From an uncultured Candidatus Saccharibacteria bacterium (GTDB lineage: Bacteria > Patescibacteriota > Minisyncoccia > Phycocordibacterales > UBA2100), in the NCBI GenBank assembly GCA_964512835.1, contig CAZELA010000002.1, forward strand, positions 28,603 to 92,602: a stretch of DNA of 64,000 nucleotides, written 5' to 3'. A model generated the notes under the pieces. The model did not search any database, had not been told where the DNA came from, and was given only the letters and a program-made list of their open reading frames with translations. Shown one piece after another: positions 1-64,000 of this stretch. Position 1 is the first letter of the stretch. Each line of letters begins with the position of its first letter. Made by a program: the position numbers and the translations under genes.

Positions 1-1182
1 GTCTTTTCTCTTATCGTGCTCGCGGCGGTCGCAGTACCGTTTACACTGAATGTATTCAAAGGTGGACAGGATCAGACACTCGTCGATAAACAGGAGGTCG
101 CCGAGGACACAAAGTCGCTCAATGCGTACCGAGACGGCACCTCCGCAGAGGCGGCAAAGGCATACGTGGACGGCGTTGATGCGCGCATTCAGGCGGGCAA
201 CATCTCGGATGCAGCGCGGGACTTACTTTTGCTCCGCAAGGCCGGTGTTATGTCGACTGCGCGCGGTGATGCCGAAACCATAAAATCAAACGCAAAGGTT
301 GCAACACAGCTGTTCCGCGATTTCATCAATCGCTCCAACCCCAACACATCAGATCTCTACTTCCGCGATTTCTCGATCGTTGCGCTCACTCGCCTCAACA
401 TGCAGTGCTGCTCGGTCTCGTACGAGATCATGGACGGATCGATTCCGTTGTTCAACACATTTGAACGGTACACCTCGATGGGCTATTCCAAGTCGCTCGC
501 GGCGTTGCTTGCACTCGATGACGCAACGACACAACTCTCTGAAGCCCGAAAGCCGGACATTATGAACCGATTGAACTCGGTGGATATTGCGGCGAAGATC
601 CTGATCGGTTTCAAGGATGAACTGAATGCCGAGACAAAGTCACGCCTATTGCAGGAGCTGAGCGGTGCGATCAACGAGTTCTCGTCGTTGCGACCGCTCA
701 CATTCACTGAGCCGAACGTGATCATGTACGAAGGAGGCAACAAGATGGCGCTTGCATACGATCTCTACAAGTCGAATCAGCCTGATGGTACGTCAGCGTC
801 GGTGAATGCCGCGATTGACCGACAGTATGAGGATGCAGCGGATGCGATCCGCGCCCAGATGAAGGCAGCTGCCGACATCCACGGACTGAACGAGGTGCTG
901 TTCTACAATCAGATCAATTACCTCGAGTCGATCGATCGCCGCTACGGGGATGCAGTCAACATGAAAAAGCACAATGATGCGATCAATACGATCCTCGAGA
1001 TTCTTAAGACGGAACCGACGATCACGAATATCGGACTTCTGTACTTCCCGGGCGCAGCAGAATGGAAGAAGACCAATCCCGACGAAATGAAGAAGCTCAG
1101 CGCATACACGCATTTCATGGATCTCTCCAAAGAAAATGCGGACATCGCGGCATACCTGAAGTCAATAAACGTAACGTGGTAG
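1..1182 (+). CDS. Hypothetical membrane-anchored or extracytoplasmic protein; 5' partial, the frame is open from base 1
   Basis: The ORF 16..1182 stays open upstream to position 1 and encodes a hydrophobic N-terminal segment (VFSLIVLAAVAVPFTLNVF). The rest is hydrophilic and Ala/Asp/Lys-rich. No recognisable family motif. Confidence 0.4.
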   Translation, partial: VFSLIVLAAVAVPFTLNVFKGGQDQTLVDKQEVAEDTKSLNAYRDGTSAEAAKAYVDGVDARIQAGNISDAARDLLLLRKAGVMSTARGDAETIKSNAKVATQLFRDFINRSNPNTSDLYFRDFSIVALTRLNMQCCSVSYEIMDGSIPLFNTFERYTSMGYSKSLAALLALDDATTQLSEARKPDIMNRLNSVDIAAKILIGFKDELNAETKSRLLQELSGAINEFSSLRPLTFTEPNVIMYEGGNKMALAYDLYKSNQPDGTSASVNAAIDRQYEDAADAIRAQMKAAADIHGLNEVLFYNQINYLESIDRRYGDAVNMKKHNDAINTILEILKTEPTITNIGLLYFPGAAEWKKTNPDEMKKLSAYTHFMDLSKENADIAAYLKSINVTW

Positions 1183-1233
1183 TGAGCGGGTAGTATTCCG
1201 AAAAAACGGTCACACAGTGGCCGTTTTTTCATT

Positions 1234-2016
1234 GTGGGATACTATCGTGCAATGAGTCGCAAAGTACGAAAGATCAAGCCGGGACAGACGGTGCTTCTGA
1301 AACAGGGGACCGGCAAGCATAAGGAATTTTGGAACAAGGAATATCAGACGAGCGAGCACCTCGCACTCTCGATGAACGTCTCCGAGGATCTTGAGAAATT
1401 CGCGAACTGGCTGGAGCGGGAATACGGCCGTGCGTACCTGAATCCGGTCGCGCGTATCGTGGATATCGGTACCGGAAACGGTCGCAACATCATTTACATG
1501 TCGAATAACTACGGCATGCACGGTACGGGATACGATATTGCCGAAGTTGCGATCAAGGAGGCCGAGGTCAATAAGGAAGACCTGCCGCTCACGTTCGAGG
1601 TGCGCTCGATGACCGAGCCGCTGCCCGAAAAGGACGGCTCGGTGACACTCGTGCTCGATATGATGTCGTCGCACTTTTTGCGGAAGGCAGAGCGCGAGCG
1701 ATTGCTTGCTGAGATCGTCCGGGTGCTCAAGCCGGGCGGGTGGCTGTTCTTTAAATCGTTCCTCGCGGATGAGGATTTGCATACCAAGCGCCTTCTGAAG
1801 GAAAGCCCTGCAGACGAAGCGGGTGCATATATTCATCCGAAGATCGGGGTGTATGAGTACGCCTGGACCGAAGATGATGCGATTGAGTTTTTCTCGCCGT
1901 ACTTTGATATCAAAAAGATCCAGAAGTCACACAAGCACATAAACAGGGGCAAGATCGGAGAGGAGCGTGCCTGGAAGCGCCGCACCTTCTCGATGTATCT
2001 GCAGAAACTGTCCTGA
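1234..2016 (+). CDS. Class I SAM-dependent methyltransferase
   Basis: Has the glycine-rich SAM-binding motif (VDIGTGNGRN) followed by an acidic loop and LKPGGWLFF, which is typical of the Rossmann methyltransferase fold. Confidence 0.6.
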   Translation: MGYYRAMSRKVRKIKPGQTVLLKQGTGKHKEFWNKEYQTSEHLALSMNVSEDLEKFANWLEREYGRAYLNPVARIVDIGTGNGRNIIYMSNNYGMHGTGYDIAEVAIKEAEVNKEDLPLTFEVRSMTEPLPEKDGSVTLVLDMMSSHFLRKAERERLLAEIVRVLKPGGWLFFKSFLADEDLHTKRLLKESPADEAGAYIHPKIGVYEYAWTEDDAIEFFSPYFDIKKIQKSHKHINRGKIGEERAWKRRTFSMYLQKLS

Positions 2017-2018
2017 GT

Positions 2019-2546
2019 ATGGAGCTGGTTCGACCTGCGGCGGAATATCAGGGCACATTCATGGGCGCGCTCGCGGAATTCCTGAACGCAGAGTCCAACG
2101 ATCGGCGTACCCGCTACGAGCAGTCAGCGGCGGAGATCAATGAGCATGGTTTTGACGGCTATGTGCGCATCGAGTGTTCTCGTGCGCTCGGAGAGAATCT
2201 GCCGGACGGATTCGTCCCTGAAACGACACGGTGGCTCATAGATGATGGTGTGTACATCGGGCGCGTCAACATTCGGCATGAGTTGAACGATCATCTACTG
2301 AAGGAGGGGGGACACGTCGGTTACGATGTGCGGCCGAGTAAGCGTATGCAGGGGTACGGTAGTGCGATGCTTGAACTCGCAATCCCCAAAGTGCGCGAGC
2401 TTGGTATCGATCGCATATTGTTGACCTGCAACGCAAGCAATGTCGGCTCGCGCAAGATCATCGAAAAGAACGGAGGTGTCTTGGAGAATGAAGTAATCGA
2501 TACCGAAAAGGGGACACACAAGCTGCGTTTTTGGATAGAGAAATAA
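2019..2546 (+). CDS. GNAT family N-acetyltransferase
   Basis: Acetyl-CoA binding motif (MQGYGSAML...RKIIEKNGG). Sits 3 bp after the stop of the preceding gene. Confidence 0.55.
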   Translation: MELVRPAAEYQGTFMGALAEFLNAESNDRRTRYEQSAAEINEHGFDGYVRIECSRALGENLPDGFVPETTRWLIDDGVYIGRVNIRHELNDHLLKEGGHVGYDVRPSKRMQGYGSAMLELAIPKVRELGIDRILLTCNASNVGSRKIIEKNGGVLENEVIDTEKGTHKLRFWIEK

Positions 2547-2549
2547 AAA

Positions 2550-2577
2550 AGACGGCCGCAGGATATGCGGCCGTCGT
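2550..2577. terminator. Bidirectional intrinsic terminator hairpin
   Basis: The sequence gacggccgcaggatatgcggccgtc is flanked by A-rich and T-rich tracts and sits between convergent genes. Confidence 0.5.
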
Positions 2578-2599
2578 TCAAGGTTCTGTGCTGCATCGG

Positions 2600-3220
2600 C
2601 TATTGCAGGCGGGTCTTATGCGGCGCGTGATTGCCGTCCGTGACGCCGCCCATGATGACGATCTGTATACCGTCATCGGTCGATAGGAGGCCGCTCTTTG
2701 CCTGCTGCATACGGAGCTCCCGCATCGCGCGCGGGCTCAGGGCAACGACCTCCCAGTGCGACGACATCTGCAGCGAGCCGTACTTCGAGTGCTTCCGCGA
2801 TTCGGAGTACGCACGCATGACTTCGACTGCTATCAGATTGTTGAGCAGCGCCTGCATTTCGTGCAGCGGGTTCATCAGATCGTAGAGACGCGTGTTGTCT
2901 TCGTGGAGCAGTCGCATAGTCTCGTCCGCCTGGACTGCCGCGTAGATCTCGTCCATGGACCGTAGTCCCTCGGGCAGCATCGACTGGATGCGCTCTGCGA
3001 TGGCTTCGCTTTGCGCAAGCAGCGGCTTCAGTTCGGCACTGAGTCCGGACAGGACCACATACAGCCGTTTGATGTGATCCGGCGCCGTTCCGAGTACGGT
3101 GTCGTCGCTTTCCTTTTCGCGGCCGTCGCTGTACGTCTCCGTGATCACAGCACCCGCCATGCGGGACAGGAGGTCATCGAGGACGGTTGTCGGGGTCGGG
3201 GATGCGGTATCGGAGGTCAT
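2600..3220 (-). CDS. Hypothetical protein
   Basis: The ORF 2600..3379 was trimmed to the internal Met (MTSDTASP...). The upstream part of the track ORF has non-protein-like composition. No family recognised. Confidence 0.35.
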   Translation of the reverse strand: MTSDTASPTPTTVLDDLLSRMAGAVITETYSDGREKESDDTVLGTAPDHIKRLYVVLSGLSAELKPLLAQSEAIAERIQSMLPEGLRSMDEIYAAVQADETMRLLHEDNTRLYDLMNPLHEMQALLNNLIAVEVMRAYSESRKHSKYGSLQMSSHWEVVALSPRAMRELRMQQAKSGLLSTDDGIQIVIMGGVTDGNHAPHKTRLQ

Positions 3221-3504
3221 TGCAGGCTCCCTGTGTGTGGTCGATGTACTGGGTCGGATAATGCGACGGCAGAGCATTCGGCGCAAGTGCGGGTTTGACT
3301 TCGCCTCCTCGCTCACGTATATTGCGGAGGCCTCGCAGGAGGCCCTGATTGTTGAATGATTTTGGCTCAACAGAGCCAAAATATCGCAAGAATCCGGGGT
3401 CTAGCAGCGGAGTGTCCATAACCCTGATCGCGAGATCGGGTGCAGGCCTCCCAAAGCATCCTTTTAGGCACCATGACCTCATTAGAAGGAGGTCCTAAAG
3501 ACAC

Positions 3505-3690
3505 ATGGCAAAGACATCAATGATCGTAAAGGCAAACCGCACGCCGAAGTTCTCTTCGCGAACGGTACGCCGATGTTTCAAGTGCGGACGTCCGCGCGGT
3601 TTTATGCGGGACTTTAACCTCTGCCGAATCTGCTTCCGCGAGGAGGCGCTCGAGGGGAATATCCCGGGAGTTAAGAAGTCATCTTGGTAA
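3505..3690 (+). CDS. rpsN: 30S ribosomal protein S14, short zinc-ribbon type (type Z)
   Basis: 61 aa, starts MAKTS..., contains CxxC...CxxC (CFKCGRPRG...CRIC). An AGGAGG ribosome-binding site lies upstream. Confidence 0.9.
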
Positions 3691-3691
3691 T

Positions 3692-4087
3692 ATGGTCACC
3701 GATCCTGTAGCAGATTTCATCACACGCCTCACGAACGCAGGCGCTGTTAAGCACGCGTCGGTCTCCGTACCGTTCTCTTCGTTCAAGCTCGCTATCGCCG
3801 AGAAGCTCAAGGAGGCCGGATACGTGACCGCTATCGAAAAGAAGGGCAAGAAGGTCAAGAAGACCCTCGACGTAACGCTCAAATACAAGACCGACGGTAC
3901 GCACATCATTCAGGGTGTGAAGCGCATCTCGAAGCCGGGACGACGCATGTACAAGGGCGCCGGCGAGATCAACAGCGTGAAGTACGGACATGGTGCGCTT
4001 ATCCTCTCGACCCCGAAGGGTATCAAGACAGACAAAGAGGCCCGCAAAGAGAACATCGGCGGCGAGGCTCTCTTCGAGATCTGGTAA
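3692..4087 (+). CDS. rpsH: 30S ribosomal protein S8
   Basis: N-terminus [13 protein letters not shown] and C-terminus GGEALFEIW are S8-like. Placed in spc-operon order. Confidence 0.9.
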
Positions 4088-4100
4088 ATAACATACGCAT

Positions 4101-4637
4101 ATGTCACGAGTAGGAAAAAAAGAAATAATCATCCCGTCCGGCACCGAAGTCTCGGTGGTTTCGACGGAGCTCATTGTTAAGGGCAAGGGAGGCACGCTCA
4201 AGAAAATGGTGCACCCGGCAGTTACCGTACAGATCGACGGTCAGAACGTAACCGTTAACCCGGCGAACAACTCACGCCTCGCAAAGGCGCTCTGGGGTAC
4301 GTATGCGGCACACGTCCGCAATATGATCTCCGGCGTCAATACGCCGTTCATCAAAAAGCTTCAGATCGAAGGTATCGGTTACAAGGCTGAAATGCAGGGC
4401 CAGAACCTCAAGATGGCACTCGGCTTTTCGCACCCGGTCCTCGTTGCGATCCCGCAGGGCGTCACTGTTCTTGTTGAAAAGAACATTGTCACTGTTTCGG
4501 GAGCAGACAAAGAAGTTGTCGGACAGTTCGCGGCGTCAGTACGCGCGATCAAGAAGCCGGAACCGTACAAGGGTAAGGGCATCCGATACGAAGGCGAAGT
4601 CGTACGCCAGAAGCAGGGTAAGAAGGTAGCGGGATAA
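4101..4637 (+). CDS. rplF: 50S ribosomal protein L6
   Basis: Begins SRVGKKEIIIP... and is 178 aa long. Position between S8 and L18. Confidence 0.9.
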   Translation: MSRVGKKEIIIPSGTEVSVVSTELIVKGKGGTLKKMVHPAVTVQIDGQNVTVNPANNSRLAKALWGTYAAHVRNMISGVNTPFIKKLQIEGIGYKAEMQGQNLKMALGFSHPVLVAIPQGVTVLVEKNIVTVSGADKEVVGQFAASVRAIKKPEPYKGKGIRYEGEVVRQKQGKKVAG

Positions 4638-4646
4638 AACATCAAT

Positions 4647-4991
4647 ATGGCACTCACTAAACGAGAACAGCGAAACCGACGACACAATCGCGTACGCGCG
4701 CGTGTTTCCGGAACAGAACAGCGCCCGCGCCTTTCGATCTACAAGTCGAACACGCGACTCACGGCGCAGATCATCGATGACACCAAGGGCGTAACGCTCG
4801 CGGCGGTATCATCGGCGAACGAGAAGGGAAAGACTCCGAAGGAGCGCGCAGAACAGGCGGCGGCAACGCTCGCAAAGGCTGCGAGCGCAAAGGGAGTCAA
4901 GGCGGTCGTATTCGATCGCGGCGGCTTCCAGTACGTAGGCACTATCAAGGCATTTGCTGATGCGGCACGATCAGCGGGACTAGAATTTTAA
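4647..4991 (+). CDS. rplR: 50S ribosomal protein L18
   Basis: [18 protein letters not shown]...[13 protein letters not shown] is typical of L18. Confidence 0.9.
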
Positions 4992-5001
4992 TCACAATCA
5001 T

Positions 5002-5586
5002 ATGGCAGACGAAACACAGCAGAATACGGACGGAGCACAGGCGGCAGTCGCAGAGCGACCGCAGCGCGGTGCACGAAACGACAATCGCGACCGACGTGGT
5101 GGTCCGGGGGCACGCGGTCCGCGCCGAGGCGGCAATCGCCCGGAGCGCGAACGCTCTGAGTTCGCACAGAAGATGATCGGTATCCGACGAGTAGCCCGAG
5201 TTATGGCAGGCGGACGACGATTCAACTTCTCGGTTGCGATCGTGATCGGGGACAAGAAGGGCCGAGTCGGTGTCGGTGTCGGTAAGGCGGCAGACACACA
5301 GCTCGCCATCGAAAAGGCGACTCGTGCGGCAAAGCGCCACATGATCAATCTGAACCTCACCAAGAACCGCTCGATCAAGCACAATGTCGAGGCAAAGTAC
5401 TGCGCATCGGTGGTCGAGATCCGACCGTCTCCGGGACGCGGACTCGTCGCAGGTTCATCGGTCCGTTCGGTCCTTGAAATGGCCGGTGTCTCGGACGTGA
5501 CGGCAAAATTGCTCTCACGATCGAAGAATCCGATCAACAATGCCCGTGCAGCCATCGCAGCACTCTCATCGGTCTCAATGAAATAA
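5002..5586 (+). CDS. rpsE: 30S ribosomal protein S5 with an Arg/Gly-rich N-terminal extension
   Basis: Core S5 region (IGIRRVARVMAGGRRFNFSVAIVIGDKKGRVGVGVGKA) preceded by an RGG-rich extension. Confidence 0.9.
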   Translation: MADETQQNTDGAQAAVAERPQRGARNDNRDRRGGPGARGPRRGGNRPERERSEFAQKMIGIRRVARVMAGGRRFNFSVAIVIGDKKGRVGVGVGKAADTQLAIEKATRAAKRHMINLNLTKNRSIKHNVEAKYCASVVEIRPSPGRGLVAGSSVRSVLEMAGVSDVTAKLLSRSKNPINNARAAIAALSSVSMK

Positions 5587-5588
5587 GT

Positions 5589-6023
5589 ATGTCTACTCTC
5601 AACCAACTCAAGCGAACAGGAAAGCGACCGTATCGACGCGTCGGACGAGGCCAGGGTTCTACCCGCGGCAAGCAGTCCGGACGCGGAGGTAAGGGGCAGA
5701 CCGCGCGCGCGGGCCACAAGGTGCGCCCGGAGATGCGCGACATCATCAAGAAGCTCCCGAAGCGCCGCGGCTACGGCAAGAACCGAGGCCGAACCGTTAT
5801 CCCGACCCCGCGCGCACGCGCAATCTCGCTCACGAAGATCGATTCGCTCTTCGCGGCAGGGGATGTGACCAAGCAGATGATCGTCGACATGAAACTGGCC
5901 CGAAAGAGCCAGCCGGTAACGATCGTATCCGGAGAAACGTCTAAGAAGTACTCATTCAAGGGTGTCCGTGTGACCGGCTCCGCGAAGGCGGCAGTCGAGA
6001 AGGCGGGAGGCACCATTGCATAG
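5589..6023 (+). CDS. rplO: 50S ribosomal protein L15. It directly follows rpsE, and no L30 gene lies between them.
   Basis: MSTLNQLKRTGKRPYRRVGRGQGS... is an L15 N-terminus. Its start is 3 bp after the rpsE stop. Confidence 0.9.
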   Translation: MSTLNQLKRTGKRPYRRVGRGQGSTRGKQSGRGGKGQTARAGHKVRPEMRDIIKKLPKRRGYGKNRGRTVIPTPRARAISLTKIDSLFAAGDVTKQMIVDMKLARKSQPVTIVSGETSKKYSFKGVRVTGSAKAAVEKAGGTIA

Positions 6024-7302
6024 GCCTATGTTTGAAAACTTTGTACGAAAGGTAAAGCTCGTCTTCGAAGACGAGGGGCTGCGCAGCCGCATCCTCTTCG
6101 TACTCGGTGCGCTCGTGGTGTTCCGTCTGTTGGCGGCCATTCCGGTCCCGGGCATCGATGCGATACAGCTCGAAGCATTCCTCGCGAACAATCAGTTCTT
6201 CGGACTCCTCAACATCTTTTCCGGCGGCGGCTTCTCGAATCTCTCGATCGTGATGCTCGGCGTCGGTCCGTACATCACTGCGTCCATCGTGATGCAGCTG
6301 ATGACGATCCTCGTTCCGCGCTTGAAAGAGATGTATCAGGAAGAGGGAGATGCGGGCCGACAGCGGTTCTCGCAGTACTCGCGTTACCTCGCGGTACCGC
6401 TCTCATTCCTCCAGGCGTTCGCGTTCCTCCTGCTCCTCCAGCAGAACGGCATCGTCCCGACGCTCTCGATCCTCGGTCTCGTCACCAATGTGACCGTCAT
6501 TGCAGCCGGTTCGATTCTCTTGATGTGGCTCGGCGAGTTGATCTCTGAATTTGGTGTCGGTAACGGCGTATCGCTCATTATCTTTGCGGGTATCGTCTCG
6601 CGAATCCCGAGTGACATCTCGCAGACGCTCTTCGCGTTCGATCCGTCGCAGGCTCCGGCCTACCTCGGCTTCCTCGCTGCGGGCGTCGCCATCATGGCGG
6701 GCGTTGTGTACATCACCGAAGCAGAGCGACCGATCCCAGTTACCTATGCGCGCCGTGTTCGCGGTTCCAAGGTGCTCGGCGGAGTGTCCACGTACCTTCC
6801 GCTTCGCGTGAACCAGGCGGGCGTTATTCCGATCATCTTCGCCTTGTCATTCTTGTTGTTCCCGCAGATGATCGCCACGTTCCTCTCACGAGTATCCATT
6901 ACCTGGCTTGCCAACGGCGCGCATGCCGTGGTGACCGGTCTTGCGAACCAGTGGATTTACGGCGGACTCTACTTCTTCTTTGTGGTCGTATTCACGTACT
7001 TCTACACTGCAATTACGTTCGAGCCGCACCAGATCGCGAAGAATCTTCAGAAGAACGGTGCGTTCATTCCGGGCGTCCGTCCCGGTACGACGACCGCGGA
7101 TTACTTGGGCAACATCATCACGCGCATTACGCTCGTAGGGGCATTGTTCCTCGGCTTACTTGCAGTGTTCCCGATCATTCTCCAGGGTCTGACGGGCATC
7201 ACCGCGGTCACGATCGGCGGTACGGCACTCTTGATCGCCGTCTCGGTCATTCTTGACCTCGTCAAAAAGATCGACGCACAGACCTCAATCCGCGAATACT
7301 AG
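6016..7302 (+). CDS. secY: Preprotein translocase subunit SecY
   Basis: 428 aa, about 10 transmembrane helices, conserved SecY segments (GIDA, LNIFSGGGFSNLSIVMLGVGPYITASI). Confidence 0.95.
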   Translation: MHRPMFENFVRKVKLVFEDEGLRSRILFVLGALVVFRLLAAIPVPGIDAIQLEAFLANNQFFGLLNIFSGGGFSNLSIVMLGVGPYITASIVMQLMTILVPRLKEMYQEEGDAGRQRFSQYSRYLAVPLSFLQAFAFLLLLQQNGIVPTLSILGLVTNVTVIAAGSILLMWLGELISEFGVGNGVSLIIFAGIVSRIPSDISQTLFAFDPSQAPAYLGFLAAGVAIMAGVVYITEAERPIPVTYARRVRGSKVLGGVSTYLPLRVNQAGVIPIIFALSFLLFPQMIATFLSRVSITWLANGAHAVVTGLANQWIYGGLYFFFVVVFTYFYTAITFEPHQIAKNLQKNGAFIPGVRPGTTTADYLGNIITRITLVGALFLGLLAVFPIILQGLTGITAVTIGGTALLIAVSVILDLVKKIDAQTSIREY

Positions 7303-7504
7303 GCAGCATCGCGCAGGCATAACCCGCCTACTTCGTTACGGGTACCAAGCCGCACTCTCGCCGTACTTCTTGTACGGGTCGAGATGCGGCTTTTCCCGTG
7401 CCTCGTATTCGGGTCATTCTGCGCTCGCTGCGACGTTAGTCGGGTAATACAAACGCGCGGCAACTCCAGCGGGTTTTTTGTTTGTTTTATGGTACTGTCT
7501 CGTC

Positions 7505-8083
7505 ATGAAGTTGGAGAATGTCGTCATTATTTCCGGCCCCTCGGGAGCAGGAGAGGATTCCATCATCGGAGGCTTGAGCGCCTTCACCACCATCAACCGT
7601 GTAATCACCACCACAACCCGCGACATGCGTCCGGGCGAGAGCAACGGTGCGCCGTACTATTTCATTTCGAACGAGGATTTTCAGAAGAAGATCGACAGTA
7701 ACGAAATGATCGAATGGGCGCAGCAGTACAACGGCAACTACTACGGCGTGACTAAAGAGGAGCTCGAACGCGTGAACGCGCTGCCGGGTATCGGTACGTG
7801 GAAGATCGAATACCAGGGAGTTATGACGGCACAAAAACTCTTTCCCGAGATACTCTCGATATTTATTATGGCGGACTCGCTTGAGATCCTCGCGGAGCGC
7901 ATTCGCTCACGAGGGAATGTATCGGAGGAATTCATTCAGGAGCGAATGGAATATACGAAAGAGTGGCTCAAGCACACCGACATGTACGACTACACCGTCA
8001 TCAATCACCAGGGGAAGCTCGACGAAGCCATCCGCGAGATTGCCGGTATCCTCAAAAAAGAGGGCTACGCGGTGAATATATGA
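7505..8083 (+). CDS. Guanylate kinase-like protein with a degenerate P-loop (GPSGAGEDS; Glu at the invariant Lys position)
   Basis: Guanylate-kinase fold signatures (TTTTRDMRPGESNGAPYYF, NGNYYGV), but the Walker A lysine is replaced. Start trimmed to the Met after the secY terminator. The stop overlaps the next gene in ATGA. Confidence 0.65.
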   Translation: MKLENVVIISGPSGAGEDSIIGGLSAFTTINRVITTTTRDMRPGESNGAPYYFISNEDFQKKIDSNEMIEWAQQYNGNYYGVTKEELERVNALPGIGTWKIEYQGVMTAQKLFPEILSIFIMADSLEILAERIRSRGNVSEEFIQERMEYTKEWLKHTDMYDYTVINHQGKLDEAIREIAGILKKEGYAVNI

Positions 8084-8664
8084 TCGAGAAAAAGGTGGTT
8101 GTGATCGCGGGCCCGTCCGGCAGCGGAAAGAATACCCTCATTCGCGAGATCAAAGCTCGCCACCCGCATACCGCAACGCTCACCACCGTCACCACGCGTC
8201 CGCCGCGAGCCCATGAGGTCAACGGTGAAGACTACTATTTTTATTCGATCGATGAGTTCGATCGAGAGGTTCAGAAGGGCAACATCAAGGGTGAGCGTTA
8301 CGTACCGCTCTTCGGCGGCGTCCACTACGGCATCTATCTGCCTGATCTCCAAAAGAAATTGCAGACCGCGACTGTCGTGTTCGCGCCGGTGGATATAACC
8401 GGTGCCGAATGGCTCAAGAAGAACTACGACGCGCTTACCATTTTCATTACACCCGAGTCCTTCGAGCAGTATCGAGTTCGTATTCATAACCGCTCGCGCG
8501 ATATGAGCCCCCGTGAGTTCGACATGCGCATGAAAATCGCGCGCGAGGAGCTTGGAGTTCATGCGCAGAAGTACGATTACCGTGTGGTGTCCTTCGACGG
8601 GGGGCTCTCGGAGCTGACCGACCAGGTATTGGAAATAATCACAAAAGAAGGCTACACTCTCTAG
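8080..8664 (+). CDS. gmk: Guanylate kinase
   Basis: Intact P-loop GPSGSGKNT, TTRPPRAHEVNGEDYYF, YGI. It is a paralog of the upstream gene. Confidence 0.75.
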   Translation: MIEKKVVVIAGPSGSGKNTLIREIKARHPHTATLTTVTTRPPRAHEVNGEDYYFYSIDEFDREVQKGNIKGERYVPLFGGVHYGIYLPDLQKKLQTATVVFAPVDITGAEWLKKNYDALTIFITPESFEQYRVRIHNRSRDMSPREFDMRMKIAREELGVHAQKYDYRVVSFDGGLSELTDQVLEIITKEGYTL

Positions 8665-8675
8665 GAAATTCATCT

Positions 8676-9266
8676 ATGGATCCCATTACAGTACTGTTTT
8701 TCGGCTCCCAGGGCGCCGGCAAGGGCACGCAAGTGCAGATGCTCATGGATCACCTGAGCAAGCGTGCAGATCGCGGCATTATCCGCATCGACATGGGCCA
8801 GGAGCTCCGCAATCTCCGCGATACGGGCACGCACACCGGAAAGCTTACGGGAAACATTATCGACAACGGTATCCGCATTTTTGATTTCATGGCTATCTAT
8901 CTGCAGACCAAAAAGGTCGCAGACAGTTTCACCGGGGAAGAACACATCATCGCTGACGGTCTTGCGCGCGGCGCGGATCAGACCCGCGGTTTTGACGACA
9001 TGATGCAGTTCTACGGTCGCGAAAAGCATTTTCAGATCATCAATCTTGTTATTAATGACGACACCGCGGTCACACGACTGCTCGCACGCGGTCGCAACGA
9101 CGATACCGAAGAGGCTATCCGACGACGCCTTGCATGGACGAAGACTGATGTTATGCCGCAGATCGACCTGTTGCGAAGCCGCGGACGCGTCGTGCACGAA
9201 ATTGACGGCGAGCCGGACGTGGATACCATCCACAAGAACATTCTTGCCGCGCTCAAGCTCGCATAA
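8676..9266 (+). CDS. adk: Adenylate kinase (short form, no zinc lid)
   Basis: LFFGSQGAGKGTQVQML P-loop, 196 aa, in the canonical position near secY. Confidence 0.85.
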   Translation: MDPITVLFFGSQGAGKGTQVQMLMDHLSKRADRGIIRIDMGQELRNLRDTGTHTGKLTGNIIDNGIRIFDFMAIYLQTKKVADSFTGEEHIIADGLARGADQTRGFDDMMQFYGREKHFQIINLVINDDTAVTRLLARGRNDDTEEAIRRRLAWTKTDVMPQIDLLRSRGRVVHEIDGEPDVDTIHKNILAALKLA

Positions 9267-9272
9267 AATCCT

Positions 9273-10043
9273 ATGATCGCAACCACCGCAGAACAGATCG
9301 AAATATTGCGCGAAGGTGGTCGCCGACTGGCCCGCCACGTCCGCATCATTTCCGAGATGGTGAAGCCGGGTGTTACGTCGGCTGAACTCGAAGCCAAAGC
9401 GCGCGAAATGGTAGAGAAGGACGGCGATGTGCCGGCATTCTTGGGCTACAAGGGTAAGCGCGACGAACAGCCGTACCCGTCGGCGCTCTGCGTCTCCGTG
9501 AACGACGTGATCGTGCACTCGCCGGCCGCAACGAACAATATGCTTATCGAAGAGGGCGATGTCGTATGTATCGACTTCGGCATTCGACACCGCGGATTGT
9601 TCACCGATCATGCACACACGGTCATCGCGGGAGCAACCCATGATCCGGAAGACTTGCGTCTCGTGCGGGGCACACACGAAGCCATGCTCCTCGGTATCGC
9701 AGAAGCGCGTGTCGGCAACACGACCGGCGACATCGGCTACGCAGTGGAACGCTTCGCGAAGAAAAACAAATTCGGATACCCTAAGAATCTTTCGGGACAC
9801 GGCGTGGGGGAGAAAGTCCACGAGGAACCGTATGTGCCGAACTTCGGGGCACCCGGCTCGGGTGATCCGCTTGTCGAAGGTCTGGTGATCGCCATTGAGC
9901 CGATGTTCACCCTGGGTTCCGGCGACTTGTTTGTGGATAAGGACGGGCATTCATACCGCACCAAAGACGGCTCACACGCCGCACACTCCGAACACACGGT
10001 GATCGTTACCGCAGACGGACCGGAGATCCTCACCAAGGAGTAA
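9273..10043 (+). CDS. map: Type I methionine aminopeptidase
   Basis: Pita-bread metalloprotease residues in order (D..D..H..E..E context: CIDFG, HGVGEKVHEEP, IEPM). Confidence 0.9.
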   Translation: MIATTAEQIEILREGGRRLARHVRIISEMVKPGVTSAELEAKAREMVEKDGDVPAFLGYKGKRDEQPYPSALCVSVNDVIVHSPAATNNMLIEEGDVVCIDFGIRHRGLFTDHAHTVIAGATHDPEDLRLVRGTHEAMLLGIAEARVGNTTGDIGYAVERFAKKNKFGYPKNLSGHGVGEKVHEEPYVPNFGAPGSGDPLVEGLVIAIEPMFTLGSGDLFVDKDGHSYRTKDGSHAAHSEHTVIVTADGPEILTKE

Positions 10044-10066
10044 GTATTCAGGGGTATAATCCGCGA

Positions 10067-11353
10067 GTGGCAGACGGAAAGACCGATATTTTGATACTGG
10101 GGAGCGGGGCGCGAGAGCACGCGCTCGCATGGAAGCTCGCACAGTCTCCCCGCGTGGGGACTATCTACGCTGCACCCGGCAATGCCGGCACAGGTTCATT
10201 TTGTAAGAATGTCGACATTCCGGCGACGGACATCCCGCGCCTTGCGGATTTTGCACATCAGCATTCTATCGGTCTGACCGTCGTCGGGCCGGATGAACCG
10301 CTTGCCCTCGGCATAGTCGATCAGTTCAAACGCACCGGATTGCGTATCTTCGGTCCGACGAAAGCGGCCGCGCAGATCGAAAGCTCAAAGGCGTTCGCGA
10401 AGAAGCTGATGCATGAGGCGAAGATACCGACCGCGGCGTACAGCGTATTCACCGATGCGGTACAGGCACAAGGGTACGTGCAGGCCGGGCCGCTCCCGGT
10501 CGTAATCAAGGCAAGCGGTCTTGCGGCCGGCAAAGGCGTTGTCATTGCGCAGACGCATGAAGAGGCGCGTGCGGCGATTGACGACATCATGGTCAAACGC
10601 ATCTTCGGCGATGCCGGCACGTCGGTCGTCGTCGAGGAATTTCTGGAGGGAAATGAGATATCCGTCCATGTCATGACAGACGGCGTTAATTACGCGATAT
10701 TCCCGAGCTCTCAGGACCACAAGCGCATCGGCGAAGGGGACACCGGCAAGAATACCGGCGGCATGGGGGTCATTGCACCCGTGCCCTGGGTGAATTCAGA
10801 TATGATGCTTGCGATCGAGAAGACAATCATCCAACCGCTCATACGGGCCCTCGGTGATCGAGGCATACCGTACCAGGGGGTGCTGTTCCCCGGCATCATG
10901 ATGACGCCCGCAGGTCCGAAGGTTATAGAACTCAATGCGAGGTTCGGTGACCCGGAGTGCCAGACGTACATGCGTATGCTTAACAGCGACCTTATGGATC
11001 TGATCGACGAATGTGTCGACGGCGGCATCGGGACGCATATACCGCGCTGGGATACTGCGGGAACGGTCGGCGTCGTTCTTGCATCGCAGGGCTATCCGGA
11101 TGATTTCCAGACGGGGTTCAAGATAAGCGGCCTCAAGGAGGCGGGTATGAGCGAGAACGTCGTCGTATTCCATGCCGGAACCGTCGCAAACGACGGATTC
11201 TATACCGCCGGCGGTCGGGTACTCACCGTGACCGCGACGGGGTCACCGATCGCAAAAGCACAGGAGCTCGCCTATCGGGCCGTTGAAAAGATAACGTTCG
11301 AGAATAAGTACTACCGTCGCGATATCGGCCAGAAGTCGATTACCGCATCCTAG
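10067..11353 (+). CDS. purD: Phosphoribosylamine--glycine ligase
   Basis: ILILGSGAREHALAWKL N-terminus and an ATP-grasp core. 428 aa. Confidence 0.9.
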   Translation: MADGKTDILILGSGAREHALAWKLAQSPRVGTIYAAPGNAGTGSFCKNVDIPATDIPRLADFAHQHSIGLTVVGPDEPLALGIVDQFKRTGLRIFGPTKAAAQIESSKAFAKKLMHEAKIPTAAYSVFTDAVQAQGYVQAGPLPVVIKASGLAAGKGVVIAQTHEEARAAIDDIMVKRIFGDAGTSVVVEEFLEGNEISVHVMTDGVNYAIFPSSQDHKRIGEGDTGKNTGGMGVIAPVPWVNSDMMLAIEKTIIQPLIRALGDRGIPYQGVLFPGIMMTPAGPKVIELNARFGDPECQTYMRMLNSDLMDLIDECVDGGIGTHIPRWDTAGTVGVVLASQGYPDDFQTGFKISGLKEAGMSENVVVFHAGTVANDGFYTAGGRVLTVTATGSPIAKAQELAYRAVEKITFENKYYRRDIGQKSITAS

Positions 11354-11433
11354 TGTGCGCGGGATGTGCGTCCGATACACACTCGCACGATTACGAACAA
11401 GAGGGACCTGTCACCGCAAGGTATACTTTTTGT

Positions 11434-14241
11434 ATGGAACCGCGGATTCTCAGCGAGCGTATTACGCCGCGCAACAACACCGAGAAATTCAAATCTGCCG
11501 AAGAAGAGCTTGCATACCTGCGCGAGCAGGTGGCACAAAAAGAACGCGAGCTTTCTGTCCAGCCGGGATCGTTCGAAAAGGACCGTATTGCGAAGCGTGA
11601 GATCGCACAGTACGCCGATATTCCGTCTGCGAAGATCCTGCACGAGACCGTCGTCATGCCCGAGCACGAGACCATGCGACAGATCCTGAAGCTCGAGCCC
11701 GAGGCGCATGACAAGCAGCTCGACGGGCTTATTTCTATCGTAGAGACGCAGGGCGTAAAGAACGCGCTCTCGGTCGCCTCGAGGCTCAAGAATCCGCATC
11801 TGGAAGACGATTTTCATCGCCTCCTGGTGCGGTATGTCGCCGAAGGGTTGCCGGATAGCGGCACGGCAGTCGCAGAAAAAGTGAAGCGTGCACTCCACAT
11901 GGTGCTCTTCGAGGTTCGACCTCAGGCTCATGGCGAGAGCGGGGCAAAGGAATCAGGGCAGCAAAGGCTCGAGCACTTGCTCGCGCCGTCGGAGCAACTC
12001 TACGCAGGACTCCTCACGTTTATAGACGGTACGGAGGGATTTTCGCTCGAGATCGCCGTTCCGCAGGGATCCGAGAGCGCAACGCTCTACCTTGCGGTGC
12101 CGCGCGAAAAACGTACGCTCGCAGAACGGCTCATCACGTCGGTCTTTCCGAACGCGACAATTTCAGAGAGTCGCGGCGACTACAACATATTTGATTACGA
12201 GGGATCGCATGCCGCCTCGTATGCCGTGCTCGCGAAGCACCACGCGTTTCCCGTTAAGACTCCGGATATGTTTGAGCACGATCCCATGAACCTCGTGCTG
12301 GCGGCATTTGCCAAGATTGCGAAGCACGGGGAAGGTGCCGCCATCCAGTTGATCGTGGGATCCGAAGGGGATCGTTACAATCACTACTACAAGAAGGTTG
12401 TCCGCGAGCTCGAGAACGGCAAAGAGATCAACGAAGCGCTCAAGGTGCCGGAGACGGAGATTGGTGAGGCGCTGCGCGATGTGGCAAAACACATCTTCTC
12501 GTCATCGCACGAGACACATCAGTCTGCTCATGCGGTTGATAAGGTGGCAATGGACGAAATATCGCGAAAAATGCAGACCCGTGTTGCGCCTGTCGTGGTG
12601 CGTATCGTCGCATCAGCAAAAGTCCCCGCACGCGCGGATGAAATGCTCGCGAATCTCGAATCGGCGCTGAGCCAATTTGATAATCCGAAGGGAAACCATT
12701 TTGAGTTTGAGCGCGTCTCAAGCTGGGGGTTGAATTCGTTTTTGCATGACTACACTTTCCGCTCGTTCAATGCATCGATCGCGCAGCCGCTCTCGCTCGC
12801 CGAACTCAGTGCCATGTTCCATTTCACCGCTGAACGTGTGACGACGTCGCGCGAGCTGAAAAAGTCGCACGGTAAGCAGGCGCCGGCACCAGTCGATATG
12901 GGTACAGAAGGTATTGTGCTCGGAAAGAACCGCTATGGCGCGGATGAGAGCGAGATTCACTTTGCACCCGCAGATCGCCTGCGTCACTGCTACATAATCG
13001 GTCAGACCGGTACCGGTAAGACAGGCTTCATTACGAACATGATCCTGCAGGATATCCGGAACGGGGAAGGGGTCGCGTTCATTGACCCGCACGGGAGTGA
13101 TATTGAGAACATTCTGTCCGCCATACCGGAGGAACGAAAAAAGGACGTCATTTACTTTGACCCGGCGTATTCTGCGATGCCCATGGGGCTCAATATGCTT
13201 GAGTACGACACTTCGAAGCCCGAGATGAAGTCGTTTGTGATCGACGAGGTGTATGGCGTATTTCGCCAGCTTTACTCCGATGTGCCGGAGGCGTTCGGGC
13301 CGATGTTCGAACAGTACTACCGAAACGCGGTACAGCTCGTCGTCGAGGACCCGGCGACCGGCAGCACATTCGTAGAGATTCCCCGTGTATTCGCCGACAA
13401 AGCGTTCCGGGACCTCAAGATCTCCCGCTGCAACAATCCGATCGTCGTGCAATTTTGGCGGAAGATCGCAGAGGCGGCCGAGGGGGATGCGGGGCTCGAG
13501 AGTATTGCGCCATACATCACGAGTAAATTCGACGCCTTTCTTTCCCACGACATCATGCGACCGATCGTTGCGCAGGAGAAGTCCGCGTTTAACTTCCGCG
13601 AGATCATGGATGGAAAAAAGATATTCCTCGCAAACCTGTCGAAGGGGCGTCTTGGTGATAAGAATGCGGCCCTCCTGGGGCTCGTAATCGTGTCGAAGTT
13701 TTTGCAGGCCGCGTTCTCGCGTGCGGACACCCGCGAGGTGCTTCCGCCGCACTACCTGTACATCGATGAGTTCCAGAATTTCGTCACGCCGTCGATTTCG
13801 ACCATTCTCTCTGAGGCCCGAAAATACAAACTTTCACTTACGGTAGCGCACCAGTTCATGGCGCAGCTCGAAGACGAGATCCGTGATGCGGTCATCGGTA
13901 ACGTCGGTACAAAGATCGCGATGCGTGTCGGAACGACCGATGCGGAATTCCTCGAAAAGCAGTTTTTGCCCGAGTTCACCGCCAAAGATCTCGAGCAGCT
14001 CCCGAACCGTACCGGTGTTGCCGCGATGCTTGTGAACGGGGTGCCGGCAAAGCCATTTACGGTGGAGACCCTGCAATTGCCCGAATTCGATCACTCACAT
14101 CTCGAGGAGATTAAACAACAGTCATACGAGCGGTACGGTGTGCCGCGCGAAGCGGTCGAGGCCGAAATACGTCGCAAGTTCGGGTTCGGCACTCAGTCTG
14201 ACGCCCCGGTGCGGAGCCCTATTTCATCCCTCATGAATTAG
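11434..14241 (+). CDS. P-loop ATPase of the TraG/TraD/VirD4 (type IV coupling protein, FtsK-HerA superfamily) type with a roughly 500-aa uncharacterised N-terminal region
   Basis: Walker A YIIGQTGTGKTGF, Walker B LYIDEFQNF and a downstream AHQ motif lie in the C-terminal half. The N-terminal half has no recognisable motif. Start trimmed to Met28 (MEPRIL), which is preceded by a TATACT -10-like box. Confidence 0.55.
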   Translation: MEPRILSERITPRNNTEKFKSAEEELAYLREQVAQKERELSVQPGSFEKDRIAKREIAQYADIPSAKILHETVVMPEHETMRQILKLEPEAHDKQLDGLISIVETQGVKNALSVASRLKNPHLEDDFHRLLVRYVAEGLPDSGTAVAEKVKRALHMVLFEVRPQAHGESGAKESGQQRLEHLLAPSEQLYAGLLTFIDGTEGFSLEIAVPQGSESATLYLAVPREKRTLAERLITSVFPNATISESRGDYNIFDYEGSHAASYAVLAKHHAFPVKTPDMFEHDPMNLVLAAFAKIAKHGEGAAIQLIVGSEGDRYNHYYKKVVRELENGKEINEALKVPETEIGEALRDVAKHIFSSSHETHQSAHAVDKVAMDEISRKMQTRVAPVVVRIVASAKVPARADEMLANLESALSQFDNPKGNHFEFERVSSWGLNSFLHDYTFRSFNASIAQPLSLAELSAMFHFTAERVTTSRELKKSHGKQAPAPVDMGTEGIVLGKNRYGADESEIHFAPADRLRHCYIIGQTGTGKTGFITNMILQDIRNGEGVAFIDPHGSDIENILSAIPEERKKDVIYFDPAYSAMPMGLNMLEYDTSKPEMKSFVIDEVYGVFRQLYSDVPEAFGPMFEQYYRNAVQLVVEDPATGSTFVEIPRVFADKAFRDLKISRCNNPIVVQFWRKIAEAAEGDAGLESIAPYITSKFDAFLSHDIMRPIVAQEKSAFNFREIMDGKKIFLANLSKGRLGDKNAALLGLVIVSKFLQAAFSRADTREVLPPHYLYIDEFQNFVTPSISTILSEARKYKLSLTVAHQFMAQLEDEIRDAVIGNVGTKIAMRVGTTDAEFLEKQFLPEFTAKDLEQLPNRTGVAAMLVNGVPAKPFTVETLQLPEFDHSHLEEIKQQSYERYGVPREAVEAEIRRKFGFGTQSDAPVRSPISSLMN

Positions 14242-14279
14242 GGACTTTCGCTCGGCGGTGTCGCGGGTATACTGGGCCC

Positions 14280-14666
14280 ATGAAGAAATCCTTGCTCGCA
14301 ATCGTGATCGTGCTCGGTGTACTGGTGCCATCATTCGCATCCGCGGATTCATACGGCGTCGAACCGACGCTCGGCCAGCTACTCACACGCATTGCAGCCT
14401 TACAGGCGTTGATTTCCCATGAAGAGATCAATTGTGCCGTGACGGCGACAAAAAGTGCCGTAAAGGTAGGTGAGGTGTTCACGATCGCGTGGGGTTCCTA
14501 TGGAGCAGATGCGAAGTATTCCAACGATCCGCAGAATGCGTATCCGCAAAACGGTGAACAAACGATGCGCATTACTACGCCCGAGGTCAGAACATATCAT
14601 TTTACGTTCTATGGCCCGAATGGTTTGAAGAAGACCTGCGACCAGACGATATCAGTGTCAGCCTAG
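14280..14666 (+). CDS. Small secreted protein (signal peptide, conserved LLxxIxxLQAL motif)
   Basis: Signal peptide MKKSLLAIVIVLGVLVPSFASA, then TLGQLLTRIAALQALI, which resembles the N-terminal module of the two large surface proteins at 40736 and 41957. Confidence 0.5.
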   Translation: MKKSLLAIVIVLGVLVPSFASADSYGVEPTLGQLLTRIAALQALISHEEINCAVTATKSAVKVGEVFTIAWGSYGADAKYSNDPQNAYPQNGEQTMRITTPEVRTYHFTFYGPNGLKKTCDQTISVSA

Positions 14667-14699
14667 AAAACGGCGCTCGCGCGTGCTATATTGCCGCGC

Positions 14700-15308
14700 A
14701 TGAATAACACACATCCGAAGAAGGAACGAACCTTCGTCATGATCAAGCCGGACGGCGTGCAGCGCGCGCTTGTCGGCGAAATTATCAAGCGCTACGAGCG
14801 AACGGGCCTCAAGCTTGTCGGTCTCAAGATCTGCCTCGCGGACGAAAAGAAGCTCTGGGAACACTACGGCAAGGACGACGCGTGGTTCCTCAAAAAGGGT
14901 ACGAAGATCGCGGAGGACAAGAAGGCCAACGGCCTTCCGGTCACGAAGGAGCCGATTGAATACGGAAAAGACATTATCGGTCAGCTCGTGAAGTTTATGA
15001 CGAGCGGCCCGGTTATTCAGATGGTCTGGGAAGGGAATCAGGCAGCAGCCGTCGTCGTAAAGCTCACTGGTACAACGGAACCGGCCACGTCGGATGTGGG
15101 CACGATCCGAGGAGACCTCACCATCGATTCCTACGAAATCGCAGCGGTCGACGATCGCGCAGTCCGAAATCTTATCCACTGCTCGGAGAGCGCAGCAGAA
15201 GCGCAGCGTGAGCTCGGTATCTGGTTCACCGAATCAGAGATCATCAGCTACCGGCAGTTGGCCGAGGAGACGCTCTACGACATCAATCTCGACGGCATCC
15301 TCGAGTAA
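14700..15308 (+). CDS. ndk: Nucleoside diphosphate kinase, long form with an insertion
   Basis: TFVMIKPDGVQRALVGEIIKRYERTGLKLVGLK, and a catalytic His in the NLIHCSES context. About 60 aa longer than the canonical enzyme. Confidence 0.85.
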   Translation: MNNTHPKKERTFVMIKPDGVQRALVGEIIKRYERTGLKLVGLKICLADEKKLWEHYGKDDAWFLKKGTKIAEDKKANGLPVTKEPIEYGKDIIGQLVKFMTSGPVIQMVWEGNQAAAVVVKLTGTTEPATSDVGTIRGDLTIDSYEIAAVDDRAVRNLIHCSESAAEAQRELGIWFTESEIISYRQLAEETLYDINLDGILE

Positions 15309-15375
15309 TAGAAACGAACAGCGAGAAAACCAACGGGCCACTAGCCCGTTGTTTTCATAGAGGTACAATATCGCC

Positions 15376-15669
15376 ATGGCAATGGAATACCTGCATCAAT
15401 CGACGTACGGGCATGTCGGCGGCTTTCATACCGCAAAGCCCATCATGGCTATGGATCGAGATCGGGGACACATTTACGACATCAAGAACGGTGTTGTAGA
15501 TACTTCGAAACCGATATTTGCAATGAAGGGTGATAAGGCGTACGCGACAGACCATCACCCGAATGGACCATCGACCCGAGCAATGTTCCATGTGAAGGGG
15601 GACAAGCTCCACACGACCGTCGACCACCCGTTCCACAGCTCGATCTACGAACTCAAAAAACATCTGTAG
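15376..15669 (+). CDS. Hypothetical small His-rich protein with three internal repeats
   Basis: Repeats of the form KPI(M/F)AM(D/K)..., RAMFHVKGDK...HTT. No family recognised. Confidence 0.3.
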   Translation: MAMEYLHQSTYGHVGGFHTAKPIMAMDRDRGHIYDIKNGVVDTSKPIFAMKGDKAYATDHHPNGPSTRAMFHVKGDKLHTTVDHPFHSSIYELKKHL

Positions 15670-15689
15670 CGTGTTGTAATCGCTTCCCG

Positions 15690-15905
15690 AAAAACGGGAT
15701 TTGCTATACTCACCATCGCGGCAGGTACTAAAACCTGCTTAGTAAAGATAAGGGCGGCCCTCTATACGCGGTCTTCCACTGAGAGTCCCGGTCCTTTGAT
15801 AGGGAATTTCAAACGAAACCGGTGCGGGCTCCCACCTGGACTTCAGAGCCGGGCTTTACTGTATCTGCCGCATCAGAAAACGCCTCCGCACGGAGGCGTT
15901 TTTTG
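15690..15905 (+). ncRNA. Candidate structured leader RNA or small RNA ending in a strong intrinsic terminator
   Basis: About 215 nt non-coding stretch with a -10-like TATACT, several hairpins (gcaggtactaaaacctgc) and a terminal terminator aaaacgcctccgcacggaggcgtttttt directly in front of a membrane-protein gene. Confidence 0.3.
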
Positions 15906-15906
15906 A

Positions 15907-16323
15907 ATGTTAGAATCTAGACTCATGCTCGTTTCCGCATTGACCCGTCGGTACGTGTACGCGGCGACGATTTCGCTTGCGCTCGTTGTCCTCGCCTTTT
16001 CTGTTTGTGATATGCGGTACGAACTTTCGTATCGCATTTGGTGGTGGGATTCACTTGAACATGCCCTCGGGGGCGTATGCATCGGCTTCTTTGCTCTCAC
16101 CGGAATCGAGATCTTGAAGATCCGTCGGCATCGTCTCGCATGGGTCCTCTGTGGGGTACTGGTCGCCGGACTTGCATGGGAGTTGATGGAATACCTGACC
16201 GGACTGACGGATTCTCCGTTTATGAGCTATCCCATGGATTCGCTCAAGGATGTGATACTCGACCTCATGGGCGGATACCTTGCGGCACGTATCGGTCACG
16301 CAATGCACATGATGTACCTATGA
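15907..16323 (+). CDS. Small integral membrane protein (four predicted transmembrane segments, possibly VanZ-like)
   Basis: Hydrophobic segments and a WWWDSLEHALGG motif. The real start may be the internal Met at 15925. Confidence 0.35.
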   Translation: MLESRLMLVSALTRRYVYAATISLALVVLAFSVCDMRYELSYRIWWWDSLEHALGGVCIGFFALTGIEILKIRRHRLAWVLCGVLVAGLAWELMEYLTGLTDSPFMSYPMDSLKDVILDLMGGYLAARIGHAMHMMYL

Positions 16324-17678
16324 CATCGAAGATAACGTTCTACGGGGGCGCGGGTTCCGTGACGGGGGCTAATTTCTTGCTCGACACCGGGACGGCAAAG
16401 ATCCTTGTGGACTGCGGCACGGTCGCGGTAGACCCGTCGCCGCAGGACGCGAACCACGAACCGTTCGGATACGATGTTCGGGCAGTTACGGCACTGATTG
16501 TGACGCACGCGCATGCGGATCATATCGGGCGCATACCGAAACTCGTGCGCGACGGTTTTCATGGTGTGATCTACTCGACCGGTGCCACGCGCGACATCGC
16601 CGAGATCATGTTCGACGATGCGCTCCATATCATGCGCGAAGAAGAGGAAACGACCGGCACTCCGGCACTCTACGATGCCGACGATATCGAGCGCACGATG
16701 GCGCTCTGGAAAACTCATCGATACCACGAACCGTTCCGTATCGGTGATGTCTCGGTTGAGTACGCTGACGCAGGGCATATCCTCGGTTCGGCGCTCATAC
16801 GCATCTCGCGAGGCGGGCGAACCGTCATGTTCACCGGTGACCTCGGTAATACACCCGAGCCGCTCCTGCGCGATACGGAATCTCCGGAGGGGGCGAATTA
16901 CCTGGTCATGGAAAGCGTATACGGTGACCGTTTGCACGAGGAGCGCGATGACCGAAAAGAGGTGCTCCGGAGTGCGATCGAAGATATCCGTGTACGGAAG
17001 GGGACGCTCCTTATACCGTCGTTCTCCGTTGAGCGAACGCAGGTGCTGTTATACGAAATCCACGCGATGCTATCCGACGGTTCCATGGCGCCGATACCGA
17101 TCTATCTGGATTCTCCGCTTGCTGCACGCGTGACGCCGATATTCAGGTCATATGCCGAAGATCTGAATGCGGACGCGCAGGCAATGATGTCGTCCGAAGG
17201 CGACCTGTTCACCTTTGAGGGGCTGACGATCACGAAGAATAAGAACGAATCGAATGCGATCCACAAGGAGCCTGCCCCGAAGGTAATCATAGCGGGGGCG
17301 GGGATGTCTGCGGGCGGCCGCATTCGTGCACACGAGGCGCAGTATCTCGGTGACAAAAATGCGACAGTGCTCTTCGTCGGCTATCAGGCTCCCGGAACGC
17401 TCGGACGACGGCTTCAGGACGGTGCGAACAAGGTGCATATCGACGGCGAATATATTCGGGTGCACGCCTCAATCGCGAGTCTTTCGGGGTATTCCGGTCA
17501 CGCAGACCGTGATCAGCTCATGCAGTTCGTCGAAAATACCGGGGACTCGCTCGAGAAAGTGTTCGTTACGATGGGGGAGACGAAGGCATCGCTCTTTCTC
17601 GCACAGCGCATCACTGATTTTCTCGGTGTAAGTGCATATGTTCCGAAAAAAGCGGAGACACAGACCATCGACTTATAA
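16320..17678 (+). CDS. Metallo-beta-lactamase fold / beta-CASP family RNA-processing hydrolase
   Basis: Start trimmed to MTSKITFYGGAGSVTG. Has the HAHADH zinc motif and a later beta-CASP-like region. 452 aa. Confidence 0.7.
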   Translation: MTSKITFYGGAGSVTGANFLLDTGTAKILVDCGTVAVDPSPQDANHEPFGYDVRAVTALIVTHAHADHIGRIPKLVRDGFHGVIYSTGATRDIAEIMFDDALHIMREEEETTGTPALYDADDIERTMALWKTHRYHEPFRIGDVSVEYADAGHILGSALIRISRGGRTVMFTGDLGNTPEPLLRDTESPEGANYLVMESVYGDRLHEERDDRKEVLRSAIEDIRVRKGTLLIPSFSVERTQVLLYEIHAMLSDGSMAPIPIYLDSPLAARVTPIFRSYAEDLNADAQAMMSSEGDLFTFEGLTITKNKNESNAIHKEPAPKVIIAGAGMSAGGRIRAHEAQYLGDKNATVLFVGYQAPGTLGRRLQDGANKVHIDGEYIRVHASIASLSGYSGHADRDQLMQFVENTGDSLEKVFVTMGETKASLFLAQRITDFLGVSAYVPKKAETQTIDL

Positions 17679-17701
17679 ACTGGTGGTATACTGACTCAAC
17701 A

Positions 17702-18388
17702 ATGATTAAGAAGCGTTTAATGCACCCGAATCACACCGCGGTGCCGCAGAACTTCTGCAGGCTTCCCGATGGGTACGGTGTCGTGAAGATCGGCGTCTCC
17801 GGCGCCGCAGACACGACCTACGCCGGACTCGACGCATTTGAAAAGGCAAAAGAGATCGGCCGCGAAATCGCGCGTCACGGCGCCATCATTACAACCGGTG
17901 CAACAACCGGCTTTCCGCTGTATGCAGCCATGGGAGCAAAAGACGAATGCGGTTTTTCTATAGGATTTTCTCCTGCTGCTACCGAGCGTGAACACGTAGA
18001 GACCTACCAGCTGCCGCTCGATTTCATGGATGTGGTTATGTACACCGGATTCGGGTATTCGGGCCGCGACCTCCTCTTTGTGAGGTCTTCTGACGCAATG
18101 GTCATCGGTCCGGGCCGAATCGGCACTATCAATGAGTTTGCCGTAGCGTTCGAAGATCACCGCCCGATCGGGGTACTTCGCAGCCAGTCCGATACGGATG
18201 AGTTGCTCGAGCTCATCATTGATGCTGCACATCGACCCAATACGAACATAGTATTTGAAACCGACCCGAAAGCGCTCGTTGAGCAGCTCATCGAAAAGGT
18301 CATGAAGATGAAAGAGGGGACCAACCTGGTATTCAACAACCACGACGGATGGTCTGCGACCGGCAAGAACGCCGACGTGATCCTGTAG
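17702..18388 (+). CDS. LOG/TIGR00725-like Rossmann-fold nucleotide-binding protein
   Basis: PGRIGTINEF motif (compare the LOG PGGxGTxxE motif) and a Rossmann-like glycine-rich N-terminus. Confidence 0.5.
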   Translation: MIKKRLMHPNHTAVPQNFCRLPDGYGVVKIGVSGAADTTYAGLDAFEKAKEIGREIARHGAIITTGATTGFPLYAAMGAKDECGFSIGFSPAATEREHVETYQLPLDFMDVVMYTGFGYSGRDLLFVRSSDAMVIGPGRIGTINEFAVAFEDHRPIGVLRSQSDTDELLELIIDAAHRPNTNIVFETDPKALVEQLIEKVMKMKEGTNLVFNNHDGWSATGKNADVIL

Positions 18389-18397
18389 CAGGACAGA

Positions 18398-18429
18398 TCG
18401 AAAAACGACTCCTTTCGGAGTCGTTTTTT
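18398..18429. terminator. Bidirectional intrinsic terminator
   Basis: aaaaacgactcctttcggagtcgtttttt between convergent genes. Confidence 0.6.
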
Positions 18430-18430
18430 G

Positions 18431-18781
18431 TTAGTCTTTCTTGAGGGTGGCTGCGAAGCGGGTGAATGCTTCCGGGTGATCCTTTGCAAGTCCTGCGAGG
18501 GCCTTGCGGTCGATCGTAATGCCGGCGGCTTTTATGGCACCGATGAACTTCGAGTACGACCATCCTGCCTCGCGGGCAGCCGCATTGATGCGGAGGGTGA
18601 ACAGATTGCGGTAGAGGCGCTTCTTGGTGCGTCGATCGCGGAATGCGTGGGTTCCTGCATGAAAGATCGCATCCTTTGCCATGCGCTCCTTGGTTGAGCG
18701 ACCGAAGCGGTAGCCCTTTACCATCTTGAGCGTATTCTTGCGGCGCTTATTTGCTGTGACTCCTCGTTTTACTCGTGCCAT
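18431..18781 (-). CDS. rplT: 50S ribosomal protein L20
   Basis: MARVKRGVTANKRRKNTLKMVKGYRF... Confidence 0.9.
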   Translation of the reverse strand: MARVKRGVTANKRRKNTLKMVKGYRFGRSTKERMAKDAIFHAGTHAFRDRRTKKRLYRNLFTLRINAAAREAGWSYSKFIGAIKAAGITIDRKALAGLAKDHPEAFTRFAATLKKD

Positions 18782-18787
18782 ATATGA

Positions 18788-19000
18788 TTATTCAGTTGAT
18801 TCCTTCTGGGTGTTCGGTGTGCCTGCAAGGAAGCGGGATCGGAGGACGTTCGACATCTTCATGTCGACCGGTCGACCCTTTCGGAGGCGTACGGTAGAAG
18901 AGCGCTTCGCGTTGAAGTGGTTATTACCCGGTGCTCGGGCAACGATCTTACCCTTGCGGGTCACGCGCAGGCGCTTTGTGAATGACTTGTTGGTTTTCAT
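18788..19000 (-). CDS. rpmI: 50S ribosomal protein L35
   Basis: MKTNKSFTKRLRVTRKGKIVARAPGNNHFNAKRS... Confidence 0.85.
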   Translation of the reverse strand: MKTNKSFTKRLRVTRKGKIVARAPGNNHFNAKRSSTVRLRKGRPVDMKMSNVLRSRFLAGTPNTQKESTE

Positions 19001-19006
19001 ACAAAT

Positions 19007-19621
19007 TTAGGCTTCCGCCTCGTCCGGATCCTGATTTACCTCGGTTTTAAGCGCCTTTTGGGAAGGCGCCTTCTTAGAGGCATCTCGTTCCAGCACGACC
19101 GAGAGGCCTTTGGGGCTCTTCTTGATCTCGTCAGCGATTTTATACGATTCGGGGATAATTGCAAGAAACCGCTCTAAACGGTCCTTTAGGAAGTCGAATT
19201 CCATGTATTTGTAGCGACCCCAGAGGAACAGGTCTACCTTGACGCGGTGACCTTCGCGTAGCCAAACCCCGATTTTCGAGGCCTTGATATTCATGTCGTT
19301 GGTGGAGGTTCCGATCTTTACCTGGGCCTCCTTGGTCTCGGTCGGCTTGGTTGCCTTGGACTTAATCTCCTTGTCCTTCTTTTTCTGCTCGTATTTGAAC
19401 TTGCCGTAGTCGGTGATCTTACAGACCGGAGGGTTCGCGTTGGGGGAGATCTCGATAAGGTCGAGGTTGAACTCCTTTGCTTTTGCCATTGCATCGGCAA
19501 ACGAAAGGATGCCGAAGTTTTCTCCTTCGGGGCCGAGTACGCGAACCTCTTTAGCGCGGATGCCTTCGTTCATTCGAACGCGTTCCTTCTCCGCCTGTGA
19601 TGTGTATTTCGTAAAACCCAT
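19007..19621 (-). CDS. infC: Translation initiation factor IF-3 with a Lys-rich C-terminal extension
   Basis: NEGIRAKEVRVLGPEGENFGIL...LDLIEISPNANPPVCKITDYGKFKY. In the usual infC-rpmI-rplT operon order. Confidence 0.85.
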   Translation of the reverse strand: MGFTKYTSQAEKERVRMNEGIRAKEVRVLGPEGENFGILSFADAMAKAKEFNLDLIEISPNANPPVCKITDYGKFKYEQKKKDKEIKSKATKPTETKEAQVKIGTSTNDMNIKASKIGVWLREGHRVKVDLFLWGRYKYMEFDFLKDRLERFLAIIPESYKIADEIKKSPKGLSVVLERDASKKAPSQKALKTEVNQDPDEAEA

Positions 19622-19664
19622 TTGTCGGGGGACTATACCACAGAATTGCGGTGCGCGGCAACGC

Positions 19665-21134
19665 TTAGCGGAGTGCTTTTGTTGTTGTCGCGGTAGAGGT
19701 TGCCGTCTGAACGGTCGCCTTTGATCCGCCGAAAACTCGAATACTGAGCTTTTGCACGAGGGTGAGCAATGTATCGCGCAGCTTTGTCATCAATGTAATA
19801 AGCGTCTTCTGCATCGTTGCGAGGACGGACGATGATGTCGATGACGAGACGGTTGCTTTAGCCTGGTTCTGCTCTCCGAACGTCGCGGTCACATGGATGG
19901 GATCTATCTCGACCGACGTCGATGCGATGGGGCGCTCCTCGTCGTAGATGGTCTCTTTTACGTTCGATCCTTTTGTCGGGTCGTCCGGTGTTTCCGGTTC
20001 GGTGGATTGCGTTTGAGTCGGCGTCGAGGTCGATGTTTGGGTCGATGTTGTGTACCACTCAAATTCTTTTGTCATTAACTGGATCTGTTGCAGGTCAGAA
20101 ATTTGTTTCGTCGCCGTTGCGCTCGTGCTCGACGGTAGGTTGTACGTGTACGGTGCGGGGACTTCAAACGTCGTCGTCGCGGTCGGCCATGTGTAGACGG
20201 GGATATCCGGATAGGTTGGAGTCGTGGGATACGTAGGAGTCGTCGGGGTATTCGATTGGTTGAGCAGCGCAGCAGCCAAGGGAGAGAATTGGGCCGCTGT
20301 CGACATCATCGATGGATTCCACGTGCTCGGAGCAAACGCGCCGGTATTTGAATACGGGATACTCGACTGGTCGCCGGTCCATCCGGTTTGCGGCAAGGGC
20401 TGTTGTTTACCGTTTACCGCGCCTGCCGGTTCGATATGCCACGGCTCGTACTCCATCGGATAGCGTAGGTTGAACTGCGCAAAATTTGTATGGGCCCAGT
20501 TACATGCCGGGATAGTGGACATGCATGACGCTGTGTTCGTCGGGCCGCGCTGCCCGCTAAAGCTCAGGTCGACTGCAAGACCGAAATTATGCTTAGAGCT
20601 GCCCGGTGGTGCGACCGGCGCGCCGCACTTACCGCACGCGATGTATTTATCGTACAGCTGTTTTTGTAGCTCAACGGAACGATAGCCGGAGGCGATCGTG
20701 ATATTTTGTCCGGCCGCATCTGCTGCCTTCAAAAATTTAGAGAGACGGCATGCAAAGTCAGAATTCAATCCGCTGACGGTATCGGGCCTTCCGGTCTTAT
20801 CTTTCGTCTGCAGATACGGGTAGGGATTCGTTTCGCAGCCGCCGTACAGCAGTGCCTTGTCCTTGTCGCAAAACATACCGCTCGACGGAATCAGAGCGCC
20901 CATAGCGAGAAGTCCGGTACGCTCCTCGGGGGTGATCTCGTGGCATCCGGCGAAGATCGCGCTCGCAGTCGGTTCGGCGCTCGCGACTCCGTGAATGCAC
21001 AGGATTCCTACGGCAAACATCGCGATGAGGAGTTTCGCACCTTTGTGCACATGCATGCGGGAAGTATACCGAGTGATTTGCATTCGCGCTTCGCCCGGTG
21101 GGGAGATTAGCGGTCGCTGTGACAGGCTCCCCAC
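19665..21134 (-). CDS. Secreted peptidase M15 (VanY / D-Ala-D-Ala carboxypeptidase-like) with a Thr/Pro-rich low-complexity linker
   Basis: Signal peptide, zinc-binding SSKHNFGLAVDL and EPWHIEP motifs. Low-complexity TPTTPTYPTTPTYP and STQTSTSTPTQTQST stretches. Confidence 0.65.
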   Translation of the reverse strand: MGSLSQRPLISPPGEARMQITRYTSRMHVHKGAKLLIAMFAVGILCIHGVASAEPTASAIFAGCHEITPEERTGLLAMGALIPSSGMFCDKDKALLYGGCETNPYPYLQTKDKTGRPDTVSGLNSDFACRLSKFLKAADAAGQNITIASGYRSVELQKQLYDKYIACGKCGAPVAPPGSSKHNFGLAVDLSFSGQRGPTNTASCMSTIPACNWAHTNFAQFNLRYPMEYEPWHIEPAGAVNGKQQPLPQTGWTGDQSSIPYSNTGAFAPSTWNPSMMSTAAQFSPLAAALLNQSNTPTTPTYPTTPTYPDIPVYTWPTATTTFEVPAPYTYNLPSSTSATATKQISDLQQIQLMTKEFEWYTTSTQTSTSTPTQTQSTEPETPDDPTKGSNVKETIYDEERPIASTSVEIDPIHVTATFGEQNQAKATVSSSTSSSVLATMQKTLITLMTKLRDTLLTLVQKLSIRVFGGSKATVQTATSTATTTKALR

Positions 21135-21676
21135 ATGCCGCGTCCGTTCTGTCGGGCGTCTGCTTCGGATGCCTTAAATTCACCCGCATGGATGTACGGA
21201 TCTTTGTACGTATATTCGCGCGCAAATCCTTCCTGTACCAAATATTGATTGGCGAGCACTCCGCCCGGTGAGGCGTCGGTCGGTACGTATACATATGCGA
21301 GCAGTCGGTCGTACACGTCGTACATGTTTTGCGAGGGGTCAGTCTGAAGCCTGACCATCTTGCCGTCGAGTAATCGGTGTGCGGCAGCGGATGCTTCGGA
21401 GCCGTAACATTCCGCGTGGGTGTAGCGGGTCTCGACCTCGGGGGAGTCGATCCCGATCAGGCGTACCGATACTCGTTTGCCGTTGAGCAGTACGACAATG
21501 GTATCGCCGTCATGTACCTGCATGACTTTATAGAAGCCGTCGAGTTCCGGGATTTGCGGCCGATCGGGAATTCGTACTTCGGCGAGATACGCGGCGATCA
21601 CAACCAGGATAAGCGCAAGGAGCAGTCGCAATCGCGTATGCATGGCTTCAGTATGCCCCGAAACGGGGATGTCCAC
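21107..21676 (-). CDS. Membrane-anchored thermonuclease (SNase-like, micrococcal nuclease family)
   Basis: N-terminal transmembrane helix. SNase region IRLIGIDSPEVETRY...YDRLLAYVYV. Overlaps the downstream M15 peptidase gene by 28 bp. Confidence 0.7.
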   Translation of the reverse strand: MDIPVSGHTEAMHTRLRLLLALILVVIAAYLAEVRIPDRPQIPELDGFYKVMQVHDGDTIVVLLNGKRVSVRLIGIDSPEVETRYTHAECYGSEASAAAHRLLDGKMVRLQTDPSQNMYDVYDRLLAYVYVPTDASPGGVLANQYLVQEGFAREYTYKDPYIHAGEFKASEADARQNGRGMWGACHSDR

Positions 21677-21693
21677 ACCTTCATGGTTGCATC

Positions 21694-21707
21694 AGAACGT
21701 TCGTTCT
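21694..21707. promoter_or_regulatory. Cheo-type LexA box (GAAC-N4-GTTC) in the divergent lexA / nuclease-peptidase intergenic region
   Basis: The sequence aGAACgttcGTTCt lies 15 bp upstream of the lexA start and is followed by a TAATAT -10-like element. Confidence 0.6.
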
Positions 21708-21721
21708 AATATACTTCTGTT

Positions 21722-22300
21722 ATGGAAGACTTCTCACAGTACCGGGATGAAATGGCAAAGTTCTACCGTGCCAACAAGCGGATGCCGTCATTCTCTGAAC
21801 TGATGAAGCTCTGGGACTACAAGACCAAGAGCGCGGTCAACTACAAGCTCGAACAGATGATCGATGCGGGGCTCGTGCGCAAGGACAAGAGCGGCCGCCT
21901 CATTCCGCACAAAATGGAAGACGATGCAGGACTTCCGCTCCTTGGCCTCGTCGAAGCGGGATTTCCGTCGCCGGCCGAAGAAGAGCTGCTCGATGTGCTT
22001 TCGTTCGACGAATATCTCACACCGAACAAAGAATCGAGCTACATCCTGAAGGTAAAAGGGGATTCCATGATTGATGCCGGTATCCGCGAAGGCGACATGG
22101 TCATTGTGGAGCGTCGCTCGTCGTACAAGGTGGGGCAGATTGTCATCGCATCGGTCGACGGCGAGTACACCATGAAGTATCTGCGCAAGAGCGGCGACAA
22201 ACATTATCTGGAGCCGGCGAACGAACGATACAAACCCATCTATCCGAAAGAATCCTTTCGGATCGAGGCGGTCGTTACAGCAGTCGTGCGGAAATATTAA
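21722..22300 (+). CDS. lexA: LexA repressor (S24 peptidase)
   Basis: N-terminal winged-helix region. C-terminal GDSM...KYLRK Ser/Lys dyad context. Confidence 0.85.
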   Translation: MEDFSQYRDEMAKFYRANKRMPSFSELMKLWDYKTKSAVNYKLEQMIDAGLVRKDKSGRLIPHKMEDDAGLPLLGLVEAGFPSPAEEELLDVLSFDEYLTPNKESSYILKVKGDSMIDAGIREGDMVIVERRSSYKVGQIVIASVDGEYTMKYLRKSGDKHYLEPANERYKPIYPKESFRIEAVVTAVVRKY

Positions 22301-22607
22301 TTCACTTCAAACCACAGCACCGTATGAAAAAAATAGATAACTGGCTCTCCATTCAGCGATACGTCGCGCAGGCCTCGCAGATCGTATCCGTTCCCACCAT
22401 GACCAACGTCGAGGTGTGGGGCAAAGTCCGCTCGAAACACGAAACCAGAAAGAACAGACGCTTCCTCGTTCCTCGCATTACAACCATTTAAAAGTTACCA
22501 CCATAAAAACATCCTATGAGAATCTCAATCACACTTACTCCGAAGTTCGCAACGTTTATCCGTCGCCTCTTCCGCGCACATCTCTACGTTCCGACGCGCT
22601 ACGAGGT

Positions 22608-23237
22608 ATGGAACGTGTAGCGAGCCTGAGCAGTAGGGCATTCGCTATCGTCGATGTTGAAACTACGGGTACCGGCCTCAATGATCGCGTCATCGAGATC
22701 GGAATCCTTCGCATCGAGAACGGTGTCTGTGTCGAAACGTTCAAAACTTTTTTAGATCCCGAACAGCCGATTTCTTCGTGGATCACCCGCCTCACCGGCA
22801 TTACAGACTCCGATGTGGAGAGTGCGCCGAGTTTTCTCGATGTGGCAGACCGTGTGGCGCGTTTGCTGCGGGGCGCGATCTTTGTGGCACACAACGCGGC
22901 ATTCGATTACGCGTTCATTAGACAGGAGTTTGCGCGCATCGACCGATTTTTCGAGGCGCGGTGTCTGTGCACCGTGAAGCTCTCGCGCTTGCTCTCTCCG
23001 CGGGCAAAGCGCCACAACCTGTCTGCAGTGATACGTCGACACAAGCTTTCGTGCGAATCGCGTCATCGAGCGTTTGATGATGCGCACGCACTCTGGCAGT
23101 TCATACAGTGGGGTGAGCGGCGGAAGGCGAGAACGCTCGCACATGCTATTGAACGACTTTTACACACCGACCGTACGCAGGAGCGCGTGCACGCACGCCG
23201 ACCTGAGTACTCCGAAGGCGAACAGGTTATTCGATAA
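22608..23237 (+). CDS. DEDDh 3'-5' exonuclease (DnaQ/epsilon-like)
   Basis: Exo I FAIVDVETTG, Exo II AHNAAFDYAF, Exo III H..D. Start trimmed to the Met of MERVASL. Confidence 0.75.
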   Translation: MERVASLSSRAFAIVDVETTGTGLNDRVIEIGILRIENGVCVETFKTFLDPEQPISSWITRLTGITDSDVESAPSFLDVADRVARLLRGAIFVAHNAAFDYAFIRQEFARIDRFFEARCLCTVKLSRLLSPRAKRHNLSAVIRRHKLSCESRHRAFDDAHALWQFIQWGERRKARTLAHAIERLLHTDRTQERVHARRPEYSEGEQVIR

Positions 23238-23249
23238 CACTATGAATCT

Positions 23250-24575
23250 ATGGCATGGGGATCATCCGGTTCGTTTCCGCGCGCAATACTCCACATCGAC
23301 GGGGATTCATTTTTTGCGGCATGCGAAGTGGCGAAGAACCCCAGCCTCCGCGGTAAGCCGGTCATAACAGGCAAAGAGCGAGGCATCGTATCCGCCGCGA
23401 CCTACGAAGCCAAGGCGCGCGGCGTAAAGCGCGGTGTACCGCTGCACGAAGCACTCAAGGCATGCCCCGATGCGATCATCCTGCCGTCGGATTACGAGAC
23501 GTACAGCCTGTTCTCGAATCGCATGTACGAGATCGTGCGCAGGTACACACCAGCAGTCGAGGAATATTCGATCGACGAATGTTTTGCCGATCTGACCGGA
23601 CTGCGCCGTACACTCCGTATGCCGTATCCGAAGATCGCCTTGAAGCTGCAGGAAGAACTTGAGAGTGAGCTCGGGCTCTCGTTCTCGATCGGGGTTGCAC
23701 CCACGAAGGTGCTCGCCAAGGTGGGTTCCAAGTGGAAGAAGCCGCACGGACTCACCATGATTCCGCTCTACGATGTGCATACATTCCTCGCGAAGACGCC
23801 GACTATCGGTGTGTGGGGCATCGGTCCGAACACCGCTGCGTACCTGCAGAAGTTCGGTATCCGCACTGCACTGGATTTTGTGAACCGTGACGAAGCAGAA
23901 GTTCGCGACATGGTTACAAAACCCATCTACGAGATCTGGAGAGAGCTCAAGGGTGAAGTGGTATACGAACTCGACACCGAAGGCCGCGGGTCGTACCAGT
24001 CGATCAGCAAGACCAAAACATTCACGCCACCCTCGAGCGATCCGCGATTCGTTGCGGCGCAACTCTCAAAGAATGTCGAGAATGCGTGCATCAAGGCGCG
24101 CCGCTGGGGTCTCGCCACACCGGAGATATTCTTTTTCCTCAAAACACAGGAATTCAAATACCACGGATGCGAGATCAAGCTCTCGCATCCGACCTGTATC
24201 CCGAACGACATTCTTTCGGCGGTCCGCACCCAATTTCTTCGGGTGTTCAAGAGAGGGACGCAGTACCGCGCTACAGGGATCGTGCTTATGAAATTGCAGG
24301 ACGCGAACAAGACGCAACTCGACCTGTTCGGCTCCGTGCTCAAGACCGAGGCCGCAAAATCGGTATACGAAAGTCTGGATGAGATTGCTGCCAAGTACGG
24401 CAAGCACGCGATATTCCTCGGATCGAGCTTCCATGCAATGAAGCCGCAGATGAGCAAGGTAGCGAACCATTCGCCGATAGCCCGCGAAGAAAAGCCTGCG
24501 CGTCACCGCGAACTGTTCAAGGGAGAAACCGCACGCAGACGACTGGGCGTCGCGTCGCTCGGCGAGGTGAACTAA
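23250..24575 (+). CDS. dinB: DNA polymerase IV (Y-family translesion polymerase)
   Basis: ILHIDGDSFFAACE, SIDECFADLT and a little-finger domain. 441 aa. Confidence 0.9.
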   Translation: MAWGSSGSFPRAILHIDGDSFFAACEVAKNPSLRGKPVITGKERGIVSAATYEAKARGVKRGVPLHEALKACPDAIILPSDYETYSLFSNRMYEIVRRYTPAVEEYSIDECFADLTGLRRTLRMPYPKIALKLQEELESELGLSFSIGVAPTKVLAKVGSKWKKPHGLTMIPLYDVHTFLAKTPTIGVWGIGPNTAAYLQKFGIRTALDFVNRDEAEVRDMVTKPIYEIWRELKGEVVYELDTEGRGSYQSISKTKTFTPPSSDPRFVAAQLSKNVENACIKARRWGLATPEIFFFLKTQEFKYHGCEIKLSHPTCIPNDILSAVRTQFLRVFKRGTQYRATGIVLMKLQDANKTQLDLFGSVLKTEAAKSVYESLDEIAAKYGKHAIFLGSSFHAMKPQMSKVANHSPIAREEKPARHRELFKGETARRRLGVASLGEVN

Positions 24576-24668
24576 ATAACGCACCGATTCATCCACGCTT
24601 CACTGCGTGCCCTCTAAGATTCGACGCGTGTCATTCGACACTCGCTTACCACTAACCACACAACGCAT

Positions 24669-24878
24669 ATGGCAGATACAGTTATTAACTCACCAGCGCG
24701 CAATGAGGATTCGAGTGCGCTCGGCTGGGTCGTCTCACTCATCGTGGTCCTCGCGGTCATTGTGGCCGGGTTCGTATGGGTCCGTAGCGACGCGGGAGTT
24801 CCGAATACAGGCTCGGGTACGAACATAAACATCGAGACACCCTCGATGGATACGGGTGCAGGAACGCCCGCTCAATAG
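24669..24878 (+). CDS. Small single-pass membrane protein. Paralog of the gene at 28887..29108.
   Basis: MADTVINSPARNEDSSALGWVVSLIVVLAVIVAGFVWV...TNINIETP, compared with MADTIVNTPAPSNDSGAAGWMVAIIILLAVLAGGFYVY...TNINVTVP. Confidence 0.5.
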   Translation: MADTVINSPARNEDSSALGWVVSLIVVLAVIVAGFVWVRSDAGVPNTGSGTNINIETPSMDTGAGTPAQ

Positions 24879-24885
24879 AAAAAAC

Positions 24886-24913
24886 AGCAAAAAGCCGGCT
24901 CCTTGTGAGCCGG
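24886..24913 (+). terminator. Intrinsic terminator
   Basis: aaaagccggctccttgtgagccggctttt. Confidence 0.6.
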
Positions 24914-24938
24914 CTTTTGCGTGTAATACTGTCGGCAT

Positions 24939-25637
24939 ATGCAGAGGATCTTCGTCGTGCTCGTGTTTTTGGCCGCCCTTTCGGGTGTCCTCTGGTTCGC
25001 GCTCACGCAGGATACGGGGTCTATAACGATCCCGGGCGGGGTACCGGAGACGGTCGGATCCACCACCGAGCCATCCGCGACCCCGAGCAATATGAATGTG
25101 AGCGAGGAGACGGCGGCGTACAAGATCGATATCGATTATCGGCTGTTCGGTATTCCCGCTGTGGATTCGCACGTCGAAGCGGAAATTCAAAAAGCCGTTG
25201 CCGCATTCAAGAAAGATGCCGCCAATTTTGACCCGGCCGTAGAATCGAGGCCGTACACGTTCAGCGGTGAGGTTGCCGACGTGTACTCGGGCGGCGATAT
25301 CGTGAGCGAGCGCATCAACTTGTACCAGGACACCGGCGGGGCGCACGGCATGCCCATCGTGCTCACGCTGAACTATGATGCCAAGACCGGCGAGACCATC
25401 ACGCTTGATAGGGCCCTCGCGCTCACCGGACACTCGCTGAGCGATGTAGCTGCGCAGGCGCTCGCGCAACTCAAGCAGGAATTCGGCGACTCGGTATTCA
25501 CCGAGGGAGCGGCACCGAAACCCGAGAACTACGCGACGTTCCTCGTAACGCCGTACAATGTGACGTTCATATTCCAGGCGTATCAGGTGGTCGCCTACGC
25601 TGCGGGCATGCCCGAGGTAAAATTCTCGCGCCAGTAA
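24939..25637 (+). CDS. Secreted or membrane-anchored hypothetical protein (DUF3298/DUF4163-like)
   Basis: N-terminal hydrophobic anchor. No catalytic motif recognised. Confidence 0.35.
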   Translation: MQRIFVVLVFLAALSGVLWFALTQDTGSITIPGGVPETVGSTTEPSATPSNMNVSEETAAYKIDIDYRLFGIPAVDSHVEAEIQKAVAAFKKDAANFDPAVESRPYTFSGEVADVYSGGDIVSERINLYQDTGGAHGMPIVLTLNYDAKTGETITLDRALALTGHSLSDVAAQALAQLKQEFGDSVFTEGAAPKPENYATFLVTPYNVTFIFQAYQVVAYAAGMPEVKFSRQ

Positions 25638-25638
25638 T

Positions 25639-26466
25639 ATGAAATTTTTTGAAACGATCCGAGCTTCGTTCATGGATCCGCAGTTCTACGCGGGTATGCG
25701 CGAGCGCTCATGGAGCGACGCGGCAAAGTACTACCTCGTGATCGCGTTCATTGTGATCTTTGCCTATGCCGCGCCGGTGTGGGGGCTGCTTCTTACGGTG
25801 AAGCCGGAACTCGTCGACACCATCGTTGCGGTGTACCCCGAGAACCTCGAGGTTACCCTGGCGGATGGCGCGATGAGTATCAATCAACCGCTCCCGTTCA
25901 GCATCAAGAACACGTGGACCAAGGAATTGCCGGAGAATCTTGTTGTATTCGACACGGGAAACGACGAGTACACGCCTCGTTCGCTCGATGAGGCAAAGGC
26001 GGTCGTGCTCTTCAAGCGCACGTTCGCCGTAGTGCAGGGGGACTCAAGCGGTGCGCGTGAACAGCGTGTGTTCGACTACGGGACCTCGACGGGGACCTCG
26101 ACGCTGCATAAGTCCGACATCACGGGAGTTGCCGAAAAAATCAAACCATACGTTCGTCCGGTGGCACTCATCGGTGGAGCGTTCCTGTTCACGCTCATCG
26201 TTGTGCTCGGCGGCGTCGTGATGCTCGTGTATCACCTGATCTATACGCTGCTCGTGGCACTGCTCGTGTTCGTGTACTTCAAATTGAGCAAACGAGATGA
26301 AACATATGCGACCTCGTACACAACCGCATTGTTCGCCAGTTTGCCGGTCGCGATCATCGCAGGATTCATCGGCCCGTTCGGGGGACTGCCGTCGTTCATC
26401 TACACAGCGCTCGTGCTGCTGATCGTTATCGTGAACACATCGCGCAGCACCCGCACGACGCCGTAA
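25639..26466 (+). CDS. Hypothetical polytopic membrane protein
   Basis: Several hydrophobic segments. Its start abuts the stop of the preceding gene. Confidence 0.35.
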   Translation: MKFFETIRASFMDPQFYAGMRERSWSDAAKYYLVIAFIVIFAYAAPVWGLLLTVKPELVDTIVAVYPENLEVTLADGAMSINQPLPFSIKNTWTKELPENLVVFDTGNDEYTPRSLDEAKAVVLFKRTFAVVQGDSSGAREQRVFDYGTSTGTSTLHKSDITGVAEKIKPYVRPVALIGGAFLFTLIVVLGGVVMLVYHLIYTLLVALLVFVYFKLSKRDETYATSYTTALFASLPVAIIAGFIGPFGGLPSFIYTALVLLIVIVNTSRSTRTTP

Positions 26467-26484
26467 AACAGATCAGGTCGGAGC

Positions 26485-26865
26485 TCACACTCCGACCTGC
26501 ATTCGTTTGGCCCAATCGATGTAGAGCCACGCCACCCGGATGTCTTTGGCCGCTTTCCGTACGAAGCGTCGGTCCAACCGATCGTGCTCCCGCACGCGAG
26601 CGTTCCATAATCGATCGAAGTCGCCCGCGATGACGAGTGCATAAAAATGGTACGCCTCCATGTTGCCGCGTGTGTGATTGCACTTTTCACACGCAGCCAC
26701 AAGATTGTCCCACGTCGTTTCTCCGCCGAAGACCCGCGGTATCACATGATCGCGCGTGACGGATGTATCGCAGTGAATATCGAACGTCATGTGCACGGAG
26801 CAGTAGCAACAGCGATGGTTTTGCGCCTCGGAGAGGCGCATGAGCACGGCATCGACCTTGCGCAT
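26485..26865 (-). CDS. HNH endonuclease
   Basis: CCYC...H...DHVIPRVFGG...NLVAACEKCNHTRGN, a zinc-finger HNH motif. Confidence 0.7.
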   Translation of the reverse strand: MRKVDAVLMRLSEAQNHRCCYCSVHMTFDIHCDTSVTRDHVIPRVFGGETTWDNLVAACEKCNHTRGNMEAYHFYALVIAGDFDRLWNARVREHDRLDRRFVRKAAKDIRVAWLYIDWAKRMQVGV

Positions 26866-26962
26866 GGAGCCTCCACAGGGGGTGTCTGTGATTTTTATAG
26901 CAAACTGGCGTCGATTGAAAAGTGGATAGCAAAAGCGGCGCCGAAGGCGCCGCTACGGGGAC

Positions 26963-27313
26963 CTAGTCCCATTTGTACATCTCGTCCCGGATCTTCTTGA
27001 GTTCTGCGATGATCGCAGGGTCGGTAATGCGCACGAATCGCGGCACCGGTTTACCGTCGACGATCGCGGGTTCGTAGAACATCTGCAACGGGCGCACATC
27101 GATCATGCCGTGTTGATACACGAAGGCGGGGTAGAGCGGTCGGTAGACCTGCATGAACTGATCTTCCGGTCGGCAATCGTCTTCGGTGTGGCAACCGACG
27201 GCGTCGATGAAATACGCGTAGTTGTTGATCGGGCCGTTCGGGTCGTGTTTGTAGTGGTAGTAGTAGCCGCGTTCGGGCATCCGGGTCGGCGGTTGTAGAT
27301 CGCGTCCTGCCAT
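26963..27313 (-). CDS. Hypothetical protein
   Basis: 116 aa, Tyr/His-rich N-terminus. No family recognised. Confidence 0.3.
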   Translation of the reverse strand: MAGRDLQPPTRMPERGYYYHYKHDPNGPINNYAYFIDAVGCHTEDDCRPEDQFMQVYRPLYPAFVYQHGMIDVRPLQMFYEPAIVDGKPVPRFVRITDPAIIAELKKIRDEMYKWD

Positions 27314-27414
27314 ATCGTTGACTCCTGTTTGTCGGTCCTCAGAATAGCACTCAGGTCGGCGCTCCAGGGTGGATAAGTCCCATCGGCGTATAAATAATCA
27401 TCCATACTCTGTAT

Positions 27415-28635
27415 ATGATCCTTCTCTCGCTTATTTCCTACGTCCTCGTACAGACGCTGGGGTTATTCATCGCATTCGCGGCAGCTGCGGTGCTTTTGTA
27501 TATGATTCTGCGGCGGTTTCATTCTCGAGCTATCACACTTACGTTGTGTGCGGTGTTCATCGGTATATCAATATTCTTTTACGTACCGAACGGTTTACCC
27601 AGCGGCTTTGAGTACGCCGCGTATCGCGCTACGTACGGACCCGCCGGAAAACCGTCCCTCCCATTCTGGAATGTCATCGCTTTCTTCCGGCACTTCAATG
27701 CATTTGAGCGTGTAGCTGATATCGCACACGACCCGAATCAGGTCGGAGAGCCGATCGCGCGGACCGCGACCAGCACCGTGCATGTCGACATTGTGGCAAA
27801 AGAAGTCATCTCTGAACTCGCGCCGGGTGTGTATCAGAATTTTTGGACCTACAACGGCACGGTGCCCGGCCCGATGGTGCGTGTGCGCGTAGGTGACACC
27901 GTCGTTGTAACGCTGAAGAACGATGAGTCGAGCCTCCACCCGCACACCATAGATTTCCACGCGGTCATCGGACCCGGAGGGGGAGCGGCGGTGCTGCTTG
28001 CGAATCCGGGCGAGACGAAAACGCTCACGTTCACCGCACTGCATCCGGGGCTGTTCGTATACCACTGCGCAGCGCAGAATCCTGCGGTGCACATGGCGCA
28101 TGGCCAGTACGGATTGATCCTTGTCGAACCGGAGACACCGTTGCCGCCGGTCGATCACGAGTACTACGTGATGCAGGGTGAGTTCTACACCACCGGAACG
28201 CTCGGCCAAAAAGGACTGCAAATATTCGATTCAAAAGCGATGCTCGACGGTATTCCGAATTACGTTGTGTTCAACGGCAGAACCGGCGCACTCGCCAAGA
28301 GTCTCAATGCGAAGTCAGGCGAAACCGTGCGCTTCTACGTGGGTAACGGCGGAGTAAATCTGATCTCGTCGTTCCACATCATCGGGACCGTGTTCGATCG
28401 CGTGTGGCAGGAAGGCTCGATCACAAGTCCGCCCGTCACCAACGTGCAAACAACACTCGTTCCGGCAGGTGGTTCAACAGTGGTTGACCTGACGCTGCGG
28501 GTACCGGGGAATTTTGTCCTCGTTGATCACGCGCTCGCGCGCGTAGACAAAGGTGCGTGGGGCGTGCTGCACGTCACCGGCGATCCTGAGCCCGGAGTAT
28601 TCCAGGGCCAAGCGCAGGAGATGAAAGGACACTAG
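27415..28635 (+). CDS. nirK: Copper-containing nitrite reductase (NirK, two-domain multicopper oxidase) with an N-terminal membrane anchor
   Basis: Two N-terminal transmembrane helices. Type 1 and type 2 copper-ligand motifs HTIDFHAV...GGG, LHPGLFVYHCA, HMAHGQYGLILVEP. Confidence 0.8.
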   Translation: MILLSLISYVLVQTLGLFIAFAAAAVLLYMILRRFHSRAITLTLCAVFIGISIFFYVPNGLPSGFEYAAYRATYGPAGKPSLPFWNVIAFFRHFNAFERVADIAHDPNQVGEPIARTATSTVHVDIVAKEVISELAPGVYQNFWTYNGTVPGPMVRVRVGDTVVVTLKNDESSLHPHTIDFHAVIGPGGGAAVLLANPGETKTLTFTALHPGLFVYHCAAQNPAVHMAHGQYGLILVEPETPLPPVDHEYYVMQGEFYTTGTLGQKGLQIFDSKAMLDGIPNYVVFNGRTGALAKSLNAKSGETVRFYVGNGGVNLISSFHIIGTVFDRVWQEGSITSPPVTNVQTTLVPAGGSTVVDLTLRVPGNFVLVDHALARVDKGAWGVLHVTGDPEPGVFQGQAQEMKGH

Positions 28636-28859
28636 CGGCTCTTGAAACGTTCTGCGATTTTTTTCTCGCGGGCACGCTGCTCGGCTGCCAGTTTTTTCTC
28701 GCGTCGGTGTTGCGAGAGCTTTGCGGCGGCATTCGTCGCACCGATGCCGGTAAGCATCGCGAGTCCGTATATAAGGAGTCGTACGAGCAGCCAGACGAAG
28801 GGCATACGACCATTGTAGCCCACCGTCTTCATGGGCTGTTCATTACGCAAGCGCCACAA
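28632..28859 (-). CDS. Small membrane protein
   Basis: One transmembrane helix (FVWLLVRLLIYGLAMLTGIG) and a basic C-terminus. Confidence 0.3.
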   Translation of the reverse strand: MWRLRNEQPMKTVGYNGRMPFVWLLVRLLIYGLAMLTGIGATNAAAKLSQHRREKKLAAEQRAREKKIAERFKSR

Positions 28860-28886
28860 TGGCGGATTATCGATAACATCAGATCT

Positions 28887-29108
28887 ATGGCAGACACAAT
28901 CGTAAATACACCGGCACCAAGCAATGACAGCGGCGCAGCAGGATGGATGGTAGCGATCATTATCCTCCTCGCGGTTCTCGCAGGCGGATTTTATGTCTAT
29001 CGCTATGGCATTGGCCGCGCACCTGCACCTGACACAACGAACATTAATGTAACCGTCCCAAATCCGCTCGGCGGAGGGGGAGCTCCCGAAGGAGGCGCAG
29101 CGCAGTAA
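28887..29108 (+). CDS. Small single-pass membrane protein. Paralog of the gene at 24669..24878.
   Basis: See the paralog comparison above. Followed by a terminator. Confidence 0.5.
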   Translation: MADTIVNTPAPSNDSGAAGWMVAIIILLAVLAGGFYVYRYGIGRAPAPDTTNINVTVPNPLGGGGAPEGGAAQ

Positions 29109-29157
29109 CGTGTACTACGTGGCGCGCCTCACATTCCCGTCATTCGAATAACAGAAC

Positions 29158-29197
29158 AGCCCCGAAGCGATAGCTTCGGGGCTGACTATTTTTTGTG
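29158..29197. terminator. Bidirectional terminator shared by the small membrane gene and ssrA
   Basis: gccccgaagcgatagcttcggggc followed by tgactatttttt. Confidence 0.6.
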
Positions 29198-29585
29198 GAG
29201 GTGCGGGGAATTGAACCCCGGTCCAGAAAATGATTCACAGTCGTATCTACACGGCGTAGGGCATTCGATGTGTTTGAGTGCCGCGCGTTAAGAATGCACA
29301 AGATCGCGCAACACCGGACTCTCTTTCTTTAGGTCTGTGGTCGGAGTGAACCAAAGACCGGATCTGATGTTTATGACGTTCGGTAGCGCGCTATCAGATA
29401 CGCAACGCGCGAACGGTCGCCTGGCTTACGCGAGGACGAAGCCGAGATCCTTCATCTGAATCGGTGAAAGAGTCCCCCCTGCAGTTTTGTTTGCAGTTAG
29501 AATTTGGAACTTTTTAGGAAGTGTCCCACTTCCGCCATGCACAAAAGTAAACTGAATTTCCTGTCGAAGCCGATCACCCCCCACC
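29194..29585 (-). ncRNA. ssrA: tmRNA (SsrA)
   Basis: The reverse complement begins GGGGGGTGATCGGCTTCGACAGG and ends GGACCGGGGTTCAATTCCCCGCACCTCCACA, a tRNA-like 3' end with no encoded CCA. The internal tag reading frame ends ...QMKDLGFVLA-TAA. Adjacent to smpB. Confidence 0.8.
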
Positions 29586-29700
29586 CACGAGCATCTTGCG
29601 ATGCTCACGGGTGGGGACCGGTCGGAAACAGTGTTTGAGTATCGGAACGTGGCGCCGAGTCCCACACAGAGTGGGGGACTCGGCGATTCACTTGAATGAT

Positions 29701-30000
29701 CTATTTGCGCAGGTCGACGTACGGTCCGCGAAAGCGGTCGATTTCCATGTTCCTGCCGTTGGTCTTGTCGGCAACGGCAACAATGTCGTCGAACGACACC
29801 TCGTTGGTGAAGCTCTGATGACCGAAGCCGAAACACACGAGCGTCGAGCGCAATTTCTCGCACACACCGACGACCGATCCTTCATGGACGCGTCCGGTCA
29901 GCGGCTCGATGCCGTGTGACGTGTCGACATTGAACAGTACGTGCTTGCCGTTGAGGTACGCGGTGTTGAGCGCATTCTCGCGGGTAATCCTCTCGGACAT
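29701..30000 (-). CDS. Hypothetical protein
   Basis: 99 aa, no motif recognised. Confidence 0.3.
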   Translation of the reverse strand: MSERITRENALNTAYLNGKHVLFNVDTSHGIEPLTGRVHEGSVVGVCEKLRSTLVCFGFGHQSFTNEVSFDDIVAVADKTNGRNMEIDRFRGPYVDLRK

Positions 30001-30046
30001 GTGGAATGCTCCTTTGATTGTTCCACGTTCCGATACTCAATCGTAT

Positions 30047-30493
30047 TTATGATTCTTTTTTCAAAGAGCGGCGCATCCTGATGTCTTCCTCGCGCTTTTG
30101 AATCGTCTGCCGTTTATCTCCGTGCTTCTTGCCACGGGCGATCGCGATGGAGAGCTTCAAGTTACGTCCTTTATTATACACTGAAAGTGGTACCACTGTC
30201 AAACCTTTTTCGGATTCAGCGCCGCGAATATGGTCGATTTCTTTGCTGTTCAAGAGCAATCGGCGTGATCGCTCGGCGTCATACGTCTTCGGAGCGTTAG
30301 CCGGCTGCCACGCAGGGATGGTCGCGCCCACCAAGTACGCTTCGCCGCCGCGCGCCACAACGCGCGAACCCTTGAGCGAGCCCAAACCCGCGCGCAGCGA
30401 GCGGACTTCGTATCCGAACAATTCCAAGCCGGCCTCGATAGTTTCGAGGATCTGGTAGTCGAATCCGACGCGTTTATTCTCTATCAGCGACAT
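30047..30493 (-). CDS. smpB: SsrA-binding protein SmpB
   Basis: Start trimmed to MSLIENKRVGFDYQILE. GYEVRSLRAG...LVGATI, and a basic C-terminal tail. Confidence 0.85.
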   Translation of the reverse strand: MSLIENKRVGFDYQILETIEAGLELFGYEVRSLRAGLGSLKGSRVVARGGEAYLVGATIPAWQPANAPKTYDAERSRRLLLNSKEIDHIRGAESEKGLTVVPLSVYNKGRNLKLSIAIARGKKHGDKRQTIQKREEDIRMRRSLKKES

Positions 30494-30597
30494 CCGCATA
30501 CTATATAGTACGGAGGTCCAAAAAGACCACTTGGGGGCGTGTGAGCCCGAGGTCATATTTCTTTCATAAAGGGCTCGTTACTGTATACTCTCCCGAT

Positions 30598-32511
30598 ATG
30601 GCAAACCCCGAAAAGAATAAAAAACAGAAAGAAAAAGCCCCCGAAGGGCCGAATCTGTTCACGCAACTCGCGGTCGCGTTCGCGGTATTTCTTGTTATCA
30701 CGATCGGCTATTCATTCGCGCGTCAGTACGTGCTGAAGCCCGATGTAAACGTGCCGCTTTCACAGATCGCGGCTGACATCACGAACGGTTCCGTAAAGTC
30801 GCTTGTGGTGCAGGGCGACAAGATCATAGCGACCTACGGCGACGAATCCGTAAAGAACTCGCGCAAAGAGGCCGAAGCATCGCTCGTAGAAACCCTTGCC
30901 GCATACAGCATTCCGGCGGAGGCGCTCGCTGCGGTAAAGATCGATATTCAGGATGAGAGCGGTTTCCGTTTCTGGTTCCTCACGCTCGCGCCGATTCTTG
31001 TACCCGCACTGCTCTTGTTCGGTGTCATTTGGTATCTCTCGAGACAGCTGAAGGGGGGAGGTATGCAGGCGTTCTCGTTCGGACGCTCGATGGCGCGACT
31101 CATGCGTCCGGAAGACGCGCAGAAGGTCACGTTCGCCGATGTCGCGGGCGCCAAGGAAGCAAAAGTAGAACTGACCGAGATCGTCGACTTTTTGAAAAAT
31201 CCTAAGAAATTTATCCAGATCGGCGCACGCATCCCGAAGGGAGTACTGCTTATGGGTTCTCCGGGTACGGGCAAAACATTACTCGCGCGCGCAGTTGCGG
31301 GTGAAGCAGGCGTGCCGTTCTTCTCGATATCCGGTTCTGAATTTGTGGAAATGTTCGTGGGTGTGGGAGCCTCACGTGTGCGCGATCTGTTCCAGACTGC
31401 AAAGAAATCCGCACCGGCGATTATTTTCATGGACGAGATCGACGCGGTTGGCCGCGTTCGCGGGTCCGGTGTCGGCGGGGGAAACGACGAGCGCGAACAG
31501 ACACTCAACCAGATCCTCGTGGAAATGGACGGCTTCGAGCCGAATGAGTCGGTGATCGTAATGGCAGCCACCAACCGACCCGATGTACTCGACCCCGCGC
31601 TCTTGCGACCGGGACGATTCGATCGTCGTGTCACGATCGATCCGCCGGATCGCAAAGACCGCGAAGACATTCTTACAATCCACGCACGCAAGAAGCCGCT
31701 CGGACCGGATGTAAAGATCGCCGTGATCGCGGAGCGCACGCCCGGTTTCTCGGGTGCGGACCTCGCAAATCTCATGAACGAAGCAGCGATCCTCGCCGCA
31801 CGCGAAGATCGCAAAGAGATTACGCAGTACGACCTCATTCGTTCGATCGAAAAAGTCATGCTCGGTCCCGAACGACGCTCGCATGTGCTCAATAAAATGG
31901 AGAAGGAAATTACCGCGTACCACGAAGCGGGACACGCGCTCGTCGCTTCCGTTTTGCCGTATGCGGATCCGGTGCACAAGATCTCGATCATCAGTCGCGG
32001 TCGCGCTGCCGGCTACACGCTCAAGCTCCCGCTTGAAGAGCGCAAAATGCAGTCACGAAAAGAGTTCCTCGACGATATCGCGGTCAGCCTCGGCGGCTTC
32101 GTTGCCGAGAAGCTCGTATACGACGACGTGACGACCGGCGCATCGAACGACCTGCAGGTACTCACGAATCTTGCGCGCAACATGGTCGCTCGGTGGGGTA
32201 TGTCGGAAAAGATGGGCCCCATCGCATTTGCGGCTTCCGCACAGCGCGCACTGTTCGGTGAAGGGGTTGATAGCGAAGTCTCCGAAGAGGTTGCATCGCA
32301 CATCGACGAAGAAGTGAAAAAGATCATCACCGGTGCGCATCATGTCGCGACCGACGTAATCACCAAACACCGCAAGGTACTCGACGCAATCGCAAAGCGC
32401 CTCATGGAGGTCGAGACGATCGAACGCGAAGAATTCGAGCAGATGCTCGTGCTGCACGGCATTGCTCCGAAGAAAAAGGAAGACCTGGAGCTCGTAGGGC
32501 TCGCACAATAA
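30598..32511 (+). CDS. ftsH: ATP-dependent zinc metalloprotease FtsH
   Basis: N-terminal transmembrane pair, AAA Walker [12 protein letters not shown] region, HEAGH zinc motif. Confidence 0.95.
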
Positions 32512-32513
32512 AA

Positions 32514-32546
32514 GAAGATCACCGGCCGAAAGGTCGGTGATCTCGT
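32514..32546. terminator. Bidirectional terminator
   Basis: aagatcaccggccgaaaggtcggtgatct. Confidence 0.55.
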
Positions 32547-32559
32547 TGTGGGGCAGTCG

Positions 32560-32790
32560 TTAACCGCCGCCGCATCCGCCGGAAGGCGAGGGCATGCATT
32601 TGCCTTTGCGCAATCCGCGGATGTATTTGTGCGCCGGCATGCCCATAATGCGTGTCGTTTTCGACCGCACACTGATTGTGTGGCACGTCTGTGTGCCGTA
32701 CTGATCGGTCGAGCAAAACGTGCGCGTGACTGCAGAGGCATCCGCAGCTGCGATGAAACAGAAGACGATGGCGTATGTGATGCAACGCAT
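32560..32790 (-). CDS. Small secreted Cys/Gly-rich peptide (76 aa)
   Basis: AGGAG ribosome-binding site 6 nt upstream of the ATG. Signal peptide MRCITYAIVFCFIAAADASA. Four Cys in the mature part and a GGCGGG tail. Confidence 0.35.
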   Translation of the reverse strand: MRCITYAIVFCFIAAADASAVTRTFCSTDQYGTQTCHTISVRSKTTRIMGMPAHKYIRGLRKGKCMPSPSGGCGGG

Positions 32791-32897
32791 TCGATGCTCC
32801 TCGGGTATGTGACGATGGCCGAACCGTTCACATCCGACCACATATAGACACTTATCGCAAGTCGAACGGTGAGGTAGGCTCGCGGGAGCCAGTTCAC

Positions 32898-34322
32898 ATG
32901 GTTGGAGGTGATGCTATGCTTTTGCGCATGATGAAATACGTGACGATCTCAGGACTGATCGCGACCCATGATAAAAAGCCGTTCCACGGCACGATCCGGA
33001 TCGACAGAAAGACCGGTCTCATCACGAGAGTCACCAAGAAACTTGATCGGAAAGCCGATCACTTCTATACGGATGACTTTGTGATCTTTGCGGGATTCTC
33101 CGATATTCACATCCATGCTCGCGAAGATAAAACCGAAGCTCAGTGCTACAAGGAGGACTACTCGACCGCATCCGACGCGGCGCTCCACGGCGGTGTCGTG
33201 TGTGCGTGCGCAATGCCGAATACGCCGGAAACGGTCGTGACGTTGTCGCGGTTTACGTGGCATCGCAACCGTATCCGAGCGCTCAACAAGCCCGTCACGA
33301 TGCTGAATTATCTGGGTATCGACAAGAATACAAAGCCCATCGGTAAGCCCGGTGAGCATATGTACAAGTTGTACTTCGGAAAATCCGTCGGCGACCTGAC
33401 GGTCACGTACGGCGAAGAGCTCGAAGAAATTCTGGCTCGCTACAAAGGGCACTACATATCGTTCCATGTCGAGTACGAACCGATCGTGCAGGCGTCTCTC
33501 TCGGGCAAAACGCACAGCGATCGCCGGCCGGTCGCAGCGGTCAACGAAGGATTGCGCATCCTGCTCCCGCTCATCAAGAAGTACAAGATCAAGGCGAAAC
33601 TCTGCCATTGGTCGACCGGCGGCAAGAGTTTCGAGATGATCACCGAGTATAGAAAACAGGGATGCGACATCGTGCTCGAGGTCTCTCCGTTGCATCTGTT
33701 GTTCGACACATCCATGACCGACGAGGATCCGGAGTTGTGGACGAAGATACAAATGAACCCCGCGATCCAAGCCCCCGAGCATCGCAAAGCGCTCATACGG
33801 GGACTGAAAGACGGATTCATTCAATTCATCGCCACGGACCACGCGCCGCACACGGAAGAAGAAAAGTTCTCGGCCTTCAAAAAGTACATGTCCGAATACG
33901 GCGGTACGGATCCCATCGAGACTGCGGCGAATATCAAGCGCAAGGACACGGCGCTGTTCCGTAAGATCTGCGAAGAAAATAACCACTCAGGTGCACCGTG
34001 GCTCGATACCTACGGGCTCGTGTGTACGTGGCTGATGAAAGTGCACGCATTCACGCCGCAGGATATTGCCCGAGTGTCGGCATACCTGCCCGGTGCGTTC
34101 GTGAACCGATTCCTGAAAACGCAGTTTCCGAAACAGAACTTCGGCAAAGGGTTCGGCCAGATCAAACAGGGATTTGTGGGATCGCTTACGGTCCTGAATG
34201 TGAAAACCGAGACAACGGTACGACGCGAAGACCTGAAGACGAAAGTCAGGTGGTCCGCGCTCGAGGGCCGTGCTCTGCCTGGTGCAGTTGCGGCAGTGTT
34301 CGTGCGGGGAAGCAAGTACTAA
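32898..34322 (+). CDS. pyrC: Dihydroorotase-like cyclic amidohydrolase
   Basis: DIHIHARED, MPNTPE, ATDHAPH metal-ligand motifs. Start uncertain among Mets at 32898 to 32931. Confidence 0.65.
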   Translation: MVGGDAMLLRMMKYVTISGLIATHDKKPFHGTIRIDRKTGLITRVTKKLDRKADHFYTDDFVIFAGFSDIHIHAREDKTEAQCYKEDYSTASDAALHGGVVCACAMPNTPETVVTLSRFTWHRNRIRALNKPVTMLNYLGIDKNTKPIGKPGEHMYKLYFGKSVGDLTVTYGEELEEILARYKGHYISFHVEYEPIVQASLSGKTHSDRRPVAAVNEGLRILLPLIKKYKIKAKLCHWSTGGKSFEMITEYRKQGCDIVLEVSPLHLLFDTSMTDEDPELWTKIQMNPAIQAPEHRKALIRGLKDGFIQFIATDHAPHTEEEKFSAFKKYMSEYGGTDPIETAANIKRKDTALFRKICEENNHSGAPWLDTYGLVCTWLMKVHAFTPQDIARVSAYLPGAFVNRFLKTQFPKQNFGKGFGQIKQGFVGSLTVLNVKTETTVRREDLKTKVRWSALEGRALPGAVAAVFVRGSKY

Positions 34323-34387
34323 CGACGCTCATTGACGGGGAGCATGCCGAGGTGGCATGCTCCCCGCAGTCTTTGGAGGAAGAGGTA

Positions 34388-34984
34388 ATGCCTGACTATT
34401 ACTACTATGCCGCAACGGCCCTGACACTGGTCGCGGCGTTCGTGATTCGTAGCTTCTACGACCTTCGGTATCCGTTCCGGGGTAAGGAATGCACGATCGG
34501 CAAAGAACAGGTGTACGCGAACGTATTCGGTGCCTCGTCGTGTATCGGATTCTTGGCACTGTTTTGGTGGGTAGATGAGCTGCACATGGGGCTGCGACCC
34601 TTTGCGGATGCGCTTGTTCGGAGTGTCGGCGTCGCCGTTGCGGTCTGCTCGGCGATTATGATGACCTGGCCGCGTGTTCAGCGAGGACGAAGAGAATTCT
34701 GGGGAGGGCCGAAAGTCGAGCCTGAGTGGTTTGTGGCACATGTGCTGACGACAACAGGGGCGTATCGGATGATTCGTCACCCGTACTATCTGGGCGTCAT
34801 ACTCACCACGGTTGCGACGAGCCTCACCGCAGCGAGCTACGCGGTCTGTATCATTCCGCTCGTGAGTTACTTTGTGATGCGCAACAGCGCGATCGAAGAG
34901 GAGCGGCTGCTCACGCGCACCTACGGTGATTCGTATCGGGAGTACGCAAGCAGATCGTGGCGGCTTATTCCGCTGATCGACTGA
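34388..34984 (+). CDS. Isoprenylcysteine carboxyl methyltransferase (ICMT/PEMT) family membrane methyltransferase
   Basis: Start trimmed to MPDYYYYAA. C-terminal RHPYYLGVIL...EEERL signature. Confidence 0.6.
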   Translation: MPDYYYYAATALTLVAAFVIRSFYDLRYPFRGKECTIGKEQVYANVFGASSCIGFLALFWWVDELHMGLRPFADALVRSVGVAVAVCSAIMMTWPRVQRGRREFWGGPKVEPEWFVAHVLTTTGAYRMIRHPYYLGVILTTVATSLTAASYAVCIIPLVSYFVMRNSAIEEERLLTRTYGDSYREYASRSWRLIPLID

Positions 34985-35001
34985 TCATAGAGAGGGAACA
35001 G

Positions 35002-35412
35002 ATGGACGAGTACGTCGTCGAACTGTTCCGTTTTCTGGAACAGTACGAACCGATGCGATTTTTGGGAGCGAGCGGAGTATCGGGCGCGGTGTTTGCGAGC
35101 GTGTACTTTCCCCTGCAGTGGTTTACTCGCGTGCATTACCGCAAGAGTCTGTACATTGCGTTCGTGCCGTCGCTCATCGTGGGCTTCCTGCTGCACAAAT
35201 ATTTCACGTTCCGCGTTCACGGAGAACACTGGGTGTGGCTGCAGATGTCGCTCTACACGATCAAGCGCTTCGTGTTCATACGCATAAATGAGTATGTGCT
35301 GATACGGCTCGTCGAGCGGCACGGCTTCAACACGACGGTCGGGCAGATCGTGGTGGCAGTTGCCGGATTTGCCCTCAATTACCTCGTCACGAAACTGATC
35401 TTTAGTATCTAA
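35002..35412 (+). CDS. GtrA-family membrane protein
   Basis: FLGASGVSGAVFASVYFPL and four transmembrane segments typical of GtrA. Confidence 0.55.
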   Translation: MDEYVVELFRFLEQYEPMRFLGASGVSGAVFASVYFPLQWFTRVHYRKSLYIAFVPSLIVGFLLHKYFTFRVHGEHWVWLQMSLYTIKRFVFIRINEYVLIRLVERHGFNTTVGQIVVAVAGFALNYLVTKLIFSI

Positions 35413-35440
35413 ACCCCGGCCGCGTGCCGGGGTTTTCGCT

Positions 35441-36616
35441 TTGGTATACTTCGCAGCCATGGCCACACCCAACAAGAACAAGCTTACTAAGCAGGCATTA
35501 GCACTCCACAAAAAGATCGGCGGCAAGATCCGCATTGTCCCCGCTGTGCCCGTTCGTAATCGCGCCGACCTTTCGCTCGTGTATACGCCCGGCGTCGGTT
35601 ACGTATCAAGTCACGTGGCAAAGAATCCGAAAAGTGCCCGCGAGCTCACGATGAAGGGTCGCATGATCGCGGTCGTCTCCGACGGATCTGCAGTACTTGG
35701 CTTAGGAAATATCGGCGCACTTGGTGCGCTCCCGGTCATGGAGGGCAAGGCGGCACTCTTTAAGACATTCGCTGATGTTGATGCGGTGCCGATCGTGCTC
35801 GATACGCAAGATGCCGATGAGATCGTGGAGACGGTCATCCGCATTGCTCCGGGGTTTGGTGGTATCAATCTCGAAGACATCGCGGCGCCGAAATGTTTCG
35901 AGATCGAACAGCGACTCATCGAGGCGCTTGATATCCCGGTCATGCACGACGATCAGCACGGTACGGCGATTGTGGTACTTGCCGGCCTTATTAATGCGAT
36001 GAAGGTCGTCAAAAAAGATATTCAGAAATCACGCATCGTCGTTGCGGGTGTAGGGGCCGCCGGCGTGGCGACCATGCGACTCATCAAAAAATACGCGCCC
36101 AAGGCCGTGATATTCGCGGTGGATAGCCAGGGAATTGTGGGGCACAGTCGCATCGATCTCAATGCGACGAAGGCGGCACTTCTTTCCGACGGCATCATCG
36201 ACGGCTCGCTCGAAGGGTCTCTCGGGGTTGCGCTCACGGGGAGCGATGCGTTTCTTGGTGTTTCGCAGCCCGGCGTTATTACCGCCGAGATGATCAAGAC
36301 TATGCGCAAAGACGCAATCGTATTTGCTATGGCGAATCCGACTCCGGAGATCATGCCCGACGAAGCCAAGAAGGGCGGGGCGGCGGTCATTGCGACCGGG
36401 CGCTCGGATTTCCCGAATCAGATCAACAACTCGCTCGCATTCCCGGGAGTCTTTCGCGGGGCGCTCGACAACAAGGTGCGCAAAATAACCGACGACATGA
36501 AAATAAAGGCGGCCAAAGCAATCGCGGCATTCGTAAAGAAACCGACGGCAACCAAGATTGTTCCCGACATGTTCGACAAGGCCGTACCGAAGGCGGTGGC
36601 GAAATCCATCAAATAA
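35441..36616 (+). CDS. NAD(P)-dependent malic enzyme (short form)
   Basis: LSLVYTPGVGYVS, AVVSDGSAVLGLGNIG, GINLEDI, VVAGVGAAG. Confidence 0.85.
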   Translation: MVYFAAMATPNKNKLTKQALALHKKIGGKIRIVPAVPVRNRADLSLVYTPGVGYVSSHVAKNPKSARELTMKGRMIAVVSDGSAVLGLGNIGALGALPVMEGKAALFKTFADVDAVPIVLDTQDADEIVETVIRIAPGFGGINLEDIAAPKCFEIEQRLIEALDIPVMHDDQHGTAIVVLAGLINAMKVVKKDIQKSRIVVAGVGAAGVATMRLIKKYAPKAVIFAVDSQGIVGHSRIDLNATKAALLSDGIIDGSLEGSLGVALTGSDAFLGVSQPGVITAEMIKTMRKDAIVFAMANPTPEIMPDEAKKGGAAVIATGRSDFPNQINNSLAFPGVFRGALDNKVRKITDDMKIKAAKAIAAFVKKPTATKIVPDMFDKAVPKAVAKSIK

Positions 36617-36634
36617 GGCGTGTACAATTGAGCC

Positions 36635-36856
36635 ATGGACGTAAAACAACTCGAACAGAAGCTCCGACTGGAAAGTGATCTGCTGGCAAAGAACGAGCAG
36701 GAGCTTTTAATGCTCATGCGCAAGGTCAACGATCTGAAGCGCAAGATCCCGGAAGGGAAGCGCAAAGTGGAGGGTCTCAAGCGTGACATGCTTGCGCAGG
36801 CTGCTCTCACGCGTCGTCGGCAGACGGCGGCAGAGCAGGGCAAGAACACTACCTGA
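36635..36856 (+). CDS. Small coiled-coil protein
   Basis: Lys/Glu/Leu heptad-like composition. 73 aa. Confidence 0.3.
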   Translation: MDVKQLEQKLRLESDLLAKNEQELLMLMRKVNDLKRKIPEGKRKVEGLKRDMLAQAALTRRRQTAAEQGKNTT

Positions 36857-36864
36857 GTTCCTCT

Positions 36865-38301
36865 ATGAAGCCGGCAGATGCTCCGCACGAGTCACACCTC
36901 TGGAAACGGTTGTGTCTGGTTCTTCCCGTCGTGGCACTCGTCGTGTTGTTATACGGTCTCGGATCAAGACCGTTCCTTGATTACGACGAAGCGATCTATG
37001 CGCGCGTCATGGACGATACTGCCCGGTCCGGACAGTCGGTGACGCTGATCTCTGATGGGGCTGCTTTTTACGATAAGCCGCCGCTTTATTTTTGGCTCGG
37101 CATGGCGGCTCGCGGGATGTTCGGATCCGCGGAGTTTGCGTATAGGCTTCCGTCTGCGCTTGCAGGCGTAGTATGTGTCGTGCTCGTTATGCTCATCGCG
37201 TTTGAGATTAATAGGCGCTACCGCACCGCGTGGATCGCAGGGGTCGTTCTTTTGACAACGCCGCTTATTTTCGATGCCGCGCGTCAGGTGCGTATCGACG
37301 TGTTGTTGACTGCGGGTATATTGTTTTCGTTCTACGCTTTTTTGAAGGGTTTGAAAAAGCCCGCATGGTTCTTAGGAGTAGGAGTCGGCATGGCAGTCGG
37401 ACTTTTGACAAAAAATGTGGTCGGACTCTTTTCAGTATTTCCGATCCTTGTGTGGGCTTTTGTGCACCGTCAGTACGCCTGGTTGCGCGCACCGTATTTT
37501 TGGATGTCGATGGCATTGTTTCTTGTCCTTGCCGCGCCGTGGCATGTCGTCGAGACATATCTGTACGGCAGGACATTTTGGGACAATTATCTCGTGTTCC
37601 ATGTTCTTGAGCGCTTCGCCTCGAACGTGAACGGGGGATCGGCTCGCGGTCCGGGGTATTACGTGCATTTTTTGGCGACCTTCGCGTTTCCCTGGATATG
37701 GATCAGTGCCATATGCGCTGCGGCACTGTACCGGATACGCCGCGATGCACGGTCGTATGTACAACCGGTACTGGCAATCGGCGGTTCAGTGTGCGCATTA
37801 GCCGGTATTTTTTTCGTGGCAGAGTCGAAACTGCTGCACTACATGATCCCTGCGCTCGCGTTCCTTGCGGTATTTATTGCGCTTTCGTATGAGTCACTCT
37901 ACGCCGCATTGCCCCGACGAAGAGATCTGCTGAATATGCTACTTATCGGTGCCGTGCTTCTGGGGATCGCGGGTACGGCATATGTAGGCTCCCGGTCTGT
38001 GCGCGACCTGTGGATCGAGGACACGCTCGCGGAGAATGAATATCAGATCGGCACCATGATACGAAACAGTTCCGATGATTTGCCTGTGTTCACGTTCCAA
38101 TATCCGTATCTGGATACGATCCGGTATTACAGCGGCAAGACGTTGCAACAAATGTCTGACGGTGCCGAGCTCGGTGATCCTTTTTTCCTGGTTATTCGCA
38201 CTGAGTTGTATGTCAGGGATCCGTTTCCGGCCGAGCTTGCCTCACATTTGACCGTGCTGTATCAGGGTCAGGCGACAACGCTCCTGAAGTTCACCCCATA
38301 A
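36865..38301 (+). CDS. GT39/ArnT-like glycosyltransferase (dolichyl-phosphate-mannose-protein mannosyltransferase fold)
   Basis: DYDEAIYARV...DKPPLYFWL and about 12 transmembrane helices. Confidence 0.6.
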   Translation: MKPADAPHESHLWKRLCLVLPVVALVVLLYGLGSRPFLDYDEAIYARVMDDTARSGQSVTLISDGAAFYDKPPLYFWLGMAARGMFGSAEFAYRLPSALAGVVCVVLVMLIAFEINRRYRTAWIAGVVLLTTPLIFDAARQVRIDVLLTAGILFSFYAFLKGLKKPAWFLGVGVGMAVGLLTKNVVGLFSVFPILVWAFVHRQYAWLRAPYFWMSMALFLVLAAPWHVVETYLYGRTFWDNYLVFHVLERFASNVNGGSARGPGYYVHFLATFAFPWIWISAICAAALYRIRRDARSYVQPVLAIGGSVCALAGIFFVAESKLLHYMIPALAFLAVFIALSYESLYAALPRRRDLLNMLLIGAVLLGIAGTAYVGSRSVRDLWIEDTLAENEYQIGTMIRNSSDDLPVFTFQYPYLDTIRYYSGKTLQQMSDGAELGDPFFLVIRTELYVRDPFPAELASHLTVLYQGQATTLLKFTP

Positions 38302-38306
38302 AACAG

Positions 38307-38334
38307 AACGGCCGTCGCAAGACGGCCGTTGTTT
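38307..38334. terminator. Bidirectional terminator
   Basis: aacggccgtcgcaagacggccgttgttt. Confidence 0.55.
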
Positions 38335-38917
38335 ACATTGTGCGCACTGCTTCAAACAGCGTGCGGAGCGCATCGCTCGTGATGAAAGGATCGCTCGATA
38401 CAAAGAACTCGCTCATGTCGCCGCCGACCTGTCGTGAGTAGATTGCCGCCTGCATGACCATCTCGAGCTTATCGAGTTCCTTGACGAGACGGGCCTCCGG
38501 CGTGTCTCCGCGTTCGTATTCCTCCCACAGTTCGAGATAGATCGAATCGGGGAAGTCAGATAGGAGTTCGGTGATCGCTTCACGTTCCGCGATCTTTCGC
38601 GCTTTTCGTTCCTCAGGATCTGTGACGTATTTGTCGCCATCCTTGATCTCGCCGAGCTCGTGGATGAGCGTCATGGTGACGACCTTGTTCCTGTCGAGTT
38701 CGGGGAAGTGCGTGTCGCACACAAATAGTGCGAGTATCGCCATGCCGAAGATGTGCTCGGCAACGCTCTCGCACTGCTCGGGAGGGATATCGCGCCCCTT
38801 TTTCAGCCATCCCTGCCGGTACAACTGCTTCAGATGATTTACCTGAAAGTAGAGTCGGATTAGGGGGTCGACCCCTTCGGGTAGAAACCACGACGGATTC
38901 GTATTCTTTTTCCGCAT
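38333..38917 (-). CDS. HD-domain phosphohydrolase (YfbR-like)
   Basis: SVAEHIFGMAILAL, HELGEIKDGD. Start trimmed to MRKKNT, which is preceded by a GGAGG ribosome-binding site. Confidence 0.65.
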   Translation of the reverse strand: MRKKNTNPSWFLPEGVDPLIRLYFQVNHLKQLYRQGWLKKGRDIPPEQCESVAEHIFGMAILALFVCDTHFPELDRNKVVTMTLIHELGEIKDGDKYVTDPEERKARKIAEREAITELLSDFPDSIYLELWEEYERGDTPEARLVKELDKLEMVMQAAIYSRQVGGDMSEFFVSSDPFITSDALRTLFEAVRTM

Positions 38918-38957
38918 CGGAATGCCTCCGTGAACTGGCCGCATAGTACACGACTGT

Positions 38958-38985
38958 TTGTCGGAACCAAACAACGGCCTATAAT
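38958..38985 (+). promoter_or_regulatory. Putative sigma70-type promoter of tRNA-Ile
   Basis: TTGTCG, then a 16-bp spacer, then TATAAT about 9 bp before the tRNA 5' end. Confidence 0.4.
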
Positions 38986-38994
38986 GCGCCCACA

Positions 38995-39068
38995 CCGCCC
39001 TTAGCTCAGTTGGTTAGAGCATCGAGCTTATACCTCGAGGGTCCTTGGTTCGAGTCCAAGAGGGCGGA
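38995..39068 (+). tRNA. tRNA-Ile with anticodon UAU, no encoded CCA
   Basis: Cloverleaf by eye. Acceptor CCGCCCT/AGGGCGG, D-arm GCTCAGTTGGTTAGAGC, anticodon loop CTTATAC, T-arm CTTGGTTCGAGTCCAAG. Confidence 0.65.
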
Positions 39069-39106
39069 CATAAAATTGTTCCAATTTTCTGTCCGCCCTC
39101 TTGGAC
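39054..39106. repeat. Perfect 17-bp inverted repeat (extended hairpin) that includes the tRNA-Ile T-stem and acceptor 3' strand
   Basis: gtccaagagggcggaca ... tgtccgccctcttggac separated by a 19-nt loop that is itself palindromic (aaaattg..caatttt). Confidence 0.7.
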
Positions 39107-39131
39107 GGGAAAGGGGTCGGGAAAACACCTG

Positions 39132-39173
39132 TTTTCCCGTGGAGGAAGGTTGGGAAAACCGTGGGTTTCCCAG
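39132..39173. repeat. 42-bp direct repeat, copy 1
   Basis: ttttcccgtggaggaaggttgggaaaaccgtgggtttcccag. Confidence 0.7.
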
Positions 39174-39195
39174 GAGACCTAGTGGGCGGACCTGA

Positions 39196-39225
39196 TTCAA
39201 AAACGGCACCTGCGTGCCGTTTTTG
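39196..39225. terminator. Bidirectional intrinsic terminator inside a longer 22-bp imperfect palindrome
   Basis: aaaaacggcacctgcgtgccgttttt. Confidence 0.6.
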
Positions 39226-39329
39226 ATTACAGGTCCGAGCCGGAGCGATGTCGCCAAAGCTTTGGCGACCGCGAGGCGGGGGCTGCGACCGAGGTGAGCG
39301 GCGGCGAGCCGAGAGTTGTTGCCGACAAA

Positions 39330-39371
39330 TTTTCCCGTGGAGGAGGGTTGGGAAAATCGTGGGTTTCCCAG
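39330..39371. repeat. 42-bp direct repeat, copy 2 (two mismatches)
   Basis: ttttcccgtggaggagggttgggaaaatcgtgggtttcccag. Confidence 0.7.
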
Positions 39372-39482
39372 TACTCCTCGTAAGCCGACAAATCTCGCGC
39401 AGACATTCTGGATTGACGCAGCCCCATCGCTCTTGTATTAAAGCAATGGTTACCTGCAATAGTCGCTCAAAGGAGAAGGACA

Positions 39483-40121
39483 ATGAAGGGCTTTTTCGAC
39501 CGCTTCAGTCGCACTGCACCACCGCCTGCACCGCCGCCGATTCCGGCCGCGACACCGGCCGAGAACGACTTCGCCGCCGCGTGGCAGCGGTTCCTCGGTT
39601 TCGGCGTCGACCGCGATGACCTGTTGCAGGTCCTCGAGGAGTCGCCGTTTGAGCCTCGGCTGCGCGAATATGCGGCGCGCACGCTGATCGACCGCTATCG
39701 CGATGATCTCACGATCGCAGAGCTCAATACGATCATCGTGTACACGTCGTACGCCTCGGTGAGTGTCGAAGCCGGCAATCTTGTCATGGAGCGTGCGACA
39801 AGCAAGGACGACCTCGGTCAGGTGATGCTCAGCGTGAAGTCCCTGCGGGTGCGGGCCGCGCACATTGTGCTCGCATCGAACCCCGGGACGCATGAGCTCG
39901 TGCGGTGTCTCGATATTCCCGAAGTCGCCGACGAAGCGCTGGAGCGCTTGCTCTCGCCGAAAACGCCTCGTTCAACACTCTTGCATCTGATCCGGTTTCA
40001 GAGACGCTTTGCGCCGGCGATCCGAGAGTATCTCGAGGCGAACGGCCGGCGCGCGGACTTTACGCCGCATATGGCCGGGGCACTGAAACTGCTCGCCGAA
40101 TCGCCGCACACGGACTACTAG
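39483..40121 (+). CDS. Hypothetical protein with a Pro/Ala-rich N-terminus
   Basis: A GGAGAAGGA ribosome-binding site upstream. No family recognised. Confidence 0.35.
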   Translation: MKGFFDRFSRTAPPPAPPPIPAATPAENDFAAAWQRFLGFGVDRDDLLQVLEESPFEPRLREYAARTLIDRYRDDLTIAELNTIIVYTSYASVSVEAGNLVMERATSKDDLGQVMLSVKSLRVRAAHIVLASNPGTHELVRCLDIPEVADEALERLLSPKTPRSTLLHLIRFQRRFAPAIREYLEANGRRADFTPHMAGALKLLAESPHTDY

Positions 40122-40208
40122 CGGTCCGTACATGTTGTCGAAAACCCCGGTTCGCCCGGGGTTTTTGTTTTTTTACGACATGTGTTGCGGCCATGCTATC
40201 TTCTCTCC

Positions 40209-40688
40209 ATGGCCCACATCCACGACAAGATCGATTTCTGCGTCGAGGTGTTCATTGTGAACAACGGGCGTGTTTTGTTGCGCATGCACGACAAGCACAA
40301 GATCTGGCTCTCCGTCGGCGGTCACGTTGAGCTCGACGAAGACTTCAATCAGGCGGCTATCCGGGAGGTCAAAGAAGAAGTGGGTCTCGATATTACGCTC
40401 TGGGACTCCCGTAAATGGCCAGAGAATTCCGACGAACACTACAAAGAACTGATCCCGCCGCTCTCAATGGGCAGGCATCCGTCGGCAACTGCCGAGAAAC
40501 CCGCACACGAACACGTCGTGGCTGTCTATGTAGGGATTGCAGAGAGTGATGCGGTCACCATTCAGTACGAAGGGGACCGAAGCGACGAGTGGCGGTGGTT
40601 CACACGCGAAGAGCTCGACTCTGTCGATCTACGCACGAACGTCCGGAATTACGCGATCTTCGCGCTCGAGACGCTCGGGCACGCCTAG
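40209..40688 (+). CDS. NUDIX hydrolase
   Basis: Nudix box GGHVELDEDFNQAAIREVKEEVGL. Confidence 0.8.
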   Translation: MAHIHDKIDFCVEVFIVNNGRVLLRMHDKHKIWLSVGGHVELDEDFNQAAIREVKEEVGLDITLWDSRKWPENSDEHYKELIPPLSMGRHPSATAEKPAHEHVVAVYVGIAESDAVTIQYEGDRSDEWRWFTREELDSVDLRTNVRNYAIFALETLGHA

Positions 40689-40735
40689 TGTGGATTCCCG
40701 GATTTCCTTCGCGTGGGCCGTGCGACAATGAGTCC

Positions 40736-41848
40736 ATGAAATTCGGCGTCCGCGTCATTATCGCGTCGATACTCCTTGCGCCGGTGTTCGCGAGTGCGCA
40801 GTCGACGAGCGACCTCACGTCTCAGGCAGAAACGCTTTTGAAACAGATACAACAGCTCCAGGCGCAGCTTGGCGGCGGTAGTGCAACGGGCGGAGTGGCC
40901 GGTGCGTGTTATAGCGGCGGTCCGCTCAAGCCGGGTGCAAGCGGTGCGTCCGTATCCGCATTGCAACAATTTCTCGCAGCAGATCCCTCGGTGTATCCCG
41001 AGGCAAAAGTGACCGGCTACTATGGCGCACTCACACAAAAGGCCGTGCAGCGCTTTCAGGTAAAGAACGACATCGTTACATCCGGAACTCCGTCAACCAC
41101 CGGCTACGGGTCTGTCGGGCCGCGTACCGTTGCGGTCATGGCGGCAGCCTGCGGGGGAGCGTCCGACTCATCGGGGGATCCCGTCGTCGGCGGATTCATT
41201 AAAGTGTCACCCGTCGAAGGAAGCGCCCCGCTTACGGTGAATGTGGAGGTGACGATCAATACCGTCAAATCATGCCTGCCCGCTACGTACTCGCTCTCGT
41301 GGGGAGATAATTCACTCCCGTTCACCATCTCGGTACCGGCCGGCAAGTGCGATGTTGTCGCACAAACGTACACGCATCTCTACACGCTCGGAGGTGAATA
41401 CAACGTCACGCTCTCCTCGGGTCAGCATCAAACGACTTCAAAGGTTACCGTTTCGGGTAACGGATCGATCATGACCTCGGGCACGATGGACACGAATTTT
41501 GCGGGCGGTAGTGCGTCCACAGGGGGATCGACGACAGGAGGATCGTCTACGGGCGGTTCGTCCACCGGCGGACAGGTTGTCTCGGGCGCACTCGCTATTT
41601 CAATGAGCAGTAACTCTTTCTCGCCCGGCAACATAACGGTTACGAGCGGTACGCGGGTTACCTGGACTAATACCGACTCGATGCCGCACACCGTGACCGC
41701 AGACAACGGCAGCTATAACAGCGGGGCAATGTCTCCGGGACAGACGTATGCCCTCACGTTCACGGCAAAGGGCGAATACACCTATTATTGTGCGATCCAC
41801 GGTGCAAAAGGCGGTATCGGCATGTCCGGCAAAATTACCGTTCAGTAA
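40736..41848 (+). CDS. Secreted protein with an N-terminal peptidoglycan-binding (PG_binding_1-like) domain and a C-terminal type-1 copper cupredoxin (plastocyanin/azurin-like) domain
   Basis: Signal peptide MKFGVRVIIASILLAPVFASA. PG-binding region LKPGASGASVSALQQFLAAD...GYYGALTQKAVQRFQ. C-terminal copper ligands MPHTV ... YYCAIHGAKGGIGM. Confidence 0.65.
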   Translation: MKFGVRVIIASILLAPVFASAQSTSDLTSQAETLLKQIQQLQAQLGGGSATGGVAGACYSGGPLKPGASGASVSALQQFLAADPSVYPEAKVTGYYGALTQKAVQRFQVKNDIVTSGTPSTTGYGSVGPRTVAVMAAACGGASDSSGDPVVGGFIKVSPVEGSAPLTVNVEVTINTVKSCLPATYSLSWGDNSLPFTISVPAGKCDVVAQTYTHLYTLGGEYNVTLSSGQHQTTSKVTVSGNGSIMTSGTMDTNFAGGSASTGGSTTGGSSTGGSSTGGQVVSGALAISMSSNSFSPGNITVTSGTRVTWTNTDSMPHTVTADNGSYNSGAMSPGQTYALTFTAKGEYTYYCAIHGAKGGIGMSGKITVQ

Positions 41849-41956
41849 AACGTCTTCGTGAAGGGCGCTGTGCTATCCCCATCGACGAAATGGGTGTTTC
41901 AAGTCGCCCGTGCGACGATGAACGTATATTTATTCGAATCAGGAAGCTTTTTATCT

Positions 41957-44900
41957 ATGCGAAATCTCTATAAGACCATTGCAGTAATCGCGCTGCTCCT
42001 CTCTCCGACTGTTGTAACCGCACAAACGGTCGACGTGAGCGCACTACTTGCGCAGATCAAAGCATTGCAGGCGCAGATCGCGACGGCCGCCGGCGGGAGC
42101 ACGAACGCACCTGCAACCACGCCGTCGCAGGGAAGCGGCGGAAATTGCGTCCAGCTTGATACGAATCTCCAAAAGGGTGATTCGGGTGACGACGTGAAAG
42201 ATCTGCAGAACTTCCTCATTGCAGAAGGTCTTCTTGATTCGAACGCGACCGGGTTCTTCGGTACGCTCTCCGAAACAGCCGTCAAAGAATGGCAAGGCTC
42301 GCACGGCATCACGCCGCTCGGCATCGTTGGTCCCGCGACCCGTGCTGCGATGGCAAACTGCGGCGGCATATCGAACTCATCCTCAGGGCCGACCATCGTC
42401 TCGAATCAGTGCCCGGTCATTCAAAAGCCTGCTAACTGCGAAAACGCAGTATCGGTCCAGCTCAACGGGTGTACCGTCGGCTGGCAGTGTTCCGTCGCCC
42501 AGCTTCCTGTCGAAACATTCTCCGCAACACCGACAACCGGTCCTGTTCCGCTTGTGGTCCGCTTTTCCGGCGTCGTGACCAGTGCGGATGCCGGCTTCTG
42601 CAAGGGCAACTTCTGCGCTGCGACGCTCGTGTTCGGAGACGGTACGACCGGCGCGGTGCCGCTGCCGAATACCGAGGGCGCGAGTGTGACCTACCAGGTC
42701 AATCACACCTATCAGACAGGCGGAAACTACGTTGCTAACTTGTATCAGGGTGCCGCAGGCAGCGGTGCGCCTCTTGTCGGTAACGGCATTACGATCACGC
42801 CGATCGCGAAACCGGTCGTCGTGCCCACAGGGCCTGCGATCTCGGTCACACCGAATTTCGGCAATGCGCCGCTTCCGGTCACAATCAATGTCACAGGCGT
42901 CACGTCTGCACTTAATTTGTCCGTCGAATTCGGAGACGGCACATTCTCGAGTGTTCAACCGATGGGAAGTAGCTTCGGTGTGACGCACACGTACACCGGC
43001 TCGGGATCGTTCACTGCAAAACTCCGCCGCACGAACGGAACGGGTGATACCTGCGTAAGTGCGCAGTGCCCGATTCTCTCGTCGGCTGCGGTCTCGGTGA
43101 CCGGCGGTCAGGCTGCGTCGGCATCGCTCGTCGCAAATCCGGCCATCGGTCTTGCGCCGCTTCCGGTCACGTTCTTCCTCAACGGCGCGAGCGCATCGTA
43201 TCCCGGGGGTGTCATTCTTGATTTTGGAGACGGCACGACCGAGATGGTCTGCTTGGCGAATGCGTTGTGCGCACAAAAAACGACGACGCACACCTATGCG
43301 ACGGCAGGCACGTTTAACGTGCAGCTTGTTGCGCAAAGCGCAGGCGGTACAACCATCCTGAAAACGGCAACAGTTACGGCGAGCTCGCAGCAGGCGACAG
43401 CGCTTACGGTGTCACCTGCGTCCGGCCCTGCGCCGCTCGATGTAACCTTCACGGCGCATGGCGGTAACCAGCTCTACGTGAACGGCGTCATTCTCAAATA
43501 TGGTGACGGCACGAGCGAAACATTCTGTAACCCGAATGAGCTGTGCGGACAAAAGACAAAGACACACAAGTACACGGACGGCTCTCAGTTCAGTGCGCAG
43601 CTCATCGGCCTGAACGCCGGCTCCGCAAGTACGACGATCGGCACCGCGTCGGTAAACGTGACAGGCGGTCCGTCGAAGATCAAGGTAACCGGCCCGACGG
43701 GTGTCATTCGCAAAGGGGAGTCCGCTTCGATTTCGTGGCAGATCCTGGGTACGAAGCCGAACTCCGGCACGATCTCATTCGATCTCTACACACAGGCGGG
43801 TACCCGCGTCGGAACGATTCTCGCAATCACCAACTACTCGAGCGGTAGCGCAACATGGAAAGTCCCGAGTTCGGCAGACAAGAACTGCTCCGCAACACAG
43901 CCGAACGGTCTGTGCGGTGTGCTCTTGCAGCCGGGCATGTATCGCATCACTGCGAGTGCGTCGAATATGTCGACGAATCCCGAGATCTCCTCTGAGGCGA
44001 CCTTCGAGATCAAGGACGAGATCGTGCAGCCGGGCGGATTCACCATCTCGATCACGCCGTCTTCCGGTGAGCCAGGTAAGCCGATGTCGATTAAGTACCG
44101 CGTCGCGAACCCGCCGGCGAATTCCGGTGTAGCGCTCTGGATGGTACGACCCGACGGAAGCAACGCAGCGCTCATTTCGGGCCGACTCGAGGCGGATAAA
44201 GAACAGAGCACATTCCCATGGGAAGCGGGCGCAACCCAAAACTGCGTCGCCGCGCTCTTCAATCCGAATATCGTGTGCAATCAGTCGCTTGCGCCGATCG
44301 CCACGGGCACCTTCCACATCCTGGGTAAGGTGTATGCACCGTTTGACGGAAAGTACATCGATGACTCTGCGGTGACCATTCACGCGGTCGCAACAAGTAC
44401 TGCGTTCACGATCAAAACCCCCGGAACCGGTTCATCCTGTGTCGTTCTGACATCCAACCTTGGCCCGGGCGACACCGATGCAACGACCGGAGGCGATGTG
44501 AGCGTTCTGCAGAAGTTCCTTGCCGAAGACAGCGAGATCTATCCGGAGGGCATCGTGAATGGTGTATACGGTAATGCGACGCGCCGCGCGGTTGAAAGAC
44601 TCCAGGCATCGAAGGGTATCGTGTCGTCGGGTTCCCCCGAGACGAACGGATACGGTGCGGTCGGTCCGTCCACGCGCGCTGCGATTGCTGCAAGCTGCAC
44701 ATCGAATGCGTCGTATCTTTTTACGGCAACGCCGCTCACCGGCCGTCAGCCGCTTCAGGTAACATTCAGCGCCAAGATACCGACAACTGCAGATACGTAC
44801 TACAACGTCGACTTCGGTGACGGCACGAGCGGTCCGCTTGATCAGACGGTCGGATCCAACAAGACCGCGAAACACACGTACACAACGACCGGCACCTACA

Positions 44901-46315
44901 TCGCGCGCCTCTTGGTGCAGCGTGTCGTGTGCAGCTCCGAGACGAACTGTGTTTCGGATCCGGCGATCAACGGCGGAACAGTGACGGTGAAGGTAACGAA
45001 CATCAATACGCCTCCTCCGCAGTCATGTGCAGATATTACACATACGCTCGGCAGCGAAGATAAGGACGCGACTACCGGCGGTGATGTATCGCGACTGCAG
45101 CAGTTCCTGGCCGCGAACCCCGCGTTCTATCCTGAGGGATTGGTGACGGGCTTCTTCGGCACAGCGACATCAAAAGCGGTCGGACGATACCAGGCAGCCA
45201 ACGGCATTAGCCAGACAGGCACTGTCGGTCCGGTCACGCTTGCCGCAATGCAGTGTAAGAAGACACCTACGAACGACGGTCCGCTTGTTGCCACGCCGTC
45301 AGACGGTACGGCACCACTCTCCGTCCGCTTCACCACCAATAAGGCCGTAGCTACCGGAAGCTACCGCATCAACTTCGGCGACGGTCAGTCACAGTGGCTT
45401 ACCGCATCATCCGTAACGCATATCTATCCGGCAGCCGGTTCGTACACTGCAGAATTGGTGCAGTCGATCGGTAACTGCTTCGGTCTGCCGCAGGATGCGC
45501 TCGAAATCTGCGAGATCGGGTATGCGACGGTGATCGCAACAAAGACCATTACCGTGGCGCAGCAGGCAACACTGTCCGTCTATGTGGCACCCGCAAGCCT
45601 GGCCAACGGTGCAAATCTGGCAGTCACATGGTCTACGACGAATGCGCCGGCAAATTCCAAAGTCCGTCTCGAGGTGTACCGTGATGGTGCGACCGAGGCG
45701 ACAAGCAATAACGACCAGGGTATCGCGGCAGACGCATCCGCGCTCGGCGTGAACGGTACGTACAACTGGACGACACCGTCTGCAACCCGACCGATCGTTG
45801 CCGACGCGGGTCACGGAGGATTTGCGCTCTCACCGGGTACCTACCACATTACTGCGCGTCTCTACACGGGAGACACATGCTGGGGCTACTGTGCGACGGT
45901 GCCGACACGCACGGTCAATGCGATTGCAAAATCGACGAGCTTCACGGTCACTCAGGGAACCGGAGGCACCGGGAGTACCGGTGGCGGAGCGGTCGCGGGA
46001 CAGGTGAAGTGTGACAACAATACCGAGGCGTGGGACGAAAAGATTGTGCTTACATTCCAGAATGCTGCAACTGCGGAGTACAAGTTCCCGATCGGGAATC
46101 CGCACCAGACCATCCAGGCAGACTTCCCGGCGGCCCCGATTTCGGGAACAACCTACCACGGCGTCGCGAACTTCCTCGACTGGCAGCCGAACACGCAGCG
46201 CATCGCAGGTCAGACATCGAAAAGTCTGACCATCCAGTCGCAAAATACTGCGACCGGATTGATGGCAGGGTATCTCCAGTACAACGACTTCACGTGTGTT
46301 GTGACCTGGAACTAA
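41957..46315 (+). CDS. Giant (1453 aa) secreted cell-surface protein with three peptidoglycan-binding domains and at least six PKD-like repeats
   Basis: Signal peptide MRNLYKTIAVIALLLSPTVVTAQT. Its N-terminal module is homologous to the preceding gene. PKD signature (V/L/I)xFGDGT occurs six times. Three PG-binding-like segments (LQNFLIAEGLL, LQKFLAEDSEIYPEG, LQQFLAANPAFYPEG). Confidence 0.65.
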   Translation: MRNLYKTIAVIALLLSPTVVTAQTVDVSALLAQIKALQAQIATAAGGSTNAPATTPSQGSGGNCVQLDTNLQKGDSGDDVKDLQNFLIAEGLLDSNATGFFGTLSETAVKEWQGSHGITPLGIVGPATRAAMANCGGISNSSSGPTIVSNQCPVIQKPANCENAVSVQLNGCTVGWQCSVAQLPVETFSATPTTGPVPLVVRFSGVVTSADAGFCKGNFCAATLVFGDGTTGAVPLPNTEGASVTYQVNHTYQTGGNYVANLYQGAAGSGAPLVGNGITITPIAKPVVVPTGPAISVTPNFGNAPLPVTINVTGVTSALNLSVEFGDGTFSSVQPMGSSFGVTHTYTGSGSFTAKLRRTNGTGDTCVSAQCPILSSAAVSVTGGQAASASLVANPAIGLAPLPVTFFLNGASASYPGGVILDFGDGTTEMVCLANALCAQKTTTHTYATAGTFNVQLVAQSAGGTTILKTATVTASSQQATALTVSPASGPAPLDVTFTAHGGNQLYVNGVILKYGDGTSETFCNPNELCGQKTKTHKYTDGSQFSAQLIGLNAGSASTTIGTASVNVTGGPSKIKVTGPTGVIRKGESASISWQILGTKPNSGTISFDLYTQAGTRVGTILAITNYSSGSATWKVPSSADKNCSATQPNGLCGVLLQPGMYRITASASNMSTNPEISSEATFEIKDEIVQPGGFTISITPSSGEPGKPMSIKYRVANPPANSGVALWMVRPDGSNAALISGRLEADKEQSTFPWEAGATQNCVAALFNPNIVCNQSLAPIATGTFHILGKVYAPFDGKYIDDSAVTIHAVATSTAFTIKTPGTGSSCVVLTSNLGPGDTDATTGGDVSVLQKFLAEDSEIYPEGIVNGVYGNATRRAVERLQASKGIVSSGSPETNGYGAVGPSTRAAIAASCTSNASYLFTATPLTGRQPLQVTFSAKIPTTADTYYNVDFGDGTSGPLDQTVGSNKTAKHTYTTTGTYIARLLVQRVVCSSETNCVSDPAINGGTVTVKVTNINTPPPQSCADITHTLGSEDKDATTGGDVSRLQQFLAANPAFYPEGLVTGFFGTATSKAVGRYQAANGISQTGTVGPVTLAAMQCKKTPTNDGPLVATPSDGTAPLSVRFTTNKAVATGSYRINFGDGQSQWLTASSVTHIYPAAGSYTAELVQSIGNCFGLPQDALEICEIGYATVIATKTITVAQQATLSVYVAPASLANGANLAVTWSTTNAPANSKVRLEVYRDGATEATSNNDQGIAADASALGVNGTYNWTTPSATRPIVADAGHGGFALSPGTYHITARLYTGDTCWGYCATVPTRTVNAIAKSTSFTVTQGTGGTGSTGGGAVAGQVKCDNNTEAWDEKIVLTFQNAATAEYKFPIGNPHQTIQADFPAAPISGTTYHGVANFLDWQPNTQRIAGQTSKSLTIQSQNTATGLMAGYLQYNDFTCVVTWN

Positions 46316-46327
46316 ACTGCTGACACA

Positions 46328-48490
46328 TCACTCTGAATGATGGAGTGCAGAAGCGCTCGCCACACGATCGGCGAGCGCTTTGTGTTTGGAGAGTGTCGGG
46401 TCGCCCGCAACGATCGCGACCGCCTCTTCGCGGGCGGCCTGAATAAGCTTCACGTTCTTCAGCGCCTCCATACCGAGATCCGACACACCCCATTGTTTGC
46501 GACCGAAGAGGTCTCCCGCGCCGCGAGTTGCCAAGTCGCTTTCTGCTAGTTTGAAACCGTCGGACGACTGTTCGAGTGCTTTGAGGCGCTTGATCGATGC
46601 TTCGCTCTTGCTCTCCGGCAGAAGAAAGCAGAACGGGGGATGGGACGAGCGCATCACGCGACCCCGGAGCTGATGCAATTGCGCGAGACCGAACCGCTCC
46701 GCTCCTTCGATGAGGATAACGGTCGCATTCGGCACATTTACGCCCACCTCGACGACCGATGTCGCAACGAGAATATCGATGTCTCCGTCGGTGAATTCCT
46801 TCATCACCGCGTCTTTCTCGGCGGGCTTCATTGCGCCATGCAACAGACCGACTGTGTATTCGGGAAAAATATCGCTCTGCAAACGCTTCGCCTCGGCTTT
46901 TGCAGATTTGGCCATGAGCGCGTTCTCTTTTTCAGGATCCGGCTCATCGATACGCGGGCAGATCACGTACGCTTGGCGACCCTTGGCGAGTTCTTCGTCG
47001 ATCGACTTGTACGCGATATTTCGTTCCGTGTTCTTCAGGAGCTTCGTGGTGATCTTGGCACGGCCGGGCGGGAGCTCGTCGAGAACGGAGAGATCAAGGT
47101 CGCCGTACATGGTAAGAGCGAGCGTGCGGGGGATAGGAGTGGCGGTCATTGAAAGGAAGTGCGGTGCCGCGTCACCCTTGTGGGCAAGCGCGCGGCGCTG
47201 AGCCGTCCCGAACCGGTGCTGTTCGTCGACGATCGCGAGTGCGAGGTGTTGAAACTTTACTGATTTTTGAATAAGTGCGTGAGTGCCCACCACCATAGCG
47301 ATTTCACCGCTCGCGACCCATTTCAAAAGCTGCGCTCGGGATATATCCGTCGGCTGTCCGCGTTTCACTTTTGAAGGAAATTTCTTGCAGCCGGAACCGG
47401 TGATGAGTCCGATGTTGATCGGAAGATCCTTGAAGTACTCGACGAAGGTTTGAAAGTGTTGCTGTGCCAAGATTTCCGTCGGTGCCATATAGGCGACCTG
47501 CAAGGTACCCGAAAGGCGGTTCGGCGGGCGCGAAGTGACAACGGTATATGCTGCGACGGCTGCAACCATGGTCTTGCCGGCGCCGACATCTCCCTCGAGC
47601 AATCGTGCCATCGGGTGCGAGCCGTCGAAATCATTGAGAATCTCTTTGATCGCCCGCGCCTGAGCACCGGTAGGCGGGTACGGCGCCCCCGCAAGAAATC
47701 GTGCGGACAATGCGGCGCTGTCCTTGATGGGAAACGAGGATTGCGCATCATTTACAGCACGTTCCTGTGCGCGGACAATCTGCAGTGCAAATATTTCTTC
47801 GAAGGCAAAGCGTTTACGGGCGGCTTCGGCGTGCGGTTCCTTCTCGGGAGAGTGGATCCACACAAGGGCGGTCTGGATATCCGGCAGGTTATAGCGCTTT
47901 CGAACGAAATCGGGAATCGGGTCAACGAGCGCATCGAGGACGCCGTGGGACAGCGCACGTTCGATTGCGTGGCGAAACCAGAGCGACGTGATGCCGCGAC
48001 TCTCCGGATACACTGCGAAGATTGCGGGAGCAGACACAGTGTTGTCGTCCTCGGCTTGGAACAAGCCCTCGGGCATCGCACCGGGCGGCAGGATCTCGAC
48101 CTCGGGATTTGCTATGTACGGCTTGCCTGAAGCACCGGTGACGGTGCCGGAGAGTTTAACCATGCTTCCCTCGGGAATGTACGATTTTATATACGGTTGG
48201 TTGAACCACATGAGGGATACTTTGCCGGACGCGTCCTCGAACGTGCCGACTGTCGCGTTTCGACGGCTCTTCCACAGCTTTTTTGCCTTGAGTCCGGTCA
48301 CGGTGCCGAAGAGCGTAACTTTTGTCCCCGCGATGACGTCTCGGGCGCGTGCTGAGGTTCCCGCGTGCTCATATCGGGCGGGGAAGTGACGCAGGAGCTG
48401 TTCGACGGTTCGGATTCCGAGTCGTTTGAGGGCGGAGAGTTGAACCGGCGTGAGTCGGAAGTGCGATGTGATCGCGTCGGTCGGATTCAT
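46328..48490 (-). CDS. recG: ATP-dependent DNA helicase RecG
   Basis: N-terminal wedge domain, helicase motifs GDVGAGKT, DEQHRFG, QLHQLRGRVMRS. 720 aa. Confidence 0.9.
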   Translation of the reverse strand: MNPTDAITSHFRLTPVQLSALKRLGIRTVEQLLRHFPARYEHAGTSARARDVIAGTKVTLFGTVTGLKAKKLWKSRRNATVGTFEDASGKVSLMWFNQPYIKSYIPEGSMVKLSGTVTGASGKPYIANPEVEILPPGAMPEGLFQAEDDNTVSAPAIFAVYPESRGITSLWFRHAIERALSHGVLDALVDPIPDFVRKRYNLPDIQTALVWIHSPEKEPHAEAARKRFAFEEIFALQIVRAQERAVNDAQSSFPIKDSAALSARFLAGAPYPPTGAQARAIKEILNDFDGSHPMARLLEGDVGAGKTMVAAVAAYTVVTSRPPNRLSGTLQVAYMAPTEILAQQHFQTFVEYFKDLPINIGLITGSGCKKFPSKVKRGQPTDISRAQLLKWVASGEIAMVVGTHALIQKSVKFQHLALAIVDEQHRFGTAQRRALAHKGDAAPHFLSMTATPIPRTLALTMYGDLDLSVLDELPPGRAKITTKLLKNTERNIAYKSIDEELAKGRQAYVICPRIDEPDPEKENALMAKSAKAEAKRLQSDIFPEYTVGLLHGAMKPAEKDAVMKEFTDGDIDILVATSVVEVGVNVPNATVILIEGAERFGLAQLHQLRGRVMRSSHPPFCFLLPESKSEASIKRLKALEQSSDGFKLAESDLATRGAGDLFGRKQWGVSDLGMEALKNVKLIQAAREEAVAIVAGDPTLSKHKALADRVASASALHHSE

Positions 48491-48602
48491 AGCCAGATGA
48501 TACTAGGCTTTCGGTTATACACACGTATCGCGCCCCGAGCTTGAAAACGGAAAAAGCGCAGGTAAGATGGGGCTGTTTATAAGTCACATTTGTACATTTG
48601 GA

Positions 48603-48764
48603 TATGGACGAGGAGCGTGAAGAAGATAAGGACACCGATGCCGACGTGAGTGACGAAAGCCTCGACGGGATCCTCGACGAAGAGCTCGATGAAGACGAAG
48701 AGAGCGACGAAGAGATGACCGACGAATTCGGCAACCCCAAGGACGACGAAAAGACCTGGGAATA
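48603..48764 (+). CDS. Possible small highly acidic protein (53 aa)
   Basis: ATG-initiated frame MDEEREEDKDTDADVSDESLDGILDEELDEDEESDEEMTDEFGNP... It is not in the ORF track because it is under 60 aa. Confidence 0.2.
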
Positions 48765-48834
48765 GTCCCGGATCGAACAAGTGAGCCGCGGCACCGCGGC
48801 TTTTTTGTTGCGCCGTGTGTGGCATACTTTAGGT

Positions 48835-49170
48835 ATGCATATGATTCTGCGTTTTCTCGGAACTGCTGCCGCCGTCTACCTGACGGTCAATATTGTGCAG
48901 GGCGTCACGATCTCGGGCGGCTGGGTAACAACGCTTTTGGTGGCGCTCGTGTGGAGTGTTATCACGATGGTTATCCGACCGGTGCTGCAGCTGCTTACGC
49001 TGCCGATTACGATCGTAACGCTCGGGCTGTTCTCGTTCATTCTCAACGCAGTGTTGTTCTGGGCGATGACACTCATTGTCCCGCAGTTTGAGGTTGCCGG
49101 ATTTTTCCCGGCACTCCTCGGAGCGATCGTATTGTCGATCCTCACGTGGCTCATCCAAAAAGTGTTTTAG
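48835..49170 (+). CDS. DUF360 / phage-holin-4-like small membrane protein
   Basis: Start trimmed to MHMILRFLGTAAAVYLTVNIVQGV. Four transmembrane segments. Confidence 0.5.
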   Translation: MHMILRFLGTAAAVYLTVNIVQGVTISGGWVTTLLVALVWSVITMVIRPVLQLLTLPITIVTLGLFSFILNAVLFWAMTLIVPQFEVAGFFPALLGAIVLSILTWLIQKVF

Positions 49171-49173
49171 CAC

Positions 49174-49560
49174 TTACGAAAGAATGCGTTCGACCTCGGC
49201 AACGAGCTGCGAGGGAAGGTGATCCGATTTGAGCAGGTACGCATCCGCCCCGAGTTCGGCAACGCGTGTAATGACCCCGTCGGCACCTGCATTCGTGAGC
49301 GCGATCATTCGTGCGCCCGGGGCAAGGTGTTCCTGTTTGATGGTCTCGAGGAACTCGAAGCCGCTCTTGCCGTCGGGCATGGTTATGTCAAACAGGATCG
49401 CGTCGGGTCTGATACCGCTTCGAAGTGCCGTAAGCGCGGTGTCGGCATCGCGGCATGTCACAACAACAAAGCCTGCCTGTTCGAAGGCGAGGCGGTACAT
49501 ATCGAGCAGGAACCGTTCGTCGTCGAGCATGAGAACCGTCTTTTTGGTCGGGGAATCCAT
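49174..49560 (-). CDS. Single-domain response regulator (CheY-like receiver)
   Basis: LMLDDE...D(phospho-acceptor)...T...K spacing. Paralog of the genes at 50065 and 62574. Confidence 0.75.
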   Translation of the reverse strand: MDSPTKKTVLMLDDERFLLDMYRLAFEQAGFVVVTCRDADTALTALRSGIRPDAILFDITMPDGKSGFEFLETIKQEHLAPGARMIALTNAGADGVITRVAELGADAYLLKSDHLPSQLVAEVERILS

Positions 49561-49648
49561 ATAGAAACGATACCCTGCAAATGAGGGCCTGGGGAGTATG
49601 ACGTGATTCCGCACGGTGGACATGGTAAGGTAGAGCGCGTACCAAAAC

Positions 49649-49735
49649 GGAGAGGTGCCAGAGCGGTCGAATGGAGCACACTGCTAATGTGTTGAGCGGG
49701 AAACCGTTCCGAGGGTTCGAATCCCTCCCTCTCCG
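49649..49735 (+). tRNA. tRNA-Ser (anticodon GCU), long variable arm, no encoded CCA
   Basis: GGAGAGG acceptor, 3-bp D-stem, anticodon loop CTGCTAA, variable arm TGAGCGGGAAACCGTTCC, T-arm GAGGGTTCGAATCCCTC. Confidence 0.8.
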
Positions 49736-49747
49736 CAATTACAAAAA

Positions 49748-49774
49748 CGCGCCCGCTAGGGCGCTTTTTTGTTT
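49748..49774 (+). terminator. Intrinsic terminator after tRNA-Ser
   Basis: gcgcccgctagggcgctttttt. Confidence 0.6.
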
Positions 49775-49775
49775 G

Positions 49776-50070
49776 CGGAGAGGAGGAGAGTGCGGGGCAC
49801 TCTCCGTGAGGGATTCGAAAGGTTTTGCGCGGGGCCCGTTAGTAAACGGGCTCGCAAAACCAGGCCCGAGAAACTTCTTGAGCGGCGGCGAAAGAAGTGT
49901 TCTTGGGCGCATCCCTCCCTCTGATTCGCAGGCGAGCGTTCCCGTGACCACGCGGGGATGGGCGAGCGTGGTCAGGAGGAGAAAAAGTGTGGCGACACTT
50001 TTTTGAGCGCTTGACCGAATCCCTCCCTCCGTACGGCGAAAGAAATGTTCTTGGGCGAATCCCTCTATTT
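49776..50070. repeat. Cluster of degenerate partial copies of the tRNA-Ser 5' and 3' ends, plus a 39-bp direct repeat. Interpreted as putative att-site or integration scars.
   Basis: ggagagg...gagggattcgaaagg (49780..49825). catccctccctctgattcg (49917..49935). cgaatccctccctccgtacgg (50008..50028). ggcgaaagaa(g/a)tgttcttgggcg(c/a)atccctc occurs twice (49887..49925 and 50033..50068). Confidence 0.6.
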
Positions 50071-50457
50071 CTTCCCCTCAATCAGACCTTTCACCGCTTC
50101 CACAAGGTCGGTGGGCGAGAGCTGCGACTTCACGAAGTGGCCGGTGGCTCCCAGATCCATTACTCGCCGGGTGTCTTCCTCTTTTGATTCGTTGGTGAGT
50201 GCCACCATGATCGACCTCGGAGCAAGCGCTTCTCTTTTTACGGTCTCGATGAACTCGAACCCGCTTATGTCGCCCATGTTTATATCAAACAATATGATGT
50301 CGGGCGTCGCGCCGCCTTTCAATGCTGCAATCGCGCTCGTCGGAGACGTAAATGACTGCGTTTGATATCCGGCATCTTGTAATCCTTTCTCGTACAGGTC
50401 GAGCAGTAGCCGCTCGTCATCGAGCAGCATTACGGAAACAGGTTTGAGATCGTTCAT
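50065..50457 (-). CDS. Single-domain response regulator (CheY-like)
   Basis: MNDLKPVSVMLLDDE..., paralog of the gene at 49174..49560. Confidence 0.75.
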   Translation of the reverse strand: MNDLKPVSVMLLDDERLLLDLYEKGLQDAGYQTQSFTSPTSAIAALKGGATPDIILFDINMGDISGFEFIETVKREALAPRSIMVALTNESKEEDTRRVMDLGATGHFVKSQLSPTDLVEAVKGLIEGKK

Positions 50458-50486
50458 ACGTTATGATGATGTCATAGTACGCCGAA

Positions 50487-51407
50487 ATGTGGCAATTGCG
50501 AGTGATAAACTTGAACAAAATGAAACCGGCCCCATTCGTTGCTTCAGTAGTGCTCCTCGTTGCCGGGGTCGTCATGTACCTACTCACGCGCGGCGCCGAT
50601 ATCCCTGTCTTACATCCGTCGGGTCCGATAGCCCTCGCGGAGTATCGCGTGATCCTTGTTACATTCCTCCTTTCCGCGCTCATCATCGTGCCCGTTTTCT
50701 TTTTGCTGTTCTTTTTTTCGTGGCGATATCGGGCCCAAGGTCCGGATACACAGAAACATCATCATCCGACCTGGGATCATGAGAACGCAGCCGTCGAATT
50801 TCTCTGGTGGCTTATACCGGCAGGGATCATCGGCGTCCTGTCGGTCGTCGCATGGCAGAGTTCGCATGCGCTTGATCCATATGTGCGTATACCGGGGGAA
50901 CGCACAGTCGAGGTGCAGGTCGTGGCTCTGCAGTGGAAGTGGTTGTTCATATATCCCGAACTCGGTCTCGCATCGGTCAATGAGCTTGTTATTCCGGTAG
51001 GAACGCCGGTTCATTTTTCGCTCACCGGGGATGCGCCGATCAATTCTTTTTGGATACCCAGTCTCGGCGGACAGATCATGGTCATGCAGGGTATGCAGAC
51101 GCAGCTGAACCTGCTTGCTTCAGAGGCGGGCACGTTCGAGGGGTGGTCGGGTAATCTCTCCGGCAGGGGATTTTCAAAGATGATGTTCAAGGTGCGAGCG
51201 CTTCCGACGGATCAATACGAATCCTGGGTTGAGCGGGCGCAGCACGACACGACCACTCCGCTGAACGCGGAAAACTACGTGTCGCTTTCCGCGCCGACTG
51301 AGGGACATTCCGTTACGTATTATTATCCGGTGGATCCTGACTTGTATACTTCGATCCATACCAAATACATGAGCGCGCCGGTCGCTGAGCATAGTCATTC
51401 GATATGA
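50487..51407 (+). CDS. cyoA: Quinol oxidase subunit II (CyoA-like; the CuA ligand Cys residues are absent)
   Basis: Signal or transmembrane N-terminus. The region ELVIPVGTPVHFSLTGDAPINSFWIPSLGGQIMVMQGMQTQLNL resembles the E. coli CyoA core. No CxExC CuA motif. Start may be the Met at 50520. Confidence 0.75.
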   Translation: MWQLRVINLNKMKPAPFVASVVLLVAGVVMYLLTRGADIPVLHPSGPIALAEYRVILVTFLLSALIIVPVFFLLFFFSWRYRAQGPDTQKHHHPTWDHENAAVEFLWWLIPAGIIGVLSVVAWQSSHALDPYVRIPGERTVEVQVVALQWKWLFIYPELGLASVNELVIPVGTPVHFSLTGDAPINSFWIPSLGGQIMVMQGMQTQLNLLASEAGTFEGWSGNLSGRGFSKMMFKVRALPTDQYESWVERAQHDTTTPLNAENYVSLSAPTEGHSVTYYYPVDPDLYTSIHTKYMSAPVAEHSHSI

Positions 51408-53371
51408 GCCTGCAGTCCATTCTCTTCGGAAAGCTTTCTCTCGACGTGTTCCCGCACGATATTGTCGCGATCGGCGGGGTCGTATTCATGCTCACGTGTT
51501 CGCTCATCGTTCTCGCGCTGATATCCCGTGGTCACCTGTGGGCATATCTCTGGAAGGAATGGCTCACATCGCTCGATGCAAAGAAGATCGGCATGATGTA
51601 CATCGCAGTGTCCCTTGTCATGTTGGTGCGAGGGCTTGCCGACGTACTGCTTATGCGTACGCAGCAGGCGCTCTCCGTCGGCGCGTCCAACGGCATACTC
51701 GACCCGTCGCATTTCCAGCAGGTATTCACGGCGCACGGCACGATCATGATCTTCTTCGTGGCGATGGGTGTGATGTTCGGTCTCATAAACCTCATCGTGC
51801 CGCTCCAGATCGGCGCCCGTGACGTCGCGTTTCCGTTCCTGAACTCCGTCAGCTTCTGGCTATTCGCGTTCGGGGCACTCCTGGTGAATGTGTCGCTTGT
51901 CCTCGGCGATTTTTCCACCGCGGGCTGGCTTGCATATCCGCCGCTGTCCGGGATTGAGTTTAGTCCGAACTCCGGCGTCGACTACTGGATATGGAGCCTT
52001 CAGATAAGCGGATTGGGTAGTCTGCTCTCAGGTGTCAATTTCATCACAACAATCGTCACAAAGCGCGCGACCGGTATGACGTACATGCGGCTGCCTATGT
52101 TTGTATGGACGGTCTTGGGCTCAATGGTTCTTGTTGTGGTCGTGTTTCCGATTCTCACGGTCACGCTTTCGCTCCTGAGTCTCGATCGCACACTGGGAAT
52201 GCACTTTTTCACTGCGGAGCTTGGCGGCAACATGATGATGTATGTGAATCTGATATGGGCGTGGGGACATCCCGAGGTGTACATTTTGATCCTGCCTGCG
52301 TTCGGAATCTTCTCGGAAATCGTGCCGGTGTTCTCCGGCAAAAAACTCGCCGGATACCGTTCGATGGTGTTTTCTGTGATCGCGATCGGATTTTTGTCGT
52401 TCCTCGTCTGGCTACATCACTTTTTCACCATGGGTGCGGGTGCGAACGTTAATGCATTCTTCGGGATCATGACTGCGGTTATTGCAGTGCCGACCGGGGT
52501 AAAAATATTCAACTGGATCTTCACGATGTATCGCGGCCGCATTCGGCTTGTGAATGCGATGCAATGGTTCATGGGATTCACGGTGCTTTTCACGATCGGG
52601 GGAGTGACGGGTGTTGTGCTGTCACAGCCGCCTGCTGATTTTCAGTTGCACAACACGCTGTTCCTCGTCGCACACTTTCACAACATGATCGTCAGTGGTG
52701 TGTTGTTCGGATACTTTGCGGGGATCACGTTCTGGTTCCCGAAATTCTTCGGTTTCAGACTCAACGAGCGTATCGGCTCGTGGGCCATCTGGTCGTGGAT
52801 CGTTGGGTTCGTGCTTGCGTTCATGCCGCTCTACATTCTCGGGTTCATGGGCGCGACACGTCGCCTCGACCATTACGATGCCTCGCTCGGTTGGCAGGGA
52901 TTGTTCATTGTGGCGGGTGTGGGTGCGCTCATTATTGCGCTCGGATTCGTATTGCAGCTCGTGCAGCTGTGGGTGAGCGTGCGTGACCGCCGCACGACGC
53001 GTGATACAACAGGTGATCCGTGGGATGGCCGGTCGCTCGAGTGGAGCACTGTCTCTCCGCCGCCCGTGTACAACTTTGCGGTGCTGCCGGTTGTTCATGC
53101 GCGTGATCAGTTTTGGGTAACCAAAGAAGGGGGTGTGCGGCAGGAGCAGCACTACACCGATATCATCATGCCCAAGAACTCCGCACTCGGTATCGGGATC
53201 GCTGCCTGTGCGTTCCTGTTCGGTTTCGGCGTGGTCTGGCACATCGTGTGGATGATCTCGCTCGGCGTCCTCGCCGGTATCGCACTGTTTACGCATCGCA
53301 TGTACCTCGAAGAGAGCGATACGGAATATGTCATCCCCGCAGAAACAGTGCGTCGCATGGAAACACTATGA
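51404..53371 (+). CDS. cyoB: Heme-copper quinol oxidase subunit I
   Basis: WAWGHPEVYILILPAFGIFSEIV and conserved His ligands. 655 aa, overlaps cyoA by 4 bp. Confidence 0.9.
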   Translation: MSLQSILFGKLSLDVFPHDIVAIGGVVFMLTCSLIVLALISRGHLWAYLWKEWLTSLDAKKIGMMYIAVSLVMLVRGLADVLLMRTQQALSVGASNGILDPSHFQQVFTAHGTIMIFFVAMGVMFGLINLIVPLQIGARDVAFPFLNSVSFWLFAFGALLVNVSLVLGDFSTAGWLAYPPLSGIEFSPNSGVDYWIWSLQISGLGSLLSGVNFITTIVTKRATGMTYMRLPMFVWTVLGSMVLVVVVFPILTVTLSLLSLDRTLGMHFFTAELGGNMMMYVNLIWAWGHPEVYILILPAFGIFSEIVPVFSGKKLAGYRSMVFSVIAIGFLSFLVWLHHFFTMGAGANVNAFFGIMTAVIAVPTGVKIFNWIFTMYRGRIRLVNAMQWFMGFTVLFTIGGVTGVVLSQPPADFQLHNTLFLVAHFHNMIVSGVLFGYFAGITFWFPKFFGFRLNERIGSWAIWSWIVGFVLAFMPLYILGFMGATRRLDHYDASLGWQGLFIVAGVGALIIALGFVLQLVQLWVSVRDRRTTRDTTGDPWDGRSLEWSTVSPPPVYNFAVLPVVHARDQFWVTKEGGVRQEQHYTDIIMPKNSALGIGIAACAFLFGFGVVWHIVWMISLGVLAGIALFTHRMYLEESDTEYVIPAETVRRMETL

Positions 53372-53952
53372 GTACGACACCGGTGCACACGGACGGACAC
53401 GAGGATCGTACGAGTTTGTACGGATTCTGGATATACCTGATGACGGATTTCATGCTGTTTGCAGCACTATTTTCCGTATTCATTGTGCTGCGGGGCAACA
53501 TTTTTGCATCCGGTCCTGGTGTGTTCTTTGATCTGCGGTCAGTGCTAGCTGAAACGCTCATACTCCTCACGAGTTCGTTCACATGCGGTCTGTTCTTATT
53601 GAGTGCTCGGGCAGGGCACGACCGTGCGGTCCTTACATGGATGTACATCACGGTTCTTCTCGGCGCGGCGTTCTTGTGTATCGAGATCGCCGAGTTCCGC
53701 GACCTCATCAATGCGGGCATGGGTCCGCAGTCGAGCGGGTTTTTCTCCGCGTTCTTTACGTTGGTCGGGACCCACGGTCTGCATATTCTCGCCGGTCTCA
53801 TTTGGATGGTGTCGCTCGCGGCAGCGATCGTACAGCGCGGACTCACGCCATCGAACATGCGTAAGCTTGTTCTGTTGAGTATGTTCTGGCACTTCCTTGA
53901 TATCGTCTGGATATTCATTTTCACTATCGTGTATCTCATCGCGATCGTATGA
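53368..53952 (+). CDS. cyoC: Quinol oxidase subunit III
   Basis: Start MSTTPVHTDGHEDRTSLYGFWIYLMTDFMLFAALF. Five transmembrane helices. ATGA overlap with cyoB. Confidence 0.8.
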   Translation: MSTTPVHTDGHEDRTSLYGFWIYLMTDFMLFAALFSVFIVLRGNIFASGPGVFFDLRSVLAETLILLTSSFTCGLFLLSARAGHDRAVLTWMYITVLLGAAFLCIEIAEFRDLINAGMGPQSSGFFSAFFTLVGTHGLHILAGLIWMVSLAAAIVQRGLTPSNMRKLVLLSMFWHFLDIVWIFIFTIVYLIAIV

Positions 53953-54341
53953 CAAACCACAAAGACTATTTCGGAGAGGTGGGAGTATGGCACAAGGGTG
54001 CGCGGCATCTTGAGCGTACCTATGTGCTCGGATTTCTGTTTTCGCTGATCCTTACGCTTACCGCGTACACCGTCAGCGTGTACCACATCGTCCCGAAGAC
54101 CGTACTCATTCCGATGCTGCTTGTTCTCGCCTGTCTGCAGTTCATGACCCAAGTGCTCGGGTTTCTCCATGTGAGCGGCGCTCCGGCATCACGGGATCGG
54201 TTGATAGCGCTTCTATACTGCACGGTGCTCGCGCTCGTTCTCGTTGTGGGCTCCATGTGGATCATGATGAATCTGCAGTCACGCATGATGACCGACGCCG
54301 GCACGCAGGAACGCTACATGATGAAAGAGCGGGGTATATAA
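53949..54341 (+). CDS. cyoD: Quinol oxidase subunit IV
   Basis: 130 aa, three transmembrane segments. Position in the operon. Confidence 0.65.
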   Translation: MTNHKDYFGEVGVWHKGARHLERTYVLGFLFSLILTLTAYTVSVYHIVPKTVLIPMLLVLACLQFMTQVLGFLHVSGAPASRDRLIALLYCTVLALVLVVGSMWIMMNLQSRMMTDAGTQERYMMKERGI

Positions 54342-54343
54342 CT

Positions 54344-55192
54344 ATGCTCCGCGACTACTACCGGCTCGCGAAACCGGGGATTGTATACGGGAACCTTCTG
54401 ACCGTTGTTGCAGGATTTCTCTTTGCGTCGCACGCTGCACCGCACCCGATTCTGCTTTCTGCGCTCGTGGTCGGCATGGCCCTCGTCATCGGAGGTTCGT
54501 GTGTACTCAATAATGTTTTTGACCGCGACATCGATGCGCACATGAGCCGGACGAAACTGCGTGCAACCGTGACCGGCACGATTACTGTCACGAGATCTCT
54601 CGCGTACGGCATCGTGCTCATGGTTCTCGGTCTCGTGATCCTCGTGCTGTATACGAATATGCTTACAACCGCTGTTGCGGCCGCCGGTGTGCTTGCGTAT
54701 GTCGGTGTCTATACGCCGCTTAAACGTGTGACCCGAATACATACTCTGATAGGAAGTATTGCAGGGGCGGTTCCGATACTTGCGGGCTACGCCGCATGCG
54801 CGAACGAAATAGGTGCGACCGGCATGCTGCTGTTTCTCATCATGATGCTCTGGCAGATGCCGCATTTTTACGCGATCGCGATATACCGCGCCTCCGACTA
54901 CGCGGCCGCCGGTGTGCCGACGCTGCTCTCAGAGGCAGGAATCAGCGCAACAAAGACCGCAGTACTCGTCTACATTGCGTCGTTCGGTCTGGCACAGGCG
55001 TCCCTATTCGTGATCGGCGCGACCGGGTATGTGTACTTTGTCGTAACCTCGGCGTTTGCCATATCGTGGTTTGTTCGGGCACTTCGCGCATCCGCTGACG
55101 ACGTGCAGTGGGCGAGGGGACTGTTCGGATTTTCGCTCCGCGTATTGATCGCGCTCTCTGCGGCGCTCGCGTTCTCGTCGCTTCTTCCGTGA
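54344..55192 (+). CDS. cyoE: Protoheme IX farnesyltransferase (heme O synthase)
   Basis: MLRDYYRLAKPGIVYGNLLTVVAGFLFAS... UbiA-family motif NNVFDRDIDAHMSRTKLR. Confidence 0.85.
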   Translation: MLRDYYRLAKPGIVYGNLLTVVAGFLFASHAAPHPILLSALVVGMALVIGGSCVLNNVFDRDIDAHMSRTKLRATVTGTITVTRSLAYGIVLMVLGLVILVLYTNMLTTAVAAAGVLAYVGVYTPLKRVTRIHTLIGSIAGAVPILAGYAACANEIGATGMLLFLIMMLWQMPHFYAIAIYRASDYAAAGVPTLLSEAGISATKTAVLVYIASFGLAQASLFVIGATGYVYFVVTSAFAISWFVRALRASADDVQWARGLFGFSLRVLIALSAALAFSSLLP

Positions 55193-55262
55193 CCGATGAA
55201 AGGGTTGCATACCGGTTTTTCATGTGTACTATGTTCGTATATACGAACAAATATGGGACTGT

Positions 55263-55670
55263 ATGGCACTTACCGCGACTAAAGAAGACTATTTACGTGC
55301 GATCTACCGACTCCAGGAAGACGGCGCGCCCCAGGTGCGTGCGATTGACCTTGCTGCAAAACTGAACCTGAGTCGCTCGACCGTATCGGAGCGGCTCCAA
55401 GAGCTCTCGCGCCAGCGCCTGGTGAATTCGCCGAAATACGGCGCGGTATCGCTCACCAAAAAGGGTAATGAAATAGCAGCAAATCTCACCCGCAAGCACC
55501 GGCTTGTAGAGGTGTTCCTGATAAAGATTCTGGGCATGAAACCGTCCGAGGTGCATGAAGAGGCGCACGCTCTTGAACACGCACTCAGCGATACGGTGGC
55601 GGCACGGCTCGAGAAACTGCTCGGATCACCCACGACAGATCCGCACGGCAGGCACATTCCGAAACAGTGA
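55263..55670 (+). CDS. mntR: DtxR/MntR-family metal-dependent transcriptional regulator
   Basis: EDYLRAIYRLQEDG...VSERLQEL helix-turn-helix and a metal-binding His/Glu cluster (HEEAHALEH). Confidence 0.75.
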   Translation: MALTATKEDYLRAIYRLQEDGAPQVRAIDLAAKLNLSRSTVSERLQELSRQRLVNSPKYGAVSLTKKGNEIAANLTRKHRLVEVFLIKILGMKPSEVHEEAHALEHALSDTVAARLEKLLGSPTTDPHGRHIPKQ

Positions 55671-55671
55671 T

Positions 55672-56973
55672 ATGAATACACCTACCAAATCGCTCTCTGA
55701 AGTTCATCGAACCGTTGATGTTCCGAAGACGGCGTCCTTCATTAAAAAACTCATCGCTTTTTCCGGTCCCGGATATTTGGTCGCAGTCGGGTACATGGAT
55801 CCGGGGAACTGGGCGACCGATCTTGCCGGCGGATCGCAGTTCGGTTACGCGCTCCTGTTTGTGATTGCGTGTTCGAGTGTGATCGCGATGATCCTGCAGC
55901 ATCTCGCCGCAAAGGTGGGTATCGTGACGGGGCGCGATCTCGCGCAGTTGTGCCGCGAGTCCTACTCACGACCGGTCAGTCTGCTTCTGTGGATCTCTGC
56001 AGAGCTCATGATCATTGCCTGCGATCTTGCGGAGGTGATCGGGTCGGCGATCGCACTCAATCTACTCTTTGGTATCCCGCTTGCCCTTGGCATCATCATC
56101 ACGGCGGCGGACGTATTACTGCTTCTTCTGCTACAGAACAAAGGCTTCCGCTATCTTGAGGCGCTCATCATGGTTCTGATTGCGACCATCGTCGCATGCT
56201 TCAGTTACGAACTCGCACTCTCTCACCCCATGATCGGACCCATGCTTGCCGGGTTCATACCGACTACGCAGCTGTTTACGAACACCGAAATGCTGTTCAT
56301 TGCACTCGGCATCATCGGTGCCACGGTTATGCCGCATAATCTCTTCATTCACTCATCCGTCGTGCAGACACGACGGTACGAAGAGGACGAGGAGGGGAAG
56401 CGGGAGGCGGTCAAATTCGCGACGATCGATTCTATGATTGCGCTTACAATCGCGTTCTTTGTGAATGCGGCGATTCTGATCGTTGCGGCGGCGGCTTTCT
56501 ACGCAACGGGAAATACGGATGTGACGGAGATACAGGATGCATACCATCTCCTCGCACCCGTACTCGGTGTGTCATTTGCGGGGATATTGTTCGGCGTGGC
56601 GCTCCTCGCGGCAGGGCAGAACTCGACCATCACAGGGACGCTCGCCGGGCAGATCATCATGGAGGGATTCTTGAACTGGCGCATCGCACCGTGGCTACGC
56701 CGCATCATCACGCGGCTTATCGCCATCGTCCCTGCACTCGCGGTGATTCTGTTTTTCCAGGACTACGGCTTGGGCAAATTGCTTGTACTGAGTCAGGTAA
56801 TACTCAGTCTCCAGCTGCCATTCATTGTTATCCCGTTGGTCAGGTTTTCGGGCGATTGGGGACTGATGGGACCGTTCACAAACGGTCGCATGCTCGCGTC
56901 GGTCTCCTGCGGGATCGCCGCGATCCTGGTGGTTCTCAACGGGTGGCTCATCTATTCGGCAATCGTTCTCTAG
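55672..56973 (+). CDS. mntH: NRAMP-family divalent metal (Mn2+/Fe2+) transporter
   Basis: GPGYLVAVGYMDPGNWATDLAGGSQFGY signature. 11 to 12 transmembrane helices. Confidence 0.85.
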   Translation: MNTPTKSLSEVHRTVDVPKTASFIKKLIAFSGPGYLVAVGYMDPGNWATDLAGGSQFGYALLFVIACSSVIAMILQHLAAKVGIVTGRDLAQLCRESYSRPVSLLLWISAELMIIACDLAEVIGSAIALNLLFGIPLALGIIITAADVLLLLLLQNKGFRYLEALIMVLIATIVACFSYELALSHPMIGPMLAGFIPTTQLFTNTEMLFIALGIIGATVMPHNLFIHSSVVQTRRYEEDEEGKREAVKFATIDSMIALTIAFFVNAAILIVAAAAFYATGNTDVTEIQDAYHLLAPVLGVSFAGILFGVALLAAGQNSTITGTLAGQIIMEGFLNWRIAPWLRRIITRLIAIVPALAVILFFQDYGLGKLLVLSQVILSLQLPFIVIPLVRFSGDWGLMGPFTNGRMLASVSCGIAAILVVLNGWLIYSAIVL

Positions 56974-57629
56974 GCTCGCGCAAGCGCAAGCAACGTAACA
57001 TGTGCACCCGCCTCTCGAAGCGGTGCGCCTGCATGCACAAGTGTGGCACCGGTCGTCGCAACGTCGTCTATTACGTACACATACGCATCTCGTACAAGAT
57101 CGGGATCGGACACTGCAAATGCGCCGGCGACATTCGACAGGCGTGCGGCTCGAACCAGTTTCGTCTGCTGTCGGGTCGGGCGCGAACGTTCGAGTACGGG
57201 AGAGGCTATGCGCGAGAGCGTGCCGTTCTTGAATTCATCGGGCAGCGCGTCAGTAACGAGGCCGATCTGGTTGTAGCCGCGGTCGCGGCGGCGTTTGGCG
57301 TCGAGCGGTACCGGTATAAGCAGTACCGGTTTCTGCGAGAACAGTTTTTTTGATGCGATGTCTTCCCGCAGAAACTCTGCGAGTGCGACCGAGAGCAGGT
57401 GTGCGCTTCGAGTCGAGCGGTCATACTTGAGCGACTGGATAGGGTCCTTCAGGTTGTTGTACGTGCCGAGCGTCGTGACTTCCTGTCCGAGCATGGTGTG
57501 CGTCTCAGCGGCCAGGACGAGGTCCTCGGGCTTGAGGTCCTCTGCGCGTATGCGGCGCTCGCTTCGGGGGAGGATCAGGTCGAGGACGGAGCTCAGTATC
57601 TTTGTCGTGCGGTACAGCAAGGCGTCCAT
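56970..57629 (-). CDS. comFC: ComF family protein (ComFC, phosphoribosyltransferase fold)
   Basis: C-terminal PRTase motif VYVIDDVATTGATL. 219 aa. Confidence 0.7.
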   Translation of the reverse strand: MDALLYRTTKILSSVLDLILPRSERRIRAEDLKPEDLVLAAETHTMLGQEVTTLGTYNNLKDPIQSLKYDRSTRSAHLLSVALAEFLREDIASKKLFSQKPVLLIPVPLDAKRRRDRGYNQIGLVTDALPDEFKNGTLSRIASPVLERSRPTRQQTKLVRAARLSNVAGAFAVSDPDLVRDAYVYVIDDVATTGATLVHAGAPLREAGAHVTLLALARA

Positions 57630-57664
57630 CAGGGCATCATACCCGTGTGATACAGTTTTTCTAC

Positions 57665-57994
57665 ATGAACGATCTCACGCAAAAACACTGTGTGCCGTGC
57701 GAAGGGGGAGCATTACCGCTTATGCGCGATGAATCCGCGAGACTGCTCGAACAAACACCTGACTGGACCATCGCTCCTGATGGACTGAGTCTGTCCAGAA
57801 CCTTCACGTTCAAAAATTTCGTCGATGCAATGGCGTTCGCGAACCAGATCACTCCGATCGCGGAAGCAGAAGGTCATCATCCCGACCTGTCGATCGGGTG
57901 GGGGAAGGTGTCGGTCGTGCTTATGACGCACGCAATCGGCGGTTTGTCGGAGAATGACTTTATTCTTGCTGCAAAGATAAACGAAATCCCGTAA
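57665..57994 (+). CDS. 4a-hydroxytetrahydrobiopterin dehydratase (PCD/DCoH)
   Basis: EGHHPD motif. 109 aa. Confidence 0.75.
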   Translation: MNDLTQKHCVPCEGGALPLMRDESARLLEQTPDWTIAPDGLSLSRTFTFKNFVDAMAFANQITPIAEAEGHHPDLSIGWGKVSVVLMTHAIGGLSENDFILAAKINEIP

Positions 57995-58046
57995 ATATTC
58001 TTTTGTTGAGCCGTCATGAGGGATGACGATGCTATAATTAAGCGTC

Positions 58047-59189
58047 ATGGCCTTTTCTTTAGGCGGTTTTCTCAAGAACCTTACTCCGAGCGCGGGTGAA
58101 GGAAGCGTGCTGGGTATCGATATCGGTGCCTCGTCGGCAAAAGTGGTGCAACTCCGCATATCGCGCGGCATGGCGGTGCTGGAAACATACGGTGAAATTG
58201 CGCTCGGTCCCTATGCGCAGCAGCCGATCGGCAAAGTGGTGCGGCTTCCTCCTGAAAAGATCGCTGAAGCGTTGACCGACCTCATGAAGGAGGCGAATGT
58301 GACCGCAAAAACCGCCGGCCTCTCGGTACCGTTCTCGTCGAGTCTTGTTTCAGTTATCGATCTGCCGAAAGTCGATGCCGAATCTCTGAAGCGCATCATT
58401 CCGATCGAGGCGCGTAAGTACATCCCGGTACCGGTCTCCGAAGTTTCGCTCGATTGGTTCGTGCTGCCACCTGACCCCGGACAGGACAGTGCGTTCGATC
58501 AGCTACAGGAAAAGTCCGGTCTGCGAAAGCAGGGACAGGAGGTTTTGCTCGTAGCGATCACGAATTCGATTTTGAACGATTCGCGCGTGGTCATGGAGAC
58601 GGCAGGCGTGAATGCGTCATTCTATGAGATCGAGATATTCAGTTCGATCCGCAGCTCGTCAGGCCACGGTATCGCGCCGATACTCGTGGTAGACCTCGGT
58701 GCTGCAACAACAAAGATGTATATCGTCGAGCGCGGGGTTGTGCGCATGACACACTCGCTCTCGCTCGGCGGTCAGCATATGACCGAGCAGCTCGGGCGAA
58801 CGCTGGGGTGGGAATTTGAAAAATCAGAGCGTATCAAACGCGAACGCGGCCTCATCGATTCGAGTGTGTACTCGATGAGTGAGAACGACCGCATCAAGGA
58901 AGCGTTGTTATCAACACTGTCCCGCGTCTTTTCCGAAGTTAATCGGGTACTATTAAGTTACGGGCAGCGCTACAACAAGAATGTGGCGAGCGTCATTTTA
59001 ACCGGTGGCGGCGCTTCGCTTCCCGGAATTTCCGATATTGCAAAGTCTTCACTGAATGCGCAGGTGAGTATTGCCGACCCGTTCGCGCGCACGGAGGCAC
59101 CGGCCTTCCTCTCCAAGGTGTTGAAGGAGATCGGTCCCGGTTTTTCGGTCTCTGTCGGACTCGCGCTCCGCACGCTCAAGGGCTCATAA
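58047..59189 (+). CDS. pilM: Type IV pilus assembly protein PilM (actin-like ATPase fold)
   Basis: LGIDIGASSAKVVQL N-terminus. 380 aa. A TATAAT -10 box lies 7 bp upstream. Confidence 0.8.
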   Translation: MAFSLGGFLKNLTPSAGEGSVLGIDIGASSAKVVQLRISRGMAVLETYGEIALGPYAQQPIGKVVRLPPEKIAEALTDLMKEANVTAKTAGLSVPFSSSLVSVIDLPKVDAESLKRIIPIEARKYIPVPVSEVSLDWFVLPPDPGQDSAFDQLQEKSGLRKQGQEVLLVAITNSILNDSRVVMETAGVNASFYEIEIFSSIRSSSGHGIAPILVVDLGAATTKMYIVERGVVRMTHSLSLGGQHMTEQLGRTLGWEFEKSERIKRERGLIDSSVYSMSENDRIKEALLSTLSRVFSEVNRVLLSYGQRYNKNVASVILTGGGASLPGISDIAKSSLNAQVSIADPFARTEAPAFLSKVLKEIGPGFSVSVGLALRTLKGS

Positions 59190-59192
59190 CGT

Positions 59193-59909
59193 ATGGATTC
59201 ACCTAATCAATCATCGTTCATTCCTCAGGACGCGGCGTCGTTGTCCGGCTCATCTTCACGCGTGCGTCAGCAGGGCGGTTTGTCGGATCTTATTCTATTG
59301 CTGACGATCGTGATGTTCGTAGCTTCGATAGCGCTCGCAGGGTCCGTGTTTTTGTATGAAGAATACCTGCGCACAAGCGCCGCGAACAAGGTGGATCAGC
59401 TTCAGCGCGCAAAGGATGCATTCGAGCCGTCGCTCATTCACACGCTGACGCGACTCGACGACCGTATGCATGTGGCAGACCAACTGCTTGCGGCACACGT
59501 CGCGCCGACGGCGTTCTTCCAGATCCTGCAACAGGCGTCGCTCCAGACGATCGAATTCAAATCACTCGATTTTGATGCGCAGGATCCGCAGCGCATCACC
59601 ATTAAAATGACCGGGCTCGCGCAGAGTGTGAATTCGATCGCGCTCCAGGCGGACTTGTTCTCGAAAAACGGCACGATAACCAACCCGATCTTCTCGGATA
59701 TCAACCGACAGTTCGACGGCGTGCACTTCAACCTGACAGCGCTCGTGAATCCGACCTCGCTCAACTTCGTGCGTCTCGTAAACGGGCTCAACGATGCTGA
59801 GCGTCCGCAAACTGACCCGTCCGCTGCGCAGCAGCAACAGGTGCCGCAGGAACCGGACCCGTTCGGAGCGGGCGCTCCGCCACAGGGACAGCCGGCACCG
59901 AACCAATAA
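59193..59909 (+). CDS. pilN: Type IV pilus assembly protein PilN-like
   Basis: Single N-terminal transmembrane segment, coiled region, Gln/Pro-rich tail. Operon position. Confidence 0.6.
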   Translation: MDSPNQSSFIPQDAASLSGSSSRVRQQGGLSDLILLLTIVMFVASIALAGSVFLYEEYLRTSAANKVDQLQRAKDAFEPSLIHTLTRLDDRMHVADQLLAAHVAPTAFFQILQQASLQTIEFKSLDFDAQDPQRITIKMTGLAQSVNSIALQADLFSKNGTITNPIFSDINRQFDGVHFNLTALVNPTSLNFVRLVNGLNDAERPQTDPSAAQQQQVPQEPDPFGAGAPPQGQPAPNQ

Positions 59910-59911
59910 AT

Positions 59912-60481
59912 ATGGCTAAAACGATCATTTCATTCGTAGGAATCATTGCCGCCTTCGGTATATTCTTCTTTTATACAAAGCCGACCTATGATTCCGCGCA
60001 GGGGGAGCGTGCAAAGATCGCCGAGTACGACGCCGCACTCGTGAAGGCAAACGAGCTCCAGGAACGCAAACAAGCACTCCTGAAAAAGTACAACGACTTC
60101 TCTCCGGAAGATAAAGACCGACTTCAGAAGTTGCTTCCGGATCACGTAGACAACGTGCGCCTCATTCTGGATCTCGACAATATCGCTTCGCGTCGCGGCA
60201 TGGCCATGCAGAACGTCGTCGTTTCGACGCCGGGCGCAGGTCAGACGGCGCAGACTGCGGTCGGTACCATCAGCTCTTCAAAGCAGAAGTACGACGTGCT
60301 TACGACGAAGTTCTCCACCACGGGCACCTATACACAGTTCCAGCAGCTGATAACCGATCTGGAAACCTCGCTTCGTATCGTCGATATTTCAACGCTCAAG
60401 GTCTCGAAGAACGATCTGTACTCGAACGGTGAACCGCTGTTCTCCTACGAGGTGAGCTTACGCACGTACTGGCTGAAATAA
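59912..60481 (+). CDS. pilO: Type IV pilus assembly protein PilO-like
   Basis: Single N-terminal transmembrane segment followed by a coiled-coil. Operon position. Confidence 0.55.
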   Translation: MAKTIISFVGIIAAFGIFFFYTKPTYDSAQGERAKIAEYDAALVKANELQERKQALLKKYNDFSPEDKDRLQKLLPDHVDNVRLILDLDNIASRRGMAMQNVVVSTPGAGQTAQTAVGTISSSKQKYDVLTTKFSTTGTYTQFQQLITDLETSLRIVDISTLKVSKNDLYSNGEPLFSYEVSLRTYWLK

Positions 60482-60483
60482 TT

Positions 60484-60867
60484 ATGCAGTGGATCAAAAA
60501 GAACATGCTATTGATAGGGATACTCGTCATCGTCATCGTCGGCGGTGTGTGGTACGGCATGTCGGGCGGTGGGGTACAGGAGGGGCCGTTGCTCACCACA
60601 GACGTTGTGAATGACAGCGGTTCACCGACTGAAGACACTGTCGATCGCGACCTGGTGGAAACGCTACTCACGCTCCGCGCAATCACGCTCTCGGGGACGA
60701 TATTCAACGACCCGGCATTCAAGGCACTGCAGGATTTTGGTACCACCATCGTCCCGGAGCCCGTCGGTCGCTCAAATCCGTTCGCTCCGGTCGGTAACGC
60801 TCAACAGGGAAGAGATAGCAACATCCAACAAACCCAACCTCAGACACAGGGCGGCCCCCGACGCTAA
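60484..60867 (+). CDS. Pilus-assembly-associated membrane protein (PilP-like?)
   Basis: N-terminal transmembrane helix, 127 aa. Position between pilO and pilB. Confidence 0.35.
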   Translation: MQWIKKNMLLIGILVIVIVGGVWYGMSGGGVQEGPLLTTDVVNDSGSPTEDTVDRDLVETLLTLRAITLSGTIFNDPAFKALQDFGTTIVPEPVGRSNPFAPVGNAQQGRDSNIQQTQPQTQGGPRR

Positions 60868-60872
60868 CGCGT

Positions 60873-62570
60873 ATGGCAAATCCTGCATTGACGGCGTCCG
60901 GTATCGAAGGGCGCACGCTCGGAGACGCGAAGGTCCCGTACGAAGTGTTGCGCGCAATCCCACAGGAGAGCGCCGAGCACTATCAAATCGCGCCGCTTTC
61001 GATTGTCGACGATGTGCTCGAGGTCGGTATGGTGAATCCCGACTCAATCGAAGCGATCGACGCGCTGAACTTTATTTCCCGAACGAGCGGACTGCCGTTC
61101 AAGGTGTTCAGCATTTCCCGCGAGGATTTCGACAAAGTGCTCACGATGTACCGCGGTCTCCGCGGGGAAGTTGAACAGGCGATAACAGACCTTGCGACGG
61201 AAGGGCCGACTCCGACCGAGGTCGCGTCGACGAAGACCAACGACGACGGTCTCGCCCCGCTCGATCTCGAAGATCCGAATCTTTCAAAGTCGCTCCTCAA
61301 TAAAGACCGGAACATTCAGGAAGATGCGCCTGCTATCAAGATCGTTTCGACGCTCCTGCGCTACGCAATCGACGGCAAGGCGTCCGACGTCCATATTGAA
61401 CCGTTGCCGAGCGGTGTTCGTGTCCGGTACCGAGTAGACGGCGAACTGCATACGAGCGTGGTGCTTCCGATTGCGACACACCGAGCGATTGTCGCACGCA
61501 TCAAAGTGCTTTCATCCATTCGACTCGACGAGCGACGTAAGCCGCAGGACGGACGATTTTCTGCGACGATCGACGGGCGTCAGATCGACTTTCGTGTCTC
61601 AACATTCCCGTCGTACAACGGCGAAAAGATCGTGATGCGTATTCTTGACCGCGAACAGGGCTTCATTCCGCTCGATCAGATCGGTCTGACACCCCGCAAT
61701 CTCGAGATCATGCGACGCGCGATAGCCCGACCGCATGGTCTGATCCTGATCTCAGGTCCGACCGGTTCCGGTAAGTCGACGACATTGTATTCAATGCTCT
61801 CGGAGCTGGATCGTGAACACAAAAATATTCTCTCGCTCGAAGATCCGATCGAGTACTTCGTCGAGGGCATCATTCAGTCCCAGGTGCACCCGGAAATCGG
61901 GTACACGTTTGCCTCCGGTCTCAGAACGACACTGCGTCAGGACCCCGACGTGATCATGGTGGGAGAAATCCGAGACGGCGAAACCGCGAAGCTTGCGATT
62001 CAGGCGGCGCTCACGGGTCACTTGGTACTCTCGACGATTCACACCAACGATGCAGTCGGTACCATTCCGCGTCTGATCGACATGGGTGTGGAGCCGTACC
62101 TGATCTCTCCGGTACTTGTCGCGTCGATCGCGCAGCGACTCGTGCGGCGTTTCTGCGACGGTGCGGCGCAGGAAACTCCGATAACCGAGAGTGCGAAATC
62201 ATTGATCCAGAGCGAAATGTCCTCGTTGCCCGAAAAATACCGATTCCCGGTAAAAGATACCGTGTACGAAGCGGTGCGAACGCCGACATGTCCGACCGGT
62301 ATGCACGGACGACTCGCCGTATTCGAAGTGCTTGAAATGTCGCCGAAGCTCGAGAACGTGGTCCTGAAGAACCCTGTCGAATCAAAACTGTGGGAGGTTG
62401 CGCGCGCAGAGGGTATGCTTACGATGCGCGAAGATGCGATCCAGAAGGTGTTCGAGAAAAAAGTCCCGTTCTCGGAGATCAACAACCTCTCATCTCTCAT
62501 GCTTGCGAACGACGCGGAGACCGAAAAGGAGCTTAAGACCGACGTCGGGGCGGAAGCCTCGGCAGCATAA
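60873..62570 (+). CDS. pilB: Type IV pilus assembly ATPase PilB (GspE family)
   Basis: Walker A ISGPTGSGKSTTLYS. Asp box, His box, and a tetracysteine-like region (CPTGMHG). Confidence 0.9.
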   Translation: MANPALTASGIEGRTLGDAKVPYEVLRAIPQESAEHYQIAPLSIVDDVLEVGMVNPDSIEAIDALNFISRTSGLPFKVFSISREDFDKVLTMYRGLRGEVEQAITDLATEGPTPTEVASTKTNDDGLAPLDLEDPNLSKSLLNKDRNIQEDAPAIKIVSTLLRYAIDGKASDVHIEPLPSGVRVRYRVDGELHTSVVLPIATHRAIVARIKVLSSIRLDERRKPQDGRFSATIDGRQIDFRVSTFPSYNGEKIVMRILDREQGFIPLDQIGLTPRNLEIMRRAIARPHGLILISGPTGSGKSTTLYSMLSELDREHKNILSLEDPIEYFVEGIIQSQVHPEIGYTFASGLRTTLRQDPDVIMVGEIRDGETAKLAIQAALTGHLVLSTIHTNDAVGTIPRLIDMGVEPYLISPVLVASIAQRLVRRFCDGAAQETPITESAKSLIQSEMSSLPEKYRFPVKDTVYEAVRTPTCPTGMHGRLAVFEVLEMSPKLENVVLKNPVESKLWEVARAEGMLTMREDAIQKVFEKKVPFSEINNLSSLMLANDAETEKELKTDVGAEASAA

Positions 62571-62573
62571 ACC

Positions 62574-62972
62574 ATGACGACTGCACCGCATCAGATTATT
62601 CTGCTCGTCGACGACGACGCTTTTTTGCTGCAGATGTACAGCATGAAGTTCAAAAGTGAGGGATTTGAAGTGCACACGAGCACATCTGCACTCGACGCTG
62701 TGGAGCAATTGCGCCACGGACTGTCGCCTGATGCGATTGCCTTTGATATCACCATGCCGGTACACGACGGGTTCTTTCTGCTAGAAACGATCCGGACCGA
62801 GAAGCTGGTGCCGCATGCCAAAAAGATCGCGCTCACGAATCAGCAGAGCGAACAGGAGAAGGCAAAGGCGATCGAACTTGGCGCGGACCAGTACATCATC
62901 AAAGCGACGATGATACCGTCGGAAGTTGTCAACACGGTACGCGCTGCTCTTTCAGGTGATATCACGTCATAA
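62574..62972 (+). CDS. Single-domain response regulator (PilH/CheY-like)
   Basis: ILLVDDDAFLL...D...T...K. A third paralog of the receivers at 49174 and 50065. Confidence 0.75.
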   Translation: MTTAPHQIILLVDDDAFLLQMYSMKFKSEGFEVHTSTSALDAVEQLRHGLSPDAIAFDITMPVHDGFFLLETIRTEKLVPHAKKIALTNQQSEQEKAKAIELGADQYIIKATMIPSEVVNTVRAALSGDITS

Positions 62973-62978
62973 TGTACC

Positions 62979-64000
62979 TATGGCAACCGACTACGCTGCG
63001 CAACTGAAAAAGTACATCAACGTCGTGATCCACGAAGGTGCATCCGACCTCCATTTCTCCACAGGTGCGCATCCGACTGTTCGTGTTGCGGGTTCGCTTG
63101 CACCGATGCTCAAAGAGGAAGTCCTGACAGCGGAAGACACGCGCGGGTTCGCCCATGTGCTGCTTTCTCCCGAACAGGAGAAACGGTTTCTCGTGTCGCA
63201 GGAAATGGACTTTGCATACGAAGCGGAAGACGGGATCCGTTTTCGCGGTAACTGCTTCGTGCAACGCGGGTCAATTTCGATCGCACTCCGTCTCATCCCA
63301 AAACAGATCCGGCCGCTCTCTGAGCTGAACGTGCCAGATATCATCGCATCGTTTGCGAGGCGTTCGCAGGGATTTTTCCTTGTGGTCGGTCCGGTGGGGC
63401 AGGGTAAGACCACCACGCTTGCGGCACTCATCGAGCTCATCAACACGGAGCGCATGGAACACATCGTTACGATCGAGGATCCGATCGAGTACATCTTTGA
63501 GCCCAAGCAGTCACTCATCGATCAGCGCGAGGTGCATATCGATACAAAAGACTTTACGACGGCGCTCACATCGGCATTCCGTCAGGACATCGACGTGCTG
63601 CTCGTCGGAGAAATGCGCGATGCAGATACTATGGCTGCTGCGGTCACTGCGGCAGAAACCGGCCACCTCGTGTTCTCGACGCTGCACACCAACAACGCGG
63701 CGCAGACGATCGACCGAATCATCGATATTTTTCCGCCAGGCCAGCAGGATCAGATCCGATTGCAGTTGGCGGCATCGCTTGCCGGCATTTTCTCGCAGCG
63801 CCTCGTGCCGCGAGTTTCCGGCGGGCTCATCCCTGCGTGCGAACTCCTCATAAATACAAAGGCTGTCTCCAATCTTATCCGCGAGAAGCGCACACACGAG
63901 ATCAATACCGTCATCGAGACGTCGTCGACCGAAGGCATGATCGACATGAACCGGTCGCTCGCAGAGCTCGTTGCCCGCGGCGAGATCACGACAGAGACGG
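62979..64000 (+). CDS. pilT: Twitching motility ATPase PilT (3' partial, runs off the window)
   Basis: VVGPVGQGKTTTLAALI Walker A, IEDPIEY, LVGEMRD. The frame is open to the window end. Confidence 0.85.

Follow-up and report, generated by a model that had tools for sequence, protein, structure and literature searches.

An operon for a bo3-type quinol oxidase, followed by the metal-uptake genes mntR and mntH, lies beyond a tRNA-Ser gene whose 3' flank carries copies of the tRNA end, which raises the questions of whether the oxidase is functional and whether the segment arrived as a genomic island. We analysed the locus within its window, that is, the whole 64-kb stretch of DNA under study. Gene identities were assigned by Pfam and NCBIfam profile searches of the open reading frames of the window, to which the searches for quinone, dehydrogenase and heme genes also apply, and tRNA genes were called with ARAGORN and Rfam. 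The clade set comprised eight genomes (the window plus L081, L082, L084, L085/86, L087, L088 and L089), and L108 and L118 served as sister lineages for comparison. Related genome loci are labelled as Paceibacterota, Kaiserbacteria or Saccharibacteria MAGs, and the nearest CyoB (MBP9757705.1, 83% identity) is labelled Candidatus Paceibacterota; these sequences place the host, a tiny soil bacterium, in the Paceibacterota (Parcubacteria/CPR). Genes for the copper nitrite reductase NirK (27415-28635) and for a cupredoxin-domain protein (40589-41848) are also present, and the remainder of the window consists of housekeeping genes.

We consider it likely that this chromosomal locus encodes a working heme-copper quinol oxidase of the A family (cytochrome bo3 type), whose operon is vertically inherited within an ancient plasticity zone; mntR-mntH would be a separate unit, and the tRNA fragments would have no relation to where cyo begins and ends.

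Genes and predicted function of the oxidase operon

The features of the locus are listed in Table 1. The five cyo genes have the order of E. coli cytochrome bo3 (CyoABCD plus CyoE; PDB 1FFT, 6WTI, 7CUB, 8F68), and the Pfam and NCBIfam families together with the conserved residues of CyoB bear out the complete, apparently functional bo3-type operon proposed in the sequence-only reading. The 4-bp overlaps between successive genes described there were found at three junctions (ATGA), but cyoD and cyoE are separated by a 2-nt gap. An alignment with eight relatives places the most likely start of cyoA at 50520 (MKPAPF...) rather than 50487. Its translation contains no cysteine, so that it has neither a CuA site nor a lipobox, and it matches E. 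coli CyoA (PDB 1fft_B) at 1e-64, in agreement with the earlier description of a CyoA-like subunit II without CuA ligands; the E. coli protein is likewise CuA-less and shares the COX_ARM C-terminal motif. CyoB is 58% identical to E. coli CyoB over its full length (residues 1-647) and shares with it the ligands of heme and CuB, the His-Tyr pair, the residues of both the D and K channels and the R71/D75/H98/Q101 quinol site. Sixteen catalytic, channel and quinol-site residues (R71, D75, H98, Q101, H106, D135, H284, E286, Y288, H333, H334, K362, H419, H421, R481 and R482) are kept and are invariant across the eight clade genomes; cyoB carries no frameshift or inactivating change, which the sequence-only reading had named as a refuting observation. 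The CyoE translation shows NxxxDxxxD and PHF...DY..AG motifs.

Table 1. Features of the tRNA-Ser to comFC locus (window positions).
Feature	Position	Strand	Evidence and remarks
RR1, single-domain response regulator (CheY-like receiver)	49174..49623	-	Pfam Response_reg 9e-17; divergent from tRNA-Ser
tRNA-Ser (anticodon GCU)	49649..49736	+	ARAGORN; Rfam tRNA 55.2 bits
GC-rich hairpin then T-run on both strands, bidirectional terminator-like	49749..49764	+	Terminator scan; just 3' of tRNA
Hairpin-rich relic region derived from tRNA-Ser 3' end	49775..50069	+	Repeat search and motif clustering
RR2, single-domain response regulator	50065..50457	-	Pfam Response_reg 5.6e-19; divergent from cyoA
GTGATAAACT motif	50502..50511	+	8 nt upstream of cyoA ATG; conserved across 8 genomes
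cyoA, quinol oxidase subunit II	50520..51407 (longest ORF from 50487)	+	Pfam COX2 and COX_ARM; TIGR01433 242.5 bits
cyoB, subunit I (heme b, heme o3-CuB centre, proton channels, quinol site)	51404..53371	+	COX1 2.8e-142; TIGR02843 990 bits
cyoC, subunit III	53368..53952	+	Pfam COX3; TIGR02842 221.7 bits
cyoD, subunit IV	53949..54341	+	Pfam COX4_pro; TIGR02847 73.2 bits
cyoE, heme O synthase (protoheme IX farnesyltransferase)	54344..55192	+	UbiA 2.6e-50; TIGR01473 249 bits (cut-off 210)
Perfect 18-bp palindrome TGTTCGTATATACGAACA, putative MntR operator	55232..55249	+	Between promoter-like TTGCAT-N16-TACTAT and mntR start
mntR, two-domain DtxR/MntR-family metalloregulator	55263..55670	+	Pfam Fe_dep_repress and Fe_dep_repr_C
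mntH, NRAMP-type Mn2+/Fe2+ importer	55672..56973	+	Nramp 8e-135; NF001923 613.7 bits (cut-off 430)
comFC (ComF family), fixed right-hand border of variable interval	56970..57629	-	TIGR00201 6.7e-19

The window operon differs from that of E. coli in that CyoA is without the cysteine of a lipoprotein, CyoD has 130 residues against 109, CyoA-D score just short of the NCBIfam equivalog cut-offs, the promoter is apparently leaderless and the host is a CPR bacterium without visible quinone or heme synthesis. The B. subtilis aa3-600 menaquinol oxidase QoxABCD (PDB 6KOB) belongs to the same A family, is also four-subunit and CuA-less, and its QoxB matches at 2e-193; however, the Cyo models of NCBIfam clearly outscore the Qox models for all four window subunits, and the operon has a heme O synthase and no heme A synthase.

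Upstream of cyoA, the consensus GTG(A/C)TA(A/C)ACT is invariant at 8 of its 10 positions in the eight genomes, with A or C at the other two, although their upstream neighbours are unrelated. This conservation suggests an extended -10 promoter (TGnTAAACT), from which cyo would probably be transcribed as its own translationally coupled, leaderless or near-leaderless mRNA. By analogy with E. coli bo3, CyoE would convert heme B to heme O, electrons from membrane quinol would enter CyoB at the R71/D75/H98/Q101 site and pass via heme b to the heme o3-CuB centre, where O2 would be reduced to water, and protons would be pumped through the intact D and K channels.

No NADH dehydrogenase, quinone-synthesis, bc1 or heme biosynthesis gene was found in the 64-kb window, as the sequence-only reading had remarked of quinol-producing genes, and so we infer the substrate supply, and hence the activity, of the oxidase. 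The quinol would have to come from elsewhere, through a dehydrogenase encoded outside the window and acting on a quinone that is most likely scavenged, which is also the proposal made for other CPR bacteria, and the role would be O2 consumption or aerotolerance, with a possible gain in proton-motive force. Operons of this kind without quinone synthesis are known from soil Parcubacteria, Doudnabacteria and Saccharibacteria and have been read as serving O2 scavenging or partial respiration (PMC8407418, PMC6031116, PMC5220378, PMC9938205, PMC13293708). Both the idea of O2 scavenging and the lack of a quinone source are therefore already published for CPR (Nicolas 2021, PMC8407418; Starr 2018, PMC6031116; Castelle 2017, PMC5220378; PMC9938205), and the window operon adds to a known kind. 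It shares with the cyo operons of soil and groundwater CPR (Parcubacteria, Doudnabacteria and Saccharibacteria such as T. rhizospherense) the genes and their order, the absence of quinone biosynthesis (here within the window), the proposed O2 scavenging or partial aerobic respiration and the inferred lateral origin, and its CyoB clusters with those lineages. It differs in its fixed chromosomal position between tRNA-Ser and comFC in a Paceibacterota subclade, where it co-diverges with its flanks, in adjoining an autoregulated mntR-mntH pair, and in keeping the quinol-site His98, which is replaced in 10 of 23 other CPR sequences. In the CPR cyo literature (PMC8407418, PMC6031116, PMC5220378, PMC9938205), no account was found of this gene neighbourhood, of a link to mnt or of tRNA scars.

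The tRNA-Ser flank and the history of the locus

The tRNA-end fragments noticed earlier in the 3' flank of tRNA-Ser were recovered by repeat search and motif clustering. The terminator-like hairpin forms the centre of a 23-nt inverted repeat, I1 (49728-49783). Within the relic region, one copy of the tRNA 3' end is inverted (49775-49819; GAGGGATTCGAA lies at 49808-49819) and three partial copies are direct (49902-49921, 50010-50029, 50050-50069), while a 32-nt sequence is directly repeated at 49886-49917 and 50034-50065. RNA folding of the region gives z-scores of -6.6 (plus strand) and -7.4 (minus strand). With up to two mismatches, the 13-mer GAATCCCTCCCTC occurs three times within the 330 nt 3' of the tRNA, and elsewhere in the 64 kb as a single two-mismatch match inside mntH. 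A syntenic tRNA-Ser, in either orientation, is present in L081, L082, L086, L089, L108 and L118. Homologous relic elements follow tRNA-Ser in L084, which has two, and in L082 and L095; their element-side sequence is conserved, and their terminal 13-20 nt correspond to the type of the local tRNA. L081, L089 and L108 lack the element. From these comparisons, the copies appear to represent a family of small elements associated with tRNA-Ser, present in some relatives and missing from others, and those in the window would be relics of small insertions between the tRNA and RR2.

Integrative elements that target tRNA genes leave att direct repeats of the tRNA 3' end. The window elements resemble them in the direct partial copies downstream of an intact tRNA, the conserved element side, the tRNA-matching ends and the polymorphic presence, but they are 100-330 nt long, have no integrase, include an inverted copy and many hairpins, and do not enclose cyo. 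All tRNA-end copies are confined to a 330-nt span from the tRNA to RR2, a gene that separates them from cyoA, so that cyo is not bracketed. RR2, 42% identical to RR1, is kept in position in five of the eight clade genomes, and its orthologues adjoin cyoA in L081, L084, L085/L086 and L087.

On the other side, comFC overlaps mntH by 4 bp, and its synteny with pilM and the gene for pterin-4a dehydratase extends to more than 30 related loci. The operon lies beside comFC-pterin-pilM in all seven relatives and co-diverges with the flanking comFC, pilM and recG: L081 and L089 are the closest pair in CyoB (90%), CyoA, CyoC and CyoE and likewise in comFC, PilM and p238, and the window has its closest comFC in L087 (77%; CyoB 83%), its CyoB being closer to that of L085 (84%), which is without comFC. 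The more distant L108 and L118 keep recG-holin-tRNA-Ser...comFC-pterin-pilM but have other genes in the interval, for an FAD oxidase and a Flavodoxin_2 protein or for fumarase and PurT, which identifies the tRNA-Ser...comFC interval as a plasticity zone; that the interval varies between related genomes is thereby supported. In a neighbour-joining CyoB tree, midpoint-rooted without outgroup or support values, all CPR-labelled sequences and a few otherwise-labelled MAG contigs form one clade apart from Proteobacteria, within which the window clade is monophyletic.

The acquisition as an island suggested earlier was considered here as a recent event, in which a mobile element would have entered the tRNA-Ser 3' end and brought cyo-mntRH with it, leaving the fragments as attachment-site scars. 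The tRNA-end copies, the variable interval, the flipped tRNA (L086, L082 and L089 vs the window, L081 and L084) and a large serine recombinase with a metal-resistance island at the same spot in L089 speak for such an island, as does a tetranucleotide profile that is the most deviant of all 6.5-kb windows (0.269 vs 0.181 +/- 0.029), a deviation that polytopic membrane proteins in a row would be expected to produce but that also fits a foreign origin. Nevertheless, no integrase or recombinase was found at 46-58 kb and no tRNA-end repeat distal to mntH or comFC, every fragment lies upstream of RR2, GC (0.552) equals that of the remaining window (0.560) with GC3 in the range of other genes, and dS is saturated between the closest relatives, pointing to long residence. 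We regard this scenario as improbable and, as a recent event, largely refuted; the shared locus in seven relatives, flank co-divergence, absence of integrase and equal GC make any acquisition old and clade-wide. The operon keeps its locus in these relatives; the interval and the tRNA elements vary among related genomes.

That the oxidase is instead a decaying relic, useless without quinone and heme synthesis and on its way to loss, appears very unlikely: the window lacks quinone, NADH dehydrogenase and heme genes, as CPR genomes generally do (PMC8407418, PMC9938205), and CyoA, CyoD and CyoE are just 48-67% identical among clade members, but all five reading frames are uninterrupted and their junctions coupled in eight genomes, dN/dS of cyoA-E is 0.06-0.29, and the catalytic residues and the promoter motif are conserved. 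Mis-assembly or mis-binning of a proteobacterial operon onto CPR DNA is hardly credible, even though cyo is classically proteobacterial and some related contigs carry the labels Nevskiaceae or Dormibacterota. The RR-cyoA, cyoE-mntR and mntH/comFC-pilM junctions recur in at least six independent assemblies (NCBI, ENA, Logan, JGI), mntH overlaps comFC, and CyoB, only 55-60% identical to its proteobacterial counterparts, belongs to the CPR clade. We therefore prefer a functional, vertically inherited operon, which would be a stable resident of one subclade between tRNA-Ser(GCU) and comFC, probably gained in the zone once, anciently, from within the CPR-wide CyoB lineage; alternatively, cyo may have been lost from the sister lineages.

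The adjoining mntR-mntH pair

The full mntR-mntH pair adjoins cyoE in five of the eight clade genomes. The putative operator TGTTCGTATATACGAACA recurs at the same position with at most two changes in L081, L085, L087 and L088, is missing in L084, which is without mntR, and has no second copy in the window at up to four mismatches. The MntR/DtxR matches of mntR in NCBIfam score below the equivalog cut-offs. Of the coupling to cyo suggested earlier, the adjacency stands, whereas functional coupling is conjectural, since the pair has its own promoter and putative operator and is complete beside cyoE in only five of eight genomes. On these features, mntR-mntH appears to be a separate autoregulated Mn2+/Fe2+ uptake unit, often present in the variable zone and plausibly useful under oxidative stress. 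MntH is 86-93% identical among relatives, with a dN/dS of 0.03.

The cyo operon and the integrity of its oxidase

Open reading frame mapping together with Pfam and NCBIfam searches recovered all seven genes named by the earlier, sequence-only reading, that is, cyoABCDE followed by mntR and mntH. That reading had also described 4-bp overlaps throughout the operon; ATGA overlaps are present at three junctions, whereas cyoD and cyoE are separated by a 2-nt gap. At its 3' end, mntH shares 4 bp with the convergent comFC gene. The two response regulators placed on either side of tRNA-Ser and its flank, RR1 and RR2, are 42% identical.

Coordinates of the features discussed, in the window and in related loci (L-numbers); rc, reverse complement
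Feature	Locus	Coordinates	Strand	Remark
962-aa protein	window	11353-14241	+	weak TraD/VirD4-type coupling-protein matches (TraG-D_C; TIGR03743 2.7e-14)
LexA-like S24 repressor, RNase T-family exonuclease, DinB-type polymerase	window	21722-24575		in a row
NirK, copper-containing nitrite reductase	window	27415-28635	+	TIGR02376 307 bits, above cut-off 296; PDB 6THE 1e-96
tmRNA	window	29195-29581	-	tag peptide ANKTAGGTLSPIQMKDLGFVLA
smpB	window	30047-30556		adjoins tmRNA
tRNA-Ile (UAU)	window	38995-39069	+	
Peptidoglycan-binding protein, C-terminal cupredoxin domain	window	40589-41848	+	plastocyanin/amicyanin-like
RR1, single-domain response regulator	window	49174-49623	-	upstream of tRNA-Ser; Pfam
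tRNA-Ser(GCU)	window	49649-49736		
Bidirectional terminator-like hairpin	window	49749-49764		3' of tRNA
Inverted copy of tRNA 3' end	window	49775-49819		interrupted by 23-nt hairpin
Direct partial tRNA 3'-end copies	window	49902-49921, 50010-50029, 50050-50069		three copies
RR2, single-domain response regulator	window	50065-50457	-	between tRNA flank and cyoA; Pfam
GTG(A/C)TA(A/C)ACT motif	window	50502-50511		
cyoA	window	50487/50520-51407		ORF map, Pfam, NCBIfam
cyoB	window	51404-53371		ORF map, Pfam, NCBIfam
cyoC	window	53368-53952		ORF map, Pfam, NCBIfam
cyoD	window	53949-54341		ORF map, Pfam, NCBIfam
cyoE, heme O synthase	window	54344-55192		ORF map, Pfam, NCBIfam
Perfect 18-bp palindrome TGTTCGTATATACGAACA	window	55232-55249		putative MntR operator
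mntR, DtxR/MntR-family regulator	window	55263-55670		ORF map, Pfam, NCBIfam
mntH, NRAMP transporter	window	55672-56973		ORF map, Pfam, NCBIfam
comFC	window	56970-57629	-	convergent with mntH
Hairpin-rich elements (100-330 nt)	window	49775-50069		
	L084	190-412, 3376-3515		
	L082	6885-7030		rc
	L095	3728-3860		rc
tRNA-Ser(ACU)	L081	7981-8068	-	
	L084	3243-3330	+	
	L089	8286-8373	+	
	L137	9048-9133	-	
FIST-domain sensor, kinase, regulator	L081	15680-18521		between cyoE/mntH and comFC
	L089	13884-16701		between cyoE/mntH and comFC
Metal-resistance genes upstream of cyoA	L089	1-8003		
	L088	1-4715		
FAD-linked oxidase/Flavodoxin_2	L108	5219-6871, 8210-8794		Flavodoxin_2 protein NAD(P)H:quinone reductase-like; cyo absent at this site

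CyoB aligned end to end with the E. coli protein (PDB 8F68/1FFT; E = 1e-253, 58% identity) and keeps all four residues of the quinol site (R71, D75, H98 and Q101). Also kept are the ligands of heme b (H106/H421), heme o3 (H419) and CuB (H284/H333/H334), the cross-linked Tyr288, the D-channel residues D135/E286, K362 of the K-channel, and R481 and R482. The checked residues were invariant in all 8 clade members, i.e., the window and seven related assemblies; H98 is substituted in 10 of 23 other CPR CyoB sequences and in none of this clade. The 306-aa translation of CyoA contains no cysteine and therefore lacks both a CuA centre and a lipobox. It matches the C-terminal COX_ARM domain (Pfam, 7.8e-10) and aligns with residues 17-283 of E. 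coli CyoA (1e-64), which agrees with the earlier description of an E. coli-like subunit II devoid of CuA Cys ligands.

CyoE exceeded the equivalog cut-off for heme O synthase (TIGR01473, 249 against 210), and the other four subunits fell narrowly below their NCBIfam cut-offs (CyoA 242.5/266.2, CyoB 989.8/1020.4, CyoC 221.7/223.8 and CyoD 73.2/81.5), with Cyo models outscoring Qox and Cta models for every one of them. The gene order is cyoA-B-C-D-E, heme O synthase included, and no CtaA-like gene (heme A synthase) turned up in the window. When the genes were compared pairwise with those of the two closest relatives, dN/dS was 0.06-0.29 for cyoA-E, 0.03 for mntH and 0.07 for comFC, values that are approximate because dS is saturated. 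Judged from these sequence features, the oxidase looks like a functional A-family heme-copper quinol oxidase of the cytochrome bo3 type, and the operon is complete as proposed, with five genes and every checked CyoB residue intact. The 64-kb window contains no genes for NADH dehydrogenase, quinone synthesis or bc1, in line with the previous reading.

Inheritance and origin of the operon at its locus

cyoABCDE occupies the same locus in seven related assemblies (L081, L082, L084, L085/86, L087, L088 and L089), and downstream of it, beyond variable cargo, comFC on the minus strand, pterin-4a dehydratase and pilM are found in every case. Identity to the window was 76-84% for CyoB and, in the loci that include them, 81-82% for RecG and 91-94% for PilM; within this close clade (PilM 91-94%) cyo is never missing. 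The cargo between cyoE and comFC includes mntR-mntH in the window, L081, L087, L088 and L085 (where the contig stops inside mntH). L084 has mntH without mntR, along with an AIRS-domain gene; a set made up of a FIST sensor, a histidine kinase and a response regulator occurs in L081 and L089, PurK occurs in L088, and L082 has nothing. The FIST set may be a signalling module tied to the oxidase. Upstream, cyoA is preceded by RR2 in the window, L081, L084, L085/86 and L087, by a glyoxalase and a 400-aa protein in L082, and by copper/heavy-metal resistance genes in L088 and L089. CsoR, a P-type ATPase and DUF305 are common to the latter two, and L089 has in addition CDF, DsbD and a cupredoxin, as well as a large serine recombinase beside a pair of tRNA-Ser genes.

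The cyo genes and the backbone genes gave concordant matrices of pairwise identity, hence the operon has been inherited vertically with its flanks inside the clade. L081 and L089 are mutual closest pairs in CyoA, B, C and E and likewise in ComFC, PilM and p238; the window's ComFC is closest to that of L087, and its CyoB is 83% identical to that of L087, a value exceeded only by L085 (84%), which lacks comFC. Such co-divergence in seven relatives is adverse to the earlier proposal that the block is an island.

A metagenome scan with PilM retrieved about 35 more distant relatives (67-76% identity), all of which retain comFC-pterin-pilM-pilB and none of which carries cyo beside comFC. Of these, L108 and L118 extend upstream across the whole backbone: recG(-), a holin-like gene, tRNA-Ser(GCU), about 4 kb of cargo, and comFC. 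In L108 this cargo comprises an FAD-linked oxidase and a quinone-reductase-like protein of the Flavodoxin_2 type. L118 has NUDIX, fumarase and PurT instead, and a small ORF right after its tRNA resembles a GIY-YIG nuclease by eye only. The different cargo on the same backbone therefore identifies the tRNA-Ser...comFC interval as an old plasticity zone, a slot that has repeatedly held redox genes and that contains cyo only in the window's subclade. The synteny comparison proposed earlier thus bore out variability of the interval, yet cyo itself is constant in the close clade. Other cyo-bearing Paceibacterota (L001, L002, L016, L018 and L024) have no flanking genes in common with the window.

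The nearest CyoB proteins (76-84% identical) come from soil metagenomes and MAGs, and the only named one is from Candidatus Paceibacterota (MBP9757705.1). Matches in genome collections were 59-71% identical for Paceibacterota, Kaiserbacteria and Saccharibacteria MAGs and 55-60% for Proteobacteria; the only 100% protein match was a 7.4-kb JGI contig. Elsewhere, the window carries housekeeping genes (L6, SecY, Gmk, PurD, Ndk, RNase J, IF3, LexA, DinB, SmpB, tmRNA, FtsH, RecG and type IV pilus genes). In a neighbour-joining tree of CyoB, Proteobacteria stood apart from one clade that united all CPR-labelled sequences with a few MAG contigs bearing the labels Nevskiaceae, Dormibacterota or "bacterium". 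Within that clade, the window's own group was monophyletic, and two soil Paceibacterota MAGs were its sister. Read most simply, the five-gene cassette entered the interval once, in an ancient event, out of a CPR-wide lineage; loss of cyo from the sister groups is a possible, less simple alternative.

Composition of the segment was close to that of the remaining window in GC (0.552 vs 0.560), with GC3 in the normal range. Its tetranucleotide distance was the largest among all 6.5-kb windows (0.269 vs 0.181 +/- 0.029), a value confounded by membrane-protein coding; the polytopic membrane proteins encoded by six of the seven genes likewise account for its strongly negative AT skew. No integrase or recombinase domain was detected in the ORFs between 46 and 58 kb, and among the relatives a recombinase at the locus, of the serine type, occurs in L089 only. 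No direct repeat of the tRNA 3' end marks a distal border of the cargo beyond mntH: a 13-mer of this end, searched over the whole window with up to 2 mismatches, was found only beside the tRNA and as one chance match inside mntH. Of the island next to a scarred tRNA-Ser, what remains is a variable interval and a plausible gain; this gain would be ancient and clade-wide, lacks an integrase, and is not bordered by the scars.

Putative promoter motif, mntR-mntH and likely use of the oxidase

The motif GTG(A/C)TA(A/C)ACT lies 7-9 nt before the cyoA ATG in all eight clade genomes, regardless of the upstream neighbour. We infer that it is an extended -10 promoter, from which a near-leaderless cyo transcript would start at 50520. 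Between cyoE and mntR, a promoter-like TTGCAT-N16-TACTAT is followed by the perfect palindrome, which is kept with at most 2 changes in four relatives with mntR and is missing from L084, whose only mnt gene is mntH. Given this promoter-like sequence and the conserved palindrome, mntR-mntH is a unit of its own, probably autoregulated. Control of cyo by MntR was discarded, no second operator copy being present anywhere in the window even when 4 mismatches are allowed. MntH scored beyond its cut-off (NF001923, 613.7 bits against 430); the regulator has both DtxR-family Pfam domains, with all MntR/DtxR equivalog scores under cut-offs. The suggestion that the Mn/Fe uptake pair is coupled to the oxidase holds as far as position goes, since the pair lies directly downstream, but the link is adjacency only: the pair has its own putative operator and follows cyoE in five of the eight genomes. 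A literature search on manganese uptake and cyo in Patescibacteria returned nothing relevant.

Several studies have described cyo operons in CPR bacteria devoid of quinone biosynthesis. The hosts are Saccharibacteria (Starr 2018, PMC6031116; Kantor 2013, as cited in PMC6031116), members of Saccharibacteria, Parcubacteria and Doudnabacteria from soil, for which a tree of CyoB pointed to lateral transfer (Nicolas 2021, PMC8407418), and groundwater Patescibacteria (PMC9938205); CPR cases are summarized in PMC5220378 and in a 2026 review (PMC13293708). In these publications the oxidase is ascribed either to the scavenging or detoxification of O2 or to partial respiration on scavenged quinone and heme (PMC6031116, PMC8407418, PMC9938205, PMC5220378, PMC13293708). 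The sequence-only interpretations, O2 scavenging among them, are those already published; the main idea is not new and opens no new question. What is added is a well-resolved case of a known yet unexplained phenomenon, a terminal oxidase in CPR bacteria that are ultra-small and presumed to be fermentative; the new points are a fixed locus, co-divergence with the flanks, a conserved putative promoter motif, a putative mntR operator and the tRNA-Ser mini-elements. In this Paceibacterota subclade, an intact operon under purifying selection, with a canonical quinol site, its own putative promoter and vertical inheritance at a fixed site, argues that the enzyme is used, which sharpens the question of the quinone and heme source. 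For annotators of CPR genomes, the proximity of mnt, the genes for NirK and the cupredoxin, and the mini-elements add modestly to what is known.

Elements beside tRNA-Ser and other genes of the window

The tRNA-end fragments previously noticed 3' of tRNA-Ser are real and comprise one inverted and three direct partial copies, the last of which abuts the RR2 stop codon; a 32-nt direct repeat is also present. All of these repeats lie upstream of RR2 and cyo and none past cyo or mntH, so they cannot delimit the cyo block. Hairpins abound on both strands of the 328-nt region (fold z = -6.6 and -7.4 against shuffles); with both strands folding far better than shuffles, no strand can be assigned, and palindromes at the DNA level explain the signal equally well. 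An Rfam E-value scan of 49600-50100 returned the tRNA itself and below-threshold noise only. ARAGORN, run relaxed with introns allowed, called a "tRNA-Arg/Gly with 70-270-nt intron" across the inverted and direct copies, which we rejected as implausible artefacts of tRNA-like ends.

Similar hairpin-rich elements occur in L082, L095 and twice in L084, one of the latter copies having no tRNA upstream within the contig. They have in common the architecture GGGATTCGAA...hairpins...GAC/CGAATC (junction at the slash), and past the junction 13-20 nt correspond to the type of tRNA present locally, CCCTCCCTC where this is GCU and TCGCTCTC where it is ACU (in L084). Presence is polymorphic among relatives, the element being missing from L081, L089 and L108, and the tRNA gene is flipped in orientation between close relatives.

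At this recombination-prone spot, the scars are compatible with two origins, either insertions into tRNA-Ser of which small relics are left, or partial duplications of the tRNA that have since decayed. The elements could be either miniature integrative elements or decayed tRNA copies. The element junction GACCGAATCCCTCCCTCTCCGC, searched as a phage or integrative-element attP, was absent from viral contigs; the plain tRNA-Ser 3' end occurs in >120 of them and is too generic to inform. A more specific reading, which we consider rather doubtful, is that the hairpin blocks of this Paceibacterota group are undescribed miniature non-autonomous elements that insert at the T-loop of tRNA-Ser (GCU and ACU). 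Each insertion would restore the 3' end of the tRNA, with the displaced native end left behind, and the elements would mark a recombination hotspot at which cargo has repeatedly been reshuffled (the O2-related cyo, mntRH and sensor-kinase genes and the metal-resistance genes). Serine tRNAs with A34 are unusual in bacteria; at this locus, a second tRNA-Ser with anticodon ACU stands beside or replaces tRNA-Ser(GCU) in four independent assemblies.

The window contains a second respiratory-type enzyme for a CPR genome, absent from the sequence-only reading: NirK, whose N-terminus is extended by about 100 aa. The protein with the cupredoxin domain, which might carry electrons to NirK outside the cytoplasm, is encoded directly upstream of a 1485-aa PG-binding/PKD protein, and this pair is kept in L081. 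No further conjugation genes were seen near the TraD/VirD4-like protein. The tRNA-Ile with anticodon UAU allows AUA decoding without a lysidine-modified CAU tRNA, and the repressor, exonuclease and polymerase genes form an SOS-like cluster.
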